Assembly (NCBI RefSeq): GCF_058153355.1
Contig: NZ_CM177019.1
Strand: one strand, 5' to 3'
Length of the DNA: 64,000 nt
The notes under the pieces were generated by a model that saw nothing but the letters and a program-made list of their open reading frames with translations, was not told the DNA's origin and did no database searches. Of this stretch, positions 1 through 64,000 are shown piece after piece. The translations under genes and the position numbers were made by a program. Within the stretch, counting starts at the first letter, position 1. The number at the start of each line of letters is the position of its first letter.

Positions 1-1925
1 CCGATTTCGTAAGCGTCCTGATACAGCGCCAGATTCTCGTTAGTCATAAACGGGGCAGGGTAGTAAACGCGTCCTGTTTTGCCTTCTTTGCGTATCTCTA
101 CTTTCGCCACAATCGGATGAATACTCGACGTGGCATGGTTGATATAAGAGATGGAACCGGTTGGCGGCACCGCCTGAAGATTTTGGTTGTATATGCCATA
201 GCGCATCACGTCGTCGCGCAGCTGCGCCCACATCTCACGGGTAGGTAACGTAATACCGCTGCGGGCAAACAGTTCGCCAACTTTCGCCGTTTTCGGCTGC
301 CAGTTCCCTTGCAGATATTGGCTGAAATATTCACCATTGGCATAGCGTGACTGTTTGAACCCGGCGAAGGTTTCACTGCGTTCGCGCGCCAGCAACATCG
401 AGGTACGCAGTGCGTGCCAGGTGATGGTATAGAAATAGAGATTGGTGAAATCCAGTGCTTCCGGCGAACCATAGGCGATGCCTTCTCGCGCCAGATAACC
501 GTGTAAATTCATCTGCCCCAGACCGATAGCGTGTGAGGCGGCATTTCCGGCTTCGATGGACGGCACGCTGCGAATATGACTCATATCTGACACCGCAGTT
601 AAACCGCGCACGGCAGTCTCTACCGTGCGGGCAAAGTCGGGGGAATCCATGGTGTGGGCAATATTCAACGAACCTAAATTGCAGGAAATATCATGGCCTG
701 TGCGGGCATAGTCGAGATTCTCGTCATACTCTGAGGCGCTGTTAACCTGCAAAATTTCTGAGCAGAGATTGCTCATATTTATGCGCCCGGCGATAGGGTT
801 AGCACGGTTAACCGTGTCTTCATACATGATGTAGGGATAGCCGGACTCAAACTGGATTTCTGCCAGTCGCTGGAAGAAATCACGGGCGTTGATGTATTTT
901 TTGCGGATTCGCTCATCGGCAACCAGTTCGTCATAGTGTTCACTGATGGCGATATCGGCAAACGGCTTGCCATAAACACGCTCAATGTCATAGGGCGAAA
1001 ACAGTGCCATCTGTGCATTCTCTTTTGCCAGATGGAAGGTGATATCCGGGATAACCACGCCCAGCGACAGTGTTTTAATGCGGATTTTCTCGTCGGCATT
1101 TTCCCGCTTTGTATCGAGAAAACGCAGAATATCGGGATGATGGGCATGTAAATAGACTGCGCCAGCACCCTGACGCGCGCCGAGCTGGTTGGCATAGGAA
1201 AATGCGTCCTCCAGCATTTTCATCACCGGAATCACGCCAGAAGATTGATTTTCAATACGTTTAATTGGCGCGCCCGCTTCCCGCAGATTCGACAGCAAAA
1301 ATGCCACGCCGCCGCCGCGTTTCGACAGTTGTAGTGCGGAATTTACTGCCCGGCCAATCGACTCCATATTGTCTTCAATACGCAGCAAAAAACAGGAAAC
1401 CAGTTCGCCACGCTGCTGTTTACCGCAGTTGAGGAATGTCGGTGTTGCAGGCTGAAAGCGTCCTGACAGCATCTCATCGGTCAGTTGCGTCGCCAGTGTT
1501 TCATCGCCTTGTGCCAGCGTCAGCGCCACCATCGTGACTCGATCGGCAAAATCTTCCAGATAACGCTTACCGTCGAATGTCTTCAACGTATAGCTGGTGT
1601 AAAACTTCCATGCTCCGAGGAATGTCTGAAAACGAAAACCGCTGGCGTGTGCGTGGGCAAACAGTGTAATGACAAAATCGCGAGAGTAGCGGTTGAGGAC
1701 GTTTTCATCATAGTAACCTTCGTTGACCAGCCAGTTCAGGCGCTGCTGCTGGCTACTGAAGGTCACACTGTTCGGGCGTACATGCGTCGCCATAAAGGCG
1801 TCAACGGCCTGGCGATCTTTATCGAACTGAATGCGACCTGCGCTATCGTAAAGGTTAAGCATCGCATTCAGAGCGTGGTAATCCATCGTTTCCTGCGTCA
1901 GGCGTTCTGCGGTTGTCGTTGCCAA
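1..1925 (-). CDS. nrdE: Class Ib ribonucleotide reductase alpha subunit NrdE, 3' end truncated by window edge (about residues 1-642)
   Basis: Minus-strand translation reads (M)[18 protein letters not shown] at 1925 (TTG start) down to ...[20 protein letters not shown] at position 1; matches recalled NrdE; follows nrdH-nrdI. Confidence 0.9.
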
Positions 1926-2308
1926 AATTCGGTTACTCCTTTACGAACGTTTTCGATATCGCTTTGCGTACCCATGAGTTCAAAGCGGTACAGCCACGGC
2001 ACGCCGCATTTCCGGGCTATCACATCTCCGGCGCGGCCATACGCCTCACCAAAGTTGCGATTACCCGAAGCAATAACGCCGCGAAGCAACGCCCGGTTGT
2101 GCTCGTCGTTTAAAAAGCGAATTACCTGTCGTGGCACCGCGCCAGCCGTACCGCCGCCGCCGTAAGAGGGCACGATCAGGATGTAAGGCTCGTCTACCTG
2201 AATCCGTTCCCGCTCATTGAGCGGGATGCGCACCGCGGGCAGTCCTAAACGTTCGATAAAACGCTGCGTATTTTCGGAGCTGCTGGAAAAGTAGACGAGT
2301 TGGCTCAT
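1898..2308 (-). CDS. nrdI: Flavodoxin-like NrdI
   Basis: 136-aa [25 protein letters not shown]...; sits between nrdH and nrdE. Confidence 0.9.
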
Positions 2309-2550
2309 GCACTGGCCGCGTGTGGCGCTGGATGCAGACGATTGATCATGTCCGGGCGGAAACCAGACCAGCTAAGATCGCCTGCAATCACTACCGGCAA
2401 CTGACGAAAGCCCTGCGCACGTAACGCTTCCGCCGCTTCAGGAACGCGATCGACATTAATCATTTCAAAATCAAAGCCCCGGTTTTCCATCGCCCGTTTG
2501 GTGGCGTGGCACTGAACGCAATCGTTACGAGTGTAAATAGTAATGCGCAT
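2305..2550 (-). CDS. nrdH: Glutaredoxin-like NrdH
   Basis: 81-aa [29 protein letters not shown]... with CVQC redox motif; overlaps nrdI start. Confidence 0.9.
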
Positions 2551-2653
2551 GATTCGTATTTCCGTTTAAAATGAAGATACGGCGCGATGATACGCGTCGG
2601 GTTGTCTCTCTGTTGATACAGAGATACTAGATGTAGTTGAAAAAAGATTCAAC

Positions 2654-2667
2654 CACACAATATATAG
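2654..2667. promoter_or_regulatory. Candidate NrdR box upstream of nrdHIE
   Basis: cACACAATATATAG resembles the palindromic NrdR box consensus; about 105 bp upstream of the nrdH start. Confidence 0.3.
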
Positions 2668-2796
2668 CAAATAGTGGTCGAAATTACCCTGGGTATGAGC
2701 GTGACGGGGTAGGGGGATTTTTGTGATTCACCAGACAAAAAGAAACCCCGAAATCAGGTTCCGGGGTCAAGACGCGTATTTATTATCATTGTTGCA

Positions 2797-3126
2797 CTAC
2801 GATTTGCGCATGCTTAACAGTGCGCCGATAAAAATACCTACCGCAGCTGCTGTACCCACGCTACACCAGGGTCTTTCACGAACAAAAGAATCCGCGCAGC
2901 CAACGGCATCGCGCGCGGCTTGCTGGACGCGAGTACGACCATGCATTCGCGCTCGGGTTTCTTTCAGTAGAGCCTGCGCTTTACTACGAGCGGCTTCGGC
3001 TTCCCCTTTGGCGTCGCTGCCCCAGGACTTCAATACAGACTCGAGACTGTCAGCCAATTGATTGACATCATTCTGGATATCCTGCACGCCATCATCGACG
3101 TCGTTGCGGTTCGGTCGGTTAAACAT
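2797..3126 (-). CDS. ygaM: ElaB/YgaM family (DUF883) membrane-anchored protein
   Basis: ORF MFNRPNRNDVDDGVQDIQ... with C-terminal TM helix; second ATG chosen because GGGGGA lies just upstream. Confidence 0.85.
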   Translation of the reverse strand: MFNRPNRNDVDDGVQDIQNDVNQLADSLESVLKSWGSDAKGEAEAARSKAQALLKETRARMHGRTRVQQAARDAVGCADSFVRERPWCSVGTAAAVGIFIGALLSMRKS

Positions 3127-3277
3127 ATGATCCCCCATTAGAATTCGATGTAATTTTCAGTGTAGACCATAATTTTCTTAACTGAGGTTCATCGCGGCTT
3201 TATGGACTTTTCTGAAAGCGTTGTGAATGCGCAATCAGGTAAGGTAGGCCCGCGGTTGATAATAACGAGGATCAAAT

Positions 3278-3622
3278 ATGTATTTACGACCAGACGAGGT
3301 GGCGCGCGTACTTGAAAAAGTCGGTTTTACTGTCGATGTGGTAACTCAGAAAGCGTATGGTTACCGCCGTGGGGAAAATTATGTCTATGTTAATCGCGAA
3401 GCGCGAATGGGACGTACCGCTCTGGTAATTCATCCAACATTAAAAGAACGCAGTTCAACACTGGCTGAACCCGCTTCCGATATTAAAACTTGCGATCATT
3501 ACCAGCAATTTCCGCTCTATTTAGCGGGTGAACGTCATGAGCATTACGGTATCCCACATGGCTTTAGTTCGCGTGTTGCGCTTGAACGTTATTTGAATGG
3601 TTTATTTGGCGAAGCCAGTTAA
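3278..3622 (+). CDS. ygaC: Uncharacterized protein YgaC
   Basis: 114-aa [23 protein letters not shown]...; K-12 synteny. Confidence 0.85.
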
Positions 3623-3658
3623 AGACGCGACTGGCGATGCCAGTCGCGAAAAGAAGGG

Positions 3659-4108
3659 TCAGGCTTTTACCTGCTGGTAACGGCTGACTTTGAACAGTCG
3701 GCGGCAATAATCGAGGAAGTAGCCATAAACCGCCCCCATCAACATCGAAACAACGATGTTTGAACTGACCGCCGCCATAATCTGGTGCCAGTCTGCGCCC
3801 ACCACTAACAAGATCGCCACATACACCGGTGACTGGAACGTTACATACGCCAGGATATCTGCCAGATTTTTTACCCAGCCCGACGTGCTAACTTTGCGTG
3901 CCGCGCGCATAAACAGATCGCGGTACATACCGTATGGCCATGCAATTAAGATGTTCACCGGAATCGCTACCAATCTGGAATAAATAGACTGTTCGAAGCT
4001 CATTCCGGAGAGGAAAACTTCAATACACATGTTCACGACAGAACAGTAAACAACCATCGCGAACGTATCTGCAACTGCATGACGCAAGCGTGACTGCGGT
4101 GAGAACAT
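3659..4108 (-). CDS. alaE: L-alanine exporter AlaE
   Basis: 149-aa membrane [28 protein letters not shown]... Confidence 0.9.
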
Positions 4109-4774
4109 GCTAATGCTCCTTAATAAAAGCGTAATGGGACATTAATAGAGATGAAAGCAGTGGATCTCATTGCCATCTGCATTTTCGCATAGCGTATATC
4201 GCTGGCTATGACTAATCAATTAGTGAAAAATTTTTATTTAATCTGTTTTTGTAGATAAAATATTCCGTAGCGGCGCGTTTTTTGTACGTTGTGGATTTTT
4301 ACGTGCCGATATACTTAATTTTCAATTAAATCAAATATATATGCATGTGACTTTATTTTCGCTAATGGAGGTTTGGGAGGAGGTTACGCCATAAGCGTAG
4401 AGAATTCGGTGAATGTAATGATTTGGTCATTTTCAGCATTTTTTATGCCAGATAATGCACAATGCCAGCAGAAAACACCAGTGAGATATACTTTTTACTA
4501 TTCAGTTTGATTGCATTTTTATTCATTTTTGTTTTGTTGGGCTTGAGGGGGGTGGTGAGCGGCGAGCGCCGGTCTGTTCATCGATAACCGAAATTACTCA
4601 TCAAAATGGCTAATATATAATCTTGAAATTATTCTGCGTGTCTCAGAAAATAACAGCTGAAATAATCTCATGAAGGACTGTAAATAGATTAAATTTTGTG
4701 GAAATATAATAAGTGATCGCTTACACTACGCGACGAAATACTTTTTGTTTTGGCGTTAAAAGGTTTCCTTTATT

Positions 4775-5179
4775 ATGTCCGTAATGTTACAAAGTCTAAA
4801 TAACATTCGCACTCTCCGTGCGATGGCTCGCGAATTCTCCATTGACGTTCTTGAAGAAATGCTCGAAAAATTCAGGGTTGTCACTAAAGAAAGACGTGAA
4901 GAAGAAGCACAGCAGCAGCGTGAATTGGCAGAGCGCCAGGAAAAAATTAGTACCTGGCTGGAGCTGATGAAAGCTGACGGAATTAACCCGGAAGAGTTAT
5001 TGGGTAATAGCTCTGCTGCTGCACCACGCGCTGGTAAAAAACGCCAGCCGCGTCCGGCGAAATATAAATTCACCGATGTTAACGGTGAAACTAAAACCTG
5101 GACCGGTCAGGGCCGTACACCGAAGCCAATCGCTCAGGCGCTGGCAGAAGGTAAATCTCTCGACGATTTCCTGATCTAA
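4775..5179 (+). CDS. stpA: H-NS paralog StpA
   Basis: 134-aa [36 protein letters not shown]...; AT-rich curved upstream region 4109-4774. Confidence 0.95.
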
Positions 5180-5225
5180 TTACTGAGGCCGGATGTCGCT
5201 GCTATGGCGCGTCCGGCGTCGCTTC

Positions 5226-5750
5226 TCAAGCTTGTTGGTTCCACGGCATCTTATCTAACAACCTTGCCATCCCACAAAAACCGCTAATTCCTGCAAACAG
5301 TAACCCGGCACCAACAAAGCCACTTAATAAGAAGAAACCACTATTTACGGTATAACCCAGTACAACGCCGATTAATATTAAACCACCCGCGGCGATCTGC
5401 ACCTGGCGCATTAACGGCAAGGGTTGAGACTTATTTACCGCAACTGGCAATCCTGCTTTTTTCCAGCCATCAATCCCATCTTCGAGTAAAAAGATTTCTG
5501 CGGGTGCGGCAATCGCTGCTAATTTATCGGCGTTATTACTGGTGCGTTTACCTGCCTGGCAGTGGAAGATAATTTGCTCACGACGTAATTTAGCCGGAAG
5601 ACCTGACTGTTCGAGCACAGATAATGGAGCCAAATCTGCTTCAGGAATATGTTCACGAAGATATTCATCAGCATCACGAATATCGATTAAATTTGCGCCG
5701 CGTGCGATTAATTCTTGTGCACCGTGCGGCGAAATGGTTGTCAAAGCCAT
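5226..5750 (-). CDS. ygaP: Rhodanese-domain inner membrane protein YgaP
   Basis: 174-aa ORF with rhodanese CQAGKR motif and C-terminal TM helices. Confidence 0.9.
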
Positions 5751-5759
5751 AGTGACTCC

Positions 5760-6059
5760 TTACGGACAATAGACATTTTTCAGGGTGGCGATAATGGCAT
5801 TTACCGCCTCATTTTTAATGGAATATAGAATGCGTTGGGCATCCCGTTGGCTGTCGATAAGCCCTTCGTCCCGCATACGAGCGAGATGCTGTGATGTTGC
5901 AGAGGCACTTAGTCCGGTAATGCGCGTCAGCTCTCCCGCGCTGGTGCCGGGTGAACCGCTAAGCATGCACAGAATCAGCAACCGTTTGGGGTGGCTCATT
6001 GCTTTCAATAAGGCCGCTGCCTGTTCGGCACTGGCCTGTAATTGCGCGAGTTCAGTCAT
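5760..6059 (-). CDS. ygaV: ArsR-family transcriptional repressor YgaV
   Basis: 99-aa ORF MTELAQLQASAEQAAALLKAMSHPKRLLILCML...; operon with ygaP. Confidence 0.9.
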   Translation of the reverse strand: MTELAQLQASAEQAAALLKAMSHPKRLLILCMLSGSPGTSAGELTRITGLSASATSQHLARMRDEGLIDSQRDAQRILYSIKNEAVNAIIATLKNVYCP

Positions 6060-6241
6060 AGTTATTTAAGTATTCTCTAAATTAAGTAAACTCTAAACTA
6101 AAAATACAACATATGCCAGCATCAGCCGCGTAAATGAGAGTAAAAGCGTAAGCTGAAACTGGCAGGCTCCGCTAAAATTACTACGCTTAAGAGATAAAAT
6201 CTCTTTTTAAACAATGAGTAATTTTCTTATAGGGAGTACAT

Positions 6242-6400
6242 ATGGGTTTCTGGAGAATCGTCATCACCATCATTCTGCCGCCGCTCGGCGTGCTGCTCGG
6301 TAAAGGGTTCGGTTGGGCGTTCATTATTAATATTCTGCTGACACTGCTTGGGTATATCCCCGGTTTGATTCACGCGTTCTGGGTGCAAACCCGCGATTAA
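6242..6400 (+). CDS. yqaE: Small membrane proteolipid YqaE (Pmp3 family)
   Basis: 52-aa ORF MGFWRIVITIILPPLGVLLGKGFGWAFIINILLTLLGYIPGLIHAFWVQTRD read directly; AGGGAG RBS at 6232-6237; absent from the ORF track (below 60 aa). Confidence 0.85.
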   Translation: MGFWRIVITIILPPLGVLLGKGFGWAFIINILLTLLGYIPGLIHAFWVQTRD

Positions 6401-6483
6401 ACCTGTCCTCACCCCCGCGGCGTTAACGCGCCGCGTTCCTCTGCTACACTTTCTGAGTGTTTCCGTTAACGAATGAGGTAGCT

Positions 6484-6933
6484 ATGGGTCTGTTCAATTT
6501 TGTGAAAGATGCCGGAGAAAAACTCTGGGACGCGGTTACAGGTCAGCACGATAAAGACGATCAGGCGAAGAAGGTGCAGGAGCATTTGAACAAAACCGGT
6601 ATACCTGATGCCGATAAAGTGAATATTCAAATTGCCGACGGCAAAGCGACGGTCACTGGTGACGGCTTAAGTCAGGAGGCGAAGGAGAAAATCCTTGTTG
6701 CGGTGGGGAATATTTCCGGTATTGCCAGTGTCGATGATCAGGTGAAAACGGCGACACCAGCCACTGCCAGCCAGTTTTATACCGTTAAGTCTGGCGACAC
6801 TCTGAGTGCCATTTCCAAACAGGTCTACGGTAACGCCAATCTGTACAATAAAATCTTCGAAGCGAATAAACCGATGCTAAAAAGCCCGGATAAAATTTAC
6901 CCGGGGCAAGTGTTGCGTATTCCTGAAGAGTAG
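6484..6933 (+). CDS. kbp: BON plus LysM domain K+-binding protein Kbp (YgaU)
   Basis: [21 protein letters not shown]... with C-terminal LysM motif [30 protein letters not shown]; internal start at Met10 of the track ORF. Confidence 0.85.
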
Positions 6934-7596
6934 TTAATTGCCAGCCATCGCCTGCTGGATAATGGGAATTGGCGTCAGTAAATGCTGGCGCATTAACTCA
7001 CTGGCGCGCGCGGTATCTCGCGCCAGTACCGCCGCAGTCAGGGTCTGGTGCTGATCGCGTTTATCCTCCAGCATTTCCACCGAAAGCACTGTTCGCCGCA
7101 GCCAGATAAATCGATAGCGCGCCGCCAGATCAAACAACCGTTCACGCATTTGCAGCAAATAGTGAGAACCACAGCCCGCCACAATTGCAGTATGAAACGC
7201 CTGATGACGCAGATCCCACTCATCAAGCATTTTCTCACTGGCGTCACAGGCCTCCAGCTTACTCAGCAGATGCGCTTTTGCGAGAACGTCTGCCTCCCAT
7301 TCATCGCCACCGCGGGCAATCGCCAGACTGACCAGCATCGCTTCCATATTGGCGCGGGCGTCGAAAATATCGAGCAGCTCCTGCTCTGACATAGACGTCA
7401 CCCGATACCCTTTTTGATTCACCACCGTGACCAGTCGTTCCGCCACCAGTTGCGAAAGGGCTTCCCGCAACGGCCCAACACCAAGAGCATAACGCGATGT
7501 CAGCACACTCATCCGTAATTTTTCATCCGGTTGAAAATTACCGCGAATAATATCGTTTTTCAGCCAGCGATAGCCATCCAGAGACGTAATGGTCAT
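6934..7596 (-). CDS. csiR: GntR-family regulator CsiR
   Basis: ORF MTITSLDGYRWLKNDIIRGNF... (220 aa from internal Met); directly downstream of gabP. Confidence 0.85.
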   Translation of the reverse strand: MTITSLDGYRWLKNDIIRGNFQPDEKLRMSVLTSRYALGVGPLREALSQLVAERLVTVVNQKGYRVTSMSEQELLDIFDARANMEAMLVSLAIARGGDEWEADVLAKAHLLSKLEACDASEKMLDEWDLRHQAFHTAIVAGCGSHYLLQMRERLFDLAARYRFIWLRRTVLSVEMLEDKRDQHQTLTAAVLARDTARASELMRQHLLTPIPIIQQAMAGN

Positions 7597-7616
7597 GGTG
7601 TGACTCCTGATCATTA

Positions 7617-9017
7617 TTAGCGCGTATTATGAACGGGTGTTTTTTGCCACAATACCAGTTTTTTCCAGCGCGCCATAATTGGCACGGTACAGATAATCCC
7701 TATCGCTAATAAGCCAGTGGAGATCACTTCTAACTGTTGCGCCGGGCGGAATAGCATCACTACCAACACAAAGGTAATAAAGCCGATTACCAGCCAGGTG
7801 AGCCACGGATAAAGCCACATCCGCAGGCGAATTTCGCTTCCTTCTGCTCGCAGAATTTTGCGCATCCGCAATTGTGAAACGGCGATGACTAAATAAACCA
7901 GCAGGGCGATAGCGCCGGAGCTGTCGATCAGAAATTTAAACACTTTCGCCGGTGCGTAATAGTTCACCACCACCGTTAAAAACGCCGCGCCGGTGGAGAG
8001 TAACACCGCCACGTACGGGGTTTTACTGCGGTTAATTTTGCCCATTACCGCGGGTGCATCACCGCGACGGCTTAAGGAGTAGAGCATCCTTGACGCGGTA
8101 TACAGCGCCGAGTTCAGGCAACTGGTTACGGAAAGTAATATCACGCAGTCCATGATTAATTTCGCATGAGGAATATTGAGTAATTCCAGTACCGAGCGAT
8201 AAGAACCCACGGCTTTCAGCCCCGGCATATTCCACGGAATTAATGCCACGACGACAAAAATAGAACACAAATAGAATATAGAAATACGCCAGATAACCGA
8301 GTTGGTGGCGCGGACAATATGTTTTTCCGGCGTGTCGGATTCCGCGGCGGCAATGGTGACAATTTCTGCGCCCATAAACGAGAACATGGTGATCAACATC
8401 GCGCTTAATACCGCACCGAAGCCATTGGGCATAAAGCCGCCGCTATCCCACAATCTTGAGATCCCGCTCACTTCGGCATAAGGGTAAAAACCGCTAATTG
8501 CGACTGCACCAAGGAAAATAAAGGCCAGGATAGCGATGACTTTGCACAGCGCCAGCCAGAACTCAAATTCGCCGTAGTTTTTAACGCTTAATAAATTACT
8601 GCCAGTTAAGGCGAGGGTAATGACGAGGGAAAATAACCAGATGGGAATGCCTGGAACCCACGAGTGCAGGATCATGGCGGCGATGTTGGCTTCCAGCGGG
8701 ATAACCAATACCCAAAACCACCAGTACAGCCAGCCGATGGTATAACCCGCCCAACGGCCAATAGCTTTATCGGCATAGGTGGAAAACGAACCCGTGTCGG
8801 GCGTGGCAACCGCCATTTCCGCCAACATCCGCATAATCATAACCACCAGTAATCCGGCGAACAGATAGGCCAGTAATACCGCCGGGCCCGCTTCGGCGAT
8901 GGCGACGCTGGAACCGACAAACAGACTTGCGCCGATAACACCGGCAATAGACAACATGGTGACGTGGCGTGACTTCAGCCCGCCGCCTAACTCATGTGGT
9001 TGCGATGATTGCCCCAT
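7617..9017 (-). CDS. gabP: GABA permease GabP (APC family)
   Basis: ORF MGQSSQPHELGGGLKSRHVTMLSIAG..., multi-TM; start set at recalled GabP N-terminus. Confidence 0.9.
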   Translation of the reverse strand: MGQSSQPHELGGGLKSRHVTMLSIAGVIGASLFVGSSVAIAEAGPAVLLAYLFAGLLVVMIMRMLAEMAVATPDTGSFSTYADKAIGRWAGYTIGWLYWWFWVLVIPLEANIAAMILHSWVPGIPIWLFSLVITLALTGSNLLSVKNYGEFEFWLALCKVIAILAFIFLGAVAISGFYPYAEVSGISRLWDSGGFMPNGFGAVLSAMLITMFSFMGAEIVTIAAAESDTPEKHIVRATNSVIWRISIFYLCSIFVVVALIPWNMPGLKAVGSYRSVLELLNIPHAKLIMDCVILLSVTSCLNSALYTASRMLYSLSRRGDAPAVMGKINRSKTPYVAVLLSTGAAFLTVVVNYYAPAKVFKFLIDSSGAIALLVYLVIAVSQLRMRKILRAEGSEIRLRMWLYPWLTWLVIGFITFVLVVMLFRPAQQLEVISTGLLAIGIICTVPIMARWKKLVLWQKTPVHNTR

Positions 9018-9104
9018 CCTGAATCCTCTCGAAAGTGTGACACTTGGGAGAGCGGCCCGACATTTCCCGCGTCGGGTCACGCGTTTAATTGTTATTGGTT
9101 CTTT

Positions 9105-9335
9105 TTGCCGGAGAGCGGCTCCGCCTTATCCGGCCGACATAGATTTATTCCTGTTCACGTACAGATTGTTGGATGCGGCGTAAACGCCTTATCCGACCTG
9201 GATTCTCGTAGGCCGGACAAGACGCGAAGCGTCGCCTCCGGCATGGTGCGCCGAATGTCGGATGCGGCGTAAACGCCTTATCCGACCTACATTTCCGTAG
9301 GCCGGACAAGACGCAAAGCGTCGCCTCCGGCATGG
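9105..9335. repeat. Cluster of REP (BIME-like) elements between gabP and gabT
   Basis: Repeated GCCGGATGCGGCGTAAACGCCTTATCCGACCTAC and GTAGGCCGGACAAGACGCnAAGCGTCGCCTCCGGCATG units in alternating orientation. Confidence 0.75.
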
Positions 9336-9343
9336 GTGCGGTG

Positions 9344-10624
9344 CTACTGCTTCGCCTCATCAAAACACTGGCTGATGATCTCCAGACCCTGACGGATCTG
9401 AGCATCTTCAATAGTGAGCGGGACAAGGATGCGCAGCACGTTGTAATACGGGCCGCAGGAGAGAAGAATCAGGCCTTTATCGCGGGCGCGCGCCACGATA
9501 TCGGCGGTGAGTTTGGCGTCAGGTTTACTGTGATCGCCACCTTCAAACAGCTCGATAGCAATCATCGCCCCCAGCCCGCGAACGTCGCCTACCTCAGTGT
9601 GTTTTTCGGCGATCGCCAGCAATCCGTCTTTCAGCTTTTGCCCCAGATCGTTGGCTTTTTGCAGCAGATTTTCCTGTTCAAACACCTTCAACACTTCCAG
9701 CGCCGCGACGCAGGCAATCGGGTTACCCGCATAAGTGCCGCCTAAGCCGCCCGGAGCGACAGCGTCCATCACTTCGGCGCGCCCGGTGACGCCCGCCAGC
9801 GGGAAGCCGCCTGCGATCGATTTCGCAAAGGTGGTGAGATCCGGCGCCACGCCCATCTGTTCCATCGCAAACAGCGTGCCGGTACGCCCCGCGCCGCTCT
9901 GCACTTCATCGGCAATCAACATGATCCCGTGCTCGTCACACAGCGCGCGTAAGCGCTGCATAAAGGCTGGCGTCGCGGCGTAGAAACCGCCTTCGCCCTG
10001 AACCGGCTCAATCACGATGGCTGCGATATCTTCCGGCGCGGCGTCATTTTTGAAGATCCGGTGGATGCTGGCGATAGCGTCATCTTCACTGATGCCGTGC
10101 AGCGGACACGGATAAAGCGCGCGATAAACATGCCCTGGCATCAGGCCCATACCCGCAGAGTACGGATTCACCTTGCCGGTCAGCGCCAGCGTGTAGTGCG
10201 TACGCCCGTGATATGCACCGCTAAAGGCGATGGTGCCGCTACGTTTGGTGGCGGCGCGGGCGATTTTCACCGCGTTTTCCACCGCTTCGGAACCAGTCGT
10301 CACCAGCAGCGTTTTTTTTGCGAAATCGCCCGGCACCTTCTGATTCATAATCTCGCACAGCTCCAGATACGGCTCGTAAGCCAACACCTGGAAGCAGGTG
10401 TGCGACAGTTTTTTCAACTGCGCTTCCACCGCCGCAACCACTTTCGGATGCAGGTGCCCGGTATTGAGCACCGCAATCCCGCCCGCGAAATCAAGATACT
10501 CACGGCCTTCAACGTCCCACACCCGGCAGTTTTCCGCGCGGTCAGCGAAAATGGGGTGAATTTGCCCAACGCCACGAGGAACTGCCTGACTACGGCGCTG
10601 CATTAACTCTTTATTGCTGCTCAT
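9344..10624 (-). CDS. gabT: 4-aminobutyrate aminotransferase GabT
   Basis: 426-aa ORF MSSNKELMQRRSQAVPRGVG..., PLP aminotransferase class III. Confidence 0.95.
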   Translation of the reverse strand: MSSNKELMQRRSQAVPRGVGQIHPIFADRAENCRVWDVEGREYLDFAGGIAVLNTGHLHPKVVAAVEAQLKKLSHTCFQVLAYEPYLELCEIMNQKVPGDFAKKTLLVTTGSEAVENAVKIARAATKRSGTIAFSGAYHGRTHYTLALTGKVNPYSAGMGLMPGHVYRALYPCPLHGISEDDAIASIHRIFKNDAAPEDIAAIVIEPVQGEGGFYAATPAFMQRLRALCDEHGIMLIADEVQSGAGRTGTLFAMEQMGVAPDLTTFAKSIAGGFPLAGVTGRAEVMDAVAPGGLGGTYAGNPIACVAALEVLKVFEQENLLQKANDLGQKLKDGLLAIAEKHTEVGDVRGLGAMIAIELFEGGDHSKPDAKLTADIVARARDKGLILLSCGPYYNVLRILVPLTIEDAQIRQGLEIISQCFDEAKQ

Positions 10625-10637
10625 TCGCGTTCTCCAG

Positions 10638-33886: not shown

Positions 33887-34606
33887 CTACCATTTTAAAT
33901 AATTACAAGCAGCAGTGTCTGCTCTATATGAACAGTTTATTTTAGCTGCTTCGTAGCCGATTAAACCTATAATGGGGTTATTGTTCTCATTGTCGTTGTA
34001 AATATCTTTTAGGAGGTTATCTCCTTGTTGGCTGGCCCAGCTCTGAGAGTCATTATTAAAATCATAATAATATTTTGCTGAGAGCAGTTGGACGGGTTGC
34101 TCGGTATCTGGCAAAACGCTCCAGATAATAATTTGCTTAACTCTGATGATTTCATTTTCAGCCTGTTTTTTAGCTGCGCTTAAACCTTCTTTCAATTTTG
34201 AATTGTCTGGTTCTTTCTTAAAACAATAAGGATCACTTCCATTGGCGACACAGGCCTCATTGTATTGGTCTATAGAGCGCTTTGCGCTTTCTATCAAACT
34301 GGCGTAGCCATTAGCAAACCGAGTCATTTCCCTTTTCCAAATGCTATTTGTTGCAGATGCCGACATATCACACGTATAAGTAACAGTCTGGTGTCCTTGT
34401 TCATCGGTTCCATCTTCCCATTTAAACAATTCACATCGCTGGCGATGCTCTAATGCAGTCCCAAGGGTTCTGGTTGAGTCTATATTTGATAATACCTGTG
34501 ATTTTATAATTTCCTGATTGTCTGAAGCGGATACATTATCACAGCCAGTAAGAATAAATATTGAGCAACTGATAAACAATCCAATAAGTACTTTTCTTTT
34601 AGACAT
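33887..34606 (-). CDS. Putative lipoprotein
   Basis: 239-aa ORF with signal peptide and lipobox LTGC (MSKRKVLIGLFISCSIFILTGCDN...). Confidence 0.6.
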   Translation of the reverse strand: MSKRKVLIGLFISCSIFILTGCDNVSASDNQEIIKSQVLSNIDSTRTLGTALEHRQRCELFKWEDGTDEQGHQTVTYTCDMSASATNSIWKREMTRFANGYASLIESAKRSIDQYNEACVANGSDPYCFKKEPDNSKLKEGLSAAKKQAENEIIRVKQIIIWSVLPDTEQPVQLLSAKYYYDFNNDSQSWASQQGDNLLKDIYNDNENNNPIIGLIGYEAAKINCSYRADTAACNYLKW

Positions 34607-34682
34607 GAGTGATTCCTTTTTAAGTTTTGGTAAATTACGTGACCTTGACTAAATCAGGTCTGATAAGATGGTTAATCTGGTT

Positions 34683-35153
34683 TTAATGAATGAAGGGCAT
34701 ATGTTCGATGCCTGTATAAAGTAAATTGCTCCTGGCATTGATCGTATTGGTCAGACAGGCGTGACTTTCAATTTCTTTACCCATAGAGTTCATGACACTG
34801 ATATGAGCATCAGGCTGACCTTTGTACTCTTCATAAGTGATAGCCATAGCGCCTTCTATATTCTCTCCAGTTCCTCGCAATACAAAGACTCTATTGTCAG
34901 TAACATCATTTGCGGTGATGGACTGCTGCGCTTGACCTGAATGAGTATTCAGTTTGATGACTACGCTGCCTTTATCAGAACTTTTATCCTGTGATTTATA
35001 GGTAATATATACGATGTCTTTTTTATGACTCAGTGTCATAACCCCACCAGTATCAAGTGTGCATTTTAGATCCCAGTTTTCCTGACCAGCCAGTGAAGAA
35101 CTGCTTAACAACATTAGTATATAAAAAGATGCTTTTATTTTTACAATATTCAT
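34683..35153 (-). CDS. Putative secreted protein
   Basis: 156-aa ORF with signal peptide MNIVKIKASFYILMLLSSSSLAGQE. Confidence 0.55.
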   Translation of the reverse strand: MNIVKIKASFYILMLLSSSSLAGQENWDLKCTLDTGGVMTLSHKKDIVYITYKSQDKSSDKGSVVIKLNTHSGQAQQSITANDVTDNRVFVLRGTGENIEGAMAITYEEYKGQPDAHISVMNSMGKEIESHACLTNTINARSNLLYTGIEHMPFIH

Positions 35154-35189
35154 ATAGCCTGCTGATTAAGTGGGGCGACTATTCTTAAT

Positions 35190-35945
35190 TTATGAAGCTG
35201 CTCCTCTATTAATACTCTTTATCTGATGAGCAATATTTTTATATGAACGATGATTAGCCGAGTTCATTACATCATGGATATAAGGAAAATGAGGTAAGGA
35301 TGAGATGAACCGCTCACCCGCAGTGAGATGGCAGATGTCATCTCTGCGCACAAAACTCTCTGTGGTTAACTTCACCTGGATGATGCTGGCTACTGGAATA
35401 ACCCTGATTATTTCGGCCTGACAGGCAACTAAATACCATTTTCCTTCCGTGTGAATAAGACGATAAGGTTCAAAGACCGCGTGAGAATCATTGCCAGTCA
35501 GCAAATGAATACAGTTTTGTTGACAGATCGCCTGTATCAGCCGCTGAAAACATTCTGATGATACAACCGAGTCAGAATGCGATGAAGACCAGATAAGGCA
35601 GGGAGAATACGACGTTTCACCCGTGAGGTAATGCATCAACCTGCGATCAGGTGACGGAAATAATTGAGAGATTCCGGTGTTACGCATAAACGCCAGAACA
35701 TCTAATGAACTGTCTGTAAAGCGTTTCCCGTCAAGTCGCCAGCGCCCATTCTCACTAACGATATTAAGGTGGAGTAATCGCTGGTGGAAATCTCGCTGTA
35801 GCGTTCGTTCAGATACTCCAAACTCTTCTGCCAGGTTTTTTAGGTCAAGAGACTCTCCTGACAGTAACCGGCTAATAATCTGTGTCAGCCTGATGGCAAA
35901 CCGGTCATAACGAGTCGATGTAGTGTTCATCAGAAAAACGTCCAT
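35190..35945 (-). CDS. HTH plus WYL domain transcriptional regulator (YfjR-like)
   Basis: N-terminal HTH LSGESLDLKNLAEEFGVSERTLQRDFHQ; WYL signature EGKWYLVACQAE; track ORF begins at an upstream TTG, first ATG with plausible context used. Confidence 0.7.
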   Translation of the reverse strand: MDVFLMNTTSTRYDRFAIRLTQIISRLLSGESLDLKNLAEEFGVSERTLQRDFHQRLLHLNIVSENGRWRLDGKRFTDSSLDVLAFMRNTGISQLFPSPDRRLMHYLTGETSYSPCLIWSSSHSDSVVSSECFQRLIQAICQQNCIHLLTGNDSHAVFEPYRLIHTEGKWYLVACQAEIIRVIPVASIIQVKLTTESFVRRDDICHLTAGERFISSLPHFPYIHDVMNSANHRSYKNIAHQIKSINRGAAS

Positions 35946-36166
35946 GGATAACTTACTGTTTTTAATGATGTTATTATGAATCATGAGCACGACAGGATAT
36001 GTCGTAGTAACGGGAGGAATAGAGAAAAAACGTCCAGACAAATAACTAAGTAATATCCTGATTAACAATAACTATTTTTTCCAGAGACAGAACTGAAGCA
36101 GGTCGCGACATATCCTGTCGCTGAAACTCATAATTTTCAGGTGGCTTAACTCAGTGGGTAGATGTA

Positions 36167-37051
36167 TTAGAAAAACCAGTGCCATATTGCGGTAGCTGCA
36201 TTCTCCAGCCCTTCTCTGAGCACTCCCAACCCGTTGCGTATCATGTTGGGGAGAGGTATGGCCTCCAGAATCCTGCTCAATAATTCTCCCAACAAATCCG
36301 CGAAATCCTTTCGGGCCTTCGTCTCCGATTCTTTGGTGCGATGTTCTTTCCTGATCTGGCGAAAGACGCCACTGGTAGCCTCTGGTGGCAGGGCAAAAAT
36401 CATTGTTTCAACTATACGAGACATGTTGTAACCGGTTTTTGCTGAAACAGCATGCACCGGGTAAGGGGTAAAGAACTGGCGGGAAACGGCAGCACTTCTC
36501 GCTGTGAGCGTCATGAGTTGCTTCACTGAAGGAGATCCTTTTTCACGATCCCATTCCAGTGATGGCTCGGCTTTGTCAGCCTGGTTGATAACAAAAACAA
36601 TGCTGTCTGTCGATACGCCACAATCCAGTAGAAAACGGTGGAATTCTTCGTCTGTGGTACAGGCGCGGTCATCGGCTTTCATCACCCAGAGAATGAGATC
36701 CAGCTTCGGTAACTGTTCCTGATACATCTGGCGATATATCTCATCATGCTTCAGCGATTCACCTGCGCCCGGCAGATCGATCAGCGTCAGGCTGCGTCCT
36801 CCAGCGTTCAGGGTAAAATGCAAAGGTTTACGTGTGCAGCCTTCTGCATGGCTGACTGGGCTGAGAGGATGTTCAAAAAGAGCATTGCAAAGCGAGGATT
36901 TTCCGGCACCTGTTTTGCCCATGATGCCAATCACGGGTTCGTAATGAATACTCTGGCGTATATGCTCCAGAACCAAATCGGAGATATGTTCAGGAAGAAT
37001 GGATAAAGGTTGCTTCAGGACATTAATGCCCCGTTCAAAGGAATCAGACAT
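36167..37051 (-). CDS. P-loop GTPase (YfjP/YeeP/YkfA family)
   Basis: Walker A GIMGKTGAGKSS, DLPG and NQADK GTPase motifs; start at internal Met19. Confidence 0.8.
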   Translation of the reverse strand: MSDSFERGINVLKQPLSILPEHISDLVLEHIRQSIHYEPVIGIMGKTGAGKSSLCNALFEHPLSPVSHAEGCTRKPLHFTLNAGGRSLTLIDLPGAGESLKHDEIYRQMYQEQLPKLDLILWVMKADDRACTTDEEFHRFLLDCGVSTDSIVFVINQADKAEPSLEWDREKGSPSVKQLMTLTARSAAVSRQFFTPYPVHAVSAKTGYNMSRIVETMIFALPPEATSGVFRQIRKEHRTKESETKARKDFADLLGELLSRILEAIPLPNMIRNGLGVLREGLENAATAIWHWFF

Positions 37052-37215
37052 GTAGCCTCCGGAATGAAAAAATTCGATACAGCAACTTCGCTGCAATGTA
37101 TTCATTGCGGTAATACAGGTCTGTTTTTTTTTGCATTCGAATTACGGGGAGGAATGTGGTTTTGTGGAGCAAACCGGGGGCATTGCCCCGGTTCACTGAT
37201 ATGGTGAAATGATAT

Positions 37216-37455
37216 CTAACGTCGCATTACCCATTCATTCAGTTCTGACTCCAGCCAGCCAACGGATTGCCTTCCCAAGCGTTTTTGTTTTGGAAATGTT
37301 CCATCGTAGCGTGGCGATTTTGGATTAAGCCAGTCGTATATGGTTGAGCGTGAAATTCCCATTTTTTTCATTACATCTTTTAGCCTCAAGATCCTCGGTG
37401 AATCAGGAATATTTGCGTAACTGGATGTATGTAAGGAGGGAGGGTTCTGTAACAT
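37216..37455 (-). CDS. alpA: AlpA-family prophage regulatory protein
   Basis: 79-aa ORF with STIYDWLNPKSPRYDGTFPK HTH region. Confidence 0.75.
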   Translation of the reverse strand: MLQNPPSLHTSSYANIPDSPRILRLKDVMKKMGISRSTIYDWLNPKSPRYDGTFPKQKRLGRQSVGWLESELNEWVMRR

Positions 37456-37568
37456 CTAGGCTTCCTTAGTATGAGTTTGTTCGGGTGGGTCCATATTGCC
37501 AACCACGCTGGGGCTGTCATACACTGGAAGTAACATTAAAATAAAATCACTTTAGGGATTTACTTTTC

Positions 37569-38450
37569 ATGAAGGATGTGGGTGCGAATTTTTTTGATGA
37601 TTTCTATCTGCAAGTTTGTACCGCTTGTGAGGACAAACTTCTTGAGCTGGAATGGAAACTTGAAGTCGAAAAAAAGGAGAGCAACCAAGATGTTCTGCGC
37701 ACTTACAGGCAAAGAGCCTATGATAAAATTGAAGAATTTAAAATTATTGAGTATTCAAAAATACAATGTCAATATTTTGTAGATATGACTAATAGCGACA
37801 ATATACGCTACTCACAAGAGTTTATAAATGTTGATGGAATAATGGTTGAGAAACCTTTTATTTATAAGGAAACATATGCAGAATATCGGATTGAAATTCG
37901 AGGAAAAATGGACGGGTATAAACTGACAGGATTAGCAAGACTATATGATGCACATTATGAATATATATATCTATCTATGGCTTTAGAAGATTTTTACTGG
38001 GCGCAGTTCCAATATTCATTGGGCAATAAAAAAGAAAGTTGTAAGTTTCTTCTTGATGCTTATTCTTATATGAATGTCTGTATTTCGCGAGATGATAACC
38101 GAGACTCACCGAGTTTTCATCGATTAAGAAGTGGTTTTGATAAAGTATGCAGAAGAGCGCGCTCAAGCGCTGGAGGGAAAAATAAACTTGCAGAACTTGA
38201 ATATATTAAAGATACAGTTGTTATCTTACTTGAAGATATTCCTTCACATAGCGACTGGAAAAATAAACGTCAACTTCTTGAATATTTAATGCCCTATATT
38301 TGTAATAATGATAAAAAGGTCAATCCAGATAAATGGATAAATGATACAGGCGATAGAGAGGAAACTATCCGCCGCAGACTTAATAAATGGTTTACAGGTG
38401 ATCTAAAAGTAGAGATTGATAAAGTCCTAAAGAACAATACTAACAATTAA
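37569..38450 (+). CDS. Hypothetical protein (AT-rich island cargo)
   Basis: 293-aa ORF, no recognisable motif, soluble. Confidence 0.5.
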   Translation: MKDVGANFFDDFYLQVCTACEDKLLELEWKLEVEKKESNQDVLRTYRQRAYDKIEEFKIIEYSKIQCQYFVDMTNSDNIRYSQEFINVDGIMVEKPFIYKETYAEYRIEIRGKMDGYKLTGLARLYDAHYEYIYLSMALEDFYWAQFQYSLGNKKESCKFLLDAYSYMNVCISRDDNRDSPSFHRLRSGFDKVCRRARSSAGGKNKLAELEYIKDTVVILLEDIPSHSDWKNKRQLLEYLMPYICNNDKKVNPDKWINDTGDREETIRRRLNKWFTGDLKVEIDKVLKNNTNN

Positions 38451-38717
38451 TATTATTATGGTTTTGATATTTTTATGTCTATCAGGAGGGCTACTATACG
38501 ATCAGTCTTGATGGGTTTGAAATTACATCGCTATGAAAATACCCCACATAAATCTATTGGAAAACCAATCATTGTTAATATGACTATTGTTATGATGACT
38601 GTTGTAATTGTGTCTACACGAGAAATTGAATGAAATTTATAGGTTTGAAGTAGCCTTAGTGGTAGTCGAAAATAATTATGTAAATGGGCCTGCATTTTGC
38701 AAGAAGGCCCATTTACG

Positions 38718-39047
38718 TCAGGGGTAAATTATATATCCCATAATCGCACAGATTAACCGGTAATCACTCACGTAGAAGATTTCCGGATTCTCAGTGCTTT
38801 GTTCACCGATAAAGAAGACTTGAGCTCTCTCTTTAGCTTTTTTATTTACTGCTTCTTTTGCTTCTTCCTGCACAGTTTCAAGCTCATTCAAAAGCATAGT
38901 CTTTTTGGCTTTTGACCAGTCTCCCCACTCAATGTGTAGTTTATAGCTACGCGAGGGCTTAAACTTACCAGATTCGTCTTTTGCCCATTCTCCCGAGAGC
39001 GGAATGACAATTCGGTTTTCGTCTTGCTCAAATTTCTGCCATAACAA
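38718..39047 (-). CDS. Hypothetical small protein (doubtful)
   Basis: 109-aa ORF beginning with TTG and no RBS; only internal ATG at Met51. Confidence 0.25.
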   Translation of the reverse strand: MLWQKFEQDENRIVIPLSGEWAKDESGKFKPSRSYKLHIEWGDWSKAKKTMLLNELETVQEEAKEAVNKKAKERAQVFFIGEQSTENPEIFYVSDYRLICAIMGYIIYP

Positions 39048-39094
39048 CTGCGAATAAAAAACTCGGCGCTCAGGGTAGGGTTGAACCGGGTCTT

Positions 39095-39628
39095 TTAGTT
39101 TTTTAACACGGTCATGTAAGTATCGGCATTAATACCTGGGATAATTAATGACATACCACGGTCATACGGGAAGCGAATAAATGCCCTACAAATCTGGCGA
39201 ATAGCATTAACCGGGCGGCGGGATTGCCGCGCTGGAGCATTTCCCTCGCTGGATGCCGATGTTGTAGAACGTATTGGATTGGGTTTGTTGTTGTTACCAG
39301 TAGTGTCAGGATCAACAACGGGTCGATTTTCAATCAGTTTTAATCCTGCAGGCATCAAACCTGGTGCGCTATCTAACATGCGGCGGACGCTTTTCTTCTG
39401 CCCCTGTTTAACCACTGTGCTTTCTGCATCAGCATCGCAATTAATGTGCTCTTTTCCAGGCATTTTATTAAACGAAGGTCTTTTCTTACTTCCTTTTTGC
39501 CAAGCAGAAGGATACATCTCAATCCCACATCCCCAGCATACGTAACTGTTCGTATCTACAACATCAAGTAACCAAAGATCTTCTGCCTCAATAATCTCAC
39601 TGGTATATTTATCACGTGCAGATTCCAT
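39095..39628 (-). CDS. Hypothetical protein downstream of the STAND NTPase gene
   Basis: 177-aa ORF with strong RBS AAAGGAGA 4 nt before ATG; 45 bp after the upstream stop; Cys/His cluster CWGCG...HINC. Confidence 0.5.
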   Translation of the reverse strand: MESARDKYTSEIIEAEDLWLLDVVDTNSYVCWGCGIEMYPSAWQKGSKKRPSFNKMPGKEHINCDADAESTVVKQGQKKSVRRMLDSAPGLMPAGLKLIENRPVVDPDTTGNNNKPNPIRSTTSASSEGNAPARQSRRPVNAIRQICRAFIRFPYDRGMSLIIPGINADTYMTVLKN

Positions 39629-39673
39629 GATTTCTCCTTTAAACAGAATTCCTGTGAAGGCGGCTACTAGCCT

Positions 39674-42600
39674 TCATTCAAACCGTTGTTCCAATGCCTC
39701 ATCTTCCAATCGCTCGCGTTCTTTTTCCTTTTCAACCCAGTTAGTCAGTTTTTTATAAACAGCTCTAGCCGACTTAGAAATGTCTGCACGCTCGTGGGTG
39801 ACCAACCGGCCTATCGCTTCAACCCTGGGTTGCATCACGTTCGCACGACTACCGGACCATGATGAAGGTGCTACGTGTTCGGCAAAGATCTCAAGGACGG
39901 CTCGTGGCTCGGGTGAGGCTTCTAGAAATCTCAGAGCATCATCCTGCAAGCAAATAGGACTTTGCTCCCCGTCTTTTGACCATAGATTAATACCTGAAGC
40001 GACTGAAGCCCAAACCTGAGGGTCTTTAGTGGTCCCGCACCATTCAATCAAAATATCTACATCGATTTTCGCAATAGGAGACTGATGTGAATCATCATGA
40101 TTGATGAAATGCAGCCGCCTCTGTTGTTGATCCTCCGTACCATCAAAAATGCGACTGAGAAATTCTTTTGGCATCCATGCAGCGGTGATACCGATAGCGT
40201 CTTCGAAAGAAAAAATGTAGCCAAAATGCTCATCAACAACAGCAAAGATTGTATTCAGCCATTCTAGCTTTTCAGCCTCGTTGCCATCGAAGCGCAATGT
40301 GGCATCGATAACACGTTCCATTGCATAATCCAGATATCCGCCGAGATCGTTGTGATCTCTTTGGAACCTCTGGATTGCAGCGGATAGTCCAATTGTTCGT
40401 AGCGCAAGACCTAGTGTATCCGTAGCATCTCCTTTATCAGGTAGTTTCATACTCAATGCTTCCAATACTACTTCATCACCATTCGGTTTACTCAGCAGCC
40501 TTTGAGCAAGCTCGAGAACCCTGCTTTCTGGCAAATTAGAGAATTGCTCACCCCACAGAATTGCCCCATACATATGGGGCCGTATGTCAGAGTCATCCAG
40601 AAGCGACATGCAACGATCCAGATCGATTTCAGTAAACTCCTGCCAAGGATGTAGGTTGACTAATTCGAATCGAAGTTCGGAATGTTGTGCGCACTGATCG
40701 AGCAGTTCCTGCGCTAATGCTTTATCGATAGAATTCGTCTCTTCTATGAAACCTCGAATAACAGAAAAATCACTTTGAGATTTATGCTGTAGATTCATTT
40801 GAGTGATAAGTTTCTGCCAATAAACTCGTAGGTCAGGTGCTCCTTTAGCTAAGCCTTTACCGAATTCGACGCGATAGGGCATCCCATCTCGTAAGAATAA
40901 ATTAGGGCCTAACTCATCAAGTTCATGCGTGGATACTGCAAAGTCTTGCCCTAACTGGAACGCTTTTGCGTTAAGTATTTCCTTTATTTTTATGAATTTG
41001 TTAGGCCCCTCACGCTCAAAATCGGCATTCAGCGCCCAAAAATCACGCCCCTTACTGAGTACATAAGCCATAACTGCCGGAACCAAGTCATTAGGCTCCA
41101 ATTCTCGTTCCAATGTCACAAGTCCTTCCGGCAAAGGAGCTAAATCTTCGTTGTCATTTCTTTTGGTATGGGAAAAGTAAATTGTTGAGCGGACCGCTTT
41201 CCAGCCTTCACCCCAAGGACGATGGGCATGTAATTTGCGAGCCGCATCAATTAATTTTGACCTCATTCCTTCCTGACGCCAAATCCAGCGAAATTTATTA
41301 GCTAAGATCAGCCGAGCATCATCTTCAAGTTCGGGAACTCTTGAAGTTGCTAATCTCACCACAATGTCGATGAAGGTGATTAGCCACTCAACAAGCTCAT
41401 CGTAGCTGGGTCGAAATCCATAATCTCTTGGCCGAGCACCAAACTCATTAATCCCGAATCCTGTCCACGGTGGTCCGCCGAGAGCAGTTTCAAGCATTTC
41501 GAGCCCCAGCCTTCTACGTCCGGCCATACTTGAACCAATGCATTCATCCATGACCGCAACACGTTGTTCTAAAGAGGCATGGGTACCGGATAGATAAGGT
41601 TGGAAAAACCTCTTTATCTTATTTCGAGCCGAATCATAATTATTGCTCGCGCTTTCCTGATCTGCGATACGGATTAAGAGCTTAATGCATCGTTCAAAGT
41701 ATTTCGATTCATATGCAAGTAACTGCAACAATTTGATAATTGCTGTTCGTTGTGGGTTGTAGCGTGATTTAAAATGCTCAAAATTAGACGTAACAAGTGT
41801 TTCTTCAATCCGCTCAAGCAAAGCTCCCGGGGCGACTGGAGCGACATAATTCAGAATGCGTGTCGAAACATCATCTAGGTCTATTATTTTTCCAAGCAGC
41901 CCTTCGGGCTGTAACCAAGCTTCAACAATCTCTTTAGCCACAGCATGGCTGTGCAATAGTCCCAACCTGTGCGCGAACGACATCAATAATCGTTGTCGAT
42001 CCGGAGCTTCAAAGGTCGTCCTAAGTTGATCAATCGGAATACTATTAAGTGCAGATGCTGCCAACTTGTTAGCAATGGCATGGGGAAGGATGGCTCTCCA
42101 GTGGGATCTTTTCTGAACAACGTGACGTTCCATCAACTTCGTAACAGTTTTGAATAACTGGATTTTGGGATACCCAGAGAGCGCACCCAATATTTCCAGT
42201 TCATCGGTAGCTGCATCTGAACTAGATATTGAGAACGAATACACCAGTGACAATATTTCAGCTTGCTCCCGTAAATGGCCGTCGGGATGATTACGTTGTT
42301 CAAACAAGCGATTAAACAACTGCGCATCTGAAAGTAGGGCTAAACTCTCACCTTCCTCCACTCTTTCCGCTATAGCCAAAGCCACTCTTGCATTCCCATC
42401 TGCGAACTTTGCAATCCGACGGGCATTATTCTGACCAATAGAAGGGAAGCGACGGATAAGAAGTTGCTCTGCCACCTCTGGACCATCTGTCTCAATGTGG
42501 ATGACCTCAGTTGTCTGTGGTTTGTCATCCCTAATGTCGTACTCGATCGTGATGAGACTTACTTCTTTCCCTGCGGCTGATACTTTGCTGGCAAGCGAAG

Positions 42601-43525
42601 CATGGAGTTCTGATGGGCAATTATCAAGGATCATAATTGCTCGTCGGCCTTCAGCGAGCAGGTTATCAAGCATTGCTGTAGCCGACGGTACTGGCTCATA
42701 GCCAGTATCAACATAAATAGCTACTGTCCGGTCAAGCGCATCTGTTCCAACAGTATCATCAAAGAGCGCCTGAACGATTCGAGTCTTCCCAACACCAGAC
42801 AATCCTGTAATACGAACAGCCTTATTCGTCGAACGGATCAGTGCTCGCATTGGGTTAATTGCTTCATCAATTTTGAGTTTTTGCCCCTTTCCCGATGGTA
42901 AAGTAATGGTTACGCTTGGGGCTGAGATTAAAGTGTCTGTAACACCTTGTGGTGGATTGCTCCAGGCTCCGTAGGGTTGCCAACCGGAATACCCTTGCCC
43001 AAGCTTTGCTTTTACCCACAGCATGACTGATGGATGTTGGCGCAACCATTGGATGAGTTTGGAGCGGTCGTAGAAATCAAGATGAAGATAACTTTCGTTA
43101 GGATCATCTTTTACTGCATCTCTCATCGCTTTGAGACGATTCTTCTTTCCTGACGGCGAGCAATCATCACCCAGGCTGACAATGATGTAACTGCCTTGCT
43201 TTCTGGCTTGTTCAGAAATGATGGGAGAAAGTGCTTTTCCGGTGCCAATTTCCCTCTCGATTGCAGCCTTAGGCATCTTATGTTTCTTTGCCTGAAAGAC
43301 CGTATCAGGTCTTACAAGAAAGCCTGCTTTCAGTTGATCAACTGGAACCTGAACATGGATGTCAATTCCTCCGTCAGGGGCTGTAATTGAACCAGACCAA
43401 TTTACACATGCTGGGCTATGGCCGTGCATTGCCACTTCAGCTTCTGCTAGCCGAGCGATCAGCTCTTCCAACTGGATATCGGAGAGCCGAAGTAATTCGT
43501 CCTTTTCAATGTCAAAGATTGCCAC
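39674..43525 (-). CDS. STAND-type P-loop NTPase with N-terminal Mrr-like PD-(D/E)xK nuclease motif (Avs-like candidate)
   Basis: 1283-aa ORF (GTG start); DGGIDIH...VFQAKKH Mrr_cat-like motif near residues 50-80; Walker A GLSGVGKT near residue 245; Walker B-like AIMILDNC; about 900 aa of helical C-terminus. Confidence 0.6.
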   Translation of the reverse strand: MAIFDIEKDELLRLSDIQLEELIARLAEAEVAMHGHSPACVNWSGSITAPDGGIDIHVQVPVDQLKAGFLVRPDTVFQAKKHKMPKAAIEREIGTGKALSPIISEQARKQGSYIIVSLGDDCSPSGKKNRLKAMRDAVKDDPNESYLHLDFYDRSKLIQWLRQHPSVMLWVKAKLGQGYSGWQPYGAWSNPPQGVTDTLISAPSVTITLPSGKGQKLKIDEAINPMRALIRSTNKAVRITGLSGVGKTRIVQALFDDTVGTDALDRTVAIYVDTGYEPVPSATAMLDNLLAEGRRAIMILDNCPSELHASLASKVSAAGKEVSLITIEYDIRDDKPQTTEVIHIETDGPEVAEQLLIRRFPSIGQNNARRIAKFADGNARVALAIAERVEEGESLALLSDAQLFNRLFEQRNHPDGHLREQAEILSLVYSFSISSSDAATDELEILGALSGYPKIQLFKTVTKLMERHVVQKRSHWRAILPHAIANKLAASALNSIPIDQLRTTFEAPDRQRLLMSFAHRLGLLHSHAVAKEIVEAWLQPEGLLGKIIDLDDVSTRILNYVAPVAPGALLERIEETLVTSNFEHFKSRYNPQRTAIIKLLQLLAYESKYFERCIKLLIRIADQESASNNYDSARNKIKRFFQPYLSGTHASLEQRVAVMDECIGSSMAGRRRLGLEMLETALGGPPWTGFGINEFGARPRDYGFRPSYDELVEWLITFIDIVVRLATSRVPELEDDARLILANKFRWIWRQEGMRSKLIDAARKLHAHRPWGEGWKAVRSTIYFSHTKRNDNEDLAPLPEGLVTLERELEPNDLVPAVMAYVLSKGRDFWALNADFEREGPNKFIKIKEILNAKAFQLGQDFAVSTHELDELGPNLFLRDGMPYRVEFGKGLAKGAPDLRVYWQKLITQMNLQHKSQSDFSVIRGFIEETNSIDKALAQELLDQCAQHSELRFELVNLHPWQEFTEIDLDRCMSLLDDSDIRPHMYGAILWGEQFSNLPESRVLELAQRLLSKPNGDEVVLEALSMKLPDKGDATDTLGLALRTIGLSAAIQRFQRDHNDLGGYLDYAMERVIDATLRFDGNEAEKLEWLNTIFAVVDEHFGYIFSFEDAIGITAAWMPKEFLSRIFDGTEDQQQRRLHFINHDDSHQSPIAKIDVDILIEWCGTTKDPQVWASVASGINLWSKDGEQSPICLQDDALRFLEASPEPRAVLEIFAEHVAPSSWSGSRANVMQPRVEAIGRLVTHERADISKSARAVYKKLTNWVEKEKERERLEDEALEQRFE

Positions 43526-43991
43526 ATCCTAACCCTATTAAAGATACTGCGACTATATAAAAAGTTACCCTTATTCTAACCAATGACAGAAGGAATGTCC
43601 CTTAAACCGTTGCAATTAAAACCATTCTCATCAAGTAGTTAAGATTTTCTTACTCAGCACTATGATGTTGATCTTACCCACTTTGCGTCAAACTATTAGT
43701 ATGTATAAAGCACATTGCTGGCCTGATTAAGAAATGGATTGATATGTGAGTTAATGTCATTTATGAGCTTAAAGCTATTTTTAATCCCCTTTGCTTTACA
43801 ACTCTTTATATTATTTCATTCTTATTTACACCAATATTTATTGGTATGATGGTTTAATTTAATTCATTTTTGTTTTTTTGTTTGAAGCACATTGAAAGGA
43901 TATTATTATTTTCTCCTTCATGTTGAAAACAATTTAATTGGGCGGGTTTGGTTCGATATTATTAATATCTTTTTCAAAGAAATTATTTATA

Positions 43992-44000
43992 TGGTATAAT
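43992..44000 (+). promoter_or_regulatory. Candidate extended -10 promoter for the nuclease-helicase operon
   Basis: TGgTATAAT 33 bp upstream of ATG 44033 in an AT-rich divergent intergenic region; RBS AAGAGGG at 44022-44028. Confidence 0.4.
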
Positions 44001-44032
44001 GCAATAAAATCGTATTGAGGTAAGAGGGTACT

Positions 44033-46248
44033 ATGAGTGGATCTTTTGATTTCTTAGCTGGTTCTTTGGCTCTTGAAAATAAACCTTTCCATATGCAGGT
44101 TGCAGAGCTAATAAAAAATAAGTTTCGTCATTGTGAGGGATATATTGGCTATAAGCTTGCAACTTTGGGACGGGCATCGGACTCCGATGTTCCAGATTTT
44201 ATCATTATACAAAAGAACATGGCATAATTTTAGTTGACATGGTTGAAAGTAAGGTTTCTCGTGCGGATGAGGTGCAGGGGAATGAGGTTTGGTATTATGA
44301 GCATGGAGGTTCGAGTGTAGCAAGGAATTTTATTGTCGAGTTGTATGAGGAGGAGGTAAGAAGTAGATTAAAAAACGATGCAAATTTCTACAACAGAAGA
44401 AAAAAAACATGCACAGTTCCGATTACTAGCGCTGTTATTTTTTGTAAAAATAATAATAGTGAGATAGACAATTTCTATCAAGAGTATGCTGATTATGAAA
44501 GTTCAGCTATTGAATATGGCGAGATTGAGAATTGGTTAGATAGCGTTGAAGAAGGGTTCAATTGCGATTCTAAAGTTCTGGGGCGAATTTTTTCATTGTT
44601 AGAGGGGACGTTTATATATGAAAATAAAAAAATTCTCGATGAAGAACCACCCCTTAACACTGTGAATGATTATATCAAAAAATCTCTAAATATAACATTT
44701 AATCAAGATCACTCACAACGTATTGCTTCAATGCAACTAACCCCGGGCCCTCAGAGAATTCGTGGCTTGGCCGGAACAGGTAAGACGATAGTTCTTTCAT
44801 TAAAAGCTGCGATAACGCACAAAAAATTTCCAGATTATAAAATATTATATTTATTTAATACACAAAGCTTATATCAAAATGTGCAGAGTTCAATCGCCAG
44901 ATACTATACTTTAGAAGCCAAAAAAGCGCCAGATTTTGAATCGAATCTAAATGTCTTCCATGCGTGGGGTGGTAGGCAGAAACCGGGACTGTATTCATAT
45001 ATTTGCCAACAGTATGGATTAACTCCACTAACATTAGGAGATGTACGTGGAGCAAGTGATGCCTTAGCTGTCATATATGCAGAACTTCTCAAAAAAATCG
45101 GTGGTGATATAAAGCCTGAATATGATCTTATTTTAATAGATGAAGCCCAAGATTTTCCTAAAGAGTTGTTTGAAGTGGTCTTTAAACTAGCAAAGGGCAA
45201 ACCTCATGAGAAAAGGATCGTTTGGGCGTATGATGAATTCCAGTCATTGAAAGACACTCAAATTAAAGGTCCATCTGAGCTATTTGGTTTGGCCAAAGAT
45301 GGCACCCCAAATATGAGTGATGATGTTTTAGATGGATTCTATCCTGGTGACATAAAAAAAGATATTGTTTTATCCAATTGCTATAGGACTCCTCGTCCTG
45401 CTCTTATGACTGCTCACGGAGTAGCATTAGGACTTTATACTAATAAGCCGAATGAAATGTTTTATAACCATGATGAATGGAAAGCTATTGGCTATAAAGT
45501 TTTAAATCCTCAGACAAAAATCATTGCAAAAGGCAATGATGTGCAAATAGAGAGACCTAATGAAAATAGTCTAAATCTGTTGGAAGGAATTATGACAGAG
45601 CAGGGTAAGAGGGCCCTTAACCTTATCCAGACTAAGGTGGAAAATGATCGGGAAAGTCAATATGAATATATTGCAAGTAACATCAAACGTTTAATTGATG
45701 AGGAAAATGTCTCGCCTGAAGAAATAGTCATAATTAATTTGAAGTCCTCTAGTAACAAAGATGAGATGCTACGCATTCAATTCATCTTAAATAATTACGG
45801 TATTCACTCTGTAATTCCCGGTTACGTTGAAAGCTCAGATGTCTTTAAACCCAAGGGGTTCGTTACAATCACAACCCCTTTCAGGGCTAAAGGGAATGAA
45901 GCTAATATTGTATTTATTTTAAATAGCCAGTTAGTTGTTAATGATTTTTCATTAAGGATGCGTAATGCATTTTTTGTAGCAGTAACTCGAACAAGAGGAT
46001 GGTGTTATATTGTTGGTTATGGAGAAAAAATGCAAATGCTTGTGGACGAAATTTCAGGAATCAAAAGAGATTTCCCTATATTTAATTTCATTTGTCCTGA
46101 CCCTGATGATGTCAAAGCACGAAAAAGTTATCTCCACAAATCAGACTCTGAGATCAATGAGATGCAAAGAGTACTGGATTTAGTTAATAATAACGAAGAG
46201 TTAAGACGACTGCTACAGGAGCAGCTCATTGATAAGAAAGGAGATTAA
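44033..46248 (+). CDS. PD-(D/E)xK/NERD-like nuclease fused to SF1 (UvrD-like) helicase, apparently frameshifted (Nhi-like candidate)
   Basis: Track ORFs 44033-44227 (64 aa) and 44239-46248 (669 aa) join by a 1-nt shift in an A4 run at 44211-44214; helicase motifs GLAGTGKT, LILIDEAQDF, NCYRTPRP, TPFRAKGNEANIVFIL, VAVTRTRGW; N-terminal D...ExK (PDFIII...VDMVESK). Confidence 0.65.
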
Positions 46249-46250
46249 AA

Positions 46251-46922
46251 TTGAATTTCTCATTAGTGCAGCAAAGCTTAAACCATGTCGAAGCACTTTT
46301 AAAACCTGTAACTCAACAAAAATTAATAGAGTTTAAAGAAAGAGAGAAGGTCATAAGTTGGACAAATAGGAAGCCAGGAATTTACAATGAAGTCTACTAT
46401 CCTATTGAATATCAATGTGTAATTGATGCAAGGCAGTACTCATTATTGCTTCGAGATGGCGATTTTTTTCAATTTTTTTATGAGTTTGATGCGAAAACTG
46501 GCAATCTGAAGAAAGCTAAGTTGGCTTTCTATCCCTCACCAATTGATTGTAGAAATTCGTTGGATGATCTCAATGAAGCAGCTGAATTTGCTTTTGATCA
46601 TAATGAAGAACTCTATAATCATCTTGATAATTGGATTTCGCTATTGGAAATAAAAAACTATTTTCCAGCAAATACATCTCAAGTTAGATTTGATTATGAT
46701 AGTACGGTTACTACACATGAGAAAGCACATCTGCAGTTTAGTAGTGTAAATAAACTTAGACTTCCGGCTGACTTTTTTCCTTTGCCATATGCATTTGTAT
46801 TAATGGTTTCTGATCTTATTAATGGATGCTCAAAGGTAGATGCTAGACATATAAGCTTTACTAAGAGAAACAGCCTAAGATCAAATGTTTCTAATAGAAT
46901 CATAACCTTGAAATCACAGTGA
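46251..46922 (+). CDS. Hypothetical protein, translationally coupled partner of the nuclease-helicase
   Basis: 223-aa ORF with TTG start 3 nt after the upstream stop; RBS AAAGGAG at 46238-46244. Confidence 0.5.
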   Translation: MNFSLVQQSLNHVEALLKPVTQQKLIEFKEREKVISWTNRKPGIYNEVYYPIEYQCVIDARQYSLLLRDGDFFQFFYEFDAKTGNLKKAKLAFYPSPIDCRNSLDDLNEAAEFAFDHNEELYNHLDNWISLLEIKNYFPANTSQVRFDYDSTVTTHEKAHLQFSSVNKLRLPADFFPLPYAFVLMVSDLINGCSKVDARHISFTKRNSLRSNVSNRIITLKSQ

Positions 46923-46925
46923 ATT

Positions 46926-46961
46926 AACAAGCCTCTTTTATAAGGATATAAGAGGCTTGTT
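46926..46961 (+). terminator. Rho-independent terminator-like hairpin after the two-gene module
   Basis: AACAAGCCTCTT / AAGAGGCTTGTT 12-bp stem followed by ATTATTT. Confidence 0.5.
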
Positions 46962-47372
46962 ATTATTTCGCTAAATCTGATCACTGTCGAGAATTGATTG
47001 ATTTTTTGTGATTATTTATTCCATTCTGAGTTCATTGCCGATTTTATATGTATGTATTTTGTATCGGCTTATCTTGGCTTATTAAGTCTAGCATCACACA
47101 ATGCTTTTCAGGAAATCATCTTACCTATTAACCATATTATTACCGGCCCAACATTTCTCGCATTTACAGCTGGTAGCTCCTGTGTGTAAACGCTATTAAT
47201 CTCATACTCATTGGTTTAATATTAACTTTGAACTTCTGGAGTGCAGATCACCAATCCTAATATTACTACTAAATAGCTGCGCCTAATAACGCGACACCCG
47301 CCGTTTACTGTCTGGTGGCTTAACCTGCAAGGGCTGGCTGAAAGTGGGACACTATTCCGCGCAGCTATTTAG

Positions 47373-48614
47373 TCACCCAACTAGCTTCATTCCTTTTATC
47401 CCACCTTCAATCATGCTTCCACGATCCGCTGCCATCACAAAATTTGCCCACCATTGCATCATCGGGCGACGCTGTTCCAGGTAATCGCTGCGGTTATAAG
47501 CACGACGAACCTCATTCTTATCCACATGGGCCAATGCTGCCTCAATGACATCAGGCGGAAAGCCTTGTTCATTAAGAGCCGTACTGGCAATTGATCTCAG
47601 ACCATGCGAAACAAGCACACCACCAAAACCTGCGCGTTTTAGTGAGGCGTTAACAGTCTGACTGTTCATTGGCTGGTTGGGCTTGATACGGCTGGGAAAG
47701 ATAAATTCTCGGTTGCCGCTTAGCGGTTTCATCATCTCCAGCACAGCTATTGCTTCATCTGACAATGGAACAGTATGATCGCGGTTCATTTTCATGCGTG
47801 CTGCAGGAATCTTCCACTCTCGCGCTTCTATGTCTACCTCTTCCCAGCGAGCTTCAGCCGCTTCGGCAGGGCGGGTAATAGTAAGAAGTTGCCACATGAA
47901 CAGGCAGCGTGTGGAAAGGCTAATGCTGGCTGTTCGCATTGTCTGCATCAATTGAGGTAGCTGATCCGGTCGAATGCTGGGCATGTTCTTTTTCTGAGGC
48001 TTCTCGAAGGCTTTACCGATATTAACGCTGGGAACAGCATCAATCAGCCCTGTGTTTTGGGCATAGATCATGACCTCATTAATGCGCTGACACAGGCGAC
48101 GAACGGTTTCCAGTGCTCCTCTGGCCTGAACTGGTTGGACGGCCTGAACCAGTGTGTGTGCTTTAATATCTGTAACGCTAATGTCGCCAATTGCAGGAAA
48201 GACATCTCTCTCAAGAGAGCGCCAGATATCCTCTGCGTAGTCTTCGGTCACACTGGCTTTCTTCACATTCCACCAACGTTCAGCCACGAGCTGGAAAGTA
48301 TTGGTTTTAGCTTCCAGCGAACTGCGAAGTTGTTCTTGTTGATGTTCCTGGGGATCAATTTGTTTCGCCAGAAGAGAGCGGGACTCTGCCCGATAGTTTC
48401 GGGCATCGGCAAGGGTAACTGACGGGTAGGGGCCTATGCTCTTCTTCGCACGTTTCTTAGTGACAGGGCGAATGTAGCGAAACTGCCAGATTTTACTTCC
48501 GCTGGATTTGATGAGTAGCTCAAGGCCATCACCATCATAGAGAACGTAGTCCGCTTCTTTGGGTTTGGCGGATTCGATTTCTTTAACGGATAGAGGTTTG
48601 GTTTGTCTTGCCAT
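47373..48614 (-). CDS. intA: P4-type tyrosine integrase (IntA/SlpA family)
   Basis: 413-aa ORF MARQTKPLSVKEIESAKPKEADYVLYDGDGLELLIKSSGSKIWQFRY...; C-terminal catalytic region; adjacent to ssrA. Confidence 0.9.
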   Translation of the reverse strand: MARQTKPLSVKEIESAKPKEADYVLYDGDGLELLIKSSGSKIWQFRYIRPVTKKRAKKSIGPYPSVTLADARNYRAESRSLLAKQIDPQEHQQEQLRSSLEAKTNTFQLVAERWWNVKKASVTEDYAEDIWRSLERDVFPAIGDISVTDIKAHTLVQAVQPVQARGALETVRRLCQRINEVMIYAQNTGLIDAVPSVNIGKAFEKPQKKNMPSIRPDQLPQLMQTMRTASISLSTRCLFMWQLLTITRPAEAAEARWEEVDIEAREWKIPAARMKMNRDHTVPLSDEAIAVLEMMKPLSGNREFIFPSRIKPNQPMNSQTVNASLKRAGFGGVLVSHGLRSIASTALNEQGFPPDVIEAALAHVDKNEVRRAYNRSDYLEQRRPMMQWWANFVMAADRGSMIEGGIKGMKLVG

Positions 48615-48818
48615 TGCCGGGTTTCCATAGTTTTAGGCACCTCAAAAACAATAAAGCTTTATGAGGTGCCTAACAAGGTGCCTAAAAGGTTCGGATTTAA
48701 TTAGTTCTCTTCGGACTTCGCGGGACAAATTGAGGGCACAAAAAAGCCCGCAGGGCTTGCGCCGTGCGGACTCTTAGGACTTCATCGGATGACTCTGGTA
48801 ATCACCGATGGAGAATTT

Positions 48819-49181
48819 TGGTGGAGCTGGCGGGAGTTGAACCCGCGTCCGAAATTCCTACATCCTCGGTACTACATGCTTAGTCAGTCTTTACATTCGC
48901 TTGCCAGCTGCGGACGGACACGCCACTAACAAACTAGCCTGATTAAGTTTTAACGCTTCAACCCCAGGCAGGGCTTCCACGCGATCTCTTTTGGGTTTGA
49001 CCTCTCTTGATCCCCGTCCTAAGAGCGGAGGCTAGGGAGAGAGGGCTCTAAGCAGGTTATTAAGCTGCTAAAGCGTAGTTTTCGTCGTTTGCGACTATTT
49101 TTTGCGGCTTTTTACGAGGCCAACCGCCCCTCGGCATGCACCTTGGGTTTCGCAAATCCCGTCGAATCCAGAATCAGCCCC
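48819..49181 (-). ncRNA. ssrA: tmRNA (SsrA)
   Basis: Reverse complement reads GGGGCTGATTCTGGATTCGACGGGATTTGCG...GTTCAACTCCCGCCAGCTCCACCA (363 nt), with the tag-peptide reading frame region. Confidence 0.95.
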
Positions 49182-49395
49182 AATGTGTAACGGTAAGTAT
49201 ACCAGATTCATGAGTGCCATGACCAGCATCAATGGCGTTATCGTTAAAGATTTAGCACCCATGTAGCCTGATTTTTATTCGATTAAGCAATGGGATGGCA
49301 ACATTTGTGCCGGATGTGATAGCCAATAAGATGTTCATTCGCGCCGCCGGAGAGGGGGGCGCGGTGAGGAACTGGTCAATAATTGGAGTGCAGAT

Positions 49396-49878
49396 TTAAC
49401 GGTGCGCGTTTTTCATGATACGCGCTTTATCCACCTGCCATTCGCGTTCTTTGATGTCTGAACGTTTATCGTGCTGTTTCTTACCTTTAGCGACGCCGAT
49501 TTTCACTTTGCACCAGGCATTTTTCCAGTACAGGGAGAGCGCCACTACGGTATAGCCTTCTCGATTGACGCGACCGTACAATGAGTCCAGTTCGCGCTGG
49601 TTGAGAAGTAACTTGCGGGTACGGGTAGGATCGCACACCACATGCGTGGATGCCACAGCCATTGGCGTGATGTTAGCGCCAAACAGAAATGCTTCTCCAT
49701 CACGTAGAAGGACGTAGCTGTCGCTGATATTGGCTTTTCCTGCGCGCAGGGATTTAACCTCCCAGCCTTGCAGGGCAAGTCCCGCTTCGAACTCTTCTTC
49801 GATAAAGTATTCGTGACGGGCGCGCTTGTTAAGCGCGATGGTCGCTGAACCAGGTTTATGTGCTTTTTTCTTCGTCAT
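49396..49878 (-). CDS. smpB: SsrA-binding protein SmpB
   Basis: 160-aa [51 protein letters not shown]... Confidence 0.95.
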
Positions 49879-50009
49879 AAGCGTCGTGAATCATCGGTAA
49901 TCTGAAATCGAAAACACCCCATATCAATCCTGCGGGGGACAAGGCTCTATCTTAGCATGAACCCGATGTTACCCAGCGCCGGGATAGCGTTTTTTTTACA
50001 GCAGGATAA

Positions 50010-50486
50010 ATGATATTATTTGTTGGATTTTTGTTGATGGAAATTGTTATGCCTCAGATTAGCCGGACCGCACTGGTACCCTACAGCGCGGAGCAAATGT
50101 ATCAGTTAGTGAATGACGTTCAGTCTTATCCTCAGTTTTTGCCGGGTTGTACCGGAAGTCGGATTCTGGAGTCCACCCCTGGGCAGATGACCGCGGCGGT
50201 AGATGTCTCTAAGGCTGGGATCAGCAAAACGTTTACTACCCGCAACCAGTTGACCAGTAACCAAAGTATTCTTATGAATCTGGTGGATGGGCCGTTCAAG
50301 AAATTGATCGGTGGATGGAAGTTTACGCCGCTGAGCCAGGAGGCGTGTCGTATCGAGTTTCATCTCGACTTTGAGTTTACCAATAAGTTGATTGAACTCG
50401 CCTTTGGCCGCGTGTTTAAAGAGCTGGCGGCTAATATGGTCCAGGCTTTTACGGTTCGTGCGAAAGAGGTTTACAGTGCCAGGTAA
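50010..50486 (+). CDS. ratA: Ribosome association toxin RatA (YfjG, polyketide cyclase/SRPBCC fold)
   Basis: 158-aa ORF; K-12 synteny after smpB. Confidence 0.8.
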
Positions 50487-50766
50487 AATTGCCGTTGAGG
50501 TGGCTTATGCTCTACCTGAGAAGCAGTACCTGCAGCGCGTGACGCTGCAGGAGGGCGCGACGGTTGAAGAAGCTATTCGCACCAGTGGCTTGCTGGAATT
50601 GCGTACCGATATCGATTTAACTAAAAACAAAGTCGGCATTTACAGCCGTCCGGCAAAACTGAGCGATACCGTGCATGATGGCGATCGGGTGGAGATTTAT
50701 CGTCCTCTCATTGCCGATCCGAAAGAGCTTCGCAGGCAACGAGCAGAAAAATCAGCGAATAAATAA
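50476..50766 (+). CDS. ratB: RatB (YfjF, UPF0125)
   Basis: 96-aa ORF (V/M)[26 protein letters not shown]... from GTG overlapping the ratA stop. Confidence 0.8.
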
Positions 50767-50792
50767 CAGACAGAAAAAGGTGCTCATTGAGC

Positions 50793-52218
50793 TAATGCCG
50801 ATCAGTTAAGGATCAGTTGACCGATCCAGTGGCTGTGTAAGAATCCGGAAACGCTCACTTGTTTCCGGATTTTTTTATGCACATTGGACAGGCTCTTGAT
50901 CTGGTATCCCGTTACGATTCTCTGCGTAACCCACTGACTTCTCTGGGGGATTACCTCGACCCCGAACTCATCTCTCGTTGCCTTGCCGAATCAGGTACTG
51001 TAACGCTACGCAAGCGCCGTCTTCCCCTCGAAATGATGGTCTGGTGTATTGTTGGCATGGCGCTTGAGCGTAAAGAACCTCTTCACCAGATTGTGAATCG
51101 CCTGGACATCATGCTGCCGGGCAATCGCCCCTTCGTTGCCCCCAGTGCCGTTATTCAGGCCCGCCAGCGCCTGGGAAGTGAGGCTGTCCGCCGCGTGTTC
51201 ACGAAAACAGCGCAGCTCTGGCATAACGCCACGCCGCATCCGCACTGGTGCGGCCTGACCCTGCTGGCCATCGATGGTGTGTTCTGGCGCACACCGGATA
51301 CACCAGAGAACGATGCAGCCTTCCCCCGCCAGACACATGCCGGGAACCCGGCGCTCTACCCGCAGGTCAAAATGGTCTGCCAGATGGAACTGACCAGCCA
51401 TCTGCTGACGGCTGCAGCCTTCGGCACGATGAAGAACAGCGAAAATGAGCTTGCTGAGCAACTTATAGAACAAACCGGCGATAACACTCTGACGTTAATG
51501 GATAAAGGTTATTACTCACTGGGACTGTTAAATGCCTGGAGCCTGGCGGGAGAACACCGCCACTGGATGATACCTCTCAGAAAGGGAGCGCAATATGAAG
51601 AGATCAGAAAACTGGGTAAAGGCGATCATCTGGTGAAGCTGAAAACCAGCCCGCAGGCACGAAAAAAGTGGCCGGGACTGGGAAATGAAGTGACAGCCCG
51701 CCTGCTGACCGTGACGCGCAAAGGAAAAGTCTGCCATCTGCTGACGTCGATGACGGACGCCATGCGCTTCCCCGGAGGAGAAATGGCGGATCTGTACAGT
51801 CATCGCTGGGAAATCGAACTGGGATACAGGGAGATAAAACAGACGATGCAACTGAGCAGGCTGACGCTGAGAAGTAAAAAGCCGGAGCTTGTGGAGCAAG
51901 AGCTGTGGGGTGTCTTACTGGCTTATAATCTGGTGAGATATCAGATGATTAAAATGGCGGAACATCTGAAAGGTTACTGGCCGAATCAACTGAGTTTCTC
52001 AGAATCATGCGGAATGGTGATGAGAATGCTGATGACATTGCAGGGCGCTTCACCGGGACGTATACCGGAGCTGATGCGCGATCTTGCAAGTATGGGACAA
52101 CTTGTGAAATTACCGACAGGAAGGGAAAGGGCCTTCCCGAGAGTGGTAAAGGAGAGGCCCTGGAAATACCCCACAGCCCCGAAAAAGAGCCAGTCAGTTG
52201 CTTAACTGACTGGCATTA
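50793..52218 (+). mobile_element. IS4 (1426 bp) with 11-bp TSD GCTCATTGAGC
   Basis: Ends TAATGCCGATCAGTTAAGG... and ...CTTAACTGACTGGCATTA; TSD at 50782-50792 and 52219-52229; length matches IS4. Confidence 0.9.
50877..52205 (+). CDS. IS4 transposase
   Basis: 442-aa [34 protein letters not shown]... (start at Met7 of the track ORF). Confidence 0.9.
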
Positions 52219-52263
52219 GCTCATTGAGCACCTTTTTTAACGTCTTTGAGAGCAACTTTATTA

Positions 52264-52605
52264 TTAGTTACCACTCAGCGCAGGTTTGTTATCAATGTTG
52301 GTCAACACCCCGCTACTGTTAAAGGTCAGCGTCAGCGTTTGCTGCGTTACACCTTCATGACCTGGTTGCTGGCGGAAGACATAGAACCAGGTATTCGTAC
52401 CAAATGGATCGGACATCAGCGGTGTACCCAATGCGTACGCAACTTGTTGTTGCGTCATGCCAACACGTATTTTGGATACGTCGTTAGCGGTCAGATAGTT
52501 CCCCTGGTTGATGTCAGGACGGTAAACCACTCGCTCCAGAGTGGAACAGCCTGCGGTCAACATCAATAGTACTGCTGCTGCAGCAGTCAGCGTTTTACAG
52601 CGCAT
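52264..52605 (-). CDS. bamE: Outer membrane protein assembly factor BamE (SmpA)
   Basis: 113-aa lipoprotein [41 protein letters not shown]... Confidence 0.9.
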
Positions 52606-52753
52606 AGTGATTTGATTCCTTTTCGGGCCCGAGCAGTACGTGGCTCATCTGTAATATGCCGATGATAATAGACCTTTCATCACTTTAAAACCTTTTGCTT
52701 TCCGGTCTTACGGCGTTTTGCTGTTTACTCTGACCGTGAAGCAGGAAAAAAGT

Positions 52754-54415
52754 TTACGCCGCAAGCAGTTCTTTCGCATTCGCCAGTGTGTTACGTGTGA
52801 CTTCACTGCCACCAAGCAGGCGCGCCAACTCTTGTAACCGCGCTTTTTTATCCAGGGATTGCATATGCGTTTCTGTCATCGCACCATCGGTTTCTTTGCT
52901 GACAAAATAGTGTTGATGACCACATCCCGCGACTTGTGGCAGGTGGGTAACACACATCACCTGAGTTGATTCGCCAAGTTGACGTAGCAGTTTGCCGACA
53001 ACTGCCGCTGTTGGGCCGCTAATCCCTACATCCACTTCATCAAAAATCAGTGCCGGGGTTTCCATTTTACGCGCGGTAATGACCTGGATTGCCAATGCGA
53101 TGCGGGACAACTCACCACCGGATGCGACTTTGGCAATAGGCTGCATTGGCTGACCTGGGTTGGTGGTTACCCGAAACTCAATACGATCAGCGCCGTCAGC
53201 GCCCAGGTGATGCTCGTCAAATTTAACATCGATCGTAAACTGCCCATGTGGCATAGAGAGTGCATGCATACTATCGGTGATCAGCTGTGCTAACTCATTT
53301 GCATAATGCTGGCGTTGCTGGTGTAACGCGCGCGCCGTTTCCAGTGCCTGCTGATGATGTTTCGTTACCGCCAGCGCGAGCGTTTCTTGTGAGTCGGCCT
53401 GATCGTCCAGTTGCTGCTGTTCTTCCAGTAGCGACTGGTAATACTGTGGCAATGCCTCAGGGCTGACGTGATGTTTACGTGCCAGCGAAATCTGTTTTGA
53501 GATACGCTGTTCAAGTTCAAACAGTCGGTTGGGATCGAGATCCAGACGATCGCAGTAGTGGCGCAGTTCGTCGCTGGCTTCAGCAATCTGGATGGTAGCT
53601 TCTTCCAGCATATCAAGTACGCCGGACAGTTTGCTGTCCATGCCAATCAATTCGCTCACCAGTTGTTTAGCCGTGTAAAGCTGACTTTGCAGGTTTGCGT
53701 CTTCACCGTCGGCCATTAATGCCAATGCATTCTGGCTGGTGGTCAGCAATTGACCGCTGTTCGCCAGACGTTTGTACTCTTCGTCGATTTGCTCAAACTC
53801 TCCGGGCTGAGGATTAAATTCGTTAAGTTCTTTTAATTGGTATTGCAGCAGCTCCGCACGAGCGGCGCGTTCCTGACTTAACTGTTGATGATGCGCGAGG
53901 TCGCGGCAGCTTTGATGCCACAACTGATAACGTGCGGTCATTTCCTGAAGCAGAGAGGTTTCATTAGCATAGCCATCAAGCAGGAATTTTTGGTGCTCGG
54001 GTTTGGTGAGTAATTGATGGGCGTGCTGACCATGGATCTGAATGAGCAACTGGCCCAGTTCGCGCAGTTGTGACAGTGGAACAGCTGTACCGTTGATAAA
54101 ACCACGAGAGCGACCATCGCTACTGATTACGCGACGAAGCAGGCATTCACGGCCATCTTCCAGTTGGTTTTCTTCCAGCCAGCGCAGTGCTGCGGGTGTA
54201 TCTTTCAGAGAAAAACGGGCGCACAGATCTGCGCGAGCAGCGCCGGTACGCACCATGTCGGCTTCAGCGCGACCGCCGAGACAAAGGCCCAGGGCATCTA
54301 TTGCAATAGATTTACCCGCGCCAGTCTCGCCGGTGATTACGGTCATGCCGCTGTGAAAATCAATCTCAAGCTCACGAACGATAGCAAAGTTGCTGATGGT
54401 CAGTTGTGCCAACAT
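52754..54415 (-). CDS. recN: DNA repair protein RecN
   Basis: 553-aa SMC-like ORF with Walker A GETGAGKS. Confidence 0.95.
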
Positions 54416-54441
54416 AGTTGTTTTCCTGTATGAAAAACCAT

Positions 54442-54483
54442 TACTGTTATTGCGTACAGTATAAACTGGTTTTATATACAGTA
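54442..54483. promoter_or_regulatory. Two LexA (SOS) boxes upstream of recN
   Basis: TACTGTtattgcgtACAGTA (54442-54461) and aaCTGGttttatatACAGta (54464-54483) fit CTGT-N8-ACAG. Confidence 0.7.
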
Positions 54484-54500
54484 AAGAGGCTGGCGTAAAA

Positions 54501-56096
<1,596 letters not shown>

Positions 56097-56150
56097 TTTC
56101 TGTTTTCGTCATAAGTCACGGCCCTGCATGCGAATGCCGGGCCGTTTTCG

Positions 56151-64000: not shown

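Follow-up and report, generated by a model that had tools for sequence, protein, structure and literature searches.

The stretch of DNA analysed here (hereafter the window) is 64,000 nt long and carries on its minus strand a large gene followed by a smaller, disrupted one. The large gene (39674..43525) is intact and encodes a protein of 1283 aa; its GTG start is conserved, and the N-terminal residues VAIFDIEKDE are also found in six other loci. A 45-nt spacer (39629..39673, minus strand) separates it from a 177-aa open reading frame with an ATG start (39095..39628, minus strand) and contains, as read from the sequence, the AAGGAG ribosome-binding site (Shine-Dalgarno motif) of the smaller gene, B, located 6 nt before this ATG. 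Both reading frames and the ribosome-binding site are as originally predicted. However, the 177-aa frame constitutes only the front of a 303-aa gene, so that the feature extends to 38718 rather than ending at 39095. Upstream of the large gene, an AT-rich intergenic region (43526..44034; GC content 0.36-0.38) lies between it and a divergent helicase gene and is the likely promoter region; minus-strand promoter-like hexamers occur at 43601-43573 and 43691-43662, in numbers not above those of shuffled controls.

The 1283-aa protein matches the PADLOC model PD-Lambda-4_A (PDLC03991) over its full length (residues 1-1283 of 1283, 2499.9 bits), and 1207 of its 1283 residues (94%) match the ECOR07-type Avs8A protein WP_000963924.1 without gaps. 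We therefore regard it as very probable that the large protein is an E. coli copy of Avs8 (PD-lambda-4), a capsid-sensing anti-phage STAND system that is already known and whose trigger and effector have been published. The locus lies in an integrative island at the tmRNA gene ssrA (integrase at 47373-48614, beside the tmRNA at 48819-49181) and adjoins a Helicase+DUF2290 pair, a setting that also counts in favour. The original prediction had described an Avs-like protein with a nuclease of the Mrr type ahead of a STAND NTPase and a long, helical C-terminal sensor, which was correct and can now be narrowed to Avs8. The part of that prediction which lacks support as stated is the 177-aa ORF as a co-transcribed accessory gene: the place of an intact PD-Lambda-4_B directly downstream is taken by ORFs of 177 and 109 aa. 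Since B has been reported as dispensable for defence, a broken B does not exclude a working Avs8A.

The N-terminal region of Avs8A (approximately aa 1-175; 43001..43525, minus strand) is a PD-(D/E)xK nuclease effector domain of the Mrr type, in which the predicted nuclease motif is located at residues 50-55 (PDGGID) and 77-81 (FQAKK). Conservation and an AlphaFold2 (AF2) model delimit the P-loop nucleotide-binding domain (approximately aa 205-347; 42485..42913, minus strand), with the Walker A motif GLSGVGKT at 241-248 and a Walker B motif, ILD, ending at D301, in agreement with the predicted Walker A/B core. The helical and winged-helix domains that complete the STAND module (approximately aa 348-500; 42026..42484, minus strand) were identified with AF2 and Foldseek, and the remainder (approximately aa 501-1283; 39677..42025, minus strand) is taken as the C-terminal sensor region, including a mosaic segment at approximately aa 601-1000. 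Among 36 homologues with identities down to 40%, D51, D55, Q78 and K80 are invariant, as are the stretch from G241 to K247 (GLSGVGK) and D301, N302 and C303. The AF2 model, which covers residues 1-600 with a mean pLDDT of 84.6, places helices at 349-466, followed by a beta hairpin (471-479) and another helix (482-495). Sequence-profile methods place the large protein in no Pfam, NCBIfam or PHROGs family, which we counted against its assignment to Avs8. With Avs8A residues 1-1200 and the 36 homologues as queries, no Pfam match reached E 0.001 (AAA_16 at E 0.014-0.025, nSTAND3 at E 0.52 and NPHP3_N at E 1.4), and neither Avs8A nor its homologues matched Pfam Mrr_cat. NCBIfam and PHROGs returned no matches for A or B, sequence searches of the PDB with A, with B and with a profile of A gave nothing significant, and hhalign found no match between the Avs8A family profile and E. 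coli Mrr.

The differences from the ECOR07 protein are concentrated in the sensor: 55 of the 76 substitutions fall within aa 601-1000, where synonymous changes are likewise elevated and only nine positions differ from the allele of Superficieibacter electus. On these sequence comparisons, the sensor segment looks imported from a Superficieibacter-like allele. Positive selection on the substitution cluster was considered and rejected, since the synonymous elevation and the match to another allele fit recombination better. Segment 601-1000 provides natural material to map the residues that set capsid specificity.

Gene B (PD-Lambda-4_B or Avs8B, PADLOC PDLC03992; 38718..39628, minus strand) encodes 303 aa when intact and is a pseudogene in the window. 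Its two ORFs match PDLC03992 at positions 1-176 and 195-303 of 303, with the second ORF, the remainder of the gene, at 38718..39047 (minus strand). Alignment with the intact B gene of FEX669 (WP_097521137.1) places the break at approximately 39105 (column 575), where the loss of 1 nt from the T run of GTGTTTAAAAAAC (39100..39108, minus strand) yields GTG-TTAAAAAAC and shifts the frame. A programmed -1 frameshift finds no support as an explanation: the deletion places A_AAA_AAC and a subsequent UAA in frame, where slippage by -1 would bring back the frame of B, yet folding of the next 84 nt is not stronger than that of shuffled sequences (z -0.38). At an identity threshold of 99%, the window allele of B is absent from all 147 complete E. 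coli genomes that have the locus. About 145 of them seem to have B disrupted by another frameshift, which includes the 248-aa allele reported as dispensable. This allele, ECOR07 Avs8B (WP_000443183.1), is a 248-aa CDS that departs from the 303-aa form by a +1 A insertion. Homologues of B fall into 477 clusters at 50% identity. The protein opens with a conserved CxxC...HxxC domain at its N-terminus, which a disordered linker joins to an OB-fold at the C-terminus. The predicted Cys/His cluster is present (C31, C34, H61 and C64), with C34, H61 and C64 invariant and C31 nearly so across 31 homologues. Residues past 248 form the last OB-fold strands, and E256, F272, F273, G275, Q277, F285, D289, R291 and C294, all invariant in the family, lie beyond this position. 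The dN/dS of 0.05-0.14 indicates purifying selection on B. Neither intact B nor 15 long homologues had a Pfam match that reached E 0.001; the closest known kinds of protein are OB-fold nucleic-acid-binding proteins (RPA, Teb1, MCM10, the PolC OB domain and SSB).

The biochemistry of Avs8 is known from the ECOR07 protein, which binds HK97-fold major capsid proteins (lambda gpE with a Kd of 127 nM), degrades dsDNA in a Mg- and ATP-dependent reaction triggered by the capsid protein, and loses defence when its nuclease active site is mutated; the same study reports that B can be dispensed with (bioRxiv 10.1101/2025.07.02.662641). Avs8 was independently listed as a capsid-sensing STAND family from a genetic screen, and its sensor was described as TPR-like (bioRxiv 10.64898/2026.01.04.697583); the name PD-lambda-4 is absent from the searchable main text of Vassallo et al. 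2022 (PMC9519451). Based on the published work on the 94%-identical protein, we propose that Avs8A would act as a single-chain pattern-recognition receptor in which (i) the C-terminal helical sensor would bind monomeric HK97-fold major capsid protein made in infection; (ii) the central STAND NTPase would undergo ATP-dependent activation, probably via oligomerisation; and (iii) the N-terminal Mrr-type PD-(D/E)xK nuclease would degrade double-stranded DNA, so that the infection is aborted. The downstream B would be a separate Zn-ribbon-like and OB-fold protein, frameshifted here and not needed for Avs8A. For the window protein itself, we established its family, its intact frame, the conservation of its residues for catalysis and nucleotide binding, and both folds (nuclease and STAND). 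Binding of capsid protein, a DNase activity dependent on Mg and ATP, and defence against phage would carry over by analogy. We infer that the window allele is active and, likewise, its putative range of recognised capsids; the 76 differences from the tested protein lie mostly in the sensor.

A nuclease fused to a classical AAA+ ATPase (ORC/Cdc6 or clamp-loader-like), acting as a modification-dependent restriction enzyme instead of a STAND receptor, is scarcely credible as an alternative. Structure searches showed that the restriction-endonuclease fold of the large protein leads into a STAND NTPase module, and this module has three parts (nucleotide-binding, helical and winged helix) and is more like those of Apaf-1, NLR and Avs proteins than like AAA+ rings. 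The top 11 Foldseek matches in the PDB are all STAND proteins, including 6mfv, Apaf-1, NOD2, EfAvs5, NLRC4, SAMD9 and WRR4A (E 1.6e-6 to 1e-4), and outrank the first AAA+ match; they align over 215-230 residues, compared with about 150-170 for most AAA+ matches, and in the model the helical lid gives way to a winged-helix element. The data on ECOR07 Avs8A are also strongly contrary, as the trigger of this 94%-identical protein is a phage protein and not DNA modification. Decay of the entire locus to a non-functional remnant within a degraded island is very improbable as well. Decay would be consistent with the IS66 and IS4 elements within the window and with the 1-nt deletions in both B and the neighbouring helicase gene (the latter at approximately 44209, in an AA run). 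However, the Avs8A frame runs uninterrupted over 3852 nt with every invariant residue kept. In addition, comparison with FEX669 reveals seven unpaired single-base indels, each of them a base missing from a homopolymer in the window; such a run of deletions compared with the closest relative makes the sequence quality uncertain, and several of them, including both frameshifts (B and helicase), could be assembly errors and not decay.

The original prediction had taken the 177-aa ORF for a co-transcribed accessory gene, which lacks support as stated, given that it is a frameshift remnant of a gene reported as dispensable for Avs8 defence, whose family occurs beside many unrelated defence systems. 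In representative genomes, B is next to Avs8A in only five of 43 loci; elsewhere it adjoins Qat, Lamassu, CBASS, Avs1b or restriction-modification systems, or stands alone. No constant partner gene of B was found, with no neighbour family in more than six of 34 loci; with such varied neighbours, B is not specific to Avs8. The name "Avs8B" appears mis-assigned, for a conserved gene that flanks many defence systems. It is unlikely that Avs8 is truly a two-gene system in which the intact 303-aa B modulates or extends Avs8A (for example in trigger range, toxicity control or ssDNA sensing), with the window locus and most E. coli copies partly disabled. This would be consistent with the position of B on the same strand close behind Avs8A, with no terminator-like site found between them on that strand, with the intact B that follows Avs8A in two loci (L010 and L024), and with dispensability having been deduced from a truncated B that lacks the invariant residues of the last OB-fold strands. 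Against it stand the scarcity of B loci adjoining Avs8A and the independent disruption of B beside Avs8A at several positions (in the window, the common E. coli allele, L016, L020 and L021). Moreover, Avs8A alone confers full lambda defence, and the protein purified without B bound the capsid protein and cut DNA (bioRxiv 10.1101/2025.07.02.662641). A tentative reading, which we regard as possible rather than probable, is that B is not part of Avs8 and belongs to a widespread Zn-ribbon-like and OB-fold family that accompanies Avs8, Avs1b, Qat, Lamassu, type II CBASS and restriction-modification systems, and whose intact form could have its own role, for instance as a regulator or helper that senses ssDNA and serves several systems, with a distribution like that of the BrxR/CapW regulators. 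If so, that role would have been missed so far because the tested allele was already truncated. Almost every E. coli copy of B carries a frameshift, the allele behind the dispensability claim among them; the intact 303-aa allele, now available for a functional test, could be useful to work on Avs8.

The main finding is one more allele of a published system and matters little by itself. The window locus and ECOR07 Avs8 share the gene pair and its order, the 1283-aa length and GTG start of Avs8A, the nuclease and NTPase motifs and the 45-nt gap to B. They differ in the lesion in B, an A-run insertion leading to a 248-aa product in ECOR07 and a T-run deletion leading to 177 aa in the window. With E. 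coli Mrr (EcoKMrr), Avs8A has in common, by eye, the catalytic motif DGGID ... [VF]QAK[RK] followed by a hydrophobic strand; Mrr is a type IV restriction enzyme without an NTPase or sensor, and its target is modified DNA. No sequence similarity is detectable between the window Avs8A and Avs1-Avs5 (AVAST), which are triggered by terminase or portal, in contrast to the major capsid protein that triggers Avs8 (bioRxiv 10.64898/2026.01.04.697583). Also unlike Avs1-Avs5, ECOR07 Avs8A appeared to require ATP hydrolysis (bioRxiv 10.1101/2025.07.02.662641). Avs7 and Avs10 share the trigger class with Avs8 and reportedly bind the same capsid A-domain interface, whereas their sensor architectures, by description, differ from that of Avs8 (bioRxiv 10.64898/2026.01.04.697583).

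The large protein at 39674..43525 on the minus strand (1283 aa, GTG start) is Avs8A. Its PADLOC match, PD-Lambda-4_A, covers the whole protein (1-1283/1283, 2499.9 bits), so the original prediction of an Avs-like system was correct and the locus is assigned to Avs8, the new name of PD-lambda-4 (bioRxiv 10.1101/2025.07.02.662641). The protein is identical at 1207 of 1283 residues (94%), with zero gaps, to WP_000963924.1, the Avs8A of E. coli ECOR07 studied in the same preprint. The motifs PDGGID (50-55), FQAKK (77-81), GLSGVGKT (241-248) and ILD (ending at D301) were confirmed by translation, and D51, D55, Q78, K80, the G241-K247 stretch and D301 are invariant in an alignment of 36 homologues with identities down to 40%. 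The predicted architecture of an Mrr-type nuclease N-terminus and an NTPase core, followed by a putative long C-terminal sensor, is borne out in fold and motif for the first two parts, the likeness to E. coli Mrr being one drawn by eye: GDGGIDGV...VYVQAKRW in Mrr corresponds to PDGGIDIH...TVFQAKKH in Avs8A. Pfam returned AAA_16 alone (E 0.014-0.025) and not Mrr_cat, NCBIfam, PHROGs and PDB sequence searches gave zero matches, and a profile comparison of the family with E. coli Mrr found no match.

Avs8 belongs to a CP4-57-like island whose insertion site is ssrA, as a P4-type tyrosine integrase adjoins this tmRNA gene (tag ANDENYALAA; 47373-49181, minus strand; PRK09692, 934.6 bits). The flanking core genes share 99.1% identity with E. 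coli, and copies of the locus, 95-99% identical and all chromosomal, were found in 158 out of 5426 complete E. coli genomes. The island also carries YfjI-like, GTPase and WYL-regulator genes (32480-37105), an IS66-family transposase (30070-31641, minus strand, 479 bits) and, divergent from Avs8A, a DEAD/DEAH helicase and DUF2290 pair (44035-46922, plus strand; PADLOC 'Helicase', 361.7 bits, and 'DUF2290'). Immediately past gene B, the gene 3' of Avs8A, lies a 293-aa hypothetical protein (37569-38450, plus strand) that is kept in E. coli island copies and has zero matches in PADLOC, NCBIfam and PHROGs. In the core region near recN/nadK/grpE, an IS4-like element (~50859-52205, plus strand) is shared at full coverage with only 2 of the 5426 E. 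coli genomes. A low-GC stretch (0.32-0.43) at 14000-20000, which includes a tRNA-Met gene (17522-17597), may be another horizontally acquired segment; naRNA4 (CssrE) matches at 9211-9287.

Variation in Avs8A is concentrated in its sensor. The ECOR07 protein differs from that of the window at 76 residues, 55 of them within residues 601-1000, whereas the window differs from a Superficieibacter electus allele at only nine positions in this mosaic segment (within residues 601-1283, 39677-41725). Since synonymous changes are raised there too, this near-identity points to a recombination tract. Across genera, residues 1-500 share ~93-95% identity and the sensor ~60%, the pattern that would be expected if the effector and switch are conserved and the sensor attached to them diversifies.

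The small ORF (177 aa, 39095..39628, minus strand) lies 45 nt from the large one, with AAGGAG 6 nt ahead of its ATG; its predicted Cys/His cluster (C31, C34, H61, C64) is invariant or almost so among 31 homologues. Its interpretation as an accessory ORF is not supported as it stood: in PADLOC it covers positions 1-176 of PD-Lambda-4_B, a model of 303 positions, and a downstream 109-aa ORF (38718..39047) covers positions 195-303. In E. coli FEX669, B is an intact 303-aa CDS, and alignment reveals one base deleted in the window, GTGTTTAAAAAAC -> GTG-TTAAAAAAC; the ORF thus belongs to a promiscuous Zn-ribbon-like/OB-fold gene that is frameshifted here. Relative to FEX669, the helicase is likewise split by a 1-nt deletion at ~44209 (ATTATAACAAAAG -> ATTAT-ACAAAAG). 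Over 32509-48850, which is 96.5% identical to FEX669, all seven unpaired single-base indels are window deletions within short homopolymers (33324, 35236, 37067, 38516, 39105, 44209, 47247). The pattern points either to a decaying island or to an assembly that systematically under-calls homopolymers, so both frameshifts may be artefacts of assembly. None of the complete E. coli genomes probed with 81-nt pieces of intact B has the window's B deletion. This deletion creates an in-frame A_AAA_AAC slippery heptamer, yet programmed frameshifting is unsupported because the downstream RNA is unstructured (z -0.38).

In the common E. coli allele the lesion is another one: an A run has gained one A, giving 248-aa and 51-aa pieces. 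Sequence identical to the intact gene occurs at this site in only 2 of 147 complete E. coli genomes; the other 145 are non-identical, and among the matches listed every non-identical full-length one measures 82 nt against the 81-nt probe. Over 100 clusters of homologues, spanning Enterobacterales to Pseudomonas, contain proteins of 300-305 aa; judged from these sequences, the ancestral form of B is the 303-aa protein. Avs8B has been reported as dispensable (bioRxiv 10.1101/2025.07.02.662641); the accession cited for the ECOR07 protein, WP_000443183.1, is a 248-aa CDS, and the test therefore used a truncated allele, without the invariant residues E256, F272, F273, G275, Q277, F285, D289, R291 and C294.

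B is not specific to Avs8. A profile search returned 477 clusters at 50% identity, most of ~300 aa, and Pfam found zero domains, longer members included. Among 43 loci from a scan in which each species was represented by one genome, Avs8A lies 5' of B at only five (L010, L016, L020, L021, L024); elsewhere in the scan the neighbours of B include Qat, Lamassu-like LmuA/LmuB, Avs1b, type I restriction-modification, type II CBASS or an HNH protein, and no neighbour family exceeds 6 of 34 loci. QatABCD is immediately 5' of 65%-identical copies in Salmonella and E. coli, and no adjoining defence gene was found for a Pseudomonas copy. Across contexts, a dN/dS of 0.05-0.14 indicates purifying selection. 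Beside Avs8A, B is often disrupted (the window, the common E. coli allele, L016, L020 and L021), consistent with experiments in which Avs8A works alone, which favours B being a gene in its own right that resides in defence islands. Avs8A has left remnants at sites where B is now preceded by other systems, namely a fragment (residues 87-163) 5' of QatA in Salmonella L004-L006 (2386-2614) and ~60 nt resembling the Avs8A 3' end between Avs1b and B in Erwinia L015 (~9940-10000), indicating cassette replacement at the B site. Directly 5' of Avs8A in other genera stands a retron-type reverse transcriptase (PADLOC RT_VI, 240 bits; L016 4969-6063, L024 4992-6080, also L020 and L021), which is absent from the window.

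Purified ECOR07 Avs8A binds gpE and the Bas21 capsid protein with Kd values of 127 nM and 14 nM; capsid-protein binding leads to Mg- and ATP-dependent dsDNA degradation, and nuclease active-site mutants abolish defence (bioRxiv 10.1101/2025.07.02.662641). From homology, we infer that the window allele also recognises capsids. In an independent second preprint, Avs8 (PD-lambda-4) is one of the STAND families listed as sensing capsids (10.64898/2026.01.04.697583). As both preprints describe Avs8 and its capsid sensing, the locus represents a system whose mechanism is already known.

Follow-up and report, generated by a model that had tools for sequence, protein, structure and literature searches.

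Described Systems Related to the Locus

Rousset et al. (2022; PMC9122126) described the two-gene anti-phage system Helicase+DUF2290 and, with a copy from a Klebsiella P4 satellite, validated it against T7. DefenseFinder lists the system as Rst_HelicaseDUF2290 and PADLOC as helicase-DUF2290. A phenotype is known only for the pair on plasmid pFR91 (from Klebsiella pneumoniae SB5961), and the protection it confers is against T7 only (PMC9122126). A lactococcal homologue did not protect against the phages with which it was challenged. Homologues occupy known defense hotspots in P4 satellites and in Vibrio and Bacillus prophages (PMC9122126). Among open-access papers in PMC and preprints in bioRxiv, none was found that gives a function for DUF2290, studies the mechanism of the system or tests its nuclease domain.

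Other described systems share parts of this architecture. Nhi (Bari et al. 2022) likewise joins an SF1 helicase (DUF2075-like) to a nuclease-type domain within a single polypeptide, and its probable substrate is likewise phage DNA or replication intermediates; it consists of one gene, whereas the helicase described here has a co-conserved DUF2290 partner. Gabija likewise pairs a UvrD-like SF1 helicase (GajB) with an effector. In Hachiman, HamB is an SF2 helicase and HamA a separate DUF1837 protein; in the present pair the motor is SF1 and carries the nuclease fold in the same polypeptide, and DUF2290, whose fold is different, is the separate subunit. The nuclease domains of Can2/Card1 and VC1899 (DUF1887) and NERD domains are 8-14% identical to the domain found here; the helicase carries no CARF sensor and, unlike in those domains, the catalytic triad is not conserved across the helicase family.

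A Divergent Member of the Helicase+DUF2290 System

The window (the whole stretch of DNA analyzed) is 64,000 nucleotides long and comes from NCBI RefSeq assembly GCF_058153355.1, contig NZ_CM177019.1. A two-gene module at positions 44033-46922 on its plus strand is very probably a divergent member of the Helicase+DUF2290 system. It combines an SF1 helicase that matches the system's profile, an adjacent PF10053 protein and an N-terminal NERD-like nuclease-fold domain on the helicase. Like the pFR91 pair, it joins a NERD-like/PD-(D/E)xK domain to a helicase of the SF1 UvrD type, has DUF2290 as a separate protein, keeps the same gene order and tight coupling and is carried on a mobile element in a defense hotspot. 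It differs from the pFR91 pair in belonging to a divergent subfamily, in lying on an ssrA island between an integrase gene and alpA rather than in the P4 hotspot, in carrying an N-terminal signature specific to its clade (an extra beta-hairpin with conserved W87, R98, R112 and R122) and in having a frameshifted helicase gene. The preliminary description of this DNA held that the partner was not part of any system that could be named, a claim overturned by the match to the published pair. The finding is real but not new, the system type having been published and validated in 2022, and it carries little weight as a discovery because Pfam, PADLOC and RefSeq already recognize both genes of this published system. 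The role in phage restriction that the description had proposed remains the best reading.

The open reading frames of the module encode 64 aa (44033-44227), 669 aa (44239-46248) and 223 aa (46251-46922), the first two being fragments of the helicase gene. The 223-aa gene begins 2 nt 3' of the helicase stop codon (46246-46248) with a TTG start at 46251. A Shine-Dalgarno sequence, AAAGGAG, was read at 46237..46243 on the plus strand within the 3' end of the helicase gene, with its GGAG 7 nt 5' of the TTG, so the partner gene does have its own ribosome-binding site as had been noted. Upstream, a promoter-like site at 43971..44000 on the same strand has a -35 element (TTTTCA/TTCAAA) and an extended -10 element (TGgTATAAT ending at 44000), with 10 of 12 consensus positions matched. 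The extended -10 sequence is therefore present, but its assignment as a promoter is putative and rests on a consensus match, and this AT-rich region shows no enrichment of promoter-like sites in general (22 observed against 16 +/- 4.2 expected). Downstream lies an intrinsic-terminator-like hairpin (46925..46968, plus strand) in which a 13-bp stem with three inner pairs (46925-46961) is followed by AUUAUUU. Its folding energy is -23.9 kcal/mol (z = -6.2), a value equaled by 0 of 200 shuffles; folding against shuffles detected it, though it is missing from the list produced by a pattern scan. The module is markedly AT-rich, with a GC content of 35% compared to 50.5% in the flanking core. All of the reading frames, motifs, signals and compositional features of the preliminary description were thus recovered at the same coordinates, and its view of the two genes as a co-transcribed unit is upheld.

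The Helicase Protein

In its intact form the helicase gene (44033..46248, plus strand) encodes 738 aa, in which an N-terminal domain of PD-(D/E)xK fold (NERD-like) precedes a complete motor of the SF1/UvrD type. Residues 35-730 match positions 29-684 of the 707 in the PADLOC profile PDLC03002 'Helicase' (E 3.7e-110), which we infer to be the helicase-DUF2290 system model from its generic name and from its accession, which adjoins those of the DUF2290 models. A match to Pfam UvrD_C_2 was also found (E 1.3e-8). By BLASTP (E 2e-38), the protein shares 38% identity over 215 aa with the validated helicase of K. pneumoniae SB5961, which was compared through its first 399 aa (proteins from Table S2 of Rousset et al.). 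All five motifs quoted earlier as a full SF1 set were confirmed on the plus strand: the Walker A motif GLAGTGKT with K251 (44764-44787), motif II LILIDEAQD with D370 and E371 (45127-45153), NCYRTPRP (45376-45399), TPFRAKGNEAN (45874-45906) and VAVTRTRGW (45976-46002). Most residues of these motifs are at least 95% conserved among 110 homologues.

Other families match the protein partially. Matches to the Nhi, AbiO, 'NERD+UvrD', GajB and DRT helicase models are local, falling on motif II or on motifs V-VI, and do not denote family membership. The GajB models match residues 606-669 weakly (E 2e-5 and 8e-4), that is, the C-terminal stretch of about 60 residues with motifs V and VI. Gabija was rejected because the GajB match is confined to these two motifs and there is no match to GajA (ATPase-TOPRIM). 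Hachiman was rejected because neither protein matches the PADLOC Hachiman models and the motor is SF1. The sole NCBIfam model that matches is NF053713 (STM2767-family DEAD/DEAH box helicase), over residues 162-409 in the helicase 1A/1B region, and membership in that family was rejected at 138 bits against a curated cut-off of 550. PHROGs gave partial helicase matches only, and a sequence search of the PDB with the helicase gave no match.

The nuclease-like domain is restriction-endonuclease-like and covers approximately residues 1-150 of the intact protein (44033..44480, plus strand). It holds D55 at the start of strand 2, D69, and E72-S73-K74 at the end of strand 3, so that the D55...E72-x-K74 triad is complete in the frameshift-corrected protein. 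The earlier claim of a D...ExK nuclease-like segment stands with respect to the fold and to the complete triad in this protein. It does not extend to the family, as the triad is not conserved across the 110 homologues in the way expected of an essential active site. Pfam NERD does not match the helicase protein. Among the 110 homologues, position 55 is occupied by Ser in 88, by Thr in 16 (104 together) and by Asp in five, and residue 74 is Lys in 48, Arg in 31, Gln in 10 and Glu in eight; D69 alone is invariant. The validated Klebsiella protein, like the E. coli P4 and Bacillus proteins, has no clean ExK. The 'nuclease' label is a fold-level call, and these substitutions suggest that the domain may be catalytically dead in most family members.

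The DUF2290 Partner

The partner gene (46251..46922, plus strand) had been described as encoding a protein with no recognizable motif. Its 223-aa product in fact matches Pfam PF10053 (DUF2290; E 5.3e-11) and the PADLOC models PDLC02998 and PDLC02999 (E 2.5e-13 and 1.5e-10), shares 30% identity by BLASTP with the validated DUF2290 protein of K. pneumoniae (E 8e-12) and is already annotated as DUF2290 in RefSeq. No NCBIfam model matches it and it is absent from PHROGs. A tblastn search (E <= 1e-3) found 0 homologues in 50,697 phage records, and tblastn of public records gave one distant plasmid match, in Exiguobacterium.

The most conserved polar cluster of DUF2290 lies at 46686..46760 on the plus strand and comprises R146-F-D148-Y-D150 (46686-46700), H156...H160 (46716-46730) and R170 (46758-46760). 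Conservation was counted in 136 representatives, each standing for one cluster at 50% identity. R170 is present in all 136, R146 in 135, D148 in 132 (with E in the remaining four), H156 in 131, H160 in 121 and D150 in 111. In the predicted structure the polar residues fall on adjacent strands (145-150, 159-163 and 170-172), and together they form a near-invariant R-x-D-x-D...H-x3-H...R surface that resembles a site for catalysis or ligand binding. Foldseek of the DUF2290 model against AFDB50 returned essentially DUF2290 proteins alone, with no outside structural relative, and the DUF2290 profile gave a single insignificant match among PDB sequences (4mjf, E 0.11). The lack of conservation of the triad across the helicase family and the near-invariant DUF2290 cluster are two leads to the mechanism.

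A Frameshifted Copy

The helicase gene is frameshifted in the window, which reads ATTATACAAAAG; the sequence is ATTATAACAAAAG in E. coli FEX669 (NZ_CP065152, operon at 48970-51993) and in three independent Logan assemblies. One A has been lost at 44208..44209 (plus strand), giving ATACA in the window against ATAACA in all of the intact copies aligned. FEX669 and the three Logan assemblies (4/4) encode the intact 738-aa helicase. The premature stop created by the frameshift leaves a 64-aa 5' fragment that contains helix 1 and the first two strands of the nuclease-like domain, P54-D55 among them. The remaining 669-aa frame starts at the internal M70 with no evident ribosome-binding site and contains the whole SF1 motor.

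The frameshift is probably genuine, since the identical 669-aa truncated product occurs in two NCBI records (EGO8354571.1 and HFG3511293.1) and the adjoining 14.8 kb of core chromosome, compared with E. coli IAI39, has no indels within coding sequences. An assembly error would fit the fact that all five indels in the 36-48 kb region are 1-nt deletions in A or T runs, but it is the less likely cause given those two observations. Programmed frameshifting at 44208 was rejected, as there is no slippery heptamer and every other copy is in frame. With the helicase cut short at 64 aa by the deletion, the window strain most probably has an inactive system. The break bears on whether this copy functions; membership in the family is unaffected. 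Across the 3-kb module the window allele differs from the intact FEX669/Logan allele by approximately eight substitutions in addition to the frameshift, and the pair of alleles offers a loss-of-function comparison and illustrates how a defense system decays. Further decayed helicase genes are found in Methylovorus L006 (split over two reading frames), Escherichia fergusonii (truncated to 438 aa) and E. coli (truncated to 498 aa).

Proposed Mechanism and Alternative Readings

A tentative mechanism can be proposed for the intact system, although as a whole it is more likely to be wrong than right. The helicase and DUF2290 would form a complex, and the helicase would load on phage DNA, at ends or at replication intermediates, as has been proposed for Nhi, for GajB of Gabija and for HamB of Hachiman. 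Once loaded it would burn ATP in translocation or unwinding, and DNA damage would then be inflicted by the nuclease-fold domain of the helicase (in which D55/E72/K74 are complete in this clade), by DUF2290 or by both. DUF2290, which is translationally close-coupled to the helicase as the stand-alone product of the second gene, could be a second effector or a gate or sensor that licenses the helicase, since its near-invariant polar surface looks catalytic or ligand-binding. A variant that appears somewhat more doubtful still is that the NERD-like domain is a largely degenerate, non-catalytic sensor of DNA or of a signal and that DUF2290 is the true effector or switch, with a fold that, judging by the structural model, would be unlike any solved structure. 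If this variant is true, DUF2290 would be an enzyme under helicase control, or a ligand-binding immune effector, of a new class.

The module might instead resemble a toxin-antitoxin pair, with a genotoxic helicase and a DUF2290 antidote that serve addiction to or stabilization of the island more than phage defense. The tight coupling to a small downstream gene and the carriage of the pair on a mobile island would suit such an arrangement, as would the RqlH/RqlI precedent cited by Rousset et al. (PMC9122126), and the repeated decay of helicase genes is compatible with a costly protein. This is improbable, however, as the homologous Klebsiella pair has an anti-T7 phenotype and the invariant polar cluster of DUF2290 is enzyme-like rather than that of a simple binder. 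In the window the putative toxin is broken and the putative antidote intact, a pattern that the decay of a defense gene fits equally well.

In nine of nine genome loci, from Methylococcaceae, Cellvibrio, Pseudomonas, Methylovorus, Nitrosospira, Xanthomonas and Massilia, the helicase gene is directly upstream of the DUF2290 gene on the same strand, and the two genes either overlap or have no more than about 20 nt between them. The pair is also adjacent in all four close copies (FEX669 and the three Logan contigs) and in the three remote DUF2290 contigs that were informative, where the identity of the upstream helicase to that of the window is 43%, 33% and 29%. The two genes are thus adjacent and co-oriented in every informative locus examined, and the partner is co-conserved with the helicase. 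Each of the best 150 DUF2290 matches stands alone as a protein of 83-267 aa, with no orphan fusion among them. These observations, with adjacency holding down to 29% helicase identity, argue strongly against a stand-alone Nhi-like nuclease-helicase accompanied by an unrelated or dispensable passenger gene, which we consider slightly less probable again than a toxin-antitoxin pair. The Nhi-like assignment made in the preliminary description drew on a real likeness, in that both proteins join a nuclease-like domain to a DUF2075/Schlafen-type SF1 motor, the helicase matches Pfam SLFN-g3_helicase (E 0.0017) and locally the PADLOC models for Nhi (E 4.5e-8) and AbiO (E 5e-9), and the triad is complete in the window protein. 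It does not hold, as the Nhi model PDLC02372 covers only 49 residues around motif II (362-410) compared to residues 35-730 for PDLC03002.

The Genomic Island

The module is flanked on one side by an integrase gene (47373-48614, minus strand) and on the other by an alpA homologue (37216-37455, minus strand), which bears out its earlier description as cargo between the two. It is horizontally acquired, AT-rich cargo in the variable integrase/alpA slot of an ssrA-integrated (CP4-57-like) E. coli island. Of 5426 complete E. coli genomes, many with an ssrA island, 5425 lack the module. This absence, the position in a variable cargo slot beside PD-Lambda-4, the homologues in defense hotspots and the empty search of phage records for DUF2290 make a repair, replication or recombination helicase that serves the island (e.g., in its excision or replication) and has no immune role the least probable reading of all, even though an SF1 UvrD-like motor adjoins the integrase and has a weak match to a PHROG 'DNA helicase' family (E 6e-14, approximately 115 residues).

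PD-Lambda-4_A and PD-Lambda-4_B adjoin the Helicase+DUF2290 module immediately upstream. With two defense systems stacked at this position, the integrase-alpA slot of ssrA (CP4-57-type) islands is a possible defense hotspot. The neighboring PD-Lambda-4 is likewise frameshifted by a 1-nt deletion. The 1-nt deletions in Helicase+DUF2290 and in PD-Lambda-4 could reflect selection to shed costly or auto-toxic immunity.

Identity of the gene pair

The two plus-strand genes at 44033-46248 and 46251-46922 encode an SF1 helicase (738 aa once a frameshift is mended) and a 223-aa partner. The preliminary description found no recognisable motif in the partner and regarded it as part of no nameable system; neither statement holds. 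The partner matches Pfam DUF2290 (PF10053, E 5.3e-11) and two PADLOC DUF2290 models (E 2.5e-13 and 1.5e-10), and the literature identifies the pair as the Helicase+DUF2290 system, called Rst_HelicaseDUF2290 in DefenseFinder and helicase-DUF2290 in PADLOC. Rousset et al. (PMC9122126) described the pair, reported that it specifically inhibits phage T7, and also located it in Vibrionales and Bacillales, at prophage hotspots. With the frame restored, the helicase matches the PADLOC "Helicase" model PDLC03002 (E 3.7e-110; residues 35-730, profile positions 29-684 of 707) and, in Pfam, UvrD_C_2 and weak SF1 P-loop families. Other candidates were rejected: the PADLOC models for AbiO, Nhi, "NERD+UvrD", GajB and the DRT helicase align to short stretches alone (motif II or motifs V-VI), and the sole NCBIfam match to the helicase, the STM2767 helicase family, falls far under the cut-off.

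The validated Klebsiella pneumoniae SB5961 proteins (Rousset Table S2) were compared with the window proteins by BLASTP. The helicase is 38% identical to the validated helicase (its first 399 aa) over 215 aa (E 2e-38), and the DUF2290 proteins are 30% identical (E 8e-12). These identities place the window copy, as judged from sequence, in a divergent subfamily of the known Helicase+DUF2290 system. The initial observation is confirmed and its interpretation supported in part: the system type is already known and standard tools recognise it, and the remaining value lies in the mechanism of DUF2290 and in the specific mutants proposed.

Gene organization and co-conservation

Three plus-strand open reading frames (ORFs) are listed in the module: 64 aa (44033-44227), 669 aa (44239-46248) and 223 aa with a TTG start (46251-46922). 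The signals proposed for the unit are all present. An extended -10 promoter (TGgTATAAT, plus strand) ends at 44000, the partner has its own ribosome-binding site (GGAG, 7 nt 5' of the TTG, which follows the helicase stop after a 2-nt spacer), and a terminator hairpin occupies 46925-46961 (-23.9 kcal/mol, z = -6.2). The module is AT-rich as claimed (35% GC vs 50.5% in the flanking core chromosome) and lies between the integrase (47373-48614), which adjoins the tmRNA gene (48819-49181), and an alpA homologue (37216-37455). The five helicase motifs named earlier were likewise all found, with most of their residues at least 95% conserved among 110 homologues.

Pattern scanning, with one genome per species, yielded nine loci with relatives of the partner (36-50% identity), from Methylococcaceae, Cellvibrio, Pseudomonas, Methylovorus, Nitrosospira, Xanthomonas and Massilia. 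At all nine, a helicase homologue (50-60% identity) ends directly upstream on the same strand, with junctions from overlapping stop and start codons up to about 20 nt. Among 1.84 billion cluster representatives, a profile search returned 1377 DUF2290 clusters at E <= 1e-3; the best 150 are all unfused, stand-alone proteins 83-267 aa long. Four remote representatives were looked up, and the three whose contigs extend to a neighbouring gene all have a helicase directly upstream (43%, 33% and 29% identical to the window helicase; junctions overlapping or of 18 nt). The suspicion that the partner might not be co-conserved with the helicase therefore fails in the loci examined, and the helicase and DUF2290 form one unit.

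State of the helicase gene

The 64-aa and 669-aa ORFs are one gene, in which frame 3 runs from ...VPDFIII into KEHGIILVDMVESK... The only complete E. coli genome with the module DNA is that of strain FEX669 (NZ_CP065152; 1 of 5426, 99.7% identity), and alignment to it reveals one A lost in the window (ATTATACAAAAG vs ATTATAACAAAAG in FEX669). In the FEX669 annotation the gene is whole (738 aa, "DEAD/DEAH box helicase") and the next one encodes a "DUF2290 domain-containing protein". An identical 223-aa protein is encoded in three independent Logan assemblies, each with an intact 738-aa helicase and the same upstream neighbour; the two Logan contigs of sufficient length have the same complete integrase.

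The frameshift is probably real, because the exact 669-aa truncated product occurs in NCBI (EGO8354571.1 and HFG3511293.1, E. coli hypothetical proteins) and the window's core chromosome (14.8 kb, at 49.2-64 kb) is free of indels within coding sequences vs E. coli IAI39. An assembly error is the less likely source, although each of the five indels vs FEX669 in 36000-48000 removes 1 nt from a run of A or T, as such an error would have it (37066, A7 to A6; 38515, T4 to T3; 39104, A3 to A2; 44208, A2 to A1; 47246, A2 to A1). Two of the five strike coding sequences, both of them defence genes.

The deletion brings a stop after 64 aa. The 669-aa ORF begins midway along strand 3, at internal M70, and no ribosome-binding site is apparent before it. 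The deletion is thus predicted to destroy the N-terminal domain of the helicase, and expression of the motor and its coupled partner from the frameshifted gene appears doubtful. Other helicases of the family are also broken or shortened, including those of Methylovorus menthalis L006 (3807-5923, in two reading frames), E. fergusonii (WP_181670275.1, 438 aa) and E. coli (HGX9318911.1, 498 aa, a record marked partial that a contig end may have cut short), which hints at recurrent decay of this component. The window copy is rare, divergent and probably inactivated.

Domains of the two proteins

The assignment of the helicase N-terminal domain to the PD-(D/E)xK fold is solid. The likenesses listed include many type II restriction enzymes, NucS, Hjc, Shedu SduA, Hna and HamA. 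The Rousset table (PMC9122126) assigns residues 11-112 of the validated helicase to NERD (HHpred probability 98.1%); the Pfam NERD HMM matched none of 30 N-terminal sequences. In the structural model, strand 2 is opened by P54-D55 and strand 3 closed by E72-S73-K74, so that the triad is complete in the window protein and its modelled geometry canonical. Most of 110 homologues (88) have Ser at position 55, with Thr in 16 and Asp in 5, and 95 retain E72. At position 74, Lys (48) is followed by Arg (31), Gln (10) and Glu (8). D69 is the only invariant one, and strand alternation puts it on the opposite face. The strand-2 Asp is kept, without a clean ExK, in the validated Klebsiella protein, the E. 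coli P4 and Bacillus proteins and one remote metagenomic protein. Given this variation, nuclease activity seems plausible in the clade of the window helicase and unlikely as a universally essential activity of the family.

The DUF2290 model (pLDDT 76.8, pTM 0.72, 24 sequences) has an N-terminal helix against an antiparallel sheet and a poorly predicted helical insert. Foldseek against AFDB50 gave no informative structural neighbour, the matches being essentially DUF2290 proteins alone, from many bacterial phyla and one archaeon; a DUF2290 profile search of PDB sequences returned nothing significant. Among 136 representatives, each from a 50%-identity cluster, R170 is invariant (136), followed by R146 (135), D148 (132, with Glu in the other 4), H156 (131), H160 (121) and D150 (111); Y50 (133), Q74 (128) and D69 (121) are also conserved. 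The R-x-D-x-D and H-x3-H motifs and the further Arg lie on or beside three neighbouring strands. This dense invariant polar surface is a putative catalytic or ligand/nucleic-acid-binding site.

Proposed mechanism

The components, their coupling and their fold assignments are demonstrated here, and a homologous pair blocks T7 (Rousset et al., PMC9122126); PMC open-access papers and bioRxiv yielded no assignment of a mechanism to the pair. In the mechanism put forward here, the helicase and DUF2290 would join in a complex whose SF1 motor binds phage DNA ends or replication intermediates and translocates by ATP hydrolysis, as proposed for Nhi and, within their two-protein systems, for GajB and HamB. 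Damage would come from the fused PD-(D/E)xK domain where the triad is intact (as here), from DUF2290, or from both, and DUF2290 may be a second effector or a gate or sensor. As a whole this mechanism is tentative.

A toxin-antitoxin-like pair of helicase and antidote would fit the repeated helicase decay (in the window, Methylovorus L006, and the truncated E. fergusonii and E. coli copies) and is nonetheless very unlikely. A lone Nhi-like enzyme whose neighbour is a passenger gene, set against the co-conservation of the pair, is less credible still, and a housekeeping helicase of the island is the most improbable of all.

Neighbouring island genes

PD-Lambda-4 (38718-43525, minus strand), a second known defence system, lies directly upstream of the module and divergent from it. 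PD-Lambda-4_A (39674-43525, minus, 1283 aa) is a full-length match (2500 bits), and PD-Lambda-4_B is split (39095-39628 and 38718-39047, minus) by a 1-nt deletion at about 39104 vs FEX669. Both island defence systems therefore bear single-base frameshifts. The divergent PD-Lambda-4_A and helicase genes are separated by a 507-bp intergenic region (43526-44032, 29% GC) with several promoter-like sites on both strands.

The island as a whole shares 96.5% identity with its FEX669 counterpart, and the module has 8 mismatches in 3 kb (99.7%); the shared island outside the module (32500-48850) has about 15-90 substitutions per kb. The low divergence of 44000-47000 points to a module that passed recently from one island to another, or else to a recombination boundary.

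Other island genes between alpA and a yfjI-like gene (33887-38450) encode a WYL-domain regulator-like protein (35190-36068, minus) and a protein of the small-GTPase family that weakly resembles LeoA/LeoBC (36167-37105, minus), together with unannotated ORFs at 37569-38450 (plus), 34683-35153 (minus) and 33887-34606 (minus). The yfjI-like gene is interrupted by an IS66-family element (30040-32508; transposase 30070-31641, accessory ORFs 31661-32008 and 32005-32433), whose flanks overlap by 8 bp when mapped to FEX669, in keeping with an 8-bp target duplication. The core region has, close to yfjF and bamE, a 1.4-kb IS4-like insertion (50793-52218) that is 99.8% identical to an IS4 copy of E. coli IAI39, which has no insertion at that site. 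The ORF listing also contains a very long plus-strand ORF of 1600 aa (20609-25411).

Follow-up and report, generated by a model that had tools for sequence, protein, structure and literature searches.

The window (the whole stretch of DNA analysed, 64,000 nt) carries a horizontally acquired island adjoining ssrA, with a GC content of 36 % versus ~50 % in the flanks. Within it lies a defence pair consisting of a helicase gene and a gene for a DUF2290 protein; the island also carries the defence system PD-Lambda-4. The pair is flanked by PD-Lambda-4_A (39674–43525, minus strand; PADLOC) on one side and by a tyrosine integrase on the other (Table 1). The DUF2290 gene is co-oriented with the helicase gene and starts 3 nt past its stop codon. 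AAGAGGG is found 5–11 nt before the ATG at 44033, and a promoter-like site lies upstream of the operon. The PD-Lambda-4 plus Helicase-DUF2290 island is conserved on many contigs. In the E. coli genome FEX669 (locus L001, 11426–15704) and in three further loci (L006, L011 and L012), the island integrase and ssrA are separated by a second element in tandem, which is prophage-like (yfdP/Q/R genes) and has an integrase of its own.

Table 1. Features of the Helicase+DUF2290 locus and its island flank (window coordinates)
Feature	Position	Strand	Description
Promoter-like site upstream of operon	43971..44000	+	TTTTCA, 18-nt spacer, TG-TATAAT; consensus match only
Helicase gene, 5' fragment	44033..44227	+	Codons 1–59 in native frame, then QKNMA out of frame and TAA; residues 1–59 identical to WP_097520888.1
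1-nt deletion site	44208..44209	+	Window T-A versus intact T-A-A, at the ATA Ile59/ACA Thr60 junction
A4 run	44211..44214	+	Length constant in intact and broken alleles; not the lesion
Helicase gene, 3' part, shifted frame	44212..46248	+	Native residues 61–738; rest of nuclease-fold domain, SF1 helicase core, UvrD_C_2
DUF2290 partner gene	46251..46922	+	Intact, 223 aa; PADLOC DUF2290 PDLC02998 (2.5e-13); related contigs have PF10053 on this gene
P4-type tyrosine integrase of island	47373..48614	-	Arm-DNA-bind_3, Phage_int_M, Phage_integrase
ssrA (tmRNA)	48819..49181	-	Island flank on the integrase side; integrase adjoins

The helicase gene does not appear as one reading frame. An ORF of 64 aa (MSGSF...IIIQKNMA) starting at 44033 ends with TAA at 44225–44227, and the following ORF of 669 aa (44239–46248) is offset from it by one base. 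The frame of the 669-aa ORF is open 5' of its ATG, where it reads ...YHYTKEHGIILVDMVES; the two ORFs overlap in this open frame, and the insertion of one base yields a single ORF. A first-pass annotation of the window had described this arrangement, including the open upstream extension and the AAAA run at 44211–44214, and its coordinates were reproduced from the window sequence and the ORF listing. We conclude that the 64-aa and 669-aa ORFs are two halves of one gene. With one A restored, the window encodes a protein of 738 aa that is identical to E. coli WP_097520888.1 at 738/738 positions. The expected continuous protein was thus recovered, at a length of 738 aa and not of about 735 aa as first proposed.

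The missing base had been assigned to the A4 run. However, alignment with the intact orthologue of FEX669 is unambiguous: FEX669 reads ATC ATT ATA ACA AAA GAA CAT (I-I-I-T-K-E-H) and the window ATC ATT ATA CAA AAG AAC ATG. The lost base is therefore an A from the AA dinucleotide preceding C44210, two bases upstream of the run, so that ATA-ACA (Ile59/Thr60) has become ATA-CA. Extending the run from A4 to A5 would also restore the frame, but it does not reverse the actual event, since it yields IIIQKEHG and the ancestral peptide is IIITKEHG. We obtained 12 related loci through exact-protein look-ups and counted exact patterns in all loci fetched. The intact allele reads TTATAACAAAAGAAC and the window allele TTATACAAAAGAAC. 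The pattern ATAACAAAAG was present in 11 intact loci, where the window has ATACAAAAG, and the deleted pattern was confined to L004, which is the window's own clone. The proposed comparison of A5 with A4 in other strains gave A4 throughout, in intact and broken alleles alike (13/13 sequences examined).

By its sequence, the broken gene is assigned to the helicase of the Rst Helicase+DUF2290 anti-phage system. With the intact orthologue (identical to the repaired window protein) as query, PADLOC matched the 'Helicase' profile PDLC03002 with an E value of 1.7e-110, aligning residues 34–730 to profile positions 28–684 of 707. The pair thus has a full-length helicase profile match and an adjacent DUF2290 gene, but its two frames are not both intact, the helicase being split into 64 aa and 669 aa by the 1-nt deletion. 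In FEX669, WP_097520888.1 is encoded by a single 738-aa CDS annotated as 'DEAD/DEAH box helicase' and followed by the DUF2290 gene. The Pfam search of the protein gave matches to parts of an SF1 helicase only (UvrD_C_2 at 1.3e-8 and weak N-terminal-lobe matches) and none to a nuclease domain, NERD included. The NCBIfam family NF053713 (STM2767-family DEAD/DEAH box helicase) has a related helicase core, corresponding to residues 162–409; membership in this family was rejected, as the score was 138 bits against a curated cut-off of 550.

Searching 5.8 billion proteins gave 2,293 homologues with E<=1e-10. Among the best 120 of these, 105 are 725–750 aa long with 98–100 % query coverage, and none is split at the lesion junction; their hosts include Pseudomonas, Acinetobacter, Xanthomonas, Yersinia, Aeromonas, Klebsiella and Salmonella. 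The helicase of the Helicase+DUF2290 family is a single polypeptide. Orthologues forming two separate genes at the junction, or homologues starting at the downstream ATG together with reads confirming A4, had been named as findings that would speak against a frameshift; the orthologues are single genes for ~738 aa, and no homologue with such a start was found.

Conservation is good over the first 60 residues, and an alignment of 109 sequences has no gap at the junction. G36, Y40, P54, F56, G64 and D69 are invariant in this alignment, D69 being the sole acidic invariant; E15 and E72 are strongly conserved acidic residues (each at least 86 %), and D52 is conserved at 74 % and invariant in an alignment of 24 sequences. 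We modelled the structure of residues 1–230 from the 24-sequence alignment (pLDDT 79.7). The model has the alpha-beta-beta-beta-alpha-beta core fold of a PD-(D/E)xK (restriction-endonuclease-like) nuclease domain. The first-pass annotation had read an intact D...ExK motif (D55...E72-S-K74), of which E72 stands as strongly conserved, but 79 % of homologues have Ser at position 55 and only 45 % carry K74. A predicted nuclease-helicase, as it had been called, is supported by the model at the level of the fold, and the catalytic signature is canonical only in part. In the model the break sits where strand 56–60 ends, in the beta-hairpin leading to strand 64–71, which carries G64, D69 and E72, and would therefore cut the core of the domain. 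E15, D52, P54 and F56 are encoded before the break, G64, D69 and E72 after it, and the 669-aa ORF lacks one third of the N-terminal domain.

A megablast of 43950–46950 found the locus in 1 of 5,426 complete E. coli genomes, namely FEX669 (99.7 % DNA identity, one base longer). The nearest intact relatives are L008 (CP057210.1, 99.3 %) and L013 (SRR11949192, 99.6 %), which carry the intergenic indel alleles of the window and not the deletion. Apart from the deletion, one synonymous base separates the helicase CDS of the window from L008 and L013, and five synonymous bases separate it from FEX669. So few and exclusively synonymous differences show a very recent lesion in a gene that purifying selection had preserved up to that point. 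The deletion is specific to one clone of E. coli. In the core genes of the window (1–25000 and 48900–64000), identity to the complete E. coli genomes that match best is only ~96.3–98.3 %, and to CP057210.1 it is 98.2 %, which places the window in a fairly divergent lineage of Escherichia.

Two neighbouring genes carry 1-nt deletions as well. In PD-Lambda-4_B (38718–39628, minus strand), a deletion at 39104 (AAA to AA, plus strand) splits 303 aa into 177 and 109 aa; the gene is intact in every other related locus spanning this site. With PD-Lambda-4_B and the helicase both frameshifted, two adjacent defence systems are broken in one clone. In an HTH/WYL-domain gene (35190–35930, minus strand), a clone-specific deletion at 35235 changes the last ~10 residues from ...SYKKYCSSDKEY to ...SYKNIAHQIKSINRGAAS. 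WYL proteins are often regulators of defence islands.

The first-pass annotation had left three explanations side by side: a homopolymer sequencing error, an inactivating mutation and an on/off slippage site. If an error had dropped one A from the consensus, the gene of the isolate would be intact, and several observations fit this: the gene is otherwise perfectly preserved, two further coding 1-nt deletions (39104 and 35235) occur within 15 kb in comparison with the closest relatives, and over 12.9 kb the window differs from FEX669 by five indels, each of them a single nucleotide missing from an A/T run in the window. We rejected the latter as an error signature, because at three of the five sites (37066, 38515 and 47246) the window state is shared by L008 and L013, both intact at 44208 and 39104, and is thus a polymorphism of the lineage. 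The broken allele recurs on five contigs, including two separate NCBI record pairs with the exact 64-aa and 669-aa products (EGO8354572.1/EGO8354571.1, with EGO8354571.1 and EGO8354572.1 tagged E0V34_22070 and E0V34_22075, and HFG3511294.1/HFG3511293.1) and a Logan contig (SRR31441161) that is 100 % identical to 34239–50821 of the window (16,583 bases). All five could stem from one clone and one platform, which would make a systematic artefact possible. The affected site is an AA dinucleotide and not a long homopolymer, which is atypical for a consensus error. We also listed every indel in ~40 kb of flanking core against E. coli N96 and IAI39 and found no frameshifted housekeeping gene (nrdE...gabD; smpB...trmD). 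The indels in these flanks include both insertions and deletions and fall mostly between genes; coding ones occur only in a ygaQ-like amylase pseudogene and, as a compensated pair, in ypjA. An error-prone assembly was rejected on these grounds. Given the recurrence of the allele, the indels shared with relatives, the clean core flanks and the dinucleotide site, we regard an artefact as unlikely.

The reading of the lesion as a phase-variable switch, in which a slippage-prone A tract would turn the defence gene on and off, starts from the A4 run beside the lesion, the only such feature, and from a 1-nt change that toggles the frame. Contingency loci have tracts of ~7 or more bases, or multi-copy repeats. 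As it does not vary in length and the deletion (AA to A) sits in the two-base run upstream, the slippage site has no basis. Moreover, no near-identical pair of loci differs in tract length alone, the closest intact loci differing elsewhere too; neither a long tract nor one varying between near-identical strains was found, and we consider a switch extremely improbable. Leaky or programmed -1 frameshifting at CAA-AAG could restore a useful full-length protein (T60Q), since tRNA-Lys slipping from AAG to AAA would reach the correct frame ahead of the TAA, and the site (A_AAG, 44212–44215) is a shift-prone tetranucleotide in E. coli. However, no orthologue has the frameshift, so this cannot be a conserved programmed site; an X XXY YYZ heptamer is missing, as the CAA codon in the P site could not re-pair with ACA; and no stimulatory structure was found downstream, where the RNA folds no better than shuffled sequences (z-score -0.13). 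With conservation in orthologues, slippery heptamer and stimulatory structure all missing from this site, A_AAG could at most allow slippage at a low background level, and a useful product of frameshifting is highly improbable. The split gene might also still work, either as two polypeptides or through a 669-aa helicase re-initiated at ATG 44239. The TAA lies 11 nt before this ATG, a distance at which termination-reinitiation is conceivable, and neither the helicase core nor the DUF2290 partner is damaged. On the other hand, the ATG has no Shine-Dalgarno sequence before it in the window, no homologue is split at the junction or starts there, and in the model the break lies inside a beta-hairpin (strands 56–60 and 64–71) of a compact conserved domain. 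This ATG is the native Met70, and position 70 is Val in 77 % of homologues in the 109-sequence alignment. The dozen shorter homologue entries start at scattered positions (23, 38, 53, 58, 59, 165 and others), as expected of copies that are partial or have decayed, with position 70 not among the starts; a conserved short isoform was therefore rejected, and a functional split gene is very unlikely. We give a similarly small chance to a frameshift that is not null, in which a low level of -1 slipping by tRNA-Lys on CAA-AAG, or a restart at ATG 44239, would supply a trickle of helicase and an attenuated defence. Were this so, the clone would keep a weakened system beside the frameshifted PD-Lambda-4_B, and selection for tolerance of plasmids or prophages could favour the attenuation.

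Two features of the core flanks were recorded in passing. An IS4-family element (50793–52218), whose sequence matches the IS4 of E. coli IAI39 at 99.8 % identity, lies between rnfH (yfjF) and bamE, and the short-read Logan contig of the same clone ends at its edge. The ygaQ-like alpha-amylase-family gene (14709–16962, minus strand) consists of three ORFs, versus a single 750-aa CDS in E. coli N96, from which it differs by insertions of 1 nt at 15290 and 3 nt at 14837.

Among known systems, the locus is closest in organization to Rst Helicase+DUF2290, described by Rousset et al. (2022) from hotspots in P4-like satellites, with reported inhibition of T7 (PMC9122126). Like that system (PADLOC profiles PDLC03002 and PDLC02998/02999), it has an SF1/UvrD-like helicase of ~735 aa followed in the same order by DUF2290, and it adjoins a P4-type integrase in a mobile island. 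Unlike it, the window helicase is broken at codon 60 and predicted to be non-functional, and the island lies at ssrA beside PD-Lambda-4, not in the psu-int hotspot of P4 satellites (PMC9122126). The pair PA1372/PA1371 of P. aeruginosa (San Millan et al. 2015, PMC4410645) has been identified as a Helicase+DUF2290 system (PMC11637435), also in an acquired low-GC island; P. aeruginosa homologues are ~60 % identical to the helicase over 99 % of its length. Other systems combine a PD-(D/E)xK-fold domain with an SF1 or SF2 helicase, namely Nhi, AbiO, NERD+UvrD candidates, Hachiman HamAB, Hna and Upx. The helicase cores of Nhi, AbiO and GajB gave weak PADLOC matches over a short helicase-core stretch only (E 1e-8 to 1e-4). 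In contrast to these fused or paired nuclease-helicase systems, Helicase+DUF2290 needs a separate DUF2290 partner, and the window protein matches neither NERD nor another Pfam nuclease.

Taken together, the evidence favours the inactivating mutation among the explanations first offered, one gene with a nuclease fold and an SF1 helicase being split by the loss of one base. We put the probability that this is a genuine, recent and clone-specific inactivating 1-nt deletion in the helicase gene at roughly 0.84. The loss of one A at the junction of codons 59 and 60 breaks the helicase frame, and translation from the native start stops after 64 residues. Some re-initiation at ATG 44239, giving a truncated 669-aa protein, is possible. 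Functional protein would be absent, and the two-gene defence system is probably dead in this clone.

The loss may be neutral decay of an accessory gene, or it may have been selected. Helicase PA1372 of P. aeruginosa acquires frameshift and stop mutations that compensate the cost of plasmid pNUK73 (PMC4410645). These loss-of-function mutations strike a homologue of the window helicase, but they arose in the laboratory under pNUK73 selection and the window is from a natural clone; by analogy, relief of a plasmid cost may have caused the loss here.

The broken gene is a pseudogene of no unusual kind, belonging to a known defence system, and it raises no new question. For annotation, it means that the NCBI 'hypothetical proteins' EGO8354571.1 and EGO8354572.1 are the halves of one pseudogene. 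In this clone, defence-system finders should count both the Helicase+DUF2290 locus and PD-Lambda-4 next to it as incomplete. For the biology of these systems, the deletion is another natural case of the rapid decay of an accessory defence gene, in parallel with the laboratory losses of PA1372.

Follow-up and report, generated by a model that had tools for sequence, protein, structure and literature searches.

An intact copy of the insertion sequence IS4 interrupts the short intergenic region where yfjF (ratB) and bamE converge in the 64,000-nucleotide stretch of DNA analysed here (the window), at a position that IS4 has occupied repeatedly. We consider it likely that IS4 was targeted to a two-way terminator shared by the two genes and that its own inward-facing hairpins replace the lost ones, with a near-neutral outcome. 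The element would have transposed into an intrinsic terminator common to both convergent genes.

The insertion is an intact IS4 element

The inserted segment, which was read and cut out by script, is 1426 bp long (50793-52218, + strand). Its left terminal inverted repeat, TAATGCCGATCAGTTAAG (50793-50810), agrees with the right one (52201-52218) at 16 of 18 positions, compared with 0.07 such matches expected by chance per window. A single long open reading frame, intact from the ATG at 50877 to the stop codon at 52205 on the + strand, encodes the 442-aa transposase InsG. The protein contains the Pfam domains Nterm_IS4 (3.3e-33) and DDE_Tnp_1 (8.8e-32), and the Y-2-R-3-E-6-K (YREK) motif defined by De Palmenaer et al. 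2008 (PMC2266710) is present in the translation. The nucleotide sequence differs from the IS4 annotated in K-12 MG1655 at 4 of 1426 positions (99.7% nt identity) and the InsG protein from its K-12 counterpart by 3 aa; no exact-protein match for the window transposase variant, in either its 442-aa or its 448-aa form, was on record. The length, the ends, the single DDE reading frame, the near-identity to the reference and the duplication size are all those of IS4. The element is thus IS4 itself (IS4 family, IS4 subgroup), as a sequence-only reading of the window had proposed, and it is apparently intact. With the reading frame and both ends preserved, the copy is active-looking.

The window element and the K-12 copy (insG, the IS4-family type element) have in common the length of 1426 bp, 18-bp imperfect terminal repeats, a 442-aa DDE transposase, the YREK motif and an 11-13-bp duplication. 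They differ by the 4 nt (3 aa) mentioned above and by location: the resident K-12 IS4 lies between yjgZ and nanX, at a site that is not terminator-like. No further IS copies were seen in the rest of the window in the comparisons run, unlike a Shigella-type IS load.

Inward-facing hairpins at both ends of IS4

A hairpin facing inward is found at each end of the element. The left one (50839-50876, + strand), a putative terminator or occluder for yfjF transcripts, has arms at 50839-50852 and 50861-50874. Its sequence, AAGAAUCCGGAAAC...GUUUCCGGAUU, is followed by U7 and ends exactly at the transposase ATG; the structure folds with -16.8 and -18.9 kcal/mol (z = -6.2). A consensus terminator scan gave no call on the left hairpin, probably because some of the T-run is taken up into the maximal stem. 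The same scan flagged the right hairpin (52182-52214, minus strand), a putative terminator for bamE transcripts, which consists of GCCAGTCAGTT/AACTGACTGGC (52214 down to 52189) followed by TCTTTTT. In the minus-strand RNA it reads GCCAGUCAGUU-AAGC-AACUGACUGGC and then UCUUUUU, an interrupted U-tract, with folding energies of -17.5 and -18.7 kcal/mol (z = -4.6). The transposase stop codon sits in the loop of this hairpin. On the plus strand no U-tract follows 3' of the right-end hairpin, and transposase mRNA may for this reason read out of the right end, antisense to bamE.

A putative transposase promoter was recognised at 50817-50844 (+ strand), composed of TTGACC, a 16-nt spacer and AAGAAT preceded by TG. 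Its -10 element and the beginning of the left hairpin's 5' arm overlap. Transcription from this promoter-like site would initiate inside the 5' arm, so that the transposase mRNA would escape termination, and the left hairpin probably also prevents outside transcription from driving the transposase. Its main effect could be on translation instead of termination, through occlusion of the start region. Inspection by eye of the IS4 ends yielded no convincing candidate for an outward-facing or hybrid promoter; a promoter-like site at 52237-52264 belongs to the native flank.

The transposase genes of IS10 and IS50 are known to be shielded from outside transcription by fold-back inhibition of translation. 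In external transcripts a 5' segment pairs with the transposase start, and transcripts from the element's own promoter are made without that segment. The left end of IS4 appears to follow the same logic. Unlike IS10 and IS50, the IS4 structure also resembles a full intrinsic terminator (U7) and is accompanied by a second inward hairpin at the other end.

The arrangement recurs in relatives of IS4. A hairpin and U-tract lie directly 5' of the transposase start in the relatives L028, L029, L031 and L032, in which the stems are unrelated in sequence (z = -3.9 to -5.2). In IS4 and these same four elements a promoter-like TTGAC/AC is followed by a 16-nt spacer and a -10 at the foot of the hairpin. 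The relative from Ralstonia has its hairpin and U-tract at the very left end instead. Conservation of the right-end hairpin is partial, as it is found in L028, L031 and L032 and is absent from L029 and L030.

IS4 splits a palindrome between yfjF and bamE

The gene upstream of the insertion, yfjF (ratB; 50476-50766, + strand), encodes an RnfH-family protein (Pfam Ub-RnfH, E = 3.7e-35), in agreement with the RefSeq annotation of homologous loci. On the other side lies bamE (52264-52605, minus strand; Pfam BamE, E = 1.2e-27). Both genes are intact, with the yfjF stop codon 26 nt before IS4 and the bamE stop codon 45 nt from its right end; in a strain with an empty site the BamE, YfjF and RatA proteins have exactly the same sequences (100% identity). 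The neighbourhood comprises ssrA (48819-49181, minus strand; Rfam tmRNA), smpB, ratA and yfjF on the left and bamE and recN on the right. An Rfam scan returned no family in the intergenic region or in IS4; its hits in the window were limited to tmRNA, one tRNA and naRNA4.

An exact 11-bp direct repeat, GCTCATTGAGC, adjoins both ends of IS4 (50782-50792 and 52219-52229), confirming the duplication length given by the sequence-only reading. Three copies of the 11-mer are present in the window, where 0.06 would be expected. The third copy (2212-2222) was attributed to chance, being located inside a coding sequence with neither an IS end nor a palindrome adjoining. The two copies next to IS4 are the target-site duplication, and the left one comprises the loop and four inner stem pairs of a terminator-like hairpin. 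Outside the left copy are an A5 tract (50774-50778) and the outer stem arm GGT (50779-50781), which together form the left outer part of the split structure (50774-50781). The right outer part (52230-52238) consists of the complementary arm ACC (52230-52232) and a T6 tract (52233-52238). Other E. coli strains, K-12 MG1655 included, have A6 in place of A5. Excision of IS4 in silico and removal of one repeat copy restored the site AAAAAGGTGCTCATTGAGCACCTTTTTT, and longer extracts of the reconstructed pre-insertion site read ACAGAAAAAGGTGCTCATTGAGCACCTTTTTTAACG and CAGAAAAAGGTGCTCATTGAGCACCTTTTTTAACG. An assembly artefact was ruled out by the exact duplication, the canonical ends and an identical junction in two independent public assemblies.

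The target is the one that the sequence-only reading proposed, a terminator-like palindrome lying between the two convergent genes. The same reading had each side keeping only half of the hairpin; the structure is indeed split, but each side retains more than half, namely the loop and four inner pairs. Staggered cuts 3 bp inside the A-tract and 3 bp inside the T-tract would account for the duplication of the 11 central base pairs of the hairpin.

IS4 and its relatives favour terminator-like targets

The window site, A5 GGT [11 bp] ACC T6, has the geometry of a preferred target, in which about 17-19 bp separate the two tracts and the duplication occupies the middle of that interval. Four further E. 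coli insertions share this tract geometry, as do four relatives of IS4 and insertions in Kosakonia. The E. coli insertions (duplication in brackets) are at crr/pdxK (AAAAATGG[CGCCCATCGGCG]CCATTTTTTT, 12 bp), at rpsO/pnp (AAAAGGG[GGCCTGAGTGG]CCCCTTTTTT, 11 bp) and at lpp/ldtE, a terminator struck twice, in EC6868 with a duplication of 12 bp (AAAAATGGC[GCACATTGTGCG]CCATTTTTTTT) and in ECamp52 with one of 13 bp (AAAAATGG[CGCACATTGTGCG]CCATTTTTTTT). All of them present the A-tract, GC-rich hairpin and T-tract seen at yfjF/bamE, with cuts about 3 bp inside the tracts and a loop-centred duplication. At every one of these E. coli sites IS4 cut 3-4 bp inside each tract, so that subtracting 6 or 7 from the tract spacing gives the length of the duplication. 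The crr/pdxK site belongs to another gene pair and is occupied in many genomes, as compared with 3 of 5426 for yfjF/bamE.

A scan of genome contigs for the IS4 left end returned no E. coli locus but provided an independent host, with 16 left junctions in the draft genome of Kosakonia oryziphila. An A-tract is present at -24 to -13 in 12 of the 16 left junctions (10% in the random control), and 7 of the 16 combine an A-tract with a self-complementary end (control 0.44%, p = 3.5e-13). Similarly, of five IS4-subgroup relatives (transposase identity 35-96%), four have inserted into terminator-like hairpins and are flanked by centred duplications of 10-12 bp; these four are carried by plasmids of Salmonella, Ralstonia, Vibrio tapetis and Klebsiella. 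The A/T-tract palindrome is absent at the resident K-12 IS4 site, at 4 of the 16 Kosakonia junctions and in the relative L029. The preference of IS4 for terminators is therefore strong, not absolute.

The classical IS4 target consensus is the pseudo-palindrome AAA-N20-TTT, for which Mahillon & Chandler 1998 is among the sources. The yfjF/bamE site conforms to it. An IS4 insertion in the pheST attenuator terminator was reportedly described by Mayaux et al. in 1984, the IS4 sequence itself is said to have been the subject of a paper by Klaer et al. in 1981, and Lee et al. reportedly recorded 8 de novo IS4 insertions in 2016. De Palmenaer et al. 2008 (PMC2266710) described the target arms of the IS4 subgroup, left as well as right, as showing 'spectacular' conservation. 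The sequence-only reading had overlooked that terminators of this kind are the preferred target of IS4, which makes the location in the window an expected one.

Comparable target choices are found in other mobile elements. IS231A and IS4 belong to the same IS family. Hallet et al. in 1994 reportedly found that IS231A targets GGG-N5-CCC flanked by bent A/T-rich DNA, so that a symmetric GC core between A/T tracts is common to both elements. This suggests DNA-shape recognition on both target arms. IS231A differs in subgroup, core and spacing, and is not known to be linked to terminators. Bacterial class C group II introns home to DNA after intrinsic terminators. IS1397/ISKpn1 and others insert in REP sequences (PMC1525189). 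These elements share with IS4 the use of intergenic hairpins as low-cost landing sites; they differ in enzymes and recognition, IS4 making symmetric cuts within the hairpin so that the central part is duplicated. Taken with the E. coli, Kosakonia and plasmid sites, the insertion in the window would be a targeted event, IS4 and its relatives favouring an A-tract, a GC-rich palindrome and a T-tract whose spacing sets the length of the duplication (10-13 bp).

Independent insertions at the same phosphodiester bonds

The site is uninterrupted in 5422 of 5426 complete E. coli genomes, and K-12 MG1655 likewise has the palindrome without IS4. The element is present at the identical position in three of the 5426 (two in the same orientation, one inverted) and is no conserved feature there. 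In TW10690 and BEN5202 IS4 has entered at the very bonds used in the window, with the window's orientation and duplication, the BEN5202 copy being frameshifted; in MB31 the element occupies these bonds in the opposite orientation. The window copy differs from those of TW10690 and BEN5202 by 9-12 nt and from IS4 copies at other loci by only 2-4 nt, and the flanks of the window also differ from those of these two strains. Between TW10690 and MB31 the flanks are nearly identical and the orientation of the IS is opposite. The differences in orientation, IS4 copy and flanks together indicate at least three independent insertions on one phosphodiester pair, and the yfjF/bamE site is a recurrent IS4 hot spot. 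IS4 is annotated at this position in three RefSeq genomes, which makes it an already known element in a typical target.

The insertion is inherited within the window's own lineage. Over 5686 bp, two public assemblies, GCA_043012465.1 (contig DAXYJU010000083.1) and a Logan assembly of SRR8656992, match the window at 100% identity; both break inside IS4 and contain the bamE-side junction seen here. The site is empty in two metagenome contigs that code for an identical RecN protein and whose DNA identity is 96.6-97.2%. The core genes of the window are at most 99.0% identical to those of any of the 5426 complete E. coli genomes.

Recurrence at one site could also be the product of selection with no transposase preference. 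The insertion would then be adaptive, with loss of the terminator altering expression of bamE and/or ratA-yfjF by way of longer 3' UTRs, antisense read-out or transcriptional interference. This would fit the repeated independent insertions (at least three), the occurrence of the insertion in other public assemblies of the window's lineage and a transposase mRNA that has no clear terminator before the bamE antisense strand. Against it, the occupied genomes are few (3/5426) and include both orientations; the coding sequences are unchanged, and replacement terminators are predicted within the element. The terminators at crr/pdxK, lpp/ldtE and rpsO/pnp, unrelated to this locus, are struck with the same geometry, and the relatives behave alike on plasmids of other genera. 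Transposase targeting therefore accounts for the recurrence without selection, and we regard an adaptive origin as improbable.

It is less likely still that a single ancient insertion was spread by descent or recombination, with no hot spot at all. TW10690 and BEN5202, which share orientation and duplication and whose IS4 copies are similar (3 differences), could indeed go back to one event. A single event does not readily account for the inverted element at the same bonds in MB31, for the opposite orientations within the near-identical flanks of TW10690 and MB31, or for a window copy closer to IS4 at other loci than to the copies at its own. Close relatives of the window by RecN protein, moreover, have an empty site.

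Predicted termination before and after the insertion

By sequence criteria, the pre-insertion palindrome is a two-way intrinsic (Rho-independent) terminator. The native hairpin, GGUGCUC-AUU-GAGCACC (-10.1 kcal/mol), has a 7-bp stem with 5 GC pairs and a 3-nt loop, and a U-tract follows directly 3' of it on either strand (U6 on the plus strand, U5-6 on the minus strand). The stem begins 12 nt past the yfjF stop codon and 35 nt past that of bamE, and the whole empty site folds with -17.6 kcal/mol (z = -6.4 compared with shuffles). The idea that the palindrome is instead a protein-binding site or a REP-like repeat, to which termination would be irrelevant, has hardly any probability in our judgement, given this stem, loop and pair of U-tracts, the position just past the stop codons of two convergent genes, the lack of any Rfam family at the site and the fact that GCTCATTGAGC is not a repeat family in the window.

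Each IS4 junction retains a 4-bp mini-hairpin (-2.5 kcal/mol) together with one outer arm and one A/T tract, and an incoming transcript loses three outer pairs and the U-tract. Compared with shuffles, the remnants show no appreciable gain in stability (z = -0.5 and -0.35). With the U-tract also gone, the native terminator is predicted to be destroyed for both genes. This bears out the first part of the sequence-only reading, which had expected altered termination with possible read-through; its account of the consequence was incomplete, since IS4 contributes inward hairpins of its own. Each of these exceeds the native hairpin in stability. Since a hairpin and U-tract face inward at either end, transcripts running into the IS probably do not get far: those of yfjF would probably stop about 85 nt into the element and those of bamE after about 37 nt. 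The inward hairpins would thus most likely halt the incoming transcripts where the native terminators no longer can, leaving both mRNAs with just a short 3' extension and making the insertion close to neutral.

Discussion

The locus itself appears to be of little consequence. With yfjF, ratA and bamE intact, the insertion is a rare lineage-specific polymorphism in a typical IS4 target. The site and its 11-bp duplication provide a clean lineage marker. Short-read assemblies of the window's lineage break at the insertion.

A broader idea can be put forward tentatively, and we give it slightly less than an even chance of being right: the elements of the IS4 subgroup may be specialised in seeking and replacing terminators. 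The transposase would read the A- and T-tract arms of a terminator, whose spacing would set the duplication at 10-13 bp, and the element's own inward terminators would keep the neighbouring genes terminated, the left one being bypassed only by its own promoter. The idea as a whole was not found in the papers that were searched. If it is true, two-way terminators would constitute a built-in safe harbour for IS4, which would account for the low-cost expansion of the element in Shigella, EIEC and Kosakonia. The repeated landing in terminators and the conserved inward hairpins bear on how transposons choose their targets and on what IS expansions cost.

Sequence features around the insertion

Immediately to the left of the IS4 copy lying within the yfjF (ratB)/bamE terminator hairpin, the A-tract at window positions 50774-50778 consists of five adenines (A5). 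The corresponding tract is A6 in K-12, in 2013C-4282, in the three E. coli genomes with IS4 at the same yfjF/bamE bonds (TW10690, BEN5202 and MB31), and in two metagenome contigs. Once IS4 is inserted, the A-tract no longer has a role as the U-tract of bamE, so the loss of one nucleotide could be neutral. The A5 tract could equally be a polymorphism of the lineage or a sequencing error in the homopolymer.

The consensus terminator scan of the window did not flag the strong hairpin with U7 at 50839-50876, which faces inward from the left end of IS4. This is probably because the maximal stem takes in the T-run, leaving too few T residues after the stem. Negative results of the scan are therefore to be weighed against this miss.

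Two further RNA features were matched by Rfam in the window, namely naRNA4, a REP-derived nucleoid-associated RNA, on the minus strand at 9211-9287 (71 bits) and a tRNA on the plus strand at 17522-17594; neither has a connection to the IS4 insertion.

An island is integrated at ssrA, the tmRNA gene (48819-49181), and occupies about 26000-48800, to the left of the gene. Its content was assigned by comparison with strain FEX669 and comprises an integrase, a DEAD/DEAH helicase with a DUF2290 partner, a 1283-aa hypothetical protein, a GTPase, YfjI, DUF932, RadC, and a YeeU/CbtA toxin-antitoxin pair. Among 5426 complete E. coli genomes, coverage of the island reaches 80% or more in just one. The helicase/DUF2290 pair together with the giant ORF might constitute a defence module.

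IS4 left ends in assemblies of other genera

At least 16 contigs of Kosakonia oryziphila REICA_142 carry an IS4 left end, with 30 nt identical to the E. coli element and mostly close to the contig ends. In this plant-associated enterobacterium, which belongs to neither Escherichia nor Shigella, IS4 has undergone an expansion. Photorhabdus khanii NC19 also bears an exact 30-nt left end at position 1089; a right end sought within 1600 bp of it gave no match, and the element may be a truncated or variant IS4. A left end was likewise detected in a 265-bp contig of the Methylobacterium mesophilicum NBRC 15688 assembly. Its flank is exactly that of the K-12 resident copy (...ACAAACACCAGAACCAAGAT), and the contig is most likely a contamination by E. 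coli K-12.

IS4 in other E. coli terminators

Two independent insertions, in EC6868 and ECamp52, hit the same hairpin of the lpp terminator (lpp/ldtE), with left cuts 1 bp apart and duplications of 12 bp and 13 bp, respectively. This shift of the cut within one hairpin is a direct example of how IS4 duplications come to range from 11 to 13 bp. In E. coli isolate 30859_5#11, IS4 resides within the rpsO terminator, upstream of the co-directional pnp gene. Regulation at this locus normally includes transcription that continues past the terminator into pnp; an IS4 insertion here could therefore matter more than one at convergent sites.
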